This document shows, piece by piece, positions 1 through 64,000 of a stretch of 64,000 nucleotides of DNA. The translations under genes were made by a program, and so were the position numbers. The stretch is from contig JBHGNT010000002.1 in the NCBI GenBank assembly GCA_043228905.1, positions 7,564,001 to 7,628,000 on the forward strand, in the 5' to 3' direction. The notes under the pieces are model-generated. The model had not been told where the DNA came from, made no database searches, and saw only the letters and a list, made by a program, of their open reading frames with translations. The stretch is from Azolla caroliniana (taxonomy: Eukaryota; Plantae; Polypodiophyta). The stretch's first letter is position 1; every line of letters begins with the position of its first letter.

Positions 1-1723
1 TGACTAAGGACATCAAATTTGTTTGCTAGGTTCGGACTGTAAGTACTATTAGGACTATCATGCACACCTAGGGAAATAGACTCGGTTTTAGTACTGTTAA
101 AACTATCATGCGTAGCTAAGGCAATAGACTCAGGTTTAGTACTATTAGTACTAGCAGTAATTTGGTTTACCTGCCTTTTTGGCCTATGGGGACAATTTAT
201 TGCAATGTGTCCTGGTCCACCGCAGTAAAGACATAGTCGATTTGTACGACGTCGCTGCTTTTCCTCTTCGGATAATGGCCCTCGACGACGTGTTGTGTCA
301 ATCTCCATCGGAGTCGGAGTATTCGCTGGAGGTGCAAGGTATGACTCCCTCGGAAAAGGTCTTGATGTCACTGAGGCGTAGGTGGGCTCCGATCTTGCCC
401 TCGGCATCTGTAGTTGTCGTTCCGAACGACGCTCAAATAGACGGTTGTCGCATCTTACCGCGCGACTAATTGCTTCTGTTAAGGACTTCGGCTCTTCGGG
501 GAAGGTCAAGAGTAAATCCTTGACATCGTTGCGTAAACCGTAACGGAATTGCTCCATTAACGCTTGATCATCCCAAGGAATATCGGCGGCGAGTAGGCGA
601 AAATCTGCAGCGTATGCGGAGGCTGGACGATCACCTTGACGTAATCGCCGAATTTTGTTGATTGCGGTTCTGATGCTGTCAGTATCTCCGAAACATGCTT
701 TAAACTCACCGATAAATTCTTCAAAATTATTGAGCAACGGGGATTCCTTTTCTAATAGGGGAGCGAACCACGCCAACGCTGAGCCACTTAATAAAGTTCC
801 TACTAAACCCACTCGTGATGCATCGGTGGGATATCGACAAGGATGCATTTGAATAACTAGTCGTACCTGATTAAGGAACCCTCTAAACTGCGATCGCGTT
901 CCATCAAACTTCGTGGGAAGGCCAATCTTGGGTTCTTTATGAGTTCCTTGTGTTGCGGGCCCGTGTTGTTGCATCGCCACGATGGTTGCTTCGAGTTGTT
1001 GTACGCGTAACGCAAGTTCCCCATGCTGTTGCTGCGTTTGCTGTTTTTCTAAGGAGATTTGTTGAAGATCCCCCAGCAACCGTTGGTTTTCTTGTTCCAA
1101 AGCATGAAATTTCTCCTTCAAACATTGAAACTCCGAAAAAACGGATTGATATTCTTCAGCGCTAACAGTGGCCATGGGATGAAAGAGAAGAGGAATTAAG
1201 AGACTAGTAGGAAAGGGGAGAGATAAGAGGGAGAGGAAGGGCAAATTGGTTCAAACTGTCAGGAATCAGTAGTAAGACGGAGACGGAATTAGTACTAAAC
1301 GAAGGATTAGTACTACAGAGAAGGGATTAGTACTAAACGAAGGATTAGTACTATGAGGGGTGTAGAACTTCTTGAGAGAGAAGGAAGAAGTGAGCGAGAC
1401 AGAGAGACAGAGAGAGAGAGAGAGAGAGAGTAATGATGAGAGAAATATATGTATTACGTGAAGAGAATGTACAACTGTGGCTAGAAGGCTTAAGACTGGC
1501 GTTGAACCAATTTGGTTCAACATAACGCCTAGTGCCCTCTTTTATAGTATTTCTAAGAGTAATCCTGAAGCTTCTAGAATGTTCCAGAGAAATCTGGAAT
1601 ATACATCAATTTCTAAAATAAAACATAAATGAAAATAATATCCTACAACTTATAATGTATAGTCTAATGGTAAGACCTCGACCCATGTAGCATAAGGTCA
1701 TGGGTTCGAGTCTTGCCATGACA
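1..1723 (-). mobile_element. Ty3/Gypsy chromovirus (Tcn1/Tf1-sushi-like), copy A: 5' LTR plus degenerate gag; continues beyond window start
   Basis: Reverse complement is homologous to 45388-47050: gag motifs EPKIGLP-KFDGTRSQFRGFL and a CCHC knuckle. LTR 1257-1723 has TG...CA ends. Confidence 0.9.
1257..1723 (-). repeat. 5' LTR of chromovirus copy A
   Basis: Element sense reads TGTCATGG...TCCTGACA; TATAAAA at 1540-1546 (minus); (GA)n tract; homologous to the LTRs at 45388-45848, 50613-51017 and 14797-15036. Confidence 0.9.
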
Positions 1724-2678
1724 CCATTAGCTTTTTCATTCCACCTTTCCCGAAGTTGAGTTGGATTGGTTGTTGAGTCTTTGTCGAGTGAATCTTTCCA
1801 TCTTGATAGTAGATTTTATCCTGATTAAGAGAATCCCTATGTTCTTGACAGTCTTTCTTTTGGTGGTCGACACTATCACACCACATACACCTTCGGACCA
1901 TTCCACCTCCTTGCCTTGATGAAGTCGAGCTTTGTCCCGATTCTAGCTTCGTCACTTTGATCAACAAGTCTTTCATGCCTTTCACCAACTCATGCAAGAG
2001 TGAATCTTCTATTTTCTTCTCTCCCGAGTCGTTTCCCGTTTTGTCTCCCTTCCTCTCCGGCAGCTCCATAAACCATAACTTTCGTTTACAGAAATGGGCG
2101 CAAGCCCTTTTCACCTCCTCCCAGTCTTCGGTAAGTCCACTCAGACTATTTTGATATTCCAGAAGCATTCCCAAGTCCTTCCTATCTTTAATATTAGTAG
2201 CTTGTAGAAACAATATTACTTTATCTAGCATTATTATATTTCTATCTCTAACATTTAATTGCTCAAATCTTTCTGAAAATTCTTTTAACACTTCCAAAAC
2301 ACTTAAATGTTTATCAGACTCTACCCAATCCATAAAAGCTCTCCTTGTCATCCTTGACATATCGTTGAGGTTGTATTCATTCAATAATTCTCTTTCGAAA
2401 GTCGCCCATGTATGATGCTCTCTCTGTAGCTCATGGACCCTTTCTTGTAGCCCAATCACAATGACTCGACTAAAGCTATTAATTTTTGCAGCTTCGTCGA
2501 CACCTCGTTTAAGCATTTCTTCATTGTAAATCTTCAGAAACCTTGTTAAATTCATACCTTCGAAGATCCCTACTCGTGCAAGAATATTGTTGATGGCTTT
2601 GTCGATGCTTGCCATCATCCCTTGCTCTCGTATCATTCGTTCCATCATCGTACACATAAGCCTCATTTGCTCCTCCAT
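1724..2678 (-). CDS. Retrotransposon Gag with zinc knuckle, truncated by insertion
   Basis: ORF 1698-2678 has an FEG-N motif and CMWCDSVDHQKKDC (CX2CX4HX4C); its last codons run into the inserted LTR. Confidence 0.7.
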
Positions 2679-3447
2679 TTTTCCTTGACCGCCTTCACAT
2701 CGGGTTCACCAAATGTATCGGGGTAGTTGTGGTTCGTGCGGTGAAGTCGCATGGACTAAGGTTAAGGGGAGTTGAAGGAACTTTAAGGCTTGCGCACAAA
2801 TGTTAGGAAGATTAAGGATAAAAAGAATAAGAGTTTAAAGTAATGTGTGAGAGAGAGAGACGAGTATAGATAAAGGATAGAGACAATGTATGATTCAAGA
2901 AGCAAGATAGAGACAAAGTATGATTTAAGGAAAAAAAGTATATGATATGAACATGATGTATATTACGAATACAAGATTTTACCAACTTTACAATGCTTGA
3001 TTGAAAGATGAACCCTGTCTCTACCGACTCTTGATTCGAACCCTTGACTCCAACTTGGAAACATGAGCCTCTTCACCAACAAGCTAACTTATTATTTGTT
3101 TCGTTCATTATCTTATTTCTCTAACTTTCTCTTCATTGATTGATTACCCTGTTTTCCCATTAATTCATCCCTTAATTCCTTGCGTCTCTTTATAGGTTCT
3201 CTCATGCATATGATGATATGGTGGTGCATGGCATGCATGTAATGCATGTGATGCATGATCGTCATTTGGCGCACATCCTTTACATGTGATGCATGATAGC
3301 CATCATGCTCATCTAAGCTCTAATGTATGAAAATACACATGTCATAAGTATAATATAACTATAGAAAGTAACTTATTCTAATGGTATATTCTTCGTCCTT
3401 GGTGTGTGAGGGTATGGCTTCAAGTCTCTCAAATATTACTTAATACA
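1724..3447 (-). mobile_element. Ty3/Gypsy-type LTR element, 5' part (LTR, tRNA-Trp PBS, gag), interrupted by chromovirus copy A
   Basis: 2694-2711 (TTCACATCGGGTTCACCA) matches the 3' end of plant tRNA-Trp at 17/18 nt as I recall it. LTR begins at TG 2714; far end near 3447 is uncertain. Gag ORF follows. Confidence 0.7.
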
Positions 3448-4102
3448 ATATTGAAGTTTATTTTTATATCGTGAAGCAAATCCTTCACGACAGCGTCAGT
3501 GTCACTGATCTAGGCGATGGCGCTACAACGATCGTGGAGGTGAGGGGGAATTTTGGTGAAACGTCAACCTTTGCGTCCGACATACTCGGAGTAGGCGGCG
3601 GGGATGATGTTGGAGACGACGCTAGGGGCTTTTGTGGTGTGGAAGGGGATGCCATCCACCGACAAATGTAGTGTAGTGCAAACGTCGGCGACGTTGAACG
3701 GGAACTCGACAGGGGTAGCATCCGTGAAGGTGTGCGTGCGAATGTGGCCGATATCAGGGTTGTATCCCGTGAGGAACCGGTTGACCAGCTCGGGAAGTAC
3801 ACCCCAAAGACCAATCCGAGGAAGAACGTGAGGCCCGATATGTACAACGGGTGTTGACCTTGGCTTGAATTACCAAGGAGGCACAACCGACGTCGGGGTA
3901 GTGCGCGTGGAGGAGCTTGGTGAATTGGATGGACGCCATCGATTATAACATGCCAGGACAAAGGTTAGTAGAGTTAAATGGAGTGTAGAAATTCTTGCGT
4001 GTCTTGACCCTTGTCTACCTCGAATTGTTATTATTATTATTATGATTTTTTGTTTATTTTTATTTTTAATTTTATTTATTTAGATTTAGATTTAGATTTA
4101 TT

Positions 4103-4144
<42 letters not shown>

Positions 4145-4199
4145 TATCGACCACGATATTGTATGGACCTAATGACATGAACACTTTATTCGTAGGATG

Positions 4200-5030
4200 G
4201 GGGGTTTGGAGGGGTTAAGTGGGTAAAAGTTTGAGGAGTAAGTCTCCTCGAACCGGGGGTAGGGGGTTCGAGGAGAACCTCTCCTCGAACCGGTGGGTAG
4301 GGGTTCGAGGAGTAAGTCTCCTCGAACCGGGGGAGGGGGTTCAAGGAGTAGGGATGTGGAGAGGAGCTCTCCTCGAACCGGTGGGGGGTTCGAGGGGTAA
4401 GTCTCCTCGAATCAGGGGTAGGGGGTTCGAGGAGTAAGGCTTCGAAGAGAACCTCTCTTCAAACTGGTGGGGAGGGGTTCGAGGAGCAAGTCTCCTCGAA
4501 CCGGGAGTAGGGGTTCAAAGGGAGCCTCTCCTTGAACCGGTTGGGAGGGGTTCGAGGAGGTAGTCTCCTCGAACCGGTGAGGGGTTTGGAGGGGTTAAGT
4601 GGGTAGAGGTTTGAGGAGTAAGTCTCCTCGAACCGGTGGGTAGGGGTTTGAGGAGTAAGACTCCTCGAACCGGTGGGTAGGGGTTTGAAGGGAGCCTCTC
4701 CTAGAACCGGTTGGGAGGAGTTCGAGGAGTTAGTCTCCTCGAACCGGTGAGGGGTTCGAGGAGGAGGGTGTTCGATGAGAACCTCTCTTCGAACCTATTG
4801 GGAGGGTTTCGAGGAGTTAGTCTCCTCGAGCCGGTGAGGGGTTCGAGGAGGAGGGGTTTTGAAGTGAACCTCTCTTCGAACTTGTTGGGAGGGGTTCGAG
4901 GAGTTAGTCTCCTCGAACCGGGGTTAGGGGGTTCAAAGAGAACCTCTCGTCGAACCTATTGGGAGGGTTTCGAGGAGTTAGTCTCCTTGAACTGGGGTTA
5001 GGGGGTTCAAAGAGAACCTCTCTTCGAACC
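4200..5030. repeat. Array of ~30-35 bp G-rich hairpin units (GGTTCGAGGAG-n5-CTCCTCGAACC)
   Basis: Repeated inverted-repeat units separated by GGGGGTAGGGG-like linkers, seen directly. Confidence 0.9.
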
Positions 5031-5629
5031 AGTGGGTGCGGGGGGTGGGTCGTTCGAGTGTTGTCCGAGGGTCTTTGTATAATTTTAAGGACCCAGATCT
5101 GTGACATCTTTGTCGAAGGGACGACGGGGGCCTGTGGAGTACTTTTATGGGGCGTTCGTCCCCCTAGTTGTTTAGTCTTGTCGATTTCTCTGGCCTTAAC
5201 CTAGGAGGGGTATTTGACCGATGTAATTGTCGGGTGTCCCGTGTAGTCGTGGTACGGTCGCGGGTGGGGAGCCGGATTTGTTTCGGGACCCAGAAGCAAG
5301 TGGCCCTTTGTGCCAACCTTGGGCAGTTGTGAGTGTGTTTCTGACTCGCCAAATAGCATGTTCTCCATGGCGTGGTCCTTCAACGAAAACCCCGTGGATG
5401 TTAACCCATTTGCGTGGTGTGGGTGTCTTTGTTTTGATGTTAGCGTTGCTATGGTCATGGATGGCCGGTGGGTGTTGCTGTTCTGTTTGGTTGGGCGGTT
5501 TCGCGCTTTGGGGTTTATCGAGGTCAGTGGGACGTGATTCAAGTGTTGTTGCAACGAGGTTCTTGGACCTCACCCCATTTGCCGTTTGGAAGGAGACGAT
5601 GTTCTTGCTTGGCGACGGGAGGCATTCGC

Positions 5630-5900
5630 TTATGTGACACCAATCTAAACCGAGGAGGCACTGTGTGTACATCACTTTGGGTGGGAGTACCCGAACTCGG
5701 ATTGAGTGGTCACACGAAGGTTCCAAGGCAGCATGATGTGGAACCATCGAAGCCACGGAAATTGTCATTGCATACTTCGAGGTTTGGGCGACCTAGACGT
5801 CCCCATGTTTCGAAGGAGAAAAGGGTTGGTGATGCTCTTGTGTCGATTACCGCTGTTAAAGGTATGCCATCGACGAAGCATGGTAGTTGCATTGTCCCGT
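5630..5900 (-). pseudogene. Second retropepsin-like aspartic protease domain downstream of integrase
   Basis: LPCFVDGIPLTAVIDTRAS (Asp codon 5842-5844; AGA is one base from GGA), FRGFDGS flap, and CLLGLDW in a shifted frame. Confidence 0.7.
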
Positions 5901-6089
5901 CATTAGAGTTGACCACCTTAGCCATGGCTGCCGGGTGGGTGTCCCCTTGTCGTTTCAATTTCGCTTGCGCATTGCGAAGGTCGATTTCGAGTCGGGCCAT
6001 TCGGCATTCGGATGCCTTAAGTTTGGCTTCCACTTCTCGTTGCTGAGCCGTGTGTAGAGGTTCGAATGTGAGGGGTCCGTAGTTACGTT

Positions 6090-8900
6090 TGAGCTTGCTC
6101 CCATTGATGAATCCGGGGATGTCGAGCCCTCGAGCGTGCGTATTCGACATGCTCCTATCTTGGTAATATCTGAGACGACATATGGGCCTTCACCACGTAA
6201 TTTAAGCTTCTTTTTGTGCCGTTGAGAGGTGAATTTGAGAGCCATGTCTCCTTTAGCAAGATCTTTATCTCTTACTTTGTTGTCGTGCCACGCCTTTCTA
6301 TTGGCTTTCTCTGCCAAGAGTGCTTGGAATACGAGAAGGCGAGTTTCGGTCAACCGTTCTAGGTTCTCTAGGTGTGATGGGAGGGGGTCCCCGTCCCATC
6401 GTTCTTGTACAACTATCCTGAGGCTGGGGACAAGGAGCTCGATGGGCAATACCGCTTCTTGTCTATATACTAGTTTAAATGGCGTGTGACGAGTTGTGAC
6501 TTTGTAGGAAGTGCGGAAAGCCCATAATGCCGCTTGGAGTTTGATGCTCCAATCAGACCGCGAGGCGGCGATTATCTTTGTGAGCACTGCGCATAACACC
6601 TTATTCGTGCTTTCCGCTTGTCCGTTGCACCGAGGGTAATGAGGGGAACTCTTGTGGCGTGTCACCATAAATTCTCCTAGTAGATGTTATATCACTTCAT
6701 TGAGGAAATGGGAGCCTTGATCACTAATGATCTCGAGCGGACATCCAAACCGTGATATGATGTTTTCGTATAGGAATTTGGCAGTGCTACATGCGTCGGC
6801 ATTAACGCAAGCTTTAGCTTCGACCCACTTGGTAGCGTAGTCAGTGGTAGTTATTATGTATCGATTGAGGTTGGAAGCTGGGCTGATTGGGCCGATAAAA
6901 TTGATACCCCATTTCTCGAACGGTTGCCATGCCACCACCGGGTTTAATGTGTTGAAATCCGCTTTTAGCAGATGTTTGAAACGCTAGCACTCATCACATT
7001 GGCGTAAATACTCGTATGTGTCTTTGAAGTGTGTTGGCCACCATAGGCCGGACTAGAGGATCTTGCGTGCCGTGACCTCGTGATTGAAATGACTGCTTCC
7101 GCTTCCGCAATGAGCTTGTTCGAGGACGACGATGACGTCATGGTCCGTTAAACACCTTCGAAGTACATCATCGTTACCTCTTCGGTACAAGTTGCCTTTG
7201 AGCATCGTGAAGGGGCTACATTTCCTTAACAAGACACGTGCATGCGCCCGACTTAGTTGTATTAGGAAGGACGCCCCTTCAGTTAAGACGCGAACGATGT
7301 CTGAGTCCCATGCTGGTACGGTGTCGATTGTGAATAATGTTGCATTTGGTGTTTCATCGTCGACCCCAATGGCTTCTTCTCCATTTGGTATTCGGGAGAA
7401 ATGATTGGCAAGTACATGGTCTTTTCCTTTTCTCACCACCTCCTTGAAGTCAAACTTGAGTAACGTTACGATTCATCGTGATATGCATCCTGTGGTGTGA
7501 GTTTTGTTTACCAAGTAGAGGAGGGCTTGATGATCTACAAAAAACGAGAAACGTGACGCCAAGAGGTAATGGCAGAATTTTTTTACGCTGTAAACCATGG
7601 CCAAAGCTTCTCATTTCGTCGTGGAGTAATTTCGTTCCGTGGTGTTCAGTTGACGACTAGCGAAGGTGATTGGTAGGTCGAGTGCCCCTTCGCCAGGTTG
7701 AGCTAGCACTGCACCAATCGTGAAGGCGGAAGCGTCGGTGTGAACATGGAATTCTTTGGTCTAGTCTGGGGATCGGAGGATGGGGGCCTTAGTTAGGCAC
7801 TCTTTCAAGAGCTTGAACGAGTGTGTGCACTCTTCCGTCCAAGTGTATTGTTTTAATAGGGCGTAGAGTGGTCTGGCCTTGTCTACGAACATCTTAATGA
7901 AGCATCTATAGTAACTTGCATATCCCATGAACCCTTGTAGTTGTTTCTCGTTCGCGGGAGATGGCACGTCTAGGATGAGTTTTACTTTTGCCTCATCGGT
8001 CGAGATCCCATGTCAGGACACAACATGACCTAATATTAATCTGTGCTTGACCCAGAACTGACACTTGAGTGGGTTGAGAGAGAGTTGATAGACCTTGCAT
8101 TTTTCAAACGTCAAGCGGAGTAGCGCCAGGTGGTCATGCCATTTCGAATGGCAACATAAATCGTCGACATAGGAATCCACCCCTTGTTGTAACCTTGCCA
8201 CGAAGATATGGTCCGCCGCCCTTTGATAGGTGCTTAGGGCACTTGTGAGCCTGAAAGGCATCTGCTTATACGCGAACGTACCAAATTCGGTGGCAAAGGC
8301 CGTTTTGTGTTGATCCTTAGGCACCACCGAGATTTGGTTGTACCCCGAGAACCCGTTGATGAAGCTATAAGCTTCGGCTCCCGCGATTCTTTTGAGTAAA
8401 TGCTCGATGTAGGGTACCGGGTAGTTGTCCTTGATGGTGGCTTCGTTGACTTGGCGATAGTTGACACATATGCGGATTTGGCCATTTTTCTTCGGGACGA
8501 CTATGATTGGGGAGACCCAAGTGGTTCGTTCGATTGGGTAGATGATGCCTGCGTCTAACATTTTGTTGATTTCGGCTTTTACTTGTTGGGTGTAGTTAGG
8601 GTTCATTGGGTGCGGCCTTTGCCAGATTGGGTGGGCGTCAGCTCACATGGGGATACTATGGGTGACGACCTCAGTCGGAACCCCTTTCATATCTACGTAC
8701 GACCATGCGAACACGTCACTAAATTCTGTGAGGAGGGTGATCAAGGACGTCTCTTCGTCCGACTGGAGATCTGTTGCTATGAACACTGGTTTGGAGTCCA
8801 TCCCCTTCCCAAGGTTGATTTCTTTAACCCTCGCCGGTCCGTCGCATACCTCACCTAGGCTTTGAGGGGTGCGTTGTGGTCTCTTACAAGCCATTGCTTG
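6090..8900 (-). pseudogene. Gypsy pol (RT-RNase H-integrase) with stops and frameshifts
   Basis: WVSPIIVVPKKNG, YVDD, KWGINFIGP, ISDQGSHF, PRCNGQAE, EGPYVV motifs. Confidence 0.92.
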
Positions 8901-9908
8901 ATTCCCTTGTTCATAAAGTTTGAATTGCTCTTGGAAGTCCACCTCTGTCGAGGTCTTCCAAGTGGTCACAACCTCATCTTGACATGTGACTCGTTGTGCC
9001 AGGTCCTTGTCTTTTACGTCTACTTGTTTCGCTGTTAAAACAAGAGATCGTGTCTCCATCCTCGTCGCAACACTTTGTACCAATGGGATACATTGTGTTG
9101 GTCGTGGCGAGAGTGTGTACCCAATTCATCTCTGACGTATCGGAAGCTACAGATTGTTCTTCTCTTTCTCTTGCATTCTCTGCTTTAGGACTGGCAGATT
9201 TTTGGGGGAACGGTTGGCCCCTGGCCAAGATCTGAAGTGTTTTTGTGGGGTTGCACGCTAGGAGGTTGGTCTCGAACTCGGTGGTTTCTGACCAATCATC
9301 CACGAGAGGGTCGCCCTCTTGGTCATGCACTTTTTGTGTGTATGCTTTAATGCAGAAGGTTTTGTTGTTTTTATGCATATAGATTGTATCATTCCCAAAT
9401 CCATTACCAAGCGGCTTACACGTAGGAATGGTCTTCCTAGTAAGCACTCATAGGCCACATGATTGGATGATCTTGTGACGACGAAGGTGAGATTGAACTC
9501 GACTCCGTGGATAGTGGAGTGATGTGCAGGGATCATGCCTTCCGGCCGTTGGATGGACCCATCTGCCATTCGTAGTTTAACATCTAAAGGAAGCATTTTT
9601 GGGCTCCCCCAGTTACACCAACATTCGTAGCTAACGATACTTACCCCTGCTTCGGTGTCAATGATTGCATCACACGTCGTATCGTTGACGCAGACGAGTA
9701 GAATGAAACTAGTGTCGTCGCTCTCGAAGTGAGCTTCGCATATATCGACTGGTGGTCCTTCAAGTTGCTTGAGGACTGTAGATGTATGAGGAATGTGGGG
9801 GTGTATCTTTTCACCATAACCTGCTGATAGGCTTCCATTGAGGCGGCGAAGGACGTCGTGCCATGGTTGGATGTCGAGTTTGAGTAGTTCTTCAAGCGTG
9901 AACTCTAT

Positions 9909-11563
9909 TTACTTGGCGAATAGAGGTCGTAGTTGGGGGTTTTCGGCCACGAAGGTGCCAGTGTAGCTCTGTACTTTGCGTAATGTGAGTCGTAATCTTA
10001 AATTTAATATTTGCTGGAGCAGGATTGTGTTGACCTCTTTGCTCGGGTTAGGATGGCAGGTGGGGGTGTCAGTTGATGTGACGACGAGGGGAGGTGTATC
10101 CGTGTGTTGGGGTGGGGGGTTTACCCATTCTTCGAGTTGGTCGAAGTTATGAGCTACTCTTTGAGCTTGTGTGATGATGTTGGCACCAACCATTGATGGT
10201 ACGATAGATAACAGGTTTGCGCCAATCCTTTTCTTCTTTTTTGGGCAATCAGGTACTAAGTGCTGCTCCTTACCACACCCTGGGCATGATGCTTGTCTTT
10301 GGAACCACTCAATAAGGTCCTGTGACTGTTGGTCTTTGCGCCGGTGGTTGTGGGGGTGTTTCGAGTGAGGGGTGTCATGGTCGTTGTGCCATCCGGTTGT
10401 AGTATTCATGTTTGGTTGGGCACTCGTTAACCATATGTGGGCCTTGGCAGTTGAAACATTTCAATTCTGACCTCCTTAGACCATTATTGTTGCGATATCC
10501 CATCGACGGCCCCCGTTGTTCTCCTCTGAAGACGTAGACTGGTATTTGGTCGCCTTCGAAGTCGACAAAGTGGGAGATCACCTCTTCTTCAAACCCATAC
10601 CCATGGTATGCTTCATATTCGGGGGTGCCCCCTCCCAACCTAAGTTTGGTTATCGGTGGTATATTCAAGTTCGGTGAGGCAAGTGCCGATACACGGTAGT
10701 GGGGGTTGTTGGGGAAGTATTGTTGGTAGATTTGGGCGGCTAAACAATGGAGGTGAGCGTGGGTGCTCTACCATTGGTGTTTGGCTATACCTTCTGTTTG
10801 GGGCTTGCCAACAGTTCTCTTGATAATACATCACGAAAGCTTTGCACCACTTACAGTATTGCGGCCGTCGTTGGTGGATGAGGGGGCACTCGTGCCCCGT
10901 GTGATGGCCATGGCATACTGTACACCTTACATTTTCTCTTTGGGTGTATGGTTGGGGTCTTTCTATACGGGGTGGTCTCAGTGGTGTGGGTAGAGTGGGG
11001 TCCGAGGGCTTCTCACGGTTGTTCATAGGCGCTTGAGTGGGTATCTGTAACCTGCTCATTGAATCCTCGAAGGTCATCACTACCATGCAAGCTTCAACGA
11101 ATGACCGACACATCCTGGCAATCAAGAAATTTTGGAGCGTCGGATCGAACAACCCATTGATGAAGTGGCTCATCAATTTGTCATCCGACATCTTGTCACT
11201 CGGGCTACAACGATGGTGCAGGCTTTTCGTGGGGTGTATGTAGTCCTTGACCGTCTCGTTCGCTTCTTGCTTGAGGGCGAAAAGTTGGTCAATTGGGTTC
11301 CATTTATTCCCTCGACGAGCGAAGTTTATCCAGAAATCTTCCATGACGTACTCGAAATCCGCGATGATGTCCTCATTCAAGGTTCTAAACCAAATTACAG
11401 CTTGGTCATCGTGTGTAAGCCCAAATGATGCTACTTTGGTGGTCTCTGTGAGGGGTTCATAAGCACGATAGATCTGTTTGAACCTCTCGATGTGATCATA
11501 GGCGTTGATCATAGGCGTCACTGAAACCGAGAAAACAGGGTACTTCTTTAGAAATGGAAGCAC
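9909..11563 (-). pseudogene. Gypsy gag (frameshifted) with several Cys/His knuckles
   Basis: LKQEANETVKDY MHR-like motif; CTVCHGHH, CKWC, CFNCQGPH and CPGCGKEQH motifs. Confidence 0.8.
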
Positions 11564-11642
11564 TCTTCCCGCTATCGTTTGTAGGGTTTCTTGAATGGAC
11601 CGTGGGTGCTCATGATGGGAACTGCACGCTCCCTATACGCAA

Positions 11643-12280
11643 CGCTCGGCCACAACCGAGCTTAGAATCATACATAGAAAGCGGGAAATAGATGTTCGAC
11701 ACAGAAAAGAGAAGAGTACGCAGGATGTTTACGTGGAAAACCCCAAACCAAGGGAAAAAACCACGGCAGCCCACAGGCTGCAAACTATCACTATGTTAGA
11801 ATGTACAACAGTGAGTTCATGGAGGCAACGACCTCGTGCTCACGATCTTCACCACAGGCGGCGGTTACAACAGAGGCAACGACCTCTTTCTCTCACTCTC
11901 TCTCTGTACACAGTTACGCGCTCTCTCACTCCTTGCACCAACAAGAATGACAACAACAACAACAACAGTTACTAAAAGTTTGCCCTAAGTCATATTTATA
12001 CTAATATGACTTTTTGGCTATTTACAGATATAGCCTCGATGGACTCTCAGAAACATATTTACGAATATGTCTCTTCATCCGGTGAGCATTCCTCACTGGG
12101 TCTGCACCATCCGGCTCTCCGTAGCCGGGTACTCCTCATCCGGTTCTCACCGGTTCTCACCGGGTCTGCACCATCCGGCTCTCCGTAGCCGGGTACTCCT
12201 CTTCCGGTTCTCACCGGGTCTGCACCATCCGGCTCTCCGTAGCCGGGTACTCCCTATCCGGAGGGACCTGTCTCCCAACA
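11643..12280 (-). mobile_element. Solo LTR (probably Copia-type) inserted upstream of gag
   Basis: Homologous to 13610-14140; shares TTTACGTGGAAAACCC...AAAACCACGG and a ...TCCCAACA end; internal ~50-60 bp tandem repeats. No clean TSD resolved. Confidence 0.65.
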
Positions 12281-12939
12281 ACTCGCTCTTTTTCCATCAA
12301 TGCCACGTGGGTTTGAATGGATTGTAACGCTAGTGCGAGTTCGACATTTGGGGATGTCGAGTGGCAATTTGGTCGGGTGTGGGGGTCATGTCCATACGTG
12401 GTGGTGTCGGGTGTCATTGCGTGTGGGCTTCGTTTGGACTATCGCCCATTGTGCTCGAATGTAGCATGGGGCTGCGCTCACGGCCTCGGAGGTGTGTATG
12501 CGACAATGCTTCTAGTAGGTGAAGTTTTTGTTGCACTCGGGCGAATCTGTCTTTCCTTTCTGCTAAAGCGGCTTCGATATCTCGGTGATTCTTTCCAATT
12601 GTCCTCCTTTCGCGAGTTGTACCGTCCATATATTGATTTCTTGTTCTATCACCTGTAACTCCTTTGCGGCATCCTATATGTGTCTCTCTACGCTGAGCGG
12701 GCCTACCATAGGGCTCTCTTGTAGTGGGGGCATGTTGAGAGGTGCTTTAGTTGCTGGGCTCGATGGGAGATTCATGTTTGGTAGCATCCCCGACGTTAAC
12801 CGCCCCCCGTGGTATTGAGTCGGGTTAGATGGGTTACCACCATGCATTTGGTTGGTTTGGGTGGATTCCTCCTGGCATGTGGTTCGTGTTTTGAACATCA
12901 CGGTCCATGAGGATCCGGCCATGTTCTCTTGTAAAGCTT

Positions 12940-13295
12940 TGCGGGTTCGTCGACAGATGATCTTTCGTCGAACTTTGTGGGTTCATCAAAAGATGTGGGT
13001 TCGTCGAACTTTGATCTTTCGTCGAAGGATGTGGGTTCGTCAAAGGATGTGGGTTGGTCGAACTTTGATCTTTTGTCAAAGGATGTGGGTTCGTTGAAAG
13101 ATGTGGGTTGGTCGAACCTTGATCTTTCGTCGAAGGATGTGGGTTCGTCGAACTTTGATCTTTCGTCGAAGGATGTGGATTGATTGAACTTTGATCTTTC
13201 GTCGAAGGATGTGGGTTCGTCGAAAGATGCGGGTTTGGCGAACTTTGATCTTTTGTTGAAGGATGCTTCCCTTATCGAACTCTGATCTTTCGACA
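12940..13295. repeat. 18/36-bp tandem repeat with TTCGTCGAA core (minus frame reads FDEPTS/FDERSK)
   Basis: Alternating TTCGTCGAAGGATGTGGG and TTCGTCGAACTTTGATCT units. Confidence 0.9.
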
Positions 13296-13609
13296 AACTT
13301 TGAGTGGGAAATTTGAATTTGTTGGTGCCAATGACCGTTTCGTGTCCCATAGGATGATTGTAATCAGTGAGAATCGTGGTGATTATTCTTGCCTTGCAAT
13401 GGCTAAATCTCAACAATGCTTAGCGTTAACCAGACGAATAGCTTATTAATGTCCGGGCGATTAAGGAAGGGTAAATTAAAACTAAAAAAAGAAACAGGAT
13501 AATTAACTTAATTAAAATGTGAAATAGCGAGCATAAAACAGAAATGAGTGGTTTCCTTTAGATTTCTTCCCTCGTTAAGTGGGTTTCCTGTAGAGAATCG
13601 CGCAGATAT

Positions 13610-14140
13610 TGCTCGGCCACAACTAAGTCTTGAAACACAGAAATGGGAACTAAAAGGTGAACATAGAAATGACACAGGATGTTTACGTGGAAAACCCTAA
13701 TAGGCAAAAACCACGGGAGCCCACAAACTCCGAACTATCACTATGAAGAGAGGAAATACAAAGAGGAGCCATAGAGGCAACGACCTCGTGCTCACAATCT
13801 TCGCCAGGCGGTAGTTACAACATAGAGTGCTCATAGCTACTCTCACGCTCTCTCTCACTCTCTATCTGTCTCTGTACAATAGTTACAGAAATATGATTAC
13901 CACAACATAAAGTGATTGCCCTAAGTCATATTTATACTTATATGAACTTAGGGCTATTTGCAAATATAGCCTCAATAGACTTACTCGAAACATATTTACA
14001 GATATGTCTCTCTTTCCGGTTCTCACCAGCTCTCTTCTTGTTCTCACCGGGTCTCCTCCGGTTTCCAGATCTCTTCCAGTTCTCACCGGGTCCTCTTCAT
14101 TCATCACTGGATGTCATCCAGAGGGACCTATTTCCCAACA
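13610..14140 (-). mobile_element. Solo LTR, same family as 11643-12280, in the 5' UTR of the Athila-like element
   Basis: TGCTCGGCCACAAC...TTCCCAACA ends and shared internal motifs. Confidence 0.65.
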
Positions 14141-14796
14141 TTGCCTACGAGTGTTTGACCACTCGAAATCGGCTTCAAGTGTCGGCCGTGTCCTCGGAAA
14201 CGACACCAAATAGATGTGTAGGATCTATGTATCGATGGAGTTAACTCCTCAATGTCGTTTGTGGAGTTCGAAGCGGCGTATACCCTTTTGATGGCGAATC
14301 GGGCGGAGATGGTTGTCGGACACCTCCAAGCCTCACACTCACTTAACTATTAATAGATGATTAAGCACGATATCTCTCTCACTCTCTTAGGCTCGCTCTC
14401 ATAGACAATATGATAACGAATATAGACAATAAGATTAATGAATATGTTTATTAACCCTCTTTCCTAAGAGGTGTAGCACCAACAAGGAAGAGAGATTAGT
14501 GTTCTCTAACTAAACACTTCACTAATCTCTCTTAAGCTTAAAGGTTACAAGAAGGAGGAGAAGAAGCTCTAGCTCTTAATCAATAGGGAGATCTTTACAA
14601 ATGGAAGAACCCTTAAAAAGCCACCACCATGTGGTTTATATAGCATCTACATTTAGGTTATGAACCTTTCACACTTGGATGTCTCTTCGCCCTCTTTCCT
14701 CTTGTCATTCCCTCTTTGTAGGTCCTTTAGCCATACTACGTCCTTGTTGATGTGCTCTTCTTCATTACCGGCCGTGGTGTGCTCCAAGTGCTTAAC

Positions 14797-16722
14797 AAAG
14801 CTTAAGACTGGCGTTGAACCGATTTGGTTCGAAATAATGCCTTGTGCCTCCTTTTATAGTGTTTTCAAGAGTACTCTTCTAGAATGTTCTAGAGATATCT
14901 TGAAATATACATCAATTTTCTATAGTGAAATAATAAATGAAAATAGTATTCTTCATATTACAATATATAGTCTAATGGTAAGGGCTCGACCCATGTAATA
15001 TAAGGTCATGGGTTCGAATCTTGTTATATCATGACACTATCCCCCCTTTAAAACGATGAGTGTTATGAGTCGTTCTGGATTGAGGACCCGGTTTGTCTGG
15101 ATATTGACGATGGAACTCTTTAAGAAGAGCATGAGCATTGGTCACATTCTCTATCGGTTCCCAGGTACGCTCGCTAGGGCTATATCTGAGCCAATCGATC
15201 AAATAGTAGAGCTTGTTGCGAATAATCTTGGAATCGAGGATGGCGGCAACCTTGTACTCAGGTCCATCTTCAAGTTCGATCGGAGGTGGAGGCGGTTTGA
15301 TACGACTTGGGATAGTGTTGTCCTGATAGGCTTCTAGAAGAGAACTATAAAAAATACCGGATGTATCCGTAGTTGCGGAGGTAGATCGAGACGAAAAGCG
15401 ACATCATTAATTTTTCCGATAATACGGAAAGGACACAATCGCCGATAATCCAATTTATCACATGGGCGAGTAGTCTTGATGTGTCGGCTAGATGTGTTGT
15501 CGGCTAGATGGAAGCCGATGATGATTCGCATAATCCTTGTATGTTTGTTGAGCTTGTTGTAAATGAGTAGATAAATCCACTTGTATCTTGTGTAACTAGT
15601 CCAAACGATCCTCTGCACAAGGATTTGTGGGTAACTCCAGAGTTTCGAATACACACCACCAGGGATGATAACCCGTATAAGCATAAAATGGTGTAACTTT
15701 AGTCAATGAGTGGACAGAGTTATTATACGCAAATTTGGCGAAGTGGAGAATATCCGCCCAGTCATCTTGGTGATAGCTTAGAAAACATCGAAGATAATGT
15801 TCTAACGTTTGATTTGTTCGTTCTGCTTGTAAGTCTGTTTGCGAGTGGTAGCCAGAGGAGAGGTTACAAGTGACCATGACCATTTTGAAGAGGTGATTCT
15901 AAAATTTCTTGACGAACTAGGGTCCACGGTTGCTGATGATACTATTGGGGAGGCCATGATGCCGACATACCTCATGCATGACAGTTTCAACAGTTTCTTC
16001 ACTAGTGATTTCCTTAGTACATGGAAGGGAATGGGCCATCTTCATCATCGCCTAGTTGTGAAATAATGCTACCCAAGGCGAAATCCGACACATCTGCCTC
16101 AATGATGAAAGGTTTTGTCGGATCAACATGAGCTAGAATAGGAGCTGATGTGAATGCCTTCTTAAGTCTCTCAATAGGCATGTCCGCTTCTTTAGACCAA
16201 ACAAACGACTACCCCTTCTTGTTAAGTTGTGTGAGAGGCAGAATAAGCTTTGAGTAATCCTGTATAAACTTGCGGTAAAATTTGGCAAAGCCTAAAAAGC
16301 ATTGCACATCTCGCAACAAACGTGGAGTCTGCTACTCTATCATAGTTTTGACCTTAGCTGAATCTATAGAGATGCCTTCCGAGGAGATGACATAGCCCAG
16401 AAATTCCACCTGGTTACACTCGAAACTACATTTTTCTAGTTTTGGATAAATACCATGTTCTCGAACCCATTTTAGTACTAACAGTACATGAGAATAATGC
16501 TCTTCTTAGGCCTTCAAATAAACTAGTAGATCATCCAAATAGATGATCAAACAAAAATCCAAGAGATCTTAGAATATATCATTTGCCATGTGTTGGAAGA
16601 CTCCTGGTGCATTAGTGAGACCGAATGGCATGACCGTATACTCGAAGTGCCCATATCTGGTGCGAAACGCGGTCTTCCATTCATCTCCTAGTTGGATCTG
16701 TACGAGGTTATATGCTCCTCGT
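14797..16722 (-). mobile_element. Chromovirus copy B: internally deleted RT/RH/integrase-chromodomain, PPT and partial 3' LTR
   Basis: Homologous to 48000-50850; PPT reverse complement CTATCCCCCCTTT at 15037-15049; LTR part 14797-15036. Confidence 0.88.
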
Positions 16723-16904
16723 AAGTGAAAGCCCTAAATTTTTGGACATGGTATAAATCAATATATTTTGATTCAATTTCCAAAACCCTTTATGCATGCA
16801 ATGGTCCTTTTTGTGAAATTGCCTACTTTGCGCCTTTTTTGGATGGATTGTTCTTAAATTGCGACATATTACCTATTTCAAGTGACCCGGTGTTTTATGT
16901 AGAC

Positions 16905-18453
16905 GCCTGCCTTGGAGCGTGCACCGCATACTCAGGTATGTTAGCAGCACTAAGGACTGGAGACTGTTACACCGACACGGTATAACTGAAAAGTTAGTCG
17001 GTTATACAGTTGCCGACTGGGCCGGTGATGTGTCGGATCGTCGGTCCACTTCCAGTTACATGTTTTCTTTTGGTAGCGCGGCTATTGCATGGCGTAGCAA
17101 AAAGCAGCCGATAGTGGCTCTATCTAGCAATGAGGTTGAGTATCGGGGCGCTACCGTCGCTATTTGTGAAGCCATATGGCTTCGGCGGCTGTTGCAAGAC
17201 CTTTAGATCGAAGTACCGACTCTGATCCCGATCTATTGTGACAATGAGTAGCATACAACTGGCCAAGAACCTTGTGTTCCATGCTTGCACAAAGCACATA
17301 GGAGTGCGCTACCACTTTGTGCGCGAGCGGGTCCTGAGCAATGAAGTTGAACTCCGGTATGTTCGATCGACTTGGCAGGTTGCCAACATCTTCACGCGAC
17401 AACATCTCGACATGCCGCACTTGAGTGGGAGAACCGGAACCGAAACCGAAACCGGGAGAACAAGTAGAGGCACTAGACAATCATTCGAAGAGAAGGAAAC
17501 AACCGAAATAAGGGGAGATGAAGAAAAAGGGAGTCGAGTCAACTGAAGAAGTCGGCACATCCGAAAGACTCGGAACAAACAACGACGACGGTAGAGTGAA
17601 GAAGGATAGAGCCGACCGGAAGAAGAAGGCCAAGATCCGGACATGGTTTGATGTGGTAAAGATCCTGAAACTTGAGGATGAATTGGAGACAGCCAATTCG
17701 GACAAGCGCTGGAATGAATCGGAGGCACCCAGTTCAGAAGAAGTGTTCGATTTGGAGGAGCCGAATCAACTCAAGGCCAAGCGGACAAGAAGGCAGCAGA
17801 AGTCGACACCGACACGGAGGAACTAGCGGGTCGAGAAGCGCCAAAGTCACAATAACGAAGGAGCTGAGATGGGCCTTATGAGAAAACAAGCCGACCGCGA
17901 AGGTCGAGGTGCAGAGAACCGAACGGGTCGTGGGAAGCGGGACCGGATGGGACGAGGAGCGCGAGCAAAGCGAGAGGATGCCAAGTGGAGCCGGGGGAAA
18001 GGACCGGTGAACACTGACACCATGATCCGACTTCAAGTTGAGCTTGAGGGGTAGTGTTGAGTGCATAAGCTCAACTGGATTCGGATCGGTTGAAGAAGCC
18101 GTAGCCGGATCGGTATCCGAAACGGAGAACCAGATGGGTATCTGGATCGGAGAGCCAGATCGGATTGTAACCGGTAGGCCGTTAGAAGCCTCCGATCCTA
18201 GCCTAGTACGTAGGCAAATTTCTTGGAGTGTTAGTCGCTCGTATGAGCATTGAAGTACTTGTTAGTACTTCTGTACGTCCTTTTATGCACATTAAATGTA
18301 CAAAGTATTATTTTTTAATTGAGTTTATGTTGTTCTGCTCTCACTGTCTCTCTCGTCGAAACTGTATGTTCCAAGCTCTCCATTAAATCTGTGTTTGTTT
18401 ACTGTTGCTATCTGGTGTAGCCGGTTTCATCTAGAAGCTTCCGCACACTATTT
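16905..18453 (+). mobile_element. Copia 3' fragment: RNase H, charged tail, PPT and 3' LTR (18054-18453; last bases TTACA at 29081-29085)
   Basis: ADWAGDVSDRRSTS, SKKQPIVALSS, TKHIGVRYHFVRE motifs; CTTGAGGGGTAG then TGTTGAG. Confidence 0.85.
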
Positions 18454-19561
18454 TGTTGAGATACAAGTTCAACATTGGGTGCGTAAACCCATCCGTAAAC
18501 CAATGCGTAGGCTGGGTGCGTAAACTGGGTGCACAACGAGAGGCCATAGCGGTGCGTAAACCGGGAGGCCGTTGGAAAGATATTCCGTGGAGGAATATAT
18601 TTTGGGAGTTAGTGTAGAGGCTCATTGATGAGCATTGAAGTACGTATAAGTACTTCTGTCAGTCCATATGGACTTGTATAAAAGTGCTCTTTGAGCACAT
18701 CCTATGTACACAGTTATTTTCTTGGAATAGAACTATTGTCTCTCCCTTCTTCTTCTCTCTCTGTTTTCTGTGTTTCACCGAACTATCATATTTCCGAACT
18801 TTGTACTTTGTGTCTTTTACACACACGCTTCTGCATGTATTCCTTTACATGGTATCAGAGCGCGAGGGTAGAGACTCCTCTGTAGCCGATAGAAAAGCAA
18901 GCAATAAAGACAAAGTCAAGTGTTTTCGATTTTGGAAAAGATATGACAACAATAAGGACAGAGGAATACGAAGCTCGTTACCGACTGAGAAGCTCGATGG
19001 GAGCAACTGCGCATCTTGGTCTTACAAGATGCACCAATACTTGCTCGGTCATGGTTACTGGAGTTATGTTGATGGAGCTAATGACACAACACGAATCGAC
19101 ACACAGAGATTTCCCGGCCTAGGAACAGGCGGCACGCAGAGTTCTCTACTGTTTGGCATCCTATGTCAATGATCAGCTTCTAAGCTACATTCGGGATGCG
19201 AAGACGCCAAAGGATGCTTGGGGAAATCTGAAAAAGATTTTCGCCGCGAGCACCACAACCACAAAGCTCCAACTTAGGCAAGAGTTGAGCAATGTTCGAC
19301 AATGAGATATGTCGATGGCTAACTACACCTCCAAGATTAAGGACATAGGGAGAGCAAGTGTTGTCGAAGAAACGTATCGATTTAGAGAAAACCGCATCCG
19401 GATCGGGGCAGGCCGAACAAGGAAATCAACAGTGATCGCACTACATCGAGGGCTCCAAACGAGCCGAAAATGGATCGGGCCCAGCCTTCATAATGAAGCA
19501 CAAGGCCAATTCGATGGCGGGGAACACCTCGAAACCGAACAAGGTGTGGTATGTTGACTCT

Positions 19562-22500
19562 TGTTGAGAGACTAGCTCAACATCGGCCGGATCGGCTGAG
19601 CAAGCCGAGGACCGGATCGGTTGGGACCGATCGGTTAAGACGGACCGGTGCGTAAAACGGATGCGTAAACCGGTGCGTAACGAGAGGCCGTATCGGTGCG
19701 TAAACCGAAAGGCCGTTAGAGAGATATTCCTCGTAAAGGAATAATTTTGGGAGTGAGTGTCGATGCTCACTTATGAGCAGTCAAGTACTGTCAGTACTTG
19801 TGTCAACCCGATTGTTAGGGCTTGTATAAAAGTGCTCACTGAGCACATCCTATGTATAGATCGAGTATTATTCTTGAATTAGGTTCTTGTGTTTACTCTC
19901 TCTCTATCTCTCCCATGCGTACTGTGCAAACCTAAGCTTTCCATTAAACTTGTGTTTTCTATTGTTTGGTTTCCTATATTGCTTCCGCATGCCATTCTTT
20001 TCATGGTATCAGAGCAGTAAGAAGCAGCCAACAGTTGCACTATCGAGCACCGAAGTTGAGTACCAAGGAGCGGTTGTCACGACATGCGAAGCCATATGGT
20101 TGAAGCGGCTACTTAAGGACCTGCAAGAGGAGGTGTCTAATCCGACGACGATCTACTTCGACAACCTCAACAGCATCCAGCTCACGAAGAACCCCGTTTT
20201 CCACGCACGGACTAAGCACATTGAGGTGCACTACCATTTCGTTCGTGACCGTGTTCTCTCCAGTGAAGTCGAACTTCAATATGTTCCGACGGATCAGCAG
20301 ACCGCCGACATCTTCACCAAGCCTCTTGGACTGGACAAGTTGCGGCAATTCTCGGGTGCGCTTGGGTTGCGTCACCCCCACGTGCCGATCTTGAGGGGGA
20401 GAGAAGACCGCGACGCTGAGTCGGATGACGAATTCGACTTCGAATCGGCTGAAGAAGCCGAGGGCAGATCCGCGGAAGAGTCCAAAAGTGAACATAAGGG
20501 GAGCAACCGAAAGAAAGAGCCGGAGCCAACCAAGCATGGGGGAGATGATGCCATCAAGGGCGAGAAGACTGAAGACGAGTTGGAGACAACCAACTCGGAT
20601 GAGAGCGAAAACCAATCGGAGGTAGTCGAGTCGGTTTAGATGTTTGATTCAGATACACTGAATCAACCGAGGGCCAAGCGGAAAAGAAGGCAGCAGGAGA
20701 AGCGCCAACACCGCGACAGCAAGGAAGCTGTGAAGGGCTGTGGGAGCAGACAAGCCAACTGGAAGGGTCGAAGCGCACGGAGTCGAACAGGCCGAGGAGC
20801 GCGAGCGAGGCGTGGAGCCAGGAGGAACCGGAACGGTGATCCGGAAGATCCGGAAGAGCCTCAAGTTGAAGATCCGGAAGATCCCCCTCAAGCTCTTCCG
20901 GAAGATTTCGAAGATCTTGAGGGGGAGTGTTGAGACATCGACTGGATCGGCTGAGCAAGCCGAGGACTGCAACGGTTGGAACCGATCGGTTAGGCCGGAC
21001 CGGTGCGTAAAACGGATGCGTAAACCGGTACGCAAACCGGTGCGTAATGAGAGGCCGTATCGATGCGTAAACCGAAAGGCCGTTAGAGAGATATTCCCCG
21101 TAAAGGAATAATTTTGGGAATGAGTGTCGATGCTCACTTATGAGCAGTCAAGTAATGTCAGTACTTGTGTCAGCCTGATTGTCAGGGCTTGTATAAAAGT
21201 GCTCACTGAGCATGTTGTCCGCCGGAATAGTAACCGACGGACAAGAGCATAGGAATAAGAAATAATATAAGATCATAACGCATGTAACGGTTCACGCAGG
21301 AAGCGTGAACGGCTAAATAGACCCTGCGTATATAAAGGGAAAAAAACCTCTGATAAAGGGAGGGTGTATTTTGGAATGTAAAGAAGCGTATCGTAATATA
21401 ATTCTATCTTCTCTGAAAACCTATGTATAGCTACGGCTAATCTACTGTGTGTCTGGAACCTCTGAGAGCGTAAAAACGTGAGTGTAACCACTGTTAAGGA
21501 GTCGGTTGTTACCATCTCCCTTATACGCTGCTAGGTTACGGGAAACATTCCCCTACGTATTACGCATAGACGCCACCATTCGTTGTTTCACAATCACTTG
21601 CAGGTCTAGGTTGAAGGACTGACCGCAGACTGTGTTCCTAATCAGTAACACTTTTGGCATGCCTGGTGATCTGTGTCTTCTCACAGACGAACAATGACAA
21701 ATGGATGTTTAGCCGCAGACGCCCCAGAGAACCAACACAACAAGACCGGCCAATCACAAGGTCCATCACACGCCAGGTAGAGGAACGCGCACGGCAAAAG
21801 CCTCGCCTCAGCGACCTCAGTACTACCTGTCGTGATTACAAAGGTGATTCTTCGCTCTCCAAATACCTCGACGACACGCGGGGAGCACGCTCACCACAGC
21901 CACACTGTGGTCTTTCTCAACCCGCTGTAGCCCCCTGCATGGCCTTTGCCTATCCCCGCTTTAACGGTGAAACCGACGCTGCAACCCATATTCGCATGTT
22001 CCTCAATGTCTGGAATGCGAACCACATGGCGCAGAGCCTTTCGGAGGCGGTAGCGCACCAGTCGAAAATGACGGAGTTCGGATTAACATTGGATGGGCGA
22101 GCGGCATTTTGGCATTCACAGATGGATTTACCAGCAATCACAACCTTCGATCAGATGCGGTCCGCTTTCTTGCGGTTCTTCCATCGGAGGGTTCCACAAC
22201 GCGAAATACTCAGACAGTTCTACACGATCAAGCAACTGCCGACCGAGACGATCACAAACTGCGAAAACTAGAACGGAGCCCCGTGGAGGACGAGGCTCGA
22301 GAGACATTTCTGGCAGCATTACACTGACCCATACGGGCAACGCTCAACAACAATAGTGTGAAAGGGGAAATGATGGATATGGTCATTGAACAAGCGTTAC
22401 AGCTTGAGTTGGACGAGGAGGAGGAAAGGTTTGCTATGTCCTCCTTACGACAAGCGTTACCTCAGGATGAGGAACACCAGTTTCGTCAAGCAATCCAGTG

Positions 22501-25458
22501 CACGATTTGCTTGAACTCGGGGCATTCCGCAGTGGAGTGCAACATGCGAATCCACGGCCCAATCTGCCACTCGAAGGCTCACACAATCGACCAATGCGAA
22601 TACAATATGTTGAACAGAGCTGCTCCCACAGTACGCAGCATGGACACACAACGTCCCCCACGCCGTACTGAACAAAGGAGGCAAGAAGACTGACCACGGT
22701 ATGTGGATCACAACCCACGTGATGACTGGAACCACCGGAATCGCCGAAATCCCAACGAGTCCGAGGAAGACGAACCAGAGGATGAGGAGTATCGTGGACC
22801 TCTAAGTTATGCTAAAGGGGGCCGGCGCTATGAGAATCATCGGCCGACAAACAAACGTGGCGGCTTCAATGGTTATCGTGGGAAGCCGCGACAATATCGA
22901 GGTCACCGGCGTTACGACGAAAGCTTGGGGGATGAGCGACACCAAGAACCATGCCGGGACCAACAACAACCACCGCGTGCGTTCCGACAAACAAGGTCGG
23001 ACCGTGAGGAGCAAGTTGCACCAGGGGATCAGCACACACCACCAGGAGCCGAGAAGATATAAATATGTTGGCTGGGCTGGAGGATGCAGAATTAGAGGCA
23101 TACCTAGATGAGCACCCTCAGATCATTCCGTTGTTCGAAATCGATGTCATCGCAACCACGACAGAATATGCCCAGGCCACTATTCTCCACGACGAGGATT
23201 ACAAACCAAACCTAGAGTCCATATTTGAACTCAGCAGAGCACGGGTGGCATTCGAAAGGGAAATGGAAATTTCACGACGAGTCACCGCCTCCGCCCTGGA
23301 AGAAGTAAATGTGGGTACGGAGTTGAAACCCTGTTTCCTCTCCATCGCAAAGGAATTAAGGCCGAACCAGAGAAACACGATGGTCACACTACTCAAGAAA
23401 TATAAAGACGTGTTCTCCTGGGCTCACGAGGACATGAAGGGGTTAGATCCTAAGTTCTATCAACATAAGATCAATTTAGCAACCGACGCAAAACCCGTCC
23501 AGTAGCACTGCTACCGCATTAACCCAAACTACGCGACCCGCGTAAAAGAAGAAATTGACAAACTCCTAAAGGCAAGGTTCATACGGCCAGTTAAACAAGC
23601 CACATGGTTAAGTCTAATAGTGGTCATTCCAAAGAAAAACGGCAAAATACGGGTATGTGTGGATTACCGAAAATTAAACGTCGTAACCATTACAGACGCA
23701 TTCCCTTTACCATTCACCGATAGTGTATTGGACGTCGTCGCAGGACATGAGATGTACAGTTTTTTAGATGGCTTCAGTGGGTATAACTAGGTACGCATCC
23801 ATCCCGAGGACCAAGAGAAGACGACATTTGTCACGGACTAGGGAATCTATGTGGTAGTCGTCATGATGTTCGGGCTAAAGACGGCGCCGGCAACATTTCA
23901 ACGGACAATTACGGATATCTTTGGGGAATACGTTCCGGCGTTCATGCAAGTCTTTTTAGACGACTTTGCGGTATATGGGAGAACAATAGACCATTTTATG
24001 CACCTGCAACTGTGCCTGGAATGTTGTCGCACCGCACGCTTAAGCTTGAATCCTACGAAATGTGCTTTCGGCGTGACCAACGGTACCCTCCTAGGCCATA
24101 TAGTCAGCAAAGAGGGAATAGCGGTCGATCCGAACAAGATCTCCACGATTACGCAAGCCAAAACTCCAACAAACGCGAAATCACTCAGCCGGTTTTTAGG
24201 ACAAATACGGTGGCATAGTCGGATGATACGATATTTGGCGGACTTTGCCATGCCGTTACATGCTGCCATGCATCAGACTCCCTTCCAATGGACCGCAACG
24301 GAGGACAAGGCCTATGAGGCACTTAAGATAATGCTCACACAGGCCCCCATCATACAACCACCAGTTTGGGCGAAGCCATTCCACGTGTTTGTCGACGCCT
24401 CAGACATAGCAATAGGAAGTGCGCTAATGCAGCTCACCGAACCAAACTAGTACCGGCCAGTGTACTATGCTAGTCGCAAATTATCAACAACAGAGCGGGA
24501 GGCGCTAGGGATGATCTATAGCATCAATAAATTTCGGCATTATTTACTAGGGAGGAAATTTACGTTCCACGTGGATCATTTGGCGCTGCTGTATTTGGTG
24601 GAGAAACAAGCCCTGACGGGGAAATTGGCGTGATGGATGTTGCTTCAAGAATTTGATTTTGTAATTCAGCACCGATCAGGGACGCAACACGCAGTGGCAG
24701 ATTTTTTGAGCAGACTCGAGAATGGAGAAACAGTACAGAAGGACGACGACGATTTTCCGGACGCCGACATCTTGCGGGTAGCAGCATTGGCAGAAAGAAT
24801 GGAATCGACCTTTCCGGACCGGTGGCTTATGGAAATGACATACTTTTTGACTACGGGACTACCTCCACCACAATTACGCACGGACGAGAAGAAACGGTTA
24901 GCCGTCCGAAGCCGTAACTTCTGCCTCGTAGAAGGAGTTTTATATCACAAAGGAAGTGACGGCATTTGGCAATGTGGGGTACGTCGGGATGAGAAAGAAG
25001 CAGTTTTACGGGAGGCGCACTGCAACACGGCAAGCGACCATTACGCGGGCGATGTTACAGCCCAGAAAATATGGTAGGTGGGCCTATAGTGGCTGACAAC
25101 GCAGAAGGACGCATCCGAGTATTGCAGAAAGTGTGATTTGTGTCAACGGATGGGCCAACCCACGGAGGGCGCAAGGATGCCACACCAGCCCGTATTACCA
25201 CTAGACCCCTTCCAAAAGTGGGGATTGGATTTTGTGGGTACCTTCACACCGGCGGCAGCCCGTACGGGCAATAAATACATATTGGTAGCCACGGATTATT
25301 GCACCTATGTACAGATCGAGTATTATTCTTGAATTAGGTTCTTGTGTTAACTCTCTCTCTATCTCTCACGTGCGTACTGTGCAAACCTAAGCTTTCCATT
25401 AAACCTGCGTTTTCTGTTGTTTGGTTTCCTATATTGCTTCCGCGTGCCATTCTTTTCA
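19562..25458 (+). mobile_element. Non-autonomous mini-Copia (LTR-PBS-RNase H tail-PPT-LTR) inserted in the host element's protease motif
   Basis: LTRs 19562-20003 and 20928-21212 + ~25303-25458; TSD ACTCT/ACTCC; PBS joined directly to SKKQPTVALSS codons. Confidence 0.88.
21213..25302 (+). mobile_element. Non-chromovirus Ty3/Gypsy (Tat/Athila-like), 3'-truncated, nested in the mini-Copia 3' LTR
   Basis: LTR ~21213-21650 (TG...CA); PBS-like TGGCATGCCTGGTG; gag with two knuckles; RT (FLDDF), RH (VDASDIAIG) and integrase ending at VATDYCT. No protease seen. Confidence 0.87.
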
Positions 25459-28400
25459 ACTCCCGAGCGTCAAATCATATGACGAGTCACAACGAATGGT
25501 TCTCGTACTTGGAGAAACCGGAAAAACTGGGAGTGGTCGAAATTGGAGACAACAATTTGCATACCATCGAACATGTCGAAGAAGTTCCCCTCAGCCACGT
25601 CGGGGAGAAAGGGAAACTCATGAACGTGATACATGTCCCAACAATAACCAAGATCCTGGTGTCGGTCGGACAGATCGTCGACCAGGGGATGCAATTTCGA
25701 TTCACGCATCTTGGTTGCTACATCGAAGAGGAAGGCAAGATAATTGTGCAAGGGCGCCGTGAAGGGAGGATGTTTATCCTCGAGACCAACGATGTAGGCA
25801 CCGCTATGTTCATGAATCGGATATCAACCTGTGGCACAAGTGGTTCGGCCACATAAATTTCCTGAAGCTTCGAGAAATGCAGATGAAAAACATTGTTTTC
25901 GGCTTGCTGAAATTCAATGGCCGAAAGGGCCAAGTCTGCGAAGCCTACCGGTTGGGAAAGCATCACTGACTTCCATTCCCCAATGAACGTAACCGGAGTC
26001 GAAATCCATTCGATGTGATCCATTCAGTGTGATCCATTCGGATATATGGGGACTAGCACAGAACGTGAGTCTCGGTGGAAGCCGATATTTCGTGACTTTC
26101 ATCGATGACTTCTCTCGGCACACTTGGGCGTGCTTGATCGCGAAAAAGAGCATGAAGGTAAAGAACCTTGTGGAAAGGGAAACCAGACAAAAGATCAAGT
26201 GCCTAAGGTCCGATGGTGGGAATGAGTACTTCTCCAACCAGTTCTCAAATTATCTGTAGGACGAAGGAATTCGGCATGAATTCTCCTGCAAATACACGCC
26301 ACAGTAGAATGGCTGAGCAAAAACATCGGACGATTGAAGAGGCAACCAGGGCAATGCTCAAAGAGAAGTATATGCCAAAATTTTATTGGGTTGAAGTCGT
26401 AAGGATAGTTGTTTACCTACAGAATCAGATTTGTGCTAATGGAGGAGTGTCGCCACATGAATTGTGCTTCAAGAAGAAGCCGAACTTAGAACACTGGAGG
26501 GTTTTCGGTAGCATCGTGTATGTGCATGTGCCGAAGGATAAACGGAGGAAGCTGGACGATAAAGCCATGAAGTGTATCTTGGTTGGAAACTCGGTTGAAC
26601 AGAAGGGTTATAAGTGTTATAACCCCCGAACCAAACAAGCTCGCACAAGTCGTGATGTTGTGTTCGACAAGTCTGCGTCATGGTACTTGCCTTTGCCTCC
26701 AACCACTGACGACTCCATTCCGATCACTGACGAAGAGGTCAATGAGGCTGAAATGCCTTGGGAGGAAGGAGATATCAAAGCTCCTGAAGAGAGTCCGATC
26801 TCATTTAGGCTAACTGGGCCGAATGAGCGATTGAGTCGGCATAACCAGTCAGATGCAGAGCCGGCGAGTAGTGGTGACTCGGCCGTGCATTCCTGCGCAA
26901 GAAGCCGAGGAGACAGCTTACGCGCGAAGAGAAGGCAAAGAAGAAGATGCCGGAGTACGACACTGATAAGGCGAGTCGGATCGAAGCGAATCTAACTCTG
27001 AGAAAAATGAAGACATACCTCCGGAAACGAAGTCCGCGTCGGCCAAGAGGGCCTCAAAATCGGCTAATGAGCAATTACGTCGATATACCCGCTAGAAGAA
27101 CCTCGTAGTGTGCTTTGGATACAACGAGTACATGGCGCATCATTATGCGTACATGATGCGAGTGGCAAAAGTGTGTGAGCCGCCAAAGCTGCGAAGGATG
27201 CGAACTGGCGTGCCGCGATGAAGGAAGAGATGTGCGTGTTATCAGACAATTAGACTTGGGACCTGGTTGACGCACCTAAAGGTGTGAAGCCGATCGGATG
27301 CAAATGGGTGTACAAGATGAAGTACAACACCGATGGCTAAGTCAACCGATATACAAGGCCCGGTTAGTGACGAAAGGCTACACGCAAAAGAACGACATCG
27401 ATTACGACGAGACCTTTTGCCCACGAAAGAAGCCCCTCTACGGACTAAAGCAAGCCTCGCACGCATGGAACGCGAAGATCACACAACGTCTACATCGTAT
27501 GGGGTTTACGACGTCCAAATCGAAATCTTCATTGTTCGTTCGGCAAGGTCAATATGGACTGGTTAGTCTTTTACTTTATGTTGATGATCTAGTTATCGCC
27601 GGTGCTGACCTAGATGAAATTGGCCGCGTAAAGTCTTCGCTTGCGGCATCATTCAACATCAAGGATCTAGGGGACCTTCACTACTTCCTAGGGATCGAAG
27701 TGATCCACACCCCCGAAGCCATACTGATCAGCCAACGTCACTACGTGTTGAATATTCTCTTCAAGTTCGGGATGGCAGATTGTAAGCCCATCTCGATCGC
27801 TCTGGACAAAAATGCAAAGCTTCGCCGATATTCAGGAAAGGCGTGCGACCCGACACGGTTCCGACAGATCGTCAGAAGCCTAATCTATTTGACGATCACT
27901 CAGCTAGATCTTAGTTATCCGGTCAGCTTGATCAGTCAAAATTTATGTCGCAGCCCACGTCCAAACATTTTCAGTGCACGAAGAGAATATTGTGATATGT
28001 CAGCGACACTAAGGACATGGCGTTGCTATATCAAGCAGGAGTAGCGGAACAGTTAGTTGGTTACACGGATGTTGATTGGGCCGGAAATGCCAGCGATCGC
28101 AGATCAACATCAGGATACACATTCTCATTGGGAAGTGTGGCGATCGCGTGGAGCAATAAGAAGTAGCCAACAGTGTCACTGTCGAGCACGGAGGCCGAGT
28201 ACCGAGGGGTGGTTGTCGCTACGTGCGAAGTCATTTGGCTCAGAAGGCTACTCAAGGATCTGCATTAGGAGGTGTCTGCTCCGACGACGATCTACTATGA
28301 CAACCTCATCAGCATCCAACTTGCAAAAAACCTCGTATTCCACGCCCTGACCAAGCACATTGAGGTGCACTACCATTTTTTCCACGAGCGTGTCCTCCCT

Positions 28401-31099
28401 GGTGATGTTGAACTAGTGTATGTTCCGACAAGTCGACAGACTGCCGATATTCTCACCAAGCCTCTTGGTCTCGACAAGTTGCGGCAATTCTTAGGTGCGC
28501 TTGGGTTGCGCCACCTCAACGTGCTGAACTTGATGGGGAGACAAGAACAATAGTGTGAGAGGAGCGGAAGTGACCGCGATTCCGAGTCAGATGAGAATTC
28601 GATTTCGGGTGGGTTGTAGAAGCCGAAGGAGAAGAAAGGGGCGACAACCACCCTCAAGTGGAGCTTGAGGGGGAGTGTTAAGATACAAGCTCAACATTGG
28701 GTGCGTAAACCAGTCCGTAAACTAGTGCGTAGGTTGGGCGCGTAAACCGGGTGCGCAACGAGAGGTCGTAATAGTGTGTAAACCGAGAGGCCGTTGGAAA
28801 GATATTCCGTGGAGGAATATATTTTGGGAGTTAGTGTAGGGGCTCCTTTACGAGCATTGAAGTATGTGTCAGTACTTCTGTTAGTCCGTATGGACTTGTA
28901 TAAAAGTGCTCTTTGAGCACATCCTATGTACAAAGTGTTATTTTCTTGGAATAGAACTGTTGTCTCTCCCTCTTCTTCTTCTCTCTGTGTTTTCTATGTT
29001 TCACTGAACTGTCATATTTCCGAACTGTGTACTCGGTGTCTTTTATGCACACGCTTCCGCACATATTCCTTTACATATTTTTACATGTTATATGTGAACT
29101 TGTATATGGTTTAGTATTGCATAGTCTAACATATAGTACATTCCAGAATATTCTAGTCTTTAGTACATTCTAAACATATTCTATGGTATATTTTGGATAG
29201 GTATATTCTAGAGATATTTCTCGGGTATATTCTAGAGATATTCAATCTCGGAACTTGTATAAATATGTGTATTCACCTAGATTACAATCAAGGTGAACAA
29301 CACTAGTTACGGAATCTTTCAATTCATCAACTCATCCATTCGAATTTTGTCTAGTCTATTGTGCATACAATCCATCCGTGGCACCAACACAAACAAGAGC
29401 CCACGGAGAGAAGGAAAACCGCGGTATTATATGATCGAGCGAAGACCGAAGAGCCAAGGAAGATGAGGGATTGGGACATACCTCCAAGCCCTCGAGTGGA
29501 AGGAACACTAAAGAATAACCCAACATGATTGAGGTTGCTTCAAGTGTGGAGATCTACACTTAGGGAGGGAATGCCCTGAGCAAGAAGGGGGTTTGAAGAA
29601 GAAGATGAGGAGGATTGGGACTCCCAAGTTTGAGTCAAGGCAATGGTGGTGAACTTTTCCCCAATCAAGGCAAAAGAAGCAAGTTCCGAATGGGAGGAGG
29701 CACCACGGGCACCACAAGAGACCGAACAAGAGTTGAGAATCGATTGTGTTCCAACTAAGATGGATGATTGTGGGTCAAAGGAGGAAGGATGAACTCAAAA
29801 GGCCTTATAGTGGGAGGCCGAGATGAAGGTGAACACACAAGATGAAGAGATGCAAGGGATCACTTGGAGGACCGTGAAGTTAAGGATCAAGGAAGGAATG
29901 CTCAACCAAGATGGAGAGCAAGTGGAAGAGACGAAGGGAAAGCCTTGCAAAGACAAAGGAAAAATGATTGAGAGTGACTCTAAGGAGCCAAGGCGGAGAC
30001 CCAAGCTACATAAGATCTTGGGAAAATTTTGTGAGCTTGATCATTCAGTCAAACTCTAGGGCTCCGGGTTGGATATGGTGCCCTTGTTCTATCCCAAAAC
30101 TAATTGGGACTCACTAGGGAGCTTATTCCTAGTCCTAAAAGGGGTGGTTCCTTGTGTTGGGACAACCCAATCCCAATGGGTAGTCCCAAGGGACTAACCA
30201 ACATTTAGTCCCAATGGCTAGCCACCCCATGACTAGTCCCAACGACCATCTCTTGGCCTTTATAACAAGGATCATTTCCTCATTCTTCTCATTCTTGATC
30301 TCTTGATTCTACTTGTAGCTCTTGGACCATGAAGCTCTCGTCCCGACATGTCGCAACTCCAACTTCTGGATTTTGTCCCAAAATTGGGAATGTTTTAAGC
30401 ATTGCCTTGTTCCTATAATATAAATCATCTTTTGTATCCCAATTTGTTTCCTATCCACGTTTTGTGTGCATTTTAGGACCCTCAAAAAATAGGGGTGCAA
30501 TAATGTAGATAATGTTGATGAAGCTCTTGAACAATCTCATTAGCATTCCTAAAATGGCTAATCTGTTTCCAAGTGATTTTTCACTATTGATATCCCTTCA
30601 AAAGACCAAATAAGAATGTTATTACTAAATGCGCTTCTAATCCTTCGTATTTAGGTTAGCTAATGGGGATTCTGAATTCATAGAATGAGAGCACATGGAA
30701 GATCCATCTTGGATTCGAAAGTGTGGGTGAATTTCTAGGGAGAACACAACAAGGAAAATACATTGGAAGATTTGAATGGGTTTGATTTATTGTATTTGAG
30801 TTTTATGCACGAAAGGGTTGTCTTGATGTTACATTGACCGAGAAATACCTTAAAGGTCACTAAGTTCAAAGTTCATTTGTTTGAATCACCATGAACCCTC
30901 CAAATCTGAATTGAAAAGAAGATAGTCTAGACTTGGAAAGAAAGTCTCGTATTACAAAGTTGCAACGCTTAATGACAAAGTGCTTACGATTTTGTTGCTA
31001 CTATGGGTGCCGTTATGATAAATATTTCTTTCTAGATCACACACTCACTCACTCTATCTTGTTGTTTTGTTTGTAGATTTATTATGTTTGTTTTAATTT

Positions 31100-32650
31100 T
31101 GTTATTTATGTAGTTTTTCGTACACAGAAGTGACATGGCAATTAATCTCAAACAAATGAGATTAGTGCAAGAATTTGATGTTGTCATCCAACAATTGTTA
31201 ATAGAGATAAAATTGGATGTAGAGATGCAAGTGATCATGCTCATATTTACATTACCTTAGTCATGGGATAAATTCTTCAAAGCATTTAGCAAGGAGATTT
31301 GCTATAGGTACATGGCAAATGCACAATGTTTGTGAGGGAAGTGATGTTGTCAAATCCACAATCAAAGCAAGTATCAACTAAAGAATGTAAAGTGTTACAA
31401 TTGGCACAGGATTGTCATTTCTAAACATCCATGCCCCAAAGTCTTTGAGAAGAACTCTATTGATGGGCATGTAAGACAATTTACCAACCTCATCATTTGT
31501 AAGGATAAATGAAATCAACTTCGTATTGGACAATAGAGAGAGGATACAAAAGCTTTTGAAATCCTCCACAAAATAAGCATCACATCCTATAATTGTCTTC
31601 TACTCGGAACTATGCAATTGGGAGATTTCAATGCACAATAATTAAAATTGGATCTATAACTTCACAATTAGAGGATATGAAGTTCTTTACATTGGAAGAA
31701 GCTTTCCATGTCCCTAAACTAACAAAAATCCTAAAGCTAATGGGCCAATTAGATGAAATTGGAAACAAGGTTGTGTTTGCAAAGTGATCCGTAAATACTT
31801 TTGAAGGAAGTCTTGTGGTCGCAAGAGGCAAGGAATCCACTTCAGTATATTCACTATATGCATGGTAAATTGGTTGAAGATTGAACTCTAGCATGGTGAA
31901 TTGATTCACATGTTGAAAACCAACATGGTGTTGTATTGTGGGAGTTCGTTGCCTTCAGTACCTTTTTGTATAAAACATCTCTGAATACTTTGTTCTTTGA
32001 AAGCAAATGATTAGTGTTCATAGCTTGCATATGGAATTCCCTATGACTCTGTTGAACCTATGCATTCTAACATGTGCGGATCAAACCAAATTAATTTGAT
32101 GAGATTAACATAGTACTTCTTGAACTTCACTAATGATGCTACCAAAAAAGCAAGGATGAGACCTTCACAATGTTTAAGGGTGTGACTTGCAATAATGGCG
32201 ACGGAGAAAGGAGAGAAGTTAAAAGTTCTAAGGTTGAAGATGAAGGGGAATCCAATTCTGATGAGTTTTCTCCCCAAGACAAACTAATCTTGATGCTTCA
32301 AAGTGCCTATCTGACCCAAGACTTATGGGCAGACACAATGTTCACTATTGCCCATGTCATTAATTTGTTTCCAAGCAAACACAAGGGCTTAAAGCTAGCA
32401 CATGAGCTCCAATATTATGACCACCTATGGACATTTTGCTAAGAGGCATACATTCATGTGTCCAAAGATCTGCACCAAAAGCTAGAGATGTGAAATTGAG
32501 AAAATGCATTTTCCTTATGATCCTAAAACCAAGTCTGGTTATCAATTGTGGATCCGAAATCCCAAATAGTGATTCAATGCCGTGTAGTCTTTTGCAAGAG
32601 AAGATGCATCCAAATTTAGGCAAGGAGGTAGAAAAATGGTCTGAAATTTG
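31100..32650 (+). mobile_element. Heavily decayed Copia relic
   Basis: Remnant motifs LP*SWDKF, FHVPKLTK, HSNMCG and LWADTMFTIAHVINLFPS. Boundaries approximate. Confidence 0.6.
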
Positions 32651-33091
32651 AGAATTACATGGTCAAAATAACAGAAACAAATTACAATATTACAAGAAAA
32701 GAGATACTAAACAATGGCTCTACATAGACAAAGAACATTGTACCAGGGCTCATGTATTATCTCTTAACAAAATTGATCAGCATTATGTTGACATTTTTTT
32801 AACAATGTGTAGATAAGATAAGAACTCCATTTACTACACCATTGCTCTTTTGTGATAATTACACAAATTTATTGCATCACCATACAAATGAATACATTCA
32901 TGTATGCTAAGCATGGATAAAGAACTCAAGCAACAGGATCTCGCTACAATTGACAAATGTGGAAAAAAGTAAGGCCTTTCCTAAGATATTGAGACCTAAA
33001 AGGGGTGAAAACTTAGAGAAAATCCTTGATCAGTTCATTGGGACCCCAATTTTGAGGGCAAGTAAAAGTAAATCGAAAAGATGCCAGATAT

Positions 33092-36000
33092 TTATAAAGA
33101 CGACGGTTTGCTCATATGGTTAGCATGCGACCAATATTCAAATACGAGTTTCGCAAAAAGACTATTTTCGTCTTCAAGAAGCTTTGTCGGTGCGTCATAT
33201 TCCGCTATTTTTCCTGACCACAAGGAAAAAAGAAAAACAGCATTAGCAAATAACCACATTAAGTGTTATGCATTTTCTCATGGCTCGAGAAAAGATGCTC
33301 ACTTTCTCTCATGTTTCCCGATATTTATTATGAGCTATTGTCATAATGTTAGGTGCTAATCCACAATGTGAATGAAACCTCTGAATGGGGAAATTGTCTA
33401 AGAGTTCACGTAATAGCTAAATACAAGTCAAACTCACATACCATCCCTAAGAGCAAGGACCATGTCGCTATCAATAACCGTCGGGATCCGATGCGCCACA
33501 GTGATGACAGTGCAATCAACAAATTCGTCCCTCATCACTTTTTGAAGAAGTGCATCGGTTTGCGAATCTACGGATGCGGTAGCTTCATCCAAAACCAAAA
33601 CCTTGCTTTGCCTGAGCAAAACCCGTCCGAGACAGAAGAGTTGCCTTTGGCCCGCACTCCAGTTTTCCCCCTCATCACTCACTACAAAGATATATGAATC
33701 ACATAACATATTGACCATAGCTTAATCATAAGCTTAGTGCAATTTTTGTGAGTCATTAATGTTTGTAGATCTAGCGCATACCTTTCATATTGCATGATGT
33801 GTAAAAACTACAAAATGCTAGCCTTCTCAGTTTCAAAAATTCTCAAGATATGCCTCTTGCTCACCTAAGGAAAATGTAGTTATGTACTTGATCTTCTTCT
33901 TCGAATGGAATAATTAGGGTGGAAAAGTTGTAATTCCTCCTTTAAATTAACTCATTCATAATTGCCCCCACCCTCTGGGAAACTTAATCCTACATTGCTA
34001 CGTCAAAGAAGAAGTTAAAGTATATAGCTACTTTTTCCCTGTTTTAATTGAAAGCATATCTATATATTTCTGAAAGCTGTAAGGGTACTTCACATATATC
34101 ACCTACCATAAAGTGTACTTCTGAAAATATTCTTAGATTTACACACCAGGCGCATCCAATTGCAATGGTGCCTCCGTTATTTCTTTACCCAATTGACATC
34201 TGTGGAGAACCTGCGAATTCACCAATCCACACAATCACAATAAATGAGGCAAAAACATAACGACAATAAAATTGGAAAGGAACATACAAACTGAATAGAG
34301 TGAAAAACATTTGTATCATCTTACTTGCCAAATTGCTTCATCTGAGTATTGCTCTAGCGGATCTAAATTGGATCGGACAGTGCCATGGAATAAGGTAGGT
34401 TCCTGAGGAATTATCCCAAGCCGGGAACGCAAGTCGTGCAAGCCAATGGAGCATATATCCACATCGTCAATGAGAATTCTTCCACCCACGGGTTCAACCA
34501 ATCGAAAGAGAGCACTAATGAGAGTTGTTTTCCCACTTCCTGTTCGCCCTACAACACCAATCCTTTTTCCTCCCTCAAATGTACACGTGATGCCATGTAG
34601 CACAAGAGGGGAGTGGGGTGTATATCGTATCTAAGCATCATTTCGGCATCAATAGAGGATTCAAGAGCATCTTGTCAATCCATTACAATTAAAATAGGGG
34701 GGAAAACGCCAGAATACACCTTAGCTTCTAGGATATTTATCAGATTATCCCTTGGTTTCTAAAGGTTACCGAAATACACCTTTAGTATTTGAAATTTGTA
34801 CATGAGGCTATTCTCACAATTCTTGGAAACTTTGGGATATCCTTGGAAATACCACAAGTTAGGGGGATTTTGGTGTTTTTCCTAATGATATATTCACAAG
34901 AAGTTTTTCCTGCCTTTTGAAAGAGGTCCTAATCCACAGTTTCGGAATCATATTGGGATATTTTCTAAGTTTTTATGCGTATATCACATCCATGGGCCAA
35001 CATAAGGGATTGACTGACCTTCAAATTTTCCAAAACCACCTTGCCTCTCCAAGGCCAATTACTTGGCGGGCAATTCCCTTCAATAATAGAAGAACCTTCA
35101 CTTGGTAAATGCCTATACTGGTTGATTCGCTCTACCGAGACAATGTAGTTAACCAACTTGCATTGCCATTGTACGAAGAATACTTGGATTGAAGTGAGAG
35201 AGAGGGCGTAAGTCAAGGACAATCCAGCAAACCCTAATTTTAAATAAACCAAAACCCAATATTTGTCACAACTTTTGGAACCTCAAAATGTCAAGGGATA
35301 TATGACAGGAATTGAATCCTTTCCCACATGATCAAAAAGTATCAAAAACTTCTTATAACTTATGGTTGAGACACAAAACACTATGTAAGATTGTTGAATC
35401 TGGAAAAAAAAATTGTAAATCAAGGATGAGACAACAACCTGGACTAGATGTAGGAAAAATGACAAGAAGTAAACCAGTTGCACACAACAAAATGTTACTG
35501 AGAAATTCTAGGCGTTGTATGAGCCACTCCAATGCAGCACTGTTGTGAAAATAAAGGCTGGAGTCATTGTCAATGAGACATAAGTTCTTTCTTTTAAATT
35601 TCTCCACCATCTGGAATGCTCGGATTGTTGCAGCGCCTTGTGCCGTTTCTCCAGAGAAGTTCACAATAGGGGCCTTAGTCGTGGCATTCAACCTCATGAG
35701 CTCCTGAGCTGACCGCACATAATAATACTACATTGCACCACAATGTTCAATATTGCACATAAATTTTATGCCATTTTTAGTCATGAAATCATAATAAAAG
35801 TGCTGATGAGGTTGTGCATTCAGCCATGTAACTGCCTTCAAGTCATGACAGGCGATCAAGGAACATAAGATACAAAATATATACACACACATACATAAGT
35901 ACATATACACAAACAACATACCTGTATGCATACATGTACACATGCACACTGACAATGCTATTACAAATACACACCCCCAAGAAGAAACCAATTAAAATTA

Positions 36001-39000
36001 CCATGGGAAAAGGAAACATATAACAGATAAAAACTTCAATGAATGCAGCCACAGCCCTGAAGAAACACAAAGAATTAATGTACAGAAATAACAGAAAAAG
36101 CAACCATCCCTACATATTATTATCATCTCTCAAAGCAAAAAGAGCATGTTGGTGTAAAAACCATGTGGGCTGAACAAAGTGCAAATTACCTGAAGCTTTT
36201 GAACGATATAAAGCATAGGAATTGCAAAAATAAGTATCTCCCATGTGATCACAGCAATCACAATAAGAATTCCGAGTAGTTCAAGAGTTCCAGCCAGTAC
36301 AAAACCAAAGCAGAATGGCATGTCCAAGTCAAGCATGGTCAAATCTGTAGAAAACTAAAGGTAAAACAAAAAGGGAAAAAAATTTCACAGACCCTTCTTC
36401 TCACAATGAATAAATGTTAAAACAATCTATGATACATACTCGGCTAAGGATTCTTCCGGTTGGAGTGGAATCGAAAAATGACATAGGGGCTTTGAAAATC
36501 TTCCGTGTCATATCGTAGAAGAAAGCTTTGGAAGCTTTAAGACCCAACCATACATTAAATGTTGATCTTAGATGAACAAATACAGCACTAGCTACTGAAA
36601 GCAGAGCATATACACCAACTAGCAACCCTTGAGACACCCTTGTATTGCTGACCTCAGCTGCTAGCCAAAAGTTACTTAGAACTTGCAAAATGACAAACAA
36701 GGCCTGCCATATGCTCATAAAAACAAAAACCAGCAATCCTTTAGAAACCGTTATATATTCTTTGTACGGCTTGAGGCCTATATCTCCCTTCTCTGTTTCT
36801 TCATCTTGTACAAGTTGAATAGCTTCACCCAGACGATCAACCCAACTACTTGCTTTTCTACTTAGCTTCCTTTGCATTCGGTTGGATTCAGAGTATATTC
36901 CATCATCCGTGCGAATAGTTTCCCCAAAGCTAACAGTTGTCAACGCTTCCTGGTGAGCATTCACAAGCTGCTCAAATGTTTCGCCGGCATGCAATAGATC
37001 TGCATAACGTCCTGATTGCTGAATTTCCCCTCCTTGCATGACCTATAAGTTTTTTCACAGAATAGAATGTCATGAGTGAATATGTAGGATTATCATATTA
37101 TACAAGTCACCCATCATATAATGTCAACAGGGGTGGTTACTAACTTAGTTTCAAAAAATACAATGTCATGAGTTGATGCATAGAGCTATTGTAATATGTA
37201 AGTCAATAATCATATACGAGTTTGGTGAAATGCAAAGTATCAGGTTTACCAGGATACTATCTACAGCCGGAAGAAACTCCACTTGATGGGTCACAAGAAC
37301 AACCAATTTCTTGGCTAGCATTCCCATTATACAATCCTGCCAAGAAAATCAAAAAGCAAGATAGCTAGCAAAATATTACTATCATGTTGCAAAATATAGG
37401 TATGGATATTGTGATCTTCTCACATTGAATAACACTGCAGCTGTGTGCGCATCGACTGCACTGAAGGGATCATCAAGGAGATAAATGTCTGAATCACTGT
37501 AAACAGCCCTCGCAAGTTGTATCCTCTGTTTCTGTCCTCCACTCATATTGAGACCTCTTTCACCAATCTCTGTGAGATCTCCAAAAGCAAATCCTTTAAT
37601 ATCCTTATCTAATGAGCAAGCCTTAATGGTTTTTTGATAATAAACCTTATCAAACGGCCTTCCAAACAATATATTGTCCCGGACTGTCCCACTCTGTATC
37701 CAGGCAGATTGTGCTACATAGGCTGTAGTACCGACAATTTGCACCTACATATACAATGCTAGTTTCTTTCTGCTATAATAATTAATCCTCATTGATTAAT
37801 TTATCACAAAAAGATTGCTTCATTGCAGATCATTAGAGCTAATAAACTAACTATTATTGTAGGGCATGCTATAAAGATCTATGGATGGATGGTGAAACAT
37901 CAATATTCTGAACTCTCAGAAACTTTCCCACAACAATTATTACATTGCACCTAAGATTAAGAGCCTCTTTCTGTAGGTGAGGTGGAGCATACGTGGCTAA
38001 CAAAAGATAATAGATTAAATTATCGCCATGAGGCCTAGAAAAGTATGTTTATTCTAGTTCTGGCTTAGGCCATGGTGTAAAGGTCTATACCAGATGGACA
38101 GCAAATCTACATCTATTTTTCTAGTAACAGACATACATTAAATGTCATGTACAAATATAAAAGATGGAAATGATTTCGACTAACTACGTAGCATAAACAA
38201 CACCATTATAACTTTGATAAATAAAGACTAACAGTATACAAATTAGGTACTCACAGATCCCCTAAGCTTTGGTATCTCTCCTAGAAGAGCACAAATAAGT
38301 GAAGTTTTCCCCGAGCCCACCGCACCACAGACAGCAATCTTCTCTCCGGCTTTGAAGGTGAGATTGATATTTTTTAGTGTTGGTTTGGGAGACTCTGGGT
38401 TCCACGTGAAGGTACTATCACTGGCTCTGACAGCATATGCTTCTCCGACACTAACAGGAAGGCGTGTAATCGCATCTTTGGGCAGTTCATCGTCTCTAAG
38501 AAACTTCCCTATCCTATTCAGAGAGACAGTAACTTGGATATACGCCGCAAGAACTTCAGGTATCATTCTCACGGGATCTTGGATGATCTTGAAAGTGGCT
38601 AGCACCGTGAAAACAATTGTTGCATTTAGTGGCTGATTCAACCAAATGCAGCTTGCAAATACTACTGATCCAATTGCGATGGGTGATAGCCAATACAATA
38701 TAGTGCCCAACGATCTCCTTGACTGCATCTTTGAAAGCCATTTAAACTCCTCTTCTCGTAGCTCCTCTAAATGCAGCCTAAACCTATCTTCCCAAGCTTG
38801 CAACTTAAGTACTTTGATGTTGTTAAGGAGCTCAGTCGTGGCTCTAAGCCGCTGATCTTGAGCTACCATGTATTCCGACTGGCAATGTTGCAACGATCGA
38901 GCTAAGGGAGTGTTCAAGATGACAGTGCAGATAATGATAGCAAGACCCGGGATGGTAGCCAAACCAACAGTAATGAAGAGGATAATGATAGCCAATGCCA

Positions 39001-39997
39001 TTTGGACAGGCACCGCCCACATGTAATGCATATACCAAGGGAACTCGCCAATGCGATATGCATCTACGGCTACGTAGCTAACAATCTCCCCTGCTGCATG
39101 AGTTTTTCTTCCGATGCTTGAGAGCCGAAGCTCCTTCTCAAACACCGCTGCTAAAATGGCAGATCTCATTTGCATACCCAGCCTCCGGCATCCGAAATAC
39201 CAATGGCGTTGCGCCACGGATTCAACGATCTTGGCCATGAATAGGCCAAGGACCAAGAGGTAGCCGTCTAGCTTAGAGACCCCTTCTTCTTCACTAGGAG
39301 TGGTGGCTAGATTTGATGTATAATCAACAAAGTAGAGAAGAAAGAGTGGACCTGAGGTCATGGCAAGGGTGCGGAGAAGCGCGTAGAGACCCGTCTGCAA
39401 CGCGAGCGGATAGAAGCATTCGGAGAGGACTCGGGCAATCGAAGAAGGGTACGAATGTTTTCCCGGCTTCACAGAAGAGCTCCAAGGCCTGCTTCCATCT
39501 CTGGAGTTCAAATGTCCGTTTACATTTTTGCTGTTTGTGTCACCACCCTCAACAAAGTAGCCATGGTCGCCTGTTGCATCAGAGGGATTCCTGCCATAGA
39601 TCCTAGAGCTTCCATTAACGCTTACTTGTTCATTATTGGCATGGTTGGTTTTCTTGGTCCAAGCATCAGAGAAGGTCCGGAACAGAGTAGAAGCAGAGTC
39701 TTCTGGCGACAAGCGAGGTATATCCTGGAGGAGGAGAGATTTAGAGAATCCGGATTGAAGAATGGGATTGAGCCAGGAGAAGAGGAAGTGAGAGAGATAA
39801 GAGCAGGTATGATATGGTGTGATTGTGGAGGAAGTGGGAGGCAGGGGAAGCTCTGAAGAAGAAGAAGAAGAAGAAGGGAAATCATGATTGTCATGGGCAG
39901 GAAGAAATCTGGGGTCTGAAGATGGAGGAGAAGCAGATGAAGATGAAGGAGGAGGTAGTAAAGGTTGAAACAGGGTCTGCTCTGAGCTCTCCTCCAT
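33092..39997 (-). CDS. ABC transporter C family (MRP/ABCC, ABCC8/ABCC10-like), 11 coding exons, 1384 aa
   Basis: Exons 39997-38255, 37744-37424, 37336-37250, 37042-36440, 36354-36190, 35727-35439, 35233-35019, 34630-34325, 34210-34147, 33681-33442, 33213-33092. All introns GT-AG; total 4155 nt in frame. NBD1: [23 protein letters not shown]2: [22 protein letters not shown]. Start codon is inferred. Confidence 0.95.
34698..34882. mobile_element. Degenerate Mutator-like MITE in ABCC intron 7
   Basis: Imperfect TIRs GGGAAAACGCCAGAATAC / GATTTTGGTGTTTTTCC, similar in style to 42733-43044. Confidence 0.45.
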
Positions 39998-40361
39998 AGC
40001 CAAATAATTGCTGTGTGTAGCCGTCACACAGTAAACATATGGAAAACAGAGGATCCAGTTACATATTTAAAAGGAATTTTTTTTCTGAAGTTTGATTACT
40101 TCTTCTGTTCCTGAATCGGATCGATCTGCGCTCTCTTTCAGAAAATCAAATTAAAAATTGAAATCGAAGGCGGCCAAACTTTTGAGAAATCTCAAAGAAA
40201 ATGCCCAAAAACGCCAAAAAGAAAGCTCTGCAAAGATTGACCGTACTACGATCGTCATATCAATCACAGTCCGTATGCACGGATGGATGCCCAGGAGTAT
40301 GATTGAGTCATTACTTTTTTTCTCTGATTTTGTTATGCATGCATGCATCATGTATAGTATG

Positions 40362-41885
40362 AATCATACGTACCATTCGCGTATTCTCATTCGCTACCAT
40401 TCTTATCATTCGAGAATGAAAAAAACACCCTCGAAGTAATGGTAAATACCATGCTTTTGCACTCATTATTTATTATAAGGTAAGAAAGTTAAAGGTAAAA
40501 AGTGTAAAAAAACAAAACACGAGAATGTTTTAAAAACCCTAAACCCTAAACGAATGTTTGGGCTAACAAACACGAATATTACGGTACATGTATGTATTTA
40601 TGTAATGTATGTATGTATGTATGTATGCACTTAAGTATGTATGTATGTATGTATGCATAGATTGACCCATGCGTAATATTCGTGGATCGCAATATTCGAG
40701 AATATAAAACGGCCCCAAGAATATTATAAAACCATTCGCTTACATATACATATACATGTACACACATACATATATAATATATACATATACATACATGATA
40801 CACACATACATACATGTGTATACACACATATATCACTCATATATGTATATAGACACAATAATCAATAATTAATTAATTCACTTAAACATTAATTAAATTA
40901 AATAATATTGTATACATATCTTAATTCATTAAAAAATTAATCAATTCATTGAGAACTATTAGTTGATTAATTAATAGTTAATTAATTAGGGCTTCTACTA
41001 AACTTAGCGTTTCGGTGAAAGCTTGAGTTTGCAGCTGAGAACAGGATGTAGGATTAGAATAGAGCATGAGAGGGAGTCAAGGATGTAGGTTGAAAAGAAA
41101 GAAATACTGTCGAAATTAGGATTATGATAGAGATTAGGGTTTTCAGCCGAAACCCTAAATTTATGGCCGAGAACAAGATGCAGAGGGAAGAGAGGGCAAC
41201 ACGCACAATGAGTAGGGTGAGGCTTCCTCGCTCGTTGCTCGTTGTTTGTTCACTCGCTCACAGGAAAAAAAACAGTTTTTTATTTTTTATTTTTTTCTTA
41301 AAAATTCAAAAAAAAAAGAAAACGAATACATTTACATGCATTCGTATTCCTATTCATATGAATTCATGGGGCAAGCCCCACGAATGTGAATATGTCAATG
41401 TATGTATGTATGTAAGCATGCATGTATGTGTATGTATGTAAGCATGCATGCATGTATATACATTTACATGTTTTGATATGATAACATTATTCTCATGAGC
41501 CACTTTTAGTTTTTCATGCGAAGTGTCAATTGCAACATCCGTGATAGCTTTGAGTACATATGTAGCTGAGCATCATAGAGAATACTTAACCAAATGAATT
41601 AGTTTATCACCACCCCACTAGAAAGTGTTGCACGAATTTGTACTAACTATAGAACGTAATGTTCGCATTCTTTTGCCAAAGATTCGTTTTCATATGTTTG
41701 CAAACAAATGTGTTCGTTATGAAAACATGCTTCTGTTTTTTTATGACGTTTTAACATTTTTTTGTCTCAGTTTTGTACCTTAAAAAAAGTATTTACCTTA
41801 TCATAAATAATGAATACAAAAGTATGGTATTTACCATACTTCGATGGTGTTTACCATACTCGAAAAACATTCTCGAATGTGAATG
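40362..41885. mobile_element. Non-autonomous long-TIR (foldback/Mutator-like) element upstream of ABCC
   Basis: GAAGTAATGGTAAATACCATGCTTTTGCACTCATTATTTA (~40433-40472) is inverted at ~41804-41842; (TATG)n tracts inside; flanking direct repeat CATGTATAGTATG at 40349-40361 and 41886-41898. Confidence 0.65.
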
Positions 41886-42732
41886 CATGTATAGTATGTA
41901 TGGTTCATAGTATGGTACTAACCATTCCTCTTATGATAATGCCGGGTACACCTATAAAGTTACAACACCTTTACCATAACTAATTTTAATCATAAATATT
42001 ATGCAATTACGGTAACTTCTTCAAGGATCTTAAATACTAACATGACAGGAGGTCGAAGTGGTGTATGTTGGACATATGGTAATGGATAACTTCGTCCATA
42101 GGAAATGTTGTAGGTGTTAAGCGATTAAAATTCTTAAAACTTACCTAGGTACATGCAAGCATGAGAAAACAAAAAAGGAAGTATTAACGAAGTCATTGAA
42201 GTGTGGAGAAGTATTTACTAATCTTCTAAAGAAATGACGTAATACAACGTAAGAAGATAAATGCAACAATTGCAACGATAGACATTCAACACATATTAAC
42301 AGTCCTCGACGTTTCAATGACACATAATGAATGAAATAAAAGTCTCCACCTAAGCTGGCAAGAAGTTACCACCTTTTCAATGAGTGAAAAACAGACACAT
42401 CTAGTTATTTTGATCATTCAATAATGAATCAAAGCCATTCAAAAAGTTGATTTGTCTCATCATGCTAAGCATATCTATATTGTGAAAATGCATTGTAATT
42501 TGTGGCAACACTAACCAATGTTTCTATACTCTCATTACTCACAATCATAGAACATAATAAAAGTGTTTGTGCAAGCATCCGAACATTTGAAAATGTTTCG
42601 AAACAAAGACGTTTGAAAAGGTAAAAATGCTTGTTCCTTTTTTTTGCCTTTTTTGTATTTATTTTCAATGCTCTCTCTCTCTCTCCCTCTCTCTCTCTCT
42701 CTTTGCATGGTAAAAGTACACAATTATATTAA

Positions 42733-43044
42733 GGGAAAAGTACCAGGATACCCCTAGAAGTTCGTCTATTTACCAGAATGCCCCTGGAAGTTCTAAATTT
42801 ACCAAACTACCCGTATGTCCAAAAAAATACAGTTTATAAAGTAAGTAAAAAGGACCCAAAGAATCTCTTAAGTAAAGAAATGTGTGTTTTAAGGGTATTC
42901 TGGTAAATAGGGCTTGTAGATTTGAGTGTATAATTACTTTATAAAGTGAAATTTTTGGACATAGGCATAGTTTGGTAAATTTGGAACTTCTAGGGGCATT
43001 CTGGTAAATAGACGAACTTCCAGGGGTATCTTGGTACTTTTCCC
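42733..43044. mobile_element. Mutator-like MITE with 9-bp TSD
   Basis: ~100-bp TIRs GGGAAAAGTACC...GGTACTTTTCCC; perfect TSD TTATATTAA at 42724-42732 and 43045-43053. Confidence 0.92.
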
Positions 43045-44249
43045 TTATATTAATTGTATATAAAATCCACTTAGTTACAACACTTCTTAGTCTCCTCTAC
43101 CTATCATATGTCTATGTAGGGAGAGGGACGTCTTGTAATGCCATTAAAAAACCAAAATATGCATTTGAGGAAATGATCTCCACATGCTCTAACATCCAAA
43201 AAATCCACATGAGAATACCTTTCAACTTCTTTATATAGTCTTTCACCCCATGTCTATTATTAAACATGAAAGCATTATGCATATATCCAATTGTGTTGTA
43301 GTCCTCAATAACATAAAACTTGGAACAAGATCTCCATCTCATCATTTGAACCATTTTGAACATATTGAGAAAAAACTCATTATTACGGTCTCAAACAACA
43401 ACGGGTTAAAACTTGCCAAATGTTCGATAAGTACTTCCAAATGGTACACGCTGTCACGAAAATACGATGAGGATACATGAACTTGAGGCAGGACCTCGGG
43501 GCCTCTGACCAGAGGATATCAGATTCGTGCGTTTATACTTTTAAGAATTAACGGAAATCAGAAAGTTTGACAAATTTCATTAAGAAAGGAAAAGAACAGT
43601 TTTAGCTTACTGAGGTTAATAGATTAATAGATTAAGGTTTATGAAATATGGCTTAGATAAAAATAATAATTTAGGGATTATCCGAAAGATGGTTTCCGTA
43701 AGGAAAATTAGGGTTTATGGCTTCCGTAAAGAAATTAGGGTTTTTTTTCAAAAGATGGCTTCGATCCCTTAAGGACCACTAGGATCTACAGATTATCGAA
43801 AGATAGCTTTTCTCATCCCTTCTCGCCAATGCATGAAGGAACTCCAGTTTCCATCTTGAGTTCAATTGCATGCATGCACATGACCTTTACTTTACATAAA
43901 GTTTGACTTTAGTTGCATGTGTTCACATAACCTTTACTTTACTTTACTTTAGTTTGGCCGCATTATCCTATCATCTGTAAAGTTTGGCCTGTGCATGATC
44001 CATCCATCTCCACCGTCGTCGATTCGATCCGTCTGGTTCCGTTGCCGTCTGTCCGGTCCGGTTTCGTCGCCAAAATCATTACATGTAGTTAAGCCACATA
44101 CCTCCATCCAAATAATTTAGCCCAAGTCACCTTGAACATTTTGTAATTCACACATAAACATAAAGTAATAGGTTCTGGCTCTCGTTATATACTATGGGAT
44201 CCGATGTTGTCCTATCTATGTGGGATATCTCACAGTTTTGTTTTCCTCT

Positions 44250-45145
44250 TCTTCTTAAACTTCACACTCACATAACTTGATACTTAGTTATTTGTTTCAT
44301 GTGTAGTAAAATGCTTTGGAACCTCTTGAAGACATCTATCTTTCCATATCAAACTATTTTACGCTAATCTTAAATAATTATTTGACTATTTTTCATATCG
44401 TGTGTGAAGAACCACACGACAATGCTATAGGACATTTAATGAACCTATGTGTATTATCCTCCAATGGAACGGTGCAAAAGAAACAAGTGCTAGACCCTAG
44501 TCCTCGTCTCTTTAAGGCCGGACCTAATAGGAGCCCACCAATCATAACTCTCCATATGAATACCTTTACACGAAATGGTAGATAGGAATGCCAACCATGT
44601 TGTAATATTTTCCACCACCTTGCATCTGACTTACATACATTCCACAACTTCTCTGCTTTAGGAGATACCCAACACAATGATACCATTGCATGATGATAAA
44701 ATATATTTGTAATAACCTATAACAACATACCATCTTGTAACCGCCAAGCCACCGAAGGTGCGACATTTGTTTTCAATGGCAAAGATCCTTGCAACAATGT
44801 TATATTTTGTAATTTCTCCCAAATAAATGCATAATTTGGGGGAATACATAACCATCCCTTGGCATCTTCAAATTTTGACAACCTTTGAGATTCATTATCA
44901 ACCACATATTCCAAATATATAATCCCTAATCGAAATAAACTATTGAATTAAGATCTCAACTTCTCTTTCCCATGCCAAAACAACACTTGAGAAAAAACGA
45001 GCAATTCATTTTGTAATTAATTACAAGATTCTCGATCACTTGATGGTCCCCACTTAAAAAGAGATAATGCATATTGCCATGATCTTACCAAATGTTTTCC
45101 ACATAGAGAATGTTGAATCTTTAGAGGAATACTTCCATTGAGTAA
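44250..45145 (-). mobile_element. L1-type LINE ORF2 3' relic (zf-RVT), continued at 56215-56403
   Basis: LPFRVKVFIWR...CFFCTVPLEDNTHRFIKCP; the upstream part PKRLGG...QPW lies on the other side of the Copia insertion. Confidence 0.75.
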
Positions 45146-45387
45146 TGTTGAGAATCAAGCTCAACATAGCACAACGTGTAAACACACCTTTTGAGAATCT
45201 ATGATTACTCAAAGGTCAAGAGTCACACCACTACTCTCTACACATTATTTATGTGACACATCACTAATGAGTTACATATTCCCCATGATTATGAGTCTTT
45301 ACATTCCCTAAGAGAGAGAGTGGTTGTTGTAAGTTAATGAAGAGAGAGGGTGACTCTATATAAAGCACCCTCCTCATACTTCTTACT

Positions 45388-45700
45388 TGTCATGGTATGG
45401 CAAGACTTGAACCCATGACCTTATGCTACATGGGTCGAGCTCTTGACCATTAGACCATACATTGTAATACGTAAAATATTATTTTCATTTATGTTTTATT
45501 ATAGAAAAATGATGTATATTCTAGATTTCTTTAGAACATTCTAGAAACTTCAAGAATATTCCTCAGAACACTATAAAAGGAGGCACAAGGTATTATTTGG
45601 AACCAAATCGGTTCAACGCCAGTCTTAAGCCTCCTAGCTACTACTGTACATTCTCTTCACATAATATATATATCTTTTCTTATCATCACACACACACACA

Positions 45701-45743
<43 letters not shown>

Positions 45744-48700
45744 TCCCTCTCACTCACTCTTTCCTTCTCTCGAGAGTTCTTCACCTCTCTTAGTACTAAT
45801 ACTTCTTTTAGTACTAATTCCTTCTCTGTCTTAGTAGTGTTCCTAACAGTTTGAACCGATTTTGTCGTTCTTCCTTCTGTATCTTCCTTTCCTCCTCTTC
45901 CTTTTATCTTCTTACTAATCCTCTTATCCTCCCTAGTAAAATGGAAACTGTTAGCGCTCAGGAATACCATTCTGTTTTCTCGGAGCTCCATTGCTTAAAA
46001 GAGAAATTTGTAGCACTAGAACAAGAAAATCATCGTTTGTTGGGGGATCTTCAACAAATAGCGCTGGAAAAACAACAAAAACATGGGGAGCTGACGTTAT
46101 GTGTATAACAACTCGAAGCGACTATCGTATCATTACAACAACAAGGATCAAGCACTCAAGGGATTAAAAAAGAACCCAAGATCGGTCTTCCTGCAAAATT
46201 TGATGGGACCCGATCACAGTTTAGAGGGTTTTTGAATCAGGTACGTTTAGTGATACAAATGCATCCTTCTCGATATCCCACCGATACATCACGAGTGGGA
46301 CTAGTAGGCACTCTCCTTAGTGGCTCAACGTTAGCACGGTTTGCTCCATTGTTGGAAAAGGAATCTCCATTACTAAACAATTTTGAAGAATTTATAAGTG
46401 AGTTTAAGACCTGTTTTGGAGATATTGACAACATAAGGACTGCAATCAACAAAATCCGGCAATTATGCCAAGGTGACGGTAGATAGCCTCCACATACGCT
46501 GTAGATTACCTTTCCTTGGGATGATCACACATTGATGGGGAAATTTCATTATGGTTTATGCAACGATGTCAAGGATTTACTCTTGACCTTCCCCGAAGAG
46601 CCAAAGTCATCAACATAAGCAATCAGTCGCGCGGTGAGATGCAACAACCGCCTCTTTGAACGACGTTTGGAACGACAATTCCAGATTCCGAGGGCAAGAT
46701 TAGAGCCTACCTACGCCTCAGTGGTAGCGAAACCTTTTCCGAGGGAGTCATATAATGTGCCTCCAATAAGTACTCCAACTCCGAAGGAAATTGACACCAC
46801 ACGTCGTTGTGGACCGCTATCAGAGGAAGAAAAGCAACGACACTGAGCAAACTGACTATGTCTTTATTGCGGTGGACCAGGGCATATCGCGGTAAACTGT
46901 ACCCATAGGCCAAGAAGGCAGGTAAACCAAATAGTTGCTAGTTCTGATTGTACTAAACCCGAGTTTATTTCAGTAGGGATATTTGATAGTCCTAATAGTA
47001 CTAATAGCCCAAATCTAGCGAACAAATTTGATGTCCTTAGTCAGTTAGAAGAAGAGTTAAACAATTAAGTCCATCCAAAATAGGAGCCATTTGGTTGGAC
47101 AACCCTAGATTTGTGCAACCCATTAGTGGTTCCATTCCCTCTAACCAAGTTAGCAATGTGTTCGTAGCCCAAGTAATAGTTAGTACTAAAAGTACCCCTC
47201 CAGTACATGTCTTAGCACTTCTAGATTCATGGATAGGAACTTTGCCCAAGCTCATCAAATATCTCTCAAAAACCTCCCGTGTCTAGCCTCTGTAGTAGTC
47301 ATTGATGGTCGTCCCGTTGCTTCCGGAAATATCATAGAAGAGTTAGAGCTCGTTAATATTGTCCTAGATAATCTAGCATGTGTAGTATCATTTAATATAA
47401 TTAGCATCCTAGAACACCCCATTGTTTTAGGATTACCATGGTTCAAATTACATAACCCAGACATAGATGGGAGAACAAGAGAAATCGGTATCGAAAAGCC
47501 CGAGGATCTACTCATGAGATTGCAACCATTTCGCTACATCAGTTGCGGGAAGAAGGACGCAAGGAAGAAATGTTTCTCTTCGCAATATCAGTAAAGCCTT
47601 CAGACACCATTAAAGAGGAGTTCACCGTTCAACTTCCAAAGAAGTATCATCATTATGCCGATGTGTTCGATAAAGTACAAGCCAATACGCTTCCTCACCA
47701 TCGACCGTATGATTGCCCCATCGATTTACAACTGGGGAAAGAGCCACCATGGGGACTGATCTACAATTTGTCACCAACCGAGCTAGAAGTCCTGCGAGCC
47801 TATATAGAGGAGAATTTGGAAAATGGTTTCATTCGACATTCGAAATCTCCAGCCGGTGCACCCATTTTCTTCGTCAAGAAAAAGGATGGATCACTTCGCC
47901 TCATTGTAGATTACCATGGCTTGAATAAGGTGACAATCAGAAATAGGTATGCACTTCCCCTTATCTCAAGCCTTTTAGAATGGATCAATGGTGCCAAGTT
48001 CTTCACGAAGATCGACTTACGGGGAGCCTATAACCTCGTACGGATCTGACCAGGGGATGAATGGAAGACCGCGTTTCGCACCAGAGATGGGCACTTCGAG
48101 TATACAATCATGTTGTTTGGCCTCACTAATGCGCCAACAGTCCTCCAGCACATGGCAAATGATATATTCCGAGATCTCTTGGATGTTTGTTTGATCATCT
48201 ATTTGGATGATCTACTGGTTTATTGGAAGACCCAAGAAGAGCATGATTTTCATGTACTGTTAGTACTAAAACGACTTCGAGAACATGGTCTTTATGCAAA
48301 GCTGGAAGAATGTAGTTTTGGGTGCAACTAGGTGGAATTTCTGGGCTATGTCATTTCCTCGGAAGGCATCTCCATGGACCCAGCTAAGGTCAAAACTATG
48401 GTAGAGTGGCAGACTCCGCGTTCGGTGCGAGATGTGTAATGCTTTTTAGGCTTTGCCAATTTTTATCGGAAGTTCATACAAGCTCGTTTTGCCTCTCACA
48501 CAGCTTACCAAGAAGGGACAATCGTTCGTTTGGTCTAAAGAAGCGGACATTGCTTTCAAAAGTCTTAAAAAGGCATTTACATCGGCTCCAATTCTAGCTC
48601 ATGTCAATCCAGAAAAACCATTCATTATTGAAGCAGACACATCGGATTTTGCATTGGGGAGCATTCTGTCACAACGGGGTAATGATGAGAAGCTACATCT

Positions 48701-51017
48701 TGTGGCTTTCCACTCACGCAAGTTTGATGCCGCCGAAATCAACTACAAAATTCATGATAAGGAGCTATTGGCAACATTGGACTCTTTTACGCAATGGAGG
48801 CATTTTCTAGAGGGATCCTCTCATCAAATCACCGTATTTAGTGACCACAAAAACCTTGCATACTTTCAGGATGCTCGTGTGTTAAATTGACATCAAGCTC
48901 GGTGGGCCCACTTCCTCACACATTTCGACTTCAAAATTACATATCATCCGGGGAAGCACCAAGGGAAGGCGGATGCATTATCGCGGCATTCGTACCTAGC
49001 ATCGCGTCCCGGCGAGCCAGCTTTTGATAACCAAAAGCAAGTAATCTTGGGACCGACACGACTACAAGCAACACAGGTCTTTGGCATGCCAATGGATTCC
49101 CACATTATCGATACTATACGTGAGGATTTGAAAACCGATGTTTTCGCCCAAGCCATTCTAGCACAAATTGATCCCTCTCGAACATCTTGTTCACAGTCGC
49201 AACCACCAGGTAGGGACTATCGGCAATTCAAATACCATGATGGATTACTATTCTTTAATGAACTCTTGTATGTTCCTAATGGTTCTTGCCGCCTTCGAGT
49301 AGTCCAAAACTGTCATGACACATATACAACTGGGCATTTTGGTAGTACTAAAACATTAGATTTAGTACAATGATCATTTTGGTGGCCCCGTATGCGACAA
49401 TTTGTCTAAGATTTTGTTCGGACTTGTGATACATGCTGCAGAGTGAAAATGCCAAGGCATCATCCATATGGTTTATTAGAACCATTACCAAATCCAAGCA
49501 AGCCATGGCAATCCATTGCTCAAGACTTCATCACAGATCTTCCAGTCTCTAAGGGGTTCAATGTGATTCTAACAATCGTAGATCGATATACGAAGAGGGC
49601 TCATTTCTTGCTATGTACTAAGGAAATATCCAGTGAAGAAACCGCTGAAATTGTCATGTGTGAAGTATGTCGGCATCATGGCCTTCCCGATAGTATCATC
49701 AGCAACCGTGGACCCCAGTTCGTCTTGAAATTCTGGACGCACCTTTTTAAAATGCTCAAGGTCACATGTAACCTCTCCTCCTACTACCACCCACAAACGG
49801 ATGGCCAAGCAGAACGAACAAATCAAACACTGGAGTAGTATCTTCGGTGCTTTCTAAGCTATCATCAGGATGACTGGGTAGATATTCTCCACTTTGCCGA
49901 ATTTGCCTACAATAACTCTGTCCATGCATCAACTAAAGTTATGGCATTTTATGCTTATACGGGTTCTCACCCCTGGTGGTGTGTATTTGAAACCCCAGAG
50001 TTGTCCACAAATCCTTGCGCAGAGGATCGTTTAGAGCGGTTACGCAAGATACAAGCCGATTTATCTACTCATCTCAAACAAGCTCAACAAACACACAAGG
50101 TTTATGCAGATCGTCATCGACTTCCATCCAGTCTTAACATTGGAGATCAGGTATGGCTACTATGACGACACATCAAGACTACTCGCCCATGCGAAAGTTG
50201 GATTATCGGCGATTAGGTCCTTTCCATATTATAGGAAAGATTAATGATGTCGCTTTTTGTCTCGATCTACCTCCGCAACTTCGGATACATCCGGTGTTTC
50301 ATAGTTCTCTCCTCCAACCCTATCAAGAGAACACCATCCCAGGACGTATTATACAGCCTCCACCCCCGATCGAGCTTGAAGATGGACCTGAGTACGAGGT
50401 TGTCGCCATCCTTGATTCCAAGATTGTTCGCAACAAGCTCTACTATCTAGTCGATTGGCTAGGATATAGTCCAAGTGAGTGTACTTGGGAACTGATAGAG
50501 AATGTGACCAATGCTCGTGCTCTTCTTGAAGACTTCCATCGTCAATATCCAGACAAATTGGGTCCTCAATCCAAAACGACTCGTGACACTCGTCGTTTTA
50601 AAGGGGGGATAGTGTCATGATATGGCAAGACTCAAACCCATGACCTTATACTACATTGACCATTAGACCATACATTGTAATACGTAGAATATTATTTTCA
50701 TTTATGTTTTATTATAGAAAATTGATCAGATTTCTCTAGAACATTCTAGAAACTTCAGGAGTATTCCTCAGAACACTATAAAAGGAGGCACAAGGTGTTA
50801 TTTGGAACCAAATCGGTTCAACGCCAATCTTAAGCCTCCTAGCTACTACTGTACATTCTCTTCACATAATATATATATCTTTTCTTATCATCACTCTCTC
50901 TCTCTCTCTCAGTCCCTCTCACTCACTCTTTCCTTCTCTCGAGCGTTCTTCACCTCTCTTAGTACTAATACTTCTTTTAGTACTAATTCCTTCTCTGTCT
51001 TAGTAGTGTTCCTGACA
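45388..51017 (+). mobile_element. Full-length chromovirus copy C (Tcn1/Tf1-sushi-like), LTRs 45388-45848 and 50613-51017
   Basis: TSD TTACT/ATACT; gag-PR-RT (YLDD)-RH-INT-chromodomain, with many stops; PPT AAGGGGGGATAG at 50601-50612. Confidence 0.95.
50385..50560 (+). other. Group I chromodomain at the integrase C-terminus
   Basis: EYEVVAILDSK...YLVDWLGYSPSECTWE retains the Y/W/Y aromatic-cage residues. Confidence 0.88.
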
Positions 51018-51386
51018 ATACTAAGTCGGTTGTGACTCCTTGTAATGCTACAATTTTGTATATCCATTCTACTTGTGAAATATATATCTTCTTCTTCTTG
51101 AGTATTCCTTTTTCTATCTATCTTGTGTTCTCTCATCTCTCCTCTAATTCCTCTCACACATACACATAACACACATCTCTTCCGCTACACAAGAATCATA
51201 CTCGATTCTTTACATGGTATCAGAGTGATTTGGTAGCTCGATCTAGCCCACTCGCCTCATTGTGATCGTGTGTTGTGCTCTACGCCGACGTTCAAGAAGA
51301 ACCGGCTCATCGCTATCGTAGTGCGACTACATAGCTCGTGTTCGAGAGAGAAGGAAAAGAAAAGAAGGAAGAAATCTACATCGACA

Positions 51387-54300
51387 ATGAATACTCAAAT
51401 GGGGAGCGCTCTCCCTAGCGAGAAGTTGGATCGCAACAACTTTGCATCTTGGGAGTACAAGATGCACCAATACCTTGTCGGCCAAGGCTATTGGAGCTAC
51501 ATCAAAGGAGTATAAGAAAATCGGCCCAACCCGGAAGACGCTGACTATGCAACGTGGGAGCAAGCGGCAATCCGAGTGATGTATTGCTTGGCGACATGTG
51601 TTCAGGACCACATGCTCGGGTACATTTGAGAAGCCAAGACGCCGAAGGAAGCGTGGGAGAATCTACGAAAGATTTTCGCCGCCAACACGACCGCGAGAAA
51701 GCTTCAACTCCGCCAAGAGTTGAATAATATCCAACAAAGGGATATGTCCGTCACAAGCTACACTTTGAAGATCAAGGAGCTTTGCAACTCGCTCGGCTCG
51801 ATAAGCATAAACGTGGAGGATGACAAGATGGTGCAAATATGCCTCGGCGGCCTTGCACCACGGTTCAGCGCAATGCAGACCGCCATACTAGCACGGGAGA
51901 ATCCGCCCTCCTTCTTCGACCTTCAATTCATGTTGTTGGTCAAAGAGAATCATGTTCGAACAAGGAACAACGGCTTGGAAGGCCAAGTGCTCTACACGCA
52001 TTCGGACGGAGGAAGAGGATGCGATCGTGCAAGAAGAGGCCGATTCGGCCAAGGACGTGGCAGACGAGGCGGACAAGGCCCGATTTACGAAAACAACTCG
52101 CAATTTCGGCATCAAGACGGAAGCCATCGAGGAACCTTCGGAAGAAGGGGGAGCTTCCATTCCGGTCCGAACCGACAAAGCTCGGTCGAATGCGGATATT
52201 GCGGAAAAATAGGTCACCACGAAGAAGAATGCCGTGAGAAGATATGCAAGTCGGCTTACACTAGCCGACAACTCACCAACTACGCCATCAACTCCGACTA
52301 TGACGATCGCGGCGGAATGTTCGTGATGAGACATAGAGCGAATTCTATGTCGGCCTCTACTTCTACTAGTGCCTCCGGTCCACAAGACGTATGGTTCGTC
52401 GATTCCGGTGCCTCGAAACATATGACGTCGAATCAAGAATGGTTCTGAGAACTTCGAGAGCCGGACCACCCGGTTATGTCGAAACCGGAGATGACACTAC
52501 ACACCCGATTCGGCACATCGGCAATGTTCCGTTCGGAGAAGAAGGTAAGCAAACGTATATTAAAAATGTCTTGCATGTACCAACTATCACGAAGAATTTG
52601 GTCTCCATCGGCCAAATTATAGAGCAAGGAATGCAAGTATGATGTAATCAAGGCGGTTGCTTCATCGAAAAAGAGGGCCGACTCATTGCTCACGGACGGA
52701 GAGAGGGCCGAATGTTCATTCTTGACTCACACGAGATGAAATCGGCCATGTTCGCAAAAGGCACGAAAGTCGAGTCCGACATAGAGTTATGGCACAAGCG
52801 GATTGGCCATATCAACCTTCAAAAGCTCAAGGCAATGCAATCGAAAGGAGTCGTCATCGAGCTCCCGACATTCACGGAGAAAGAGATTGAAGGCGTGTGT
52901 GCCACTTGCCAATTCGGCAAGCAACATTGGCACCCATTTCCGAAGGAGCGGAACGTGAGCAAAGGCGTACTCGACGTAATTCATGCCGATGTATGGGGTC
53001 CGGCTCAGATGACGACATTCAGCGGATGCCGGTACTACGTGACCTTCATCAACGACTTCTCTAGGCACACTTGGATCTACCCGATGCGGCAAAAGAGCGA
53101 AGTGTTCGGACACTTCCAAAAATTCAAGAATGAAGTCGAGAAAGCCACTGGCCGACATGTACGATGTCTTCGGTCGGATGGAGGCAAGGAATATTTCTCG
53201 GATGAGTGTATGACGTTTCTACGGAAAGAAGGAATATGGCGAGAGTTTTTGTGTCGACATACGCCACAACAAAACGGAGTGGCCGAATGCAAGAATCGGC
53301 ACATCCTTGAAGGGGCCTGGGCTATGCTTAACGAAAAGCACATGCCGAAATTGTACTGGGCAAAAGCAGCTAACACGGCCATATACGTCATGAATCGGTG
53401 TACGACATCCGGCGTGCATGAGCTCACGCCGCACGAAAGGTTTTTCGGAAAGAAGTCGGATCTATCACACGTCCGGATATTCAGCTCCATTGCGTATGTG
53501 CACATCCCTGACGAAAAGCGACAAAAGCTCGACCCGAAACCGGAGAAATGTATCCTCATCGGATACTTACTGGAGCAAAAGGGGTACAAGTGCTATAACC
53601 CCTCGACTCGAAAAGTTCGCGTAAGTCGTGATGTTGTTTTCGACGAGTCCGCATCTTGGTACACACTAGAGACAACTTCAACTCCGATTCCGCTCGACCT
53701 GGAATCCCCCGAGCAAGAGATAGAGGATGAAGATTGCTTTACGTGCATGTTCACAGAAAGTCCGATCACGACCCGACTGAGCGGACCACAAGAGCCTTTG
53801 AACGATCAAAGCACATCTCGACCAAGTTCGAAGTTGGACAAAGGGAAGGCCAAAATGCTGGAGTTTGAAGACGCTCATTTCGATGGCAACAAATCGACTC
53901 ACTCCCTCGATAGTGAGTTCGAAGGCCTTGACATCTGGACAAATGGAGTGAAGAAAGCCTTAGAATCCGCAAACAAGAAGCTACGCCGATCCACTCGTGA
54001 AAAGAACCCTGTAAGCCGCTTCGGCTACGATGAGTATATGGCATACCATTACGCCTTTAAGATGAAGGTCGCACAAGTACGAGAGCCGGAAACCTTTTCC
54101 GAAGCTGTGAAGGACCCGCGATGGATCGAAGCAATGAATGAGGAGATGCGTGCACTACGCAAGAACGACACATGGGATATCGTTGCCCACTCACCGCATA
54201 GGAAGGCGATCAGATGTAGATGGATCTACAAGGTGAAGTATAATGCCGATGGCTCCGTCAACCGCTACAAAGCTCGACTCGTAGCGAAAGGATATGCACA

Positions 54301-55746
54301 AACACATGGCGTCAACTACGAAGAGACCTTTGCCTCGGTGGCAAAGATGACGACAGTGTGGACCGTGATCGCACTTGCAGCAACAAAAGGGTGGCACCTC
54401 CACCAAATGGACGTCAAGAACGCCTTTCTTCAAGGTGAATTAGACGAGGAGGTGTACATGGTACAACCACCCGACTTCGAATCGCGCATTCATCCAAAAG
54501 CTGTATTCCAACTCAAGAAGCCTCCCTACGGCCTTAAGCAAGCACCGTGTGCTTGGCATTCGAAGATTACGCAATATCTTCATCAAATCGGCTTTCGAAT
54601 GTCGAAATCCGACAACTCCCTCTACGTACGACACAACTCTAGAAGCTTAATTGTTATCATCCTATACGTGGATGATCTGGTCATTGGAGGTGGAAGTCTA
54701 GTCGACATCAACAAGGTCAAGTCCCTCCTCTCCGGAAAATTCAAGATGACGGACATGAAGGAGCTCCATTACTTCCTTGGCATCGAAGTAATTTGGATTC
54801 CGACCGGCATTATGATCTCTCAATGGCACTACATTCTCAACTTATTATACAAGTTCCGGATGACTGAGTACAAATCGGTCGCTACACCTCTCGATCGAAA
54901 CCTCAAACTAGATGCTGACTCCGGCACAGACGAGTGCGAGCCGACCCAATATCGTCAACTGATCAGGAGCCTCATCTATCTCACAATCACTTGACCCGAC
55001 CTTAGCTATCCAGTCGGACTCCTCAGCCAATTCATGCAAAAACCACGCACATTCACTTGGATTGCGCTAAGCGAGTATTACAATACGTGAGCGACACAAT
55101 GGATTATGGCGTTCTCTACGCATCGGCCACACCAATACGACTCGAAGGGTACACAGACGCAGACTGGGTAGGCTACAAAGCTGATCGACAATCGACCTCC
55201 GGATTTGTCTTCTCGCTCGGTAGCGGAGCAATATCTTGGAGTAGTAAGAAGCAACCTACTGTCGCACTTTCGAGTATGGAGGCCGAATACAGGGGCGCAA
55301 CCGTAGTTGCATGTGAAGCCGTATGGCTCAAGAGGATTTTGAAGGATCTGGGCGTTCCCATCAAGGATTTGACTCCCATTTACTACGACAATATGAGTAG
55401 TATATATCTGGCTTGGAACCTGGTGTTCCACGCATGCACAAAGCACATCGAAGTGCACTATCACTTCATTCAAGAGCCCGTACAAGCCGGAGATGTCGAC
55501 CTTCAACACATTAACACGAATCTTCAGACGGCCGACATCTTCACCAAAGCTTTAGGAGCCGACAAGCTTCGGAAATTCATGTCAGACCTTGGATTGACGA
55601 TCCCTGACTTGCCAGACTTGAGGGGGAGTACAAGCGAGAACCGGATACTGTCCGAACTGCGTACGAGCCGAAGCGGGCACCGGAGATCGTCTGAACCGGA
55701 TACCAACCGAAGTGGACATCAATCGAAAGGAACTAACCTGAGTTGA
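51387..55746 (+). pseudogene. Copia gag-pol with a few stops and frameshifts (longest ORF 52712-54994)
   Basis: WHKRIGH, RSDGGKEY, PQQNGVAE, KARLVAKGY, QMDVKNAFL, YVDDL, DADW motifs. Confidence 0.93.
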
Positions 55747-56404
55747 GCTTGAGGGGGCGTGTTGAGAATCAAGCTCAACATAGCACAACGTGTGAACACA
55801 CATTTTGAGAATCTATGATTACTCAAAGGTCAAGAGTCACACCACTACTCTCTACACATTAACTATGTGTCATAGAATCATATTCTATGACACATAACTA
55901 ATGAGTTACATATTCCCCATGATTATGAGTCTTCACATTCCCCAAGAGAGAGAGTGGTTGTTGTAAGTTAATGAAGAGAGAGGGTGACTCTATATAAAGC
56001 ACCCTCCTCATACTGCATACTAAGTCGGTTGTGGCTCCTTGTAATGCTACAATTTTGTATATCCATTCTACTTGTGAAATATACTTCTTCTTCTTCTTCT
56101 TGTGAAATATATCTATCTTGTGTTCTCTCATCTCTCCTCTAATTCCTCTCACACATACACATAACACACATCTCTTCCGCTACACAAGAATCATACCCGA
56201 TTCTTTACAAGTAATGACCACCATGATGCTTGAATCTTTGTTTTCCCGTGCACCAATCCTTCATGCTCAATAAAATATTGCTTCATAGATATCCATGGTT
56301 GATCTTGTTGACATATATCTCGTAATAATGCAAATCTACGAGCCATCAAATGCATTTCCGCATACAATATTGTTGCACCACCTAACCTTTTGGGAGTAGC
56401 CAAA

Positions 56405-58200
56405 TGGGTGTCTTTGTCGGGTGTCTCGGGTCAATGTTTGTTTGTTGTTACCAATCAAGGAAACTAGAGTAAATGTATTGTAGGGAAATAGCCAACTCAA
56501 CATTGGGAGGTGGGGATGACATTGGGCTCACCATGGATTGGTTATCTCAAACTCCTTGATGTGTTGGTTCTTGCATTTGTTTAATATGAGGACAACCACT
56601 AGTTGTAGCTTGAGTGGGGTTTTGATTGTAACCCATGGTGAGACGAGGGTCACTCTTGTTGATCTTTGCATTGTGATTCGAGGAGCATGAGTCTTTGTTG
56701 GAGGTTAGCACAAGTTGTGGTCCTCTTAGAAAGTGTCGCTTTGGTGTCAGTGATTGTTAATTGTGCTTGTCCACTTTTCAAACTTAGTTGTGTCATTCAC
56801 AAGTCTATTTCTTTTTCGATCGTCATAAGTTCTTGAACTATCTCCCAATAGTGACTTTCAAGGCTTTGATGGTCCATTAGTGGACCTCAATGTATCAATG
56901 TGACTTTGGGAGGTGTGTTACATATGAGGTTGTTGACGACATTCATATTTGGTACTTCTCCAGGTGTCAACCATCCTCTAGATTGATGAGTGGGTTTATA
57001 AACATGCTAGCCTCAACACTGATTAGTTCCAAGCATTTCTTGTGCATGAATTTTTTATAGAATTGAAGGCTCACTAGATCAAAGGCTCCTCTTTTGTGAC
57101 AATCAATCTTCTTGAAACAGATTTTTTGCACGTGAATTTGAAAAGGCACCAATGAGGAATAAATTTTCATTTAAAAAAAAAGAAAGCTCGGTTGTTAGTG
57201 CAAAAGATTAGTAGTAACCCCATGTTTAACATGGAAACTAAAATTTCGAAAAATCTAGGGTGGAAAAAAGATAAAAATTTGTTAAATGAGATGATTAGGT
57301 GGCTAACTTTTGGGTGAGTTACGTGGGATGCTAATACACGAAAGCTAAACACAAAAAATTGAAAAGAAAATAAGGATTAATACAACTTAACTAAAAAATG
57401 GAAAATAATAGCCTTACCCATGTTGATTTTTTCCATTATTAACAAAGTTAGGTTTGGGAGCTTTTAGAAAGTTTGCTATAGCTTCAAGCATTAGTCTTAT
57501 CCCCGGTAGCAACACCAAATAGATGTGTGGTTTTCATGTGCACGACATCAGAACACATCTATGAATTGATGGAGTTCTTCGTCCATGTTGATATCATTGA
57601 ACCAAAGGATCCGGATTTGAATTTACCATGTAGGTAGGGAATCAAGGAGAGGTGGTTGTTAATCACTGCCAAGAACTTTGTAACCACAACTTGCCAGTGA
57701 TTACACTCGTTCTTTCACGTTAACTCTCTTCCTTAATAGATGATAGATAATTAAACAATGTAAACATAAGATGATTAAGAAACAAAACACACCACTTTTA
57801 TTATTAAAAGAGTGTACCACATATATACACGAGTTAGAGTGATTTGGGTTTGATTAATTAACACTTAACCTTAATCACACATAAGATATAATGAAAGATT
57901 GAGATGAAAGAGTAAGAGCTCTAATACAACTAAGTGAAAGGAGAAAACCCAAGAAAGGAGAGAGCTACAAAAGTCACTAAAAACAATTTCACTTTCACGT
58001 TCACAAGTGGAAGGATCACACAGAAATGGAAGGATAAGGAATATTCCATCTCATTTTGGGGTTTATATACCCATTTCACAAAACACAATGATACTAGTAT
58101 CGCGTGTTCTCTAAAATTTGTTGGAAAAGCTTAAAAATCTACCATTTCATAAAGTTGGAAAGTCATACAATTTAGACTCTAATCCAAAAGTTACAAAGTT
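56405..58200 (-). mobile_element. Decayed Athila-like element 5' end (LTR, PBS, gag remnant)
   Basis: CCCCGGTAGCAACACCAAATAGATGTG at ~57501-57528 mirrors the PBS/LTR junction at 14192-14218. Boundaries approximate. Confidence 0.55.
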
Positions 58201-59139
58201 TATTTTCTTGGAAAAACAAGAAGTAATGTTTTTTATAACAAACAATCTTCATACAAAGCGACATATTTCAAAACATAACCTTTATGTTATTTGATTATTA
58301 CAAACATAATTTGATTACAATTGATACCAAAATTACATTCAAGAGTTTAGGGTTTACAAAAATCACTCCTTTCATGATCTAGAATTGCTACTATAGCGAA
58401 TATACAAGACTGATTGTTCCATGTAATCTTTAGATGTACATATTAAAGCATTTTCTCCATCTAAAACCAAATGGTGTGATTCAAAATTATGTGTTGACTT
58501 CACCTTCGACTTGAGACCCCTTGTAGAATTAGTAATTTCTCCTTTATTATATCTAGTGTTGACTTCCATAAACATTCAGCTTTTGTTAGTGTAAAGTCGT
58601 AAACAATAACATCCACCTCACTAATGTCAAGGCATGATGTGTTACGAATGTTTCTTTTCCTCTTCCTATTTCCCCTTGACCTTGGACATTCCATCATCTC
58701 TAACGCATACTTCCTTGTAAATGGATTTTTGCCACTAGTGTTGTACCAGTGCACATTTATAGATTGGATTTGATTTTGGTTATCATGGATCACCACATCC
58801 AAAACCTTACCAATACAAAATTGGTGACCCAACTCATTATCATCAGCAAGTGTAGCAATGAATACCCCCACCTTAAGTTCTTGCAAGTCTCCGTGCCACC
58901 TAGCTTCAACTATTTTTATCATTATTGGTCCAACATAAATGTCTCTTTGTTGTGGATGGAGCAAGCTATCATTAATTGCATTAGGTGCAAGAAGAGGAGT
59001 CTGAGAATCACGATAGTGTTGTATAGATCACATAAAGGGGATTCGCACGGTCCAGGTACCAAGGATACAATTATCAACAATTTCTTCTTTATCTTTAAAG
59101 AACACATCCCACCATGAGGTATCTTGTTCACCAGCATAC

Positions 59140-59950
59140 TTCTTTGCATTATCAATGTGCTTGCGTCACCAACAAGATGATTGGGTACTTTCAGTAACAA
59201 AGTTTTCCTACAATAATTCTCTCCATGCATCGACTGACGTCACTCCATTCTTTGAAAATTATGGTTTACATCGTCGGTTCAACATTTCCTTCCCTACCAC
59301 TTACATGAACCCTTCGGCGGAGTGTCAAGCCCTCATTTTTGGAGCTACATCACAATTTATCCTTGGAGCTTAGTCTCGCTAGTGAACGATACAAGAAGCA
59401 AGCTAATCACCATTGATCTGCCACTCCACACTTTGTCGTCAAAGATATGGTCTGGTTGTTACAACGACACATCTCTACTACCCGTCCACGCTCGAAATGT
59501 AATTACAAGATGTTGGGACCATTCCATATGGTCGAGCGCATCAATCCCATCACCTCCTGGTTGGCCCTTCCATCCCACTTCCAGATTCATGATGTTTTTC
59601 ATGTCTCCCTCCTCGAACCCCATTATGCTTCACAACTCCCGGGACACTAAGCCCCACCACCACCACCACTTGTGGAGTTGACGATAGGGGAGGAATACAA
59701 GGTCAACCAAATACTTCACTCGTGTTTGCACCATCAACACCTTCAATACCTTGTCTTGGAAGGGTTACCCCATGTTTGACGCCACATGGGAACCAACAAA
59801 GAATTTACAAAATACCCTAAAGATGGTCCAGGATTTTCATCTCCAGTATCCCCACAAAACTAGCAATCGGTTTGGGAAGGCAACGTAAAAAGAGGGATAA
59901 TGTCACATTCTAAACTCGAACCTTTGACCTTGTCACACACCTAGTACAAA
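59140..59950 (+). mobile_element. 3' fragment of a second chromovirus family (integrase tail, chromodomain, PPT, LTR start)
   Basis: LGPFHMV...IHDVFHVSLLEP; chromodomain remnant (ATWEP); AAAAAGAGGGATAA then TGTCAC at 59901. Confidence 0.8.
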
Positions 59951-59989
59951 GTGTTATGTTAGATAAACCATATGAAAACTCTTGAGTTA

Positions 59990-60071
59990 TGTTGATCGGA
60001 CAAGCTCAATTGGACCGTGATCGGTTGAGTAAGCCGGAGCCGGATTGGTATTCGGAACGGAGAACCGGATG
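59990..60071 (+). repeat. Short Copia LTR 5' fragment
   Basis: TGTTGATCGGACAAGCTCAA followed by sequence similar to the LTR at 18054-18145. Confidence 0.55.
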
Positions 60072-63000
60072 AGTATGCCGACATACTTCACGCATGACAA
60101 TTTCAACGGTTTCTTCACTGGATATTTCCTTAGTACATGGTAGGAAATGAGCCATCTTCGTATATCGATCTACTACTATTAAAATCGCATTGAATCCCTT
60201 AGAGACTGGAAGATCTGTGATGAAATCTAGAGCAATGGATTGCCACGGCTTGCTTGGAATTGGTAATGGTTCTAATAAACCATATGGATGATGCCTTGGC
60301 ATTTTTGCTCTGCAATATGTATCACAAGTCCAACCAAAATCTTCGACAAATTGTCACATACAGGGCCACCAGAATGATCGTTGTACTAAATCTAATGTTT
60401 TAGTACTACCAAAATGCCCAACTATATATGTGTCATGACAGTTTTGGACTACTTGACGGTGGCAAGAACCATTAGGAACATACAAGAGTTTCTTAAAGAA
60501 TAGTAATCCATCATGACATTCGAATTGTCACTAGTCCGTACCTGGTTGTTGCGATTGTGAACAAGATGCTCGAGAAGGATCAATTTGTGCTAGAATGACT
60601 TGGGCGAAAGCATCTGTGTTCAAGTCCTCATGTATGGTATCGATAACGTCAGAATCCAAGGGCGTGCCGAAGACCTGTGTTGCTTGCAGTCGTGCTGGTC
60701 CCAAGATTACTTGCTTTTGGTTATCGAAAGCTGGCTCGCCGGGACGCGGTGCTAGATACGAATGTCGTGATAATGCATCTGCCTTCCCTTGGTGCTTCCC
60801 CGGACGATATGTAATTTTGAATTTGAAATGCGTGAGGAATTGGGCCCACCGAGTTTGACGTCGATTTAACACACGAGCACTTTGAAAGTAGGCAAGGTTT
60901 TTGTGATCACTGAATACGGTGACTTGATGAGAGGATCCCTCTAGAAAATGCATCCATTGCGTAAACGAGTCCACTATTGCTAATAGCTCCTTATCATGAA
61001 TTTCATAGTTGATTTTGGCGGCGTCAAACTTGCGTGAGTGGAAAGCCACAGGATGTAGCTTTTCATCATTACCTTGTTGTGAAAGAATGCTACCCAATGT
61101 GAAATCCGACGCGTTCGCTTCCATGATAAATGGTTTTTCCGGATCAACGTGAGCTAGAATAGGAGACAATGTAAATTCCTTCTTAAGATTCTCAAAAGCC
61201 ATGTCCGCTTCTTCAAACCAAACAAATGATTGTCCCTTCTTAGTAAGTTGTGTGAGAGGCAGAACAAGCCTAAAAAGCATTGCACATCTCGCAACGAACG
61301 CGGAGTTTGCCACTCTAACACCGTTCTGACCTTAGCTGGATCCATGGAGATGCCTTCCGAGGAGATGACATAGCCTAGAAATATTACCTGGTTGCACCCA
61401 AAACTACATTTTTCCAGCTTTGCATAAAGACCATGTTCTCGAAGTCATTTTAGTACTAATAGTACATGAGAATCATGCTATTCTTGGGTTTTCGAATAAA
61501 CTAGTAGATCATCCAAATAGATGATCAAACAAATATCCAAGAGATCTCGGAAGATATCATTTGCCATGTGGTGGAAGACTCATGGTGCATTAGTGAGGCC
61601 AAACAGCATGATCGTATACTCGAAGTGCCTATATCAGGTGCAAAACACAATCTTCCATTCATCTCCTGGTCGGATCCGTACGAGGTTATATGCTCCCCGT
61701 AAGTCGATCTTCGTGAAGAACCTTGCACCATTGATCCGTTCTACAAGACTTGAGATAAGGGGAAGTGCATACCTATTTCTGATGGTGACCTTAGTCAAGC
61801 CATGATAATCTACAATGAGATGAAGTGATCCATCCTTTTTCTTGACAAAGAAAATGGGTGCGCCGGCTAGAGATTTCGAATGCCGAATGAAACCATTTTC
61901 CAAATTCTCCTCTATATAGGCTTGAAGGACTTCTAGCTTGGTTGGTGACAAATTGTAGATCGGTCCCCATGGTGGCTCTTTTCCCGGTTGTAAACTGATG
62001 GGGCAATCATACGGTTGATGGTGAGGAAGCGTATTGGCTTGTACGTTATCGAACACATCGCCATAATGATGATACTTCTTTGGAAGTTGAATGGTGGACT
62101 CCTCTTTAGTGGTGTCGGAGGGTTTTACTGATATTGTGAAGAGAAACATTTCTTCCTTGCGTCCTTTTTCCCGCAATTGATGTAGCGAAATGATTGCAAT
62201 CTTATGAGTAGATCCTCAGGCTTGTCGATACTGGATTTCTCTTGTTCTCCAATCTATGTATGGGTTATTCGAACCATGGTAATCCTAAAATAATGGGATG
62301 TTCTAGATGATACTACACACGCTAGATTATCTAGGACAATATTAACGAGCACTGACTCTTCTATGCTATTTCCGGAAGCAATGGGACGACCATCAATGAC
62401 TACTATAGAGGCTGGACACGAGAGGTTTTTGGGAGATATTTGATGAGCTTGGGCAAACTTCCTATCCATGAAGCAAGAATTAGCTCCGGAATCTAGAAGT
62501 GCTAAGACATGTACTAGAGGGGTACTTTTAGTATTAACTCTTACTTGGGCTACAAACACATTGCCAACTTGCTTAGAGGGAATGGAACCACTAATAGGTT
62601 GCACAGATCTAGGGCTGTCCAACCAAACGGCTCCTATTTTGGCCGGACTTAGTGGTTTAACTCTTCTCCTAACTGACTAAGGACATCAAATTTGTTCGCT
62701 AGATTTGGGCTATTAGTACTATTAGGACTATGGGATATTCCTACTGAAATAGACTTGGGTTTAGTACAATTAGAACTAGCAACTATTTGGTTTACCTGTC
62801 TTCTTAGCCTATGGGGACAATTTACTACAATATGCCTGGGTCCACCGCAATAAAGACATAGTCTATTTGCTCGACGTCATTGCTTTTCTTCTTCCGATAA
62901 TGGTCTGCAACGACATGTAGTGTCAATCTCCATCGGAGTCGGAGTATTCGGTGGAGACGCATTATATGACTCCCTCGGAAAAGGTTTCGCTACCACTGAG

Positions 63001-63887
63001 GCGTAGGTGGGGTCGGATCTTGCCCTCGGCATCTAGAATTGTCATTTTGAACGTCGTTCGAAAAGGCGGTTGTCGCATCTCACCGCGCGACTGATTGCTT
63101 CTATTAATGACTTTGGTTCTTCGGGGAAGGTCAAGAGTAAATCCTTGACATCGTTGCGTAAACCATAACGAAATTGCTCCATCAATGCTTGATCATCCCA
63201 AGGGATATCGGTGGCAAGTAGGCGGAAATCTACATCGTATGTGGAGGCTGAACGATCACCTTGGCGTAATCGTCGGATTTTGTTGATTGCTATCCTTATG
63301 TTATCAGTATCTCCAAAATAGGCTTTAAACTCACTTATAAATTCTTCAAAATTATTTCGTAATGGAGATTCCTTCAATAACAACATAGAAAACCATGCCA
63401 ATGCTGAGCCACTACGTAGAGTGCCTACTAGTCCCACTCGTGATGCATCAGTAGGATATTGAGAAGGATGCATTTGAATCACTAAACGTACCTAGCACAG
63501 AAAACCTCTAAAATGTGATCGGGTCGCATCAAATTTTGCAGGAAGACCGATCTTGGGTTCTTTGTGAATCCTTTGAGTGCTTGATCCTTGTTGTTATAGT
63601 GATACAATAGTCACTTCAAGTTGTTGTACACGTAACGTCAGCTCACCGTGTTGTTGTTTTTCCAACGCTATTTGTTGAAGATCCCCCAACAAACGGTGAT
63701 TTTCTTGTTCTAGTGCTACAAATTTCTCTTTTAAGCATTGGAGCTCCGAGAAAACATATTGGTATTCCTGAGCACTAATAGTTTCCATTTTACTAGGGAG
63801 GATAAGAGGATTAGTATGAAGGAAAAAAGGGGTAAGAAGATAAGGGAAACCGGAAAGAAGACCGGGAAAAAGGGGATATGTAAGAAG
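60072..63887 (-). mobile_element. Chromovirus copy D: gag-PR-RT-RH-partial integrase
   Basis: Homologous to copy C; LLDSGANSCF protease site intact; integrase truncated at ~60072. Confidence 0.92.
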
Positions 63888-64000
63888 TGTTGAGTGGCAA
63901 CCTCAACTAGATCCGGATCGGTTGAATAAGCCTGAGCCGGATCGGCATCCAGAAGGGCAAGCCGATGAGCTGGGGAGCTGGTTAGCTGGATCAAGCAGTA
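63888..64000 (+). repeat. Start of a Copia LTR inserted in the 5' UTR of copy D
   Basis: TGTTGAGTGGCAACCTCAACTAGATCCGGATCGG resembles the LTR at 18054. Confidence 0.7.

Follow-up and report, generated by a model that had tools for sequence, protein, structure and literature searches.

RNA polymerase III (Pol III) promoters within LTRs are known from non-autonomous TRIMs, where they transcribe the short element. Cassandra and Ajax have captured Pol III promoter boxes in their LTRs, derived from 5S sequences (A, IE and C boxes) and kept by selection, and the Cassandra promoter drives the element's own RNA (PMC10886601). Helenus (TRIMp3), a TRIM without coding capacity that measures 311-1263 bp and has a tRNA primer-binding site (PBS), carries a tRNA-derived sequence in both LTRs that is conserved on boxes A and B, has no functional cloverleaf, is not the primer, and is thought to transcribe the element from the captured promoter; one Helenus family is known from Selaginella (PMC10886601). 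The same account remarks that 'not a few' LTRs in Repbase are similar to a portion of a tRNA, but its analysis was confined to TRIMs, so autonomous cases exist that have not been described. Barrier, insulator and roadblock activity is known in yeast for Pol III complexes and TFIIIC sites (PMC4228148). Among chromoviruses, Tf1-type self-priming is given for Tcn1 elements of non-seed plants (PMC6317226), and the available part of the relevant survey reports Tcn1 from mosses and Selaginella, not from ferns (PMC2864245).

The 64,000-nucleotide stretch of Azolla caroliniana DNA analysed here (the window) contains chromovirus LTRs in which a tRNA-like module occupies the initial 65-70 nt of U3, antisense to gag-pol. 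The 5' LTR of copy A (1257-1723, minus strand; 467 nt, TGTCA...TGACA) carries on the plus strand an A-box-like or tRNA D-arm segment at 1660-1670 (T8, A14, G18 and G19; tRNA position numbers follow the usual convention), the variable-loop motif AGGTC at 1695-1699 (positions 44-48) and a B-box-like or T-loop segment at 1703-1713, with a box spacing of 43. In copy B, a truncated 3' LTR (14797-15036, minus strand; PPT ~15037-15049) holds a plus-strand module at 14968-15021 (A box 14968-14978, B box 15011-15021; spacing 43). Copy C, which is full-length and decayed, has its module on the minus strand at 45403-45457 of a plus-strand 5' LTR (45388-45848), with the A box at 45457-45447 and the B box at 45413-45403, 44 nt apart. 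The module in its 3' LTR (50613-51017, plus strand; PPT 50600-50612) is damaged: 12 nt are deleted between the boxes, and the B box has a C-to-T change. The box positions and spacings that an earlier note on this DNA had given for the three copies were all reproduced, as were the deletion in the copy C 3' LTR, the antisense orientation and the chromovirus context. That note had also placed a reverse B box at ~59914, just inside the LTR of a second chromovirus family. This LTR head (59901-59989, plus strand), which is interrupted at 59990 by a Copia-type LTR, does contain a reverse B box at 59912-59922 (confirmed over 59914-59922) and AGGTC at 59926-59930, but its A box is missing (A score -13.8), leaving only half a module.

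The host element is a Ty3/gypsy chromovirus: remains of reverse transcriptase (RT), RNase H, integrase, SH3 and chromodomain lie in the window, and the PR-RT-RH-INT order, C-terminal chromodomain, TG...CA LTRs and PPT are those of a chromovirus. Copy C spans 45388-51017 (element of ~5.6 kb) with gag-pol remains, has a target duplication TTACT/ATACT that matches at four of five positions, and encodes at 50393-50542 (plus strand) a chromodomain with three aromatic cage residues (Y, W, Y). A relative, L031, has an intact, open 1194-aa pol frame running PR-RT-RH-INT-CHD. The element is autonomous. Its family is very abundant, the LTR being matched by 2,104-4,869 contigs per run in all four DNA runs, under three organism labels.

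Priming is of the Tf1 type, with the element priming itself and having no tRNA PBS. In copy A, the Pol II TATA box of the LTR (1540-1546, minus strand) lies 114 nt from the A box and points in the opposite direction. R starts 33 nt below the TATA box with a 12-nt self-primer (1502-1513, minus strand), to which the primer-binding site at 1243-1254 (minus strand), a sequence with no TGG, is complementary at 12 of 12 positions. The self-primer of copy C (45605-45616, plus strand) pairs with a partner site at 45851-45862, again 12/12, both sides having changed in step relative to copy A. Across nine elements, six have a 12/12 match and the other three have 11, 11 and 10; the two sides co-vary between families, the primer-binding 12 nt begins two bases after the 5' LTR, and the TATA-to-primer distance is 32-33 nt in all nine. 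A palindrome spans the start site in self-priming elements (the window copies and L037, L039, L041, L044 and L060). Because these elements prime from an LTR-derived site, the module is not a primer site. An extended primer site for a tRNA, with CCA as its end, was likewise rejected as an explanation, because the elements self-prime and the CCA at 1724-1726 is flank, the LTR ending at 1723. In L037, L041, L044, L060 and L106, the primer site and gag directly follow a 3' LTR, indicating either tandem elements with a common LTR or collapsed high-copy assemblies.

Self-priming and the aromatic-cage chromodomain suggest that the element belongs to the Tcn1 clade (Tf1/Sushi), an assignment made by these features, the tree rows being unnamed; the relatives that do have names are Tf2-like elements from fungi, fish, amphibians and protostelids. 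The window element thus shares with Tcn1 / Tf1-Sushi elements the PR-RT-RH-INT-chromodomain order, the aromatic cage, self-priming and a non-seed plant host, whereas a tRNA-derived U3 module goes unmentioned in the available text on those elements (PMC6317226; PMC2864245). It resembles Helenus in having tRNA boxes in its LTRs but is autonomous and self-priming, has its own Pol II TATA box, and carries the module facing outward, antisense, in all positive loci; a short non-coding body, a tRNA PBS and a promoter placed to transcribe the element are all lacking. No account of backwards tRNA boxes in the LTRs of autonomous chromoviruses turned up in a literature search of openly accessible papers; Repbase entries, subscription journals and the supplementary files of PMC10886601 and PMC6317226 may contain such cases.

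Several other features of the window were recorded. A Copia element (45146-45387 and 51018-51214; 55760-56209) harbours copy C in its 5' LTR, ~30 nt below that LTR's TATA box, and this Copia element has a long open pol stretch at 52643-54994. Positions 4174-5032 hold an array of ~37-nt units within another Gypsy element, each unit being a small inverted repeat with GGTTCGAG and CTCGAACC. A host ABC transporter C-family gene occupies 36401-40066 (minus strand), its closest labelled homologues being from ferns (Pteridium and Psilotum, 58-63% identity).

The module resembles the tRNA-derived type 2 Pol III promoter, in which an A box is followed by a B box: its spacing is 43-44 (46 in L059), and that of real tRNAs is 42-47. 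The combined tRNA-trained A- and B-box score is 33.5 for copy A, 33.6 for copy B and 28.3 for copy C, whereas the highest value in 30 locally shuffled windows is 21.9. An nhmmer profile built from 72 unrelated tRNAs of prokaryotes and phages returned window positions 1658-1718 as its top match in the 530,578 nt searched (E 6e-5), with the LTR head of L040 and then those of copy C and L031 coming next. In a covariance model built from 70 of these 72 tRNAs, the three window modules are the top three matches in the 64 kb (20.5 bits for copy B, then 19.8 and 13.4; E 0.007, 0.01 and 0.4), and nine of the 17 weak matches over 24 loci are LTR heads of the clade. Covariance-model similarity to tRNA, one of the checks that the earlier note had proposed, is thus present, though below the level of a tRNA. 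ARAGORN made no tRNA call at the module, even at a relaxed threshold, and Rfam gave no tRNA match to it at E up to 5 or 10. Across eight families the acceptor stem has two to four of its seven pairs and the anticodon stem one to four of five, while the D and T stems keep partial pairing; such loss of cloverleaf pairing is expected if it is the DNA boxes, rather than a tRNA, that matter. The idea that the module is itself a tRNA gene was rejected on account of the ARAGORN and Rfam results, the lost cloverleaf and a score of ~20 bits at best in our own model.

We infer that a tRNA gene, or the head of a tRNA-SINE, was captured once, long ago. No isotype of origin stands out among the 70 tRNAs compared, a set that is prokaryotic and not the host's. 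The earlier note had suggested a captured tRNA/SINE head, of which the tRNA origin stands and the SINE donor was not found, there being no SINE body, tail or target duplication around the tRNA head in the LTR heads inspected. In L033, a repeat unrelated to the chromovirus contains two or three degenerate tRNA-like units (289-550), one of which has an A box identical to that of L034/L040; this repeat may be a candidate host SINE or MITE donor. Copy A is itself inserted into an unrelated LTR element (2700-3492, minus strand) with a tRNA-type PBS at 2700-2712 and a gag without a Pfam match. The LTR of that element has, in a comparable position, a weak antisense A+B pair (3374 / 3417, spacing 43) whose score of 13.6 does not exceed that of the shuffled windows. 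It also has a sense B box (3042) and shares a motif in U3 with the L040 and L044 LTRs; exchange of LTR sequence between lineages is possible.

An alignment of the integrase and chromodomain yielded 99 loci, of which 89 were scored and ten, with fewer than 110 nt after the chromodomain, were not. An antisense A+B match at z 4-10 is present in 16 of the 89; L030 adds a match at a contig edge (score 14.5), and L048, a rearranged family member, has the B half only. The sense strand never scores in clade loci. None of the 71 loci outside the clade reaches z 4 (maximum 2.9), with a PPT-like tract and TG start called in 55 of them, and an end-to-end scan of all loci found no antisense A+B match in the outside LTR heads. 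In a quick tree without bootstrap (98 rows, four of 102 having been dropped as too short), the positives all fall on a single branch (SH-aLRT 98). It comprises 21 rows, of which 18 carry the module and three are from contigs that end before its position. Integrase identity to L031 within this clade is 58-79%, and the second window family lies outside it, on a long branch. The positives all come from this genome and from one contig series with a common name prefix, and may therefore share a host genus. A single-protein scan of viral contigs gave no loci; the 29 stretches in those contigs with a PPT, TG and reverse-B-box pattern, which are also part of the tRNA training data, are by eye tRNA genes or chance matches, with no LTRs among them. 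Separately, 18 loci (L110-L127) are eukaryotic chromovirus contigs that lie within 16 or so prokaryotic genome bins, most likely as contamination.

Comparison of the module between families was based on a table of eight, from which L042 was omitted as a worn sibling of L034 and in which copy A and L106 are close, so that 7-8 lineages are represented. T8, G18, G19, A44, G46, T47, G53, T54, T55, A58 and one middle T are invariant in all eight, A14, C56 and C61 are kept in seven, and the degenerate box positions 9, 10-13, 57 and 59 vary. Mean pairwise identity is 64% over A-box/D-arm positions 8-21 once a single 1-nt shift in spacing is allowed for (44% otherwise), 90% in the variable loop and 79% in the B core, the last value being partly circular because the B box served as the alignment anchor. 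Lower values apply upstream of the module (40%), in its middle (39%) and downstream of it (30%); composition alone gives 26-36%. Boxes no better conserved than neighbouring U3 were among the outcomes that the earlier note listed as refuting its reading, and here the comparison favours that reading. In an unanchored alignment of the eight whole LTRs, the box columns score 0.64-0.76, the TATA box 0.55 and the self-primer 0.66-0.84, the conserved islands being the module, the TATA box, the self-primer and the poly(A) signals. The A-B spacing is steady at 43-44 while the distance from the B box to the LTR end varies from 21 to 58 nt. Weak A boxes occur in L039, L042 and L060, and the CpG of the B box has decayed in old copies (both LTRs of copy C, L041, L059 and L106). 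Within the window family, depth-weighted polymorphic positions in run X1 number 1/11 in the A box, 0/11 in the B box and 2/24 in the middle of the hairpin described below, with 10/28 upstream at tenfold lower depth; A-box position 9 varies between A and G (among the 40 of 105 variant rows listed). At this level the whole head is held, hairpin included, and the boxes are kept no better than the hairpin between them. Taken across families, we conclude that the module is a real, clade-wide, selectively kept feature.

The earlier note described the segment as folding on itself, and the folding is real, though the hairpin is larger than it had stated and is confined to this family and its near relative L106. 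In copy A, a long hairpin over the module (~1662-1722) pairs the A box with the LTR terminus (z -5.7, with none of 200 shuffles as good). In the other six families the hairpin is absent (z -1.5 to +1.5) and the boxes are nevertheless kept, so for the clade we rejected the view that the A box merely mirrors the LTR end.

Directly upstream of the nominal tRNA +1, copy A has an AT-rich block (84%; 1608-1652, plus strand), a candidate TFIIIB site. The equivalent 45 nt are 80-89% AT in ten of ten LTRs, against 47-78% in the rest of U3; plant tRNA promoters have a mean of 72.5% AT (PMC3082873). A strict TATA at -29 to -34 is found in two of 18 cases (L038 and L041 only), and CAA at -7 to -3 in copy A alone, CAA elsewhere having no fixed place. 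The Pol II TATA box lies 114-208 nt from the A box across LTRs and faces the other way.

We propose that the module is kept as a TFIIIC docking site that would bound the Pol II promoter on its outer side, as a boundary or roadblock, a reading drawn from sequence to which we give about an even chance. By binding the backwards tRNA boxes in the U3 head, TFIIIC would bring TFIIIB to the AT-rich block, so that this complex and the Pol II TATA box would stand back to back. The chromodomain likely steers integration into silent chromatin, and the bound complex could then keep flanking heterochromatin, or read-through transcription, off the LTR promoter; any RNA from the module would be a by-product. 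By analogy, yeast tDNA barriers and extra-TFIIIC (ETC) sites also have A/B boxes beside a Pol II promoter and a product-independent role of the kind proposed here, but they are fixed host loci whose function has been tested (PMC4228148), while here the boxes are in a mobile element and their role is proposed from sequence. Retention of AGGTC counts against docking: at 90% it is kept better than the A box (64%), although it lies outside the boxes as usually written and is present in 22 of the 70 training tRNAs. The TFIIIC model leaves this unexplained, and it could point to a role at the RNA level. Methylation, too, may block TFIIIC in most copies.

Alternatively, the module might function as a Pol III gene and make a short antisense RNA that could tune silencing or plus-strand priming; RNA from the 3' LTR would cover the U3 head and the PPT, and RNA from the 5' LTR would enter the flank. 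Both boxes, the tRNA spacing and the AT-rich upstream block are kept, as such a gene would require, and Cassandra is transcribed from its captured promoter (PMC10886601). A four-T run does follow within 62-103 nt of the nominal +1 in seven of ten 3' LTRs, but its place is not fixed, the other three (L031, L035 and L060) have no T4 within 500 nt, and none of the ten has an early T5; nor would the RNA have a common fold across families. In poly(A) RNA of a related organism, two runs read to 12-13% gave six and two reads on both strands with no start site, and since poly(A) libraries lose short Pol III RNAs these eight reads are no evidence either way. The pattern, lacking a cloverleaf, a shared fold or a fixed terminator, fits recognition of the boxes in DNA better than it fits a product RNA, and we consider a working gene unlikely. 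The outward or antisense Pol III promoter suggested in the earlier note accordingly keeps its antisense boxes, whereas its RNA-making branch is weakened by the want of a conserved terminator and of TATA and CAA elements. Equally unlikely, in our estimate, is that the module acts on genomic RNA, with the 3' U3 annealing the T arm, variable loop and D arm of a host tRNA and so aiding dimerisation, packaging or strand transfer, in the manner of the 3' part of the bipartite PBS of Ty3. HIV-1 U3-R carries a tRNA-like sequence which, as in Ty3, binds the primer tRNA of a tRNA-primed element. The window element's RNA is the complement of a tRNA at this point, right after the PPT, and the variable loop and T loop form the longest conserved run. 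In Ty3, the tRNA-complementary U3 sequence at the 3' end of the genomic RNA binds the primer tRNA through its T and D arms (PMC5371799). Ty3 is tRNA-primed, whereas the window element primes itself, and what it conserves is the box bases and not complementarity to any one tRNA. Recognition of the boxes in DNA fits better than annealing of one host tRNA because no primer tRNA is needed, positions 49-51 and 59 and the middle vary between families in a way that misfits a single partner, and changes tolerated by G-U wobble are never seen at T8, G18, G19, G53, T54 or T55. The strong hairpin would, moreover, hide the site in the window family, and no isotype stands out among the 70 tRNAs, which are prokaryotic rather than the host's.

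The tRNA relic could also be a passenger beside the integrase attachment site, with the hairpin, and not the boxes, being selected in the window family. Four family members do have a strong hairpin (z -3.4 to -6.2), the head is invariant as a whole within the family and no cloverleaf survives, all of which such a passenger would accommodate. Retention of the boxes by the six families that have no hairpin speaks against it, however, and the stretch from the B box to the LTR end is both the least conserved (30%) and variable in length (21-58 nt), so nearness to the terminus is not protective; we regard this as decidedly doubtful. A landing pad or decoy, in which Pol III factors would attract elements that target tRNA genes, or the element's own integrase, appears highly improbable. 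It would account for the Copia-type LTR whose start, at 59990, lies 16 nt before the nominal +1 of the second-family half-module, a Ty3-like distance. That is a single event, though, and at a module without an A box; none of ten complete clade LTRs is interrupted there, loose ends and joints in the DNA runs, among the rows listed, do not cluster 12-20 nt upstream, and copies A and C are not inserted next to a tRNA gene.

That an element with its own Pol II promoter and no tRNA primer should yet keep backwards boxes across families differing by 20-40% in integrase indicates a role other than making the element's RNA. Under the TFIIIC docking model, an autonomous, heterochromatin-seeking chromovirus clade may carry its own tRNA-gene-type barrier, a putative TFIIIC/TFIIIB site at each LTR edge that would insulate the Pol II promoter after integration, every new copy or solo LTR adding a further Pol III boundary to a large spore-plant genome; this wider picture we put forward only tentatively. 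The tRNA-pseudogene and B-box counts of such genomes may be inflated by these LTRs. If the module is indeed a TFIIIC barrier, a very abundant repeat would spread TFIIIC sites across the genome, and the question of how chromoviruses remain expressible after integrating into silent chromatin would have an answer that is concrete and open to mutation.

What the first reader, a model, noticed from the sequence alone, without database searches (positions are those of the whole stretch)
45572..45862. Self-priming (tRNA-independent) PBS in a plant chromovirus, with matched changes between copies
Seen: there is no TGG/tRNA PBS after the 5' LTR. Instead TTGAACCGATTT (45851-45862) is the exact complement of AAATCGGTTCAA (45605-45616), which lies 33 nt downstream of the TATA box (45572), at the expected transcript start. 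In copy A both sites differ in a matched way: PBS TTGAACCAATTT (rc 1243-1254) and start AAATTGGTTCAA (rc 1502-1513), again 33 nt from TATA. Known: S. pombe Tf1 primes from the first 11 nt of its own mRNA. Inference: this family self-primes. Caveat: the covarying base pair is a CpG, so two independent deaminations could mimic covariation.
Basis: partly seen in the sequence, partly recalled or inferred. Interest (0 to 1): 0.8.

Follow-up and report, generated by a model that had tools for sequence, protein, structure and literature searches.

The report
Self-priming chromovirus family in a fern
A fern jumping gene carries a 12-letter site that pairs with the predicted start of its own RNA, and related families keep the pairing with different letters, so it likely starts copying itself without a host tRNA, a trick shown in yeast Tf1 and already predicted in print for related moss elements.

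Summary
Observation confirmed. The element (45388-51017) is a decayed Ty3/gypsy chromovirus on the fungal/vertebrate Tf1/sushi side of the RT tree, in a fern (inferred from one neighbouring gene). Its PBS starts 2 nt after the LTR and complements a 12-mer 33 nt after TATA. The CpG caveat is resolved: the A:T pair is inherited (24 of 24 copies of that LTR type), and two further families keep the pairing with non-CpG changes (22/28 and 21/27 perfect). No tRNA 3' end matches, in a partial tRNA set. Self-priming is already predicted for plant Tcn1 (83% of 1500 elements, Neumann 2019), and this scan noted it before in moss genomes. Added here: a fern host; 53 genomic fold-back copies joined exactly at the 12-mer/PBS duplex, two flanked by their own 5-bp TSD; and antisense tracts ending at R nt 11-19 (11 of 43) and never at nt 1-10, as a Tf1-like cut after nt 12 would predict. 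U3 also holds antisense tRNA-type A/B boxes. The transcript start is unmapped and the three-duplex 'pretzel' is not supported. New member of a known kind.

The parts
45388..45848 (+). 5' LTR (TG...CA); element nested in a Copia LTR; TSD TTACT/ATACT (4 of 5)
   Evidence: 17 differences in 405 columns against the 3' LTR
45404..45457 (-). Antisense tRNA-type Pol III A box (45447-45457) and B box (45404-45413) at the start of U3; not a tRNA gene
   Evidence: no ARAGORN or Rfam tRNA hit
45572..45579 (+). TATA box
   Evidence: 32-33 nt before the primer sequence in all four sequence types
45600..45604 (+). U3 arm GAACC that can pair with the 12-mer where U3 precedes R (3' end of the RNA)
   Evidence: 5 bp here (chance level), 7 bp in type A, 9 bp in family I, absent in family H
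45605..45616 (+). Predicted first 12 nt of the transcript = predicted self-primer
45849..45850 (+). 2-nt spacer (GT) between LTR end and PBS
45851..45862 (+). Primer-binding site complementary to the 12-mer
45941..47065 (+). gag, decayed (6 stops)
47041..50599 (+). pol PR-RT-RH-IN-SH3-chromodomain, decayed (stops and frameshifts); chromodomain keeps the Y-W-Y cage residues
50600..50612 (+). Polypurine tract
50613..51017 (+). 3' LTR; its 12-mer copy at 50810-50821
1243..1723 (-). Copy A: 5' LTR (1257-1723), 12-mer AAATTGGTTCAA (1502-1513), PBS TTGAACCAATTT (1243-1254); member of a young subfamily
14800..16726 (-). Truncated third copy: 3' end of pol and part of a 3' LTR with the 12-mer at 14814-14825
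60075..63830 (-). Fourth copy, internal region only; 5' LTR and PBS missing

Best explanation
This is a Tf1/sushi-side chromovirus whose PBS is complementary to a 12-mer in its own LTR, and it likely primes reverse transcription from that 12-mer instead of a tRNA. Transcription is predicted to start at the C|A 32-33 nt after TATA; the first 12 nt (11 in family I) would fold onto the PBS 2 nt beyond U5; RNase H would cut after nt 12, as in Tf1, and RT would extend the freed 3' end through the spacer and U5, running off at nt 13. Shown: complementarity, fixed spacing, compensatory change across families, fold-back copies joined at the duplex, and their end points. Inferred: start site, cleavage, priming.
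For: Pairing kept in four sequence types of this genome: G 14/27 perfect (24/27 with at most one mismatch), A-query set 24/29 perfect (25 after re-anchoring one row), H 22/28, I 21/27; mean Watson-Crick pairs of 11: 10.2-10.8 within types, 5.9-7.7 between G/A, H and I. T:A version in 24/24 A-type LTRs; sporadic CpG decay in G-type is unmatched (3 C:A, 2 T:G). Primer always starts at A after C and pairing stops there in most copies. Nine metagenome relatives show four more primer/PBS sequences at the same geometry (10 of 46 loci positive, one probably chance; shifted controls 0-3). RT-RH groups with fungal and vertebrate elements, apart from Tanacetum and Closterium, SH-aLRT 100. 53 genomic fold-back junctions U3-12mer-antisense U5, control 0; two are 656/679-bp units with a perfect 5-bp TSD. 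Antisense tracts: 11 of 43 independent ends at R nt 11-19, 0 at nt 1-10; in the 33 sites fetched after the prediction was noted, 6 of 25 and 0 (P about 6e-4 against uniform). Predicted helix probability above 0.5 in 97 of 111 leaders.
Against: No transcript start was measured (searches gave contigs only). The two flanking duplexes of the Tf1 'pretzel' were not supported: duplex 2 beat shuffles in 11 of 14 family I copies but 0 of 14 in each other set; duplex 3 in none. In the window copy itself the MFE fold lacks the helix (probability 0.37). The end-point pile-up could come from RT pausing at the U3/R hairpin; only 4 of the 11 ends lie at nt 11-13, and two other junctions begin at nt 10. The fold-back copies prove a DNA-level duplex, not RNA priming. 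The tRNA set tested is partial (103 sequences, 17 isotype labels).
Confidence: 0.9

Rival explanations
1. The PBS is primed by an internal tRNA fragment (its core complements the T-loop motif GGTTCRA), and the LTR match is secondary.
For: An 11-nt match to the T-arm of one variant tRNA-Gln(TTG) copy, and 9 nt to tRNA-Asn. The tRNA set is incomplete.
Against: The other 8 tRNA-Gln copies match only 8 nt; the A-type PBS reaches 9 nt at best; none lies at a CCA end. PBS changes in four types track the LTR 12-mer. Fragment primers described in plants are half-tRNAs of Copia lineages (PMC6317226, passages). H and I PBS were not run against tRNAs.
Confidence: 0.04
2. The duplex is a structural or packaging/translation hairpin of the leader, or primes in trans from a second RNA or from the 3' R copy, without a Tf1-type cut at nt 12/13.
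For: No measured start site or cut; pretzel duplexes weak; tract ends spread over nt 11-32.
Against: The PBS sits exactly where a primer must end (2 nt from the LTR CA) in every family; no tract ends in nt 1-10; no other primer site exists.
Confidence: 0.05
3. Chance complement plus independent CpG decay.
For: The G/A change is at a CpG.
Against: 0 of 2000 shuffles reach 11 nt; inherited in 24/24 copies; three non-CpG compensations in H and a different 11-mer in I.
Confidence: 0.01

Closest known systems
Plant Tcn1 clade (REXdb chromovirus|Tcn1; Neumann et al. 2019, PMC6317226, passages and supplement rows seen)
   Same: Chromovirus with aromatic-cage chromodomain, 5-bp TSD, overlapping gag and pol, no tRNA PBS, LTR-complementary PBS 0-5 nt from the LTR; grouped with fungal/vertebrate elements; self-priming predicted for 83% of 1500 elements.
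   Different: Reported only from moss and club-moss; a PCR survey of 26 ferns and horsetails found none (PMC2864245, section 7). Here the host is a fern and the family has thousands of candidate sites. No labelled Tcn1 sequence was in my tree, so a separate Tf1/sushi entry into ferns is not excluded.
Tf1/Tf2 of Schizosaccharomyces pombe and the Tf1/sushi group (PMC7175516, PMC4600332, bioRxiv 2022.12.06.519325; passages seen)
   Same: 5' 11-12 nt complementary to the PBS, TATA-proximal start, chromodomain integrase; PBS copied into the cDNA 3' end (PMC11042837, passages), which would explain the fold-back copies.
   Different: Primer 12 nt in three types (Tf1: 11); separate gag and pol frames; the two flanking pretzel duplexes are weak or absent by my energy test; U3 carries a PBS-like arm in some families and antisense A/B boxes.
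Helenus TRIMs with tRNA-derived LTR sequence (Kojima 2024, PMC10886601; abstract and passages seen)
   Same: A and B boxes kept inside an LTR without a functional tRNA fold.
   Different: Helenus is non-autonomous and tRNA-primed; here the boxes are antisense, at the U3 edge of an autonomous, TATA-driven element. That paper notes that 'not a few' LTRs hold tRNA-like parts.

Membership tests
Chromovirus (Ty3/gypsy) | PR-RT-RH-IN order with C-terminal chromodomain | tested here: met
Tf1/sushi group | RT-RH groups with fungal/vertebrate rather than seed-plant chromoviruses | tested here: met
   (SH-aLRT 100, quick tree, midpoint root); nearest named proteins Absidia 65%, Cunninghamella 64%, vertebrates 54-56%, Tanacetum 45-51%
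Tf1/sushi group | PBS complementary (10 nt or more) to an LTR segment, starting 0-5 nt after the LTR, no tRNA 3'-end match | tested here: met
   (partial tRNA set)
Tf1/sushi group | Self-primer is the transcript's 5' end | not testable with these tools
   only contigs were served; position TATA+32/33 at C|A fits
Tf1/sushi group | RNase H cut right after the primer | tested here: inconclusive
   fold-back tract ends pile at nt 11-19, none at 1-10; hairpin pausing not excluded; two junctions at nt 10
Tf1/sushi group | Three-duplex 'pretzel' around the primer-PBS helix | tested here: inconclusive
   duplex 2 significant only in family I, duplex 3 in none; short stacked helices may escape this test; the original Tf1 papers were not held
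Tcn1 clade | Group I chromodomain with Y-W-Y aromatic cage | tested here: met
   (YEV...VDW.GY in copy A and the window copy); not exclusive to Tcn1 (PMC3350952)
Tcn1 clade | Clusters with C. neoformans Tcn1, PpatensLTR2 and SM-Tcn1 | not testable with these tools
   no labelled Tcn1, Galadriel or Mordred sequence came
Tcn1 clade | 5-bp TSD and overlapping gag/pol | tested here: met

The most novel reading that the evidence does not exclude
The fern genome holds a fossil record of the priming reaction itself: fold-back copies and mis-transfers map the Tf1-type cut to nt 12/13 without any experiment, fold-back of plus-strand strong-stop DNA yields integrase-competent U3-to-U3 mini-elements, a U3 copy of the PBS masks the 3' copy of the primer so that only the 5' end can prime, and an antisense tRNA-type promoter at the LTR edge insulates the element in heterochromatin; the lineage entered ferns from fungi separately from moss Tcn1.
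Probability: 0.25. Interest if true: 0.68.

Novelty: new member of a known kind. Interest (0 to 1): 0.42.

Why it matters
In the passages I read, self-priming in plant elements is a prediction from complementarity. This family adds compensatory change across four sequence types and dozens of mis-copied genomic relics that report on the duplex and its likely cut site, a read-out that could be run in any genome. It also places abundant, recently mobile Tf1/sushi-type elements in a fern, where an earlier PCR survey found none, which bears on how often these elements crossed from fungi to land plants.

Tried and rejected
No RNA holder listed; laying four runs gave contigs only, no start site. One contig of run X3 (RNA is a guess) showed the fold-back joint; since the genome holds such joints it is no evidence of RNA. 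Rfam and ARAGORN found no tRNA in the LTR. The listing of cluster members gave no organism names; the Atlas gave only generic Gypsy clusters. First RT tree misplaced family I through a degenerate copy (L237); redone with three better copies. The gag DNA tree has several long rows from nested insertions; it shows T:A in at least two gag clades, but LTR exchange between subfamilies is likely, so I count the G/A change as one event and do not use the Fisher P. One search's filter dropped most family I rows and was replaced, where row L050 was mis-anchored (corrected). Fold-back pattern for family I: 0 hits; family H: 2 hits, one reading through, one ending near nt 25, too few to separate cutting from hairpin pausing. 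Junction patterns: nt 13 gave 4 hits (1 mutated normal LTR, 2 independent junctions), nt 3 gave 0, nt 10 gave 2: not decisive. Three primary Tf1 papers were not held; Neumann's per-element table was not among the supplement hits, so PBS sequences of moss Tcn1 were not compared.

Full report
Observation. The two 12-mers, the TATA box and the matched change in copy A are exactly as stated. The element spans 45388-51017, with TG...CA LTRs differing at 17 of 405 columns, a polypurine tract at 50600-50612 and a 4-of-5 TSD, nested in a Copia LTR. The PBS starts 2 nt after the LTR's CA and has no TGG. None of 2000 shuffled LTRs gave more than 10 complementary nt, against 12 observed.

Identity. Domains are Gag, PR, RT, RH, IN, Tf2-like SH3 and a chromodomain with the Y-W-Y cage. 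The window copy is decayed; copy A belongs to a young subfamily (11 near-identical hits, LTRs 99.6% alike). In two quick RT-RH trees the families group with fungal and vertebrate elements, apart from Tanacetum and Closterium (support 100). No labelled Tcn1 sequence was available, so 'Tcn1' is inferred and 'Tf1/sushi side' is tested. The neighbouring ABCC exon hits Adiantum and Ceratopteris best, agreeing with an earlier AI note that the host is a fern; this rests on one gene.

Covariation. Using anchors outside the 12-mers, I scored 111 of 120 fetched copies. Four primer/PBS types appear: G (AAATCGGTTCAA), A (AAATTGGTTCAA), H (AATTCGAATCAA, three non-CpG changes) and I (AAGGAGATCAA, 11 nt). 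Perfect pairs: 14/27, 24/29 (25 after correcting one mis-anchored row), 22/28, 21/27; at most one mismatch in 24/27, 28/29, 28/28, 27/27. Pairing between G/A, H and I falls to 5.9-7.7 of 11. All 24 A-type LTRs carry T:A, whereas decay in G-type copies is unmatched (3 C:A, 2 T:G), so copy A's change is inherited. Copies are related, so these are about three independent events, not 111. The primer always begins at an A, nearly always after C, 32-33 nt from TATA. Among 46 metagenome loci with room upstream, 10 show the same geometry with other sequences (one probably chance; shifted controls 0-3).

tRNA rival. Against 103 tRNA sequences of 17 isotype labels from this genome (a partial set), no 3' end matches; the best internal match is 11 nt in the T-arm of one variant tRNA-Gln copy, 9 nt for type A. 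H and I were not run against tRNAs.

Fossils of the duplex. A contig joint suggested a junction U3-12mer-antisense U5. The genome has 53 such sites, control 0. Eight read through the 12-mer into U3, seven to the LTR start; two of these are 656- and 679-bp units with perfect 5-bp TSDs, two continue into the PPT complement, the others gave no TSD or were not resolved. They fit plus-strand strong-stop DNA folding back by its PBS end; Tf1 cDNA is known to carry a single-stranded PBS copy (PMC11042837, passages). The other 45 tracts end inside R-U5; after merging one triplicated event, 11 of 43 end at nt 11-19 and none at nt 1-10. In the 33 sites fetched after I noted the prediction, 6 of 25 and 0 (P about 6e-4). 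One copy (L333/L378) shows nt 13 joined to the same internal site on both strands. This is what a template cut after nt 12 predicts. Against it: ends are blurred by microhomology and only 4 lie at nt 11-13, the U3/R hairpin could stall RT at the same place, two other junctions start at nt 10, and the hairpin-free family H gave only 2 sites.

Structure. The primer-PBS helix has probability above 0.5 in 97 of 111 predicted leaders, though only 0.37 in the window copy. The flanking duplexes of the Tf1 'pretzel' (bioRxiv 2022.12.06.519325, passages) beat shuffles only for duplex 2 in family I. A PBS-like arm in U3 pairs with the primer in types A and I and in L148 but not H; it would mask the 3' copy of the primer (inference).

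Side feature. U3 begins with antisense A and B boxes scoring like tRNA genes in G/A, H and L141 but not I, without a tRNA fold. tRNA-like LTR parts are known (Helenus, PMC10886601); function here is untested.

What is known. Tf1 primes from its first 11 nt after an RNase H cut (PMC7175516, passages). Neumann et al. predicted self-priming for 83% of 1500 plant Tcn1 elements, from moss and club-moss only; Novikova et al. found no Tcn1 in 26 ferns and horsetails by PCR. Searches for Tcn1 or self-priming in ferns (listings only; 30 of 43 papers listed, none holding 'Tcn1') and for such inverted products (0 papers) found no description, within an open-access library. The scan noted self-priming moss elements before.

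Verdict. The reading is right and now well supported (0.9), but the mechanism is a known kind. The additions are the fern host, the multi-family compensation and the fold-back relics. New member of a known kind; interest 0.42.

Noticed in passing
window 45404-45457 (-); L031, L230, L282, L141: Antisense tRNA-type A and B boxes at the U3 edge score like real tRNA genes (mean 22.7 and 24.0 bits in the G/A sets, 18.7 in H, tRNA genes 24.4, shuffles 3-5; above own shuffles in 24/24, 25/27, 25/25) but not in family I (7.5; 4/23). Possible TFIIIC insulator or captured SINE head.
   Followed up: partly
L331 (G000:C4:19608636-19611668), L356 (G000:C4:1459400-1462100): 656- and 679-bp units U3-R-U5-PBS-inverted U3 with perfect 5-bp TSDs: fold-back products apparently inserted by integrase.
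   Followed up: yes
window 45600-45614; L251; L148:1954-1996: A PBS-like arm between TATA and the primer forms a U3/R hairpin (7 bp type A, 9 bp family I and L148, 5 bp type G, none in H); it would mask the 3' copy of the primer.
   Followed up: partly
L043-L060: Copies with near-identical leader and gag carry either LTR type, and the PBS letter follows the LTR's 12-mer; fits LTR exchange with the PBS copied from the primer.
   Followed up: partly
window 45301-45387 and 51018-56195: Host Copia element with a TGGTATCAGAG PBS at 51215-51225 and an RVT_2 ORF at 52643-54994, into whose 5' LTR the chromovirus inserted.
   Followed up: no
window 38243-40066 (-): ABCC-type transporter exon; best named hits Adiantum and Ceratopteris.
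   Followed up: partly
L067-L113: Large clusters of tRNA-Lys(TTT), Arg(TCT), Ile(TAT) and Thr(TGT) copies, many degenerate, and repeated organelle-like tRNA blocks on small contigs.
   Followed up: no
window 4174-5032 and 12892-13265: Tandem arrays with 37-nt and 18-nt units.
   Followed up: no
L226: A copy with identical LTRs inserted in a tandem array of about 178-nt units.
   Followed up: no
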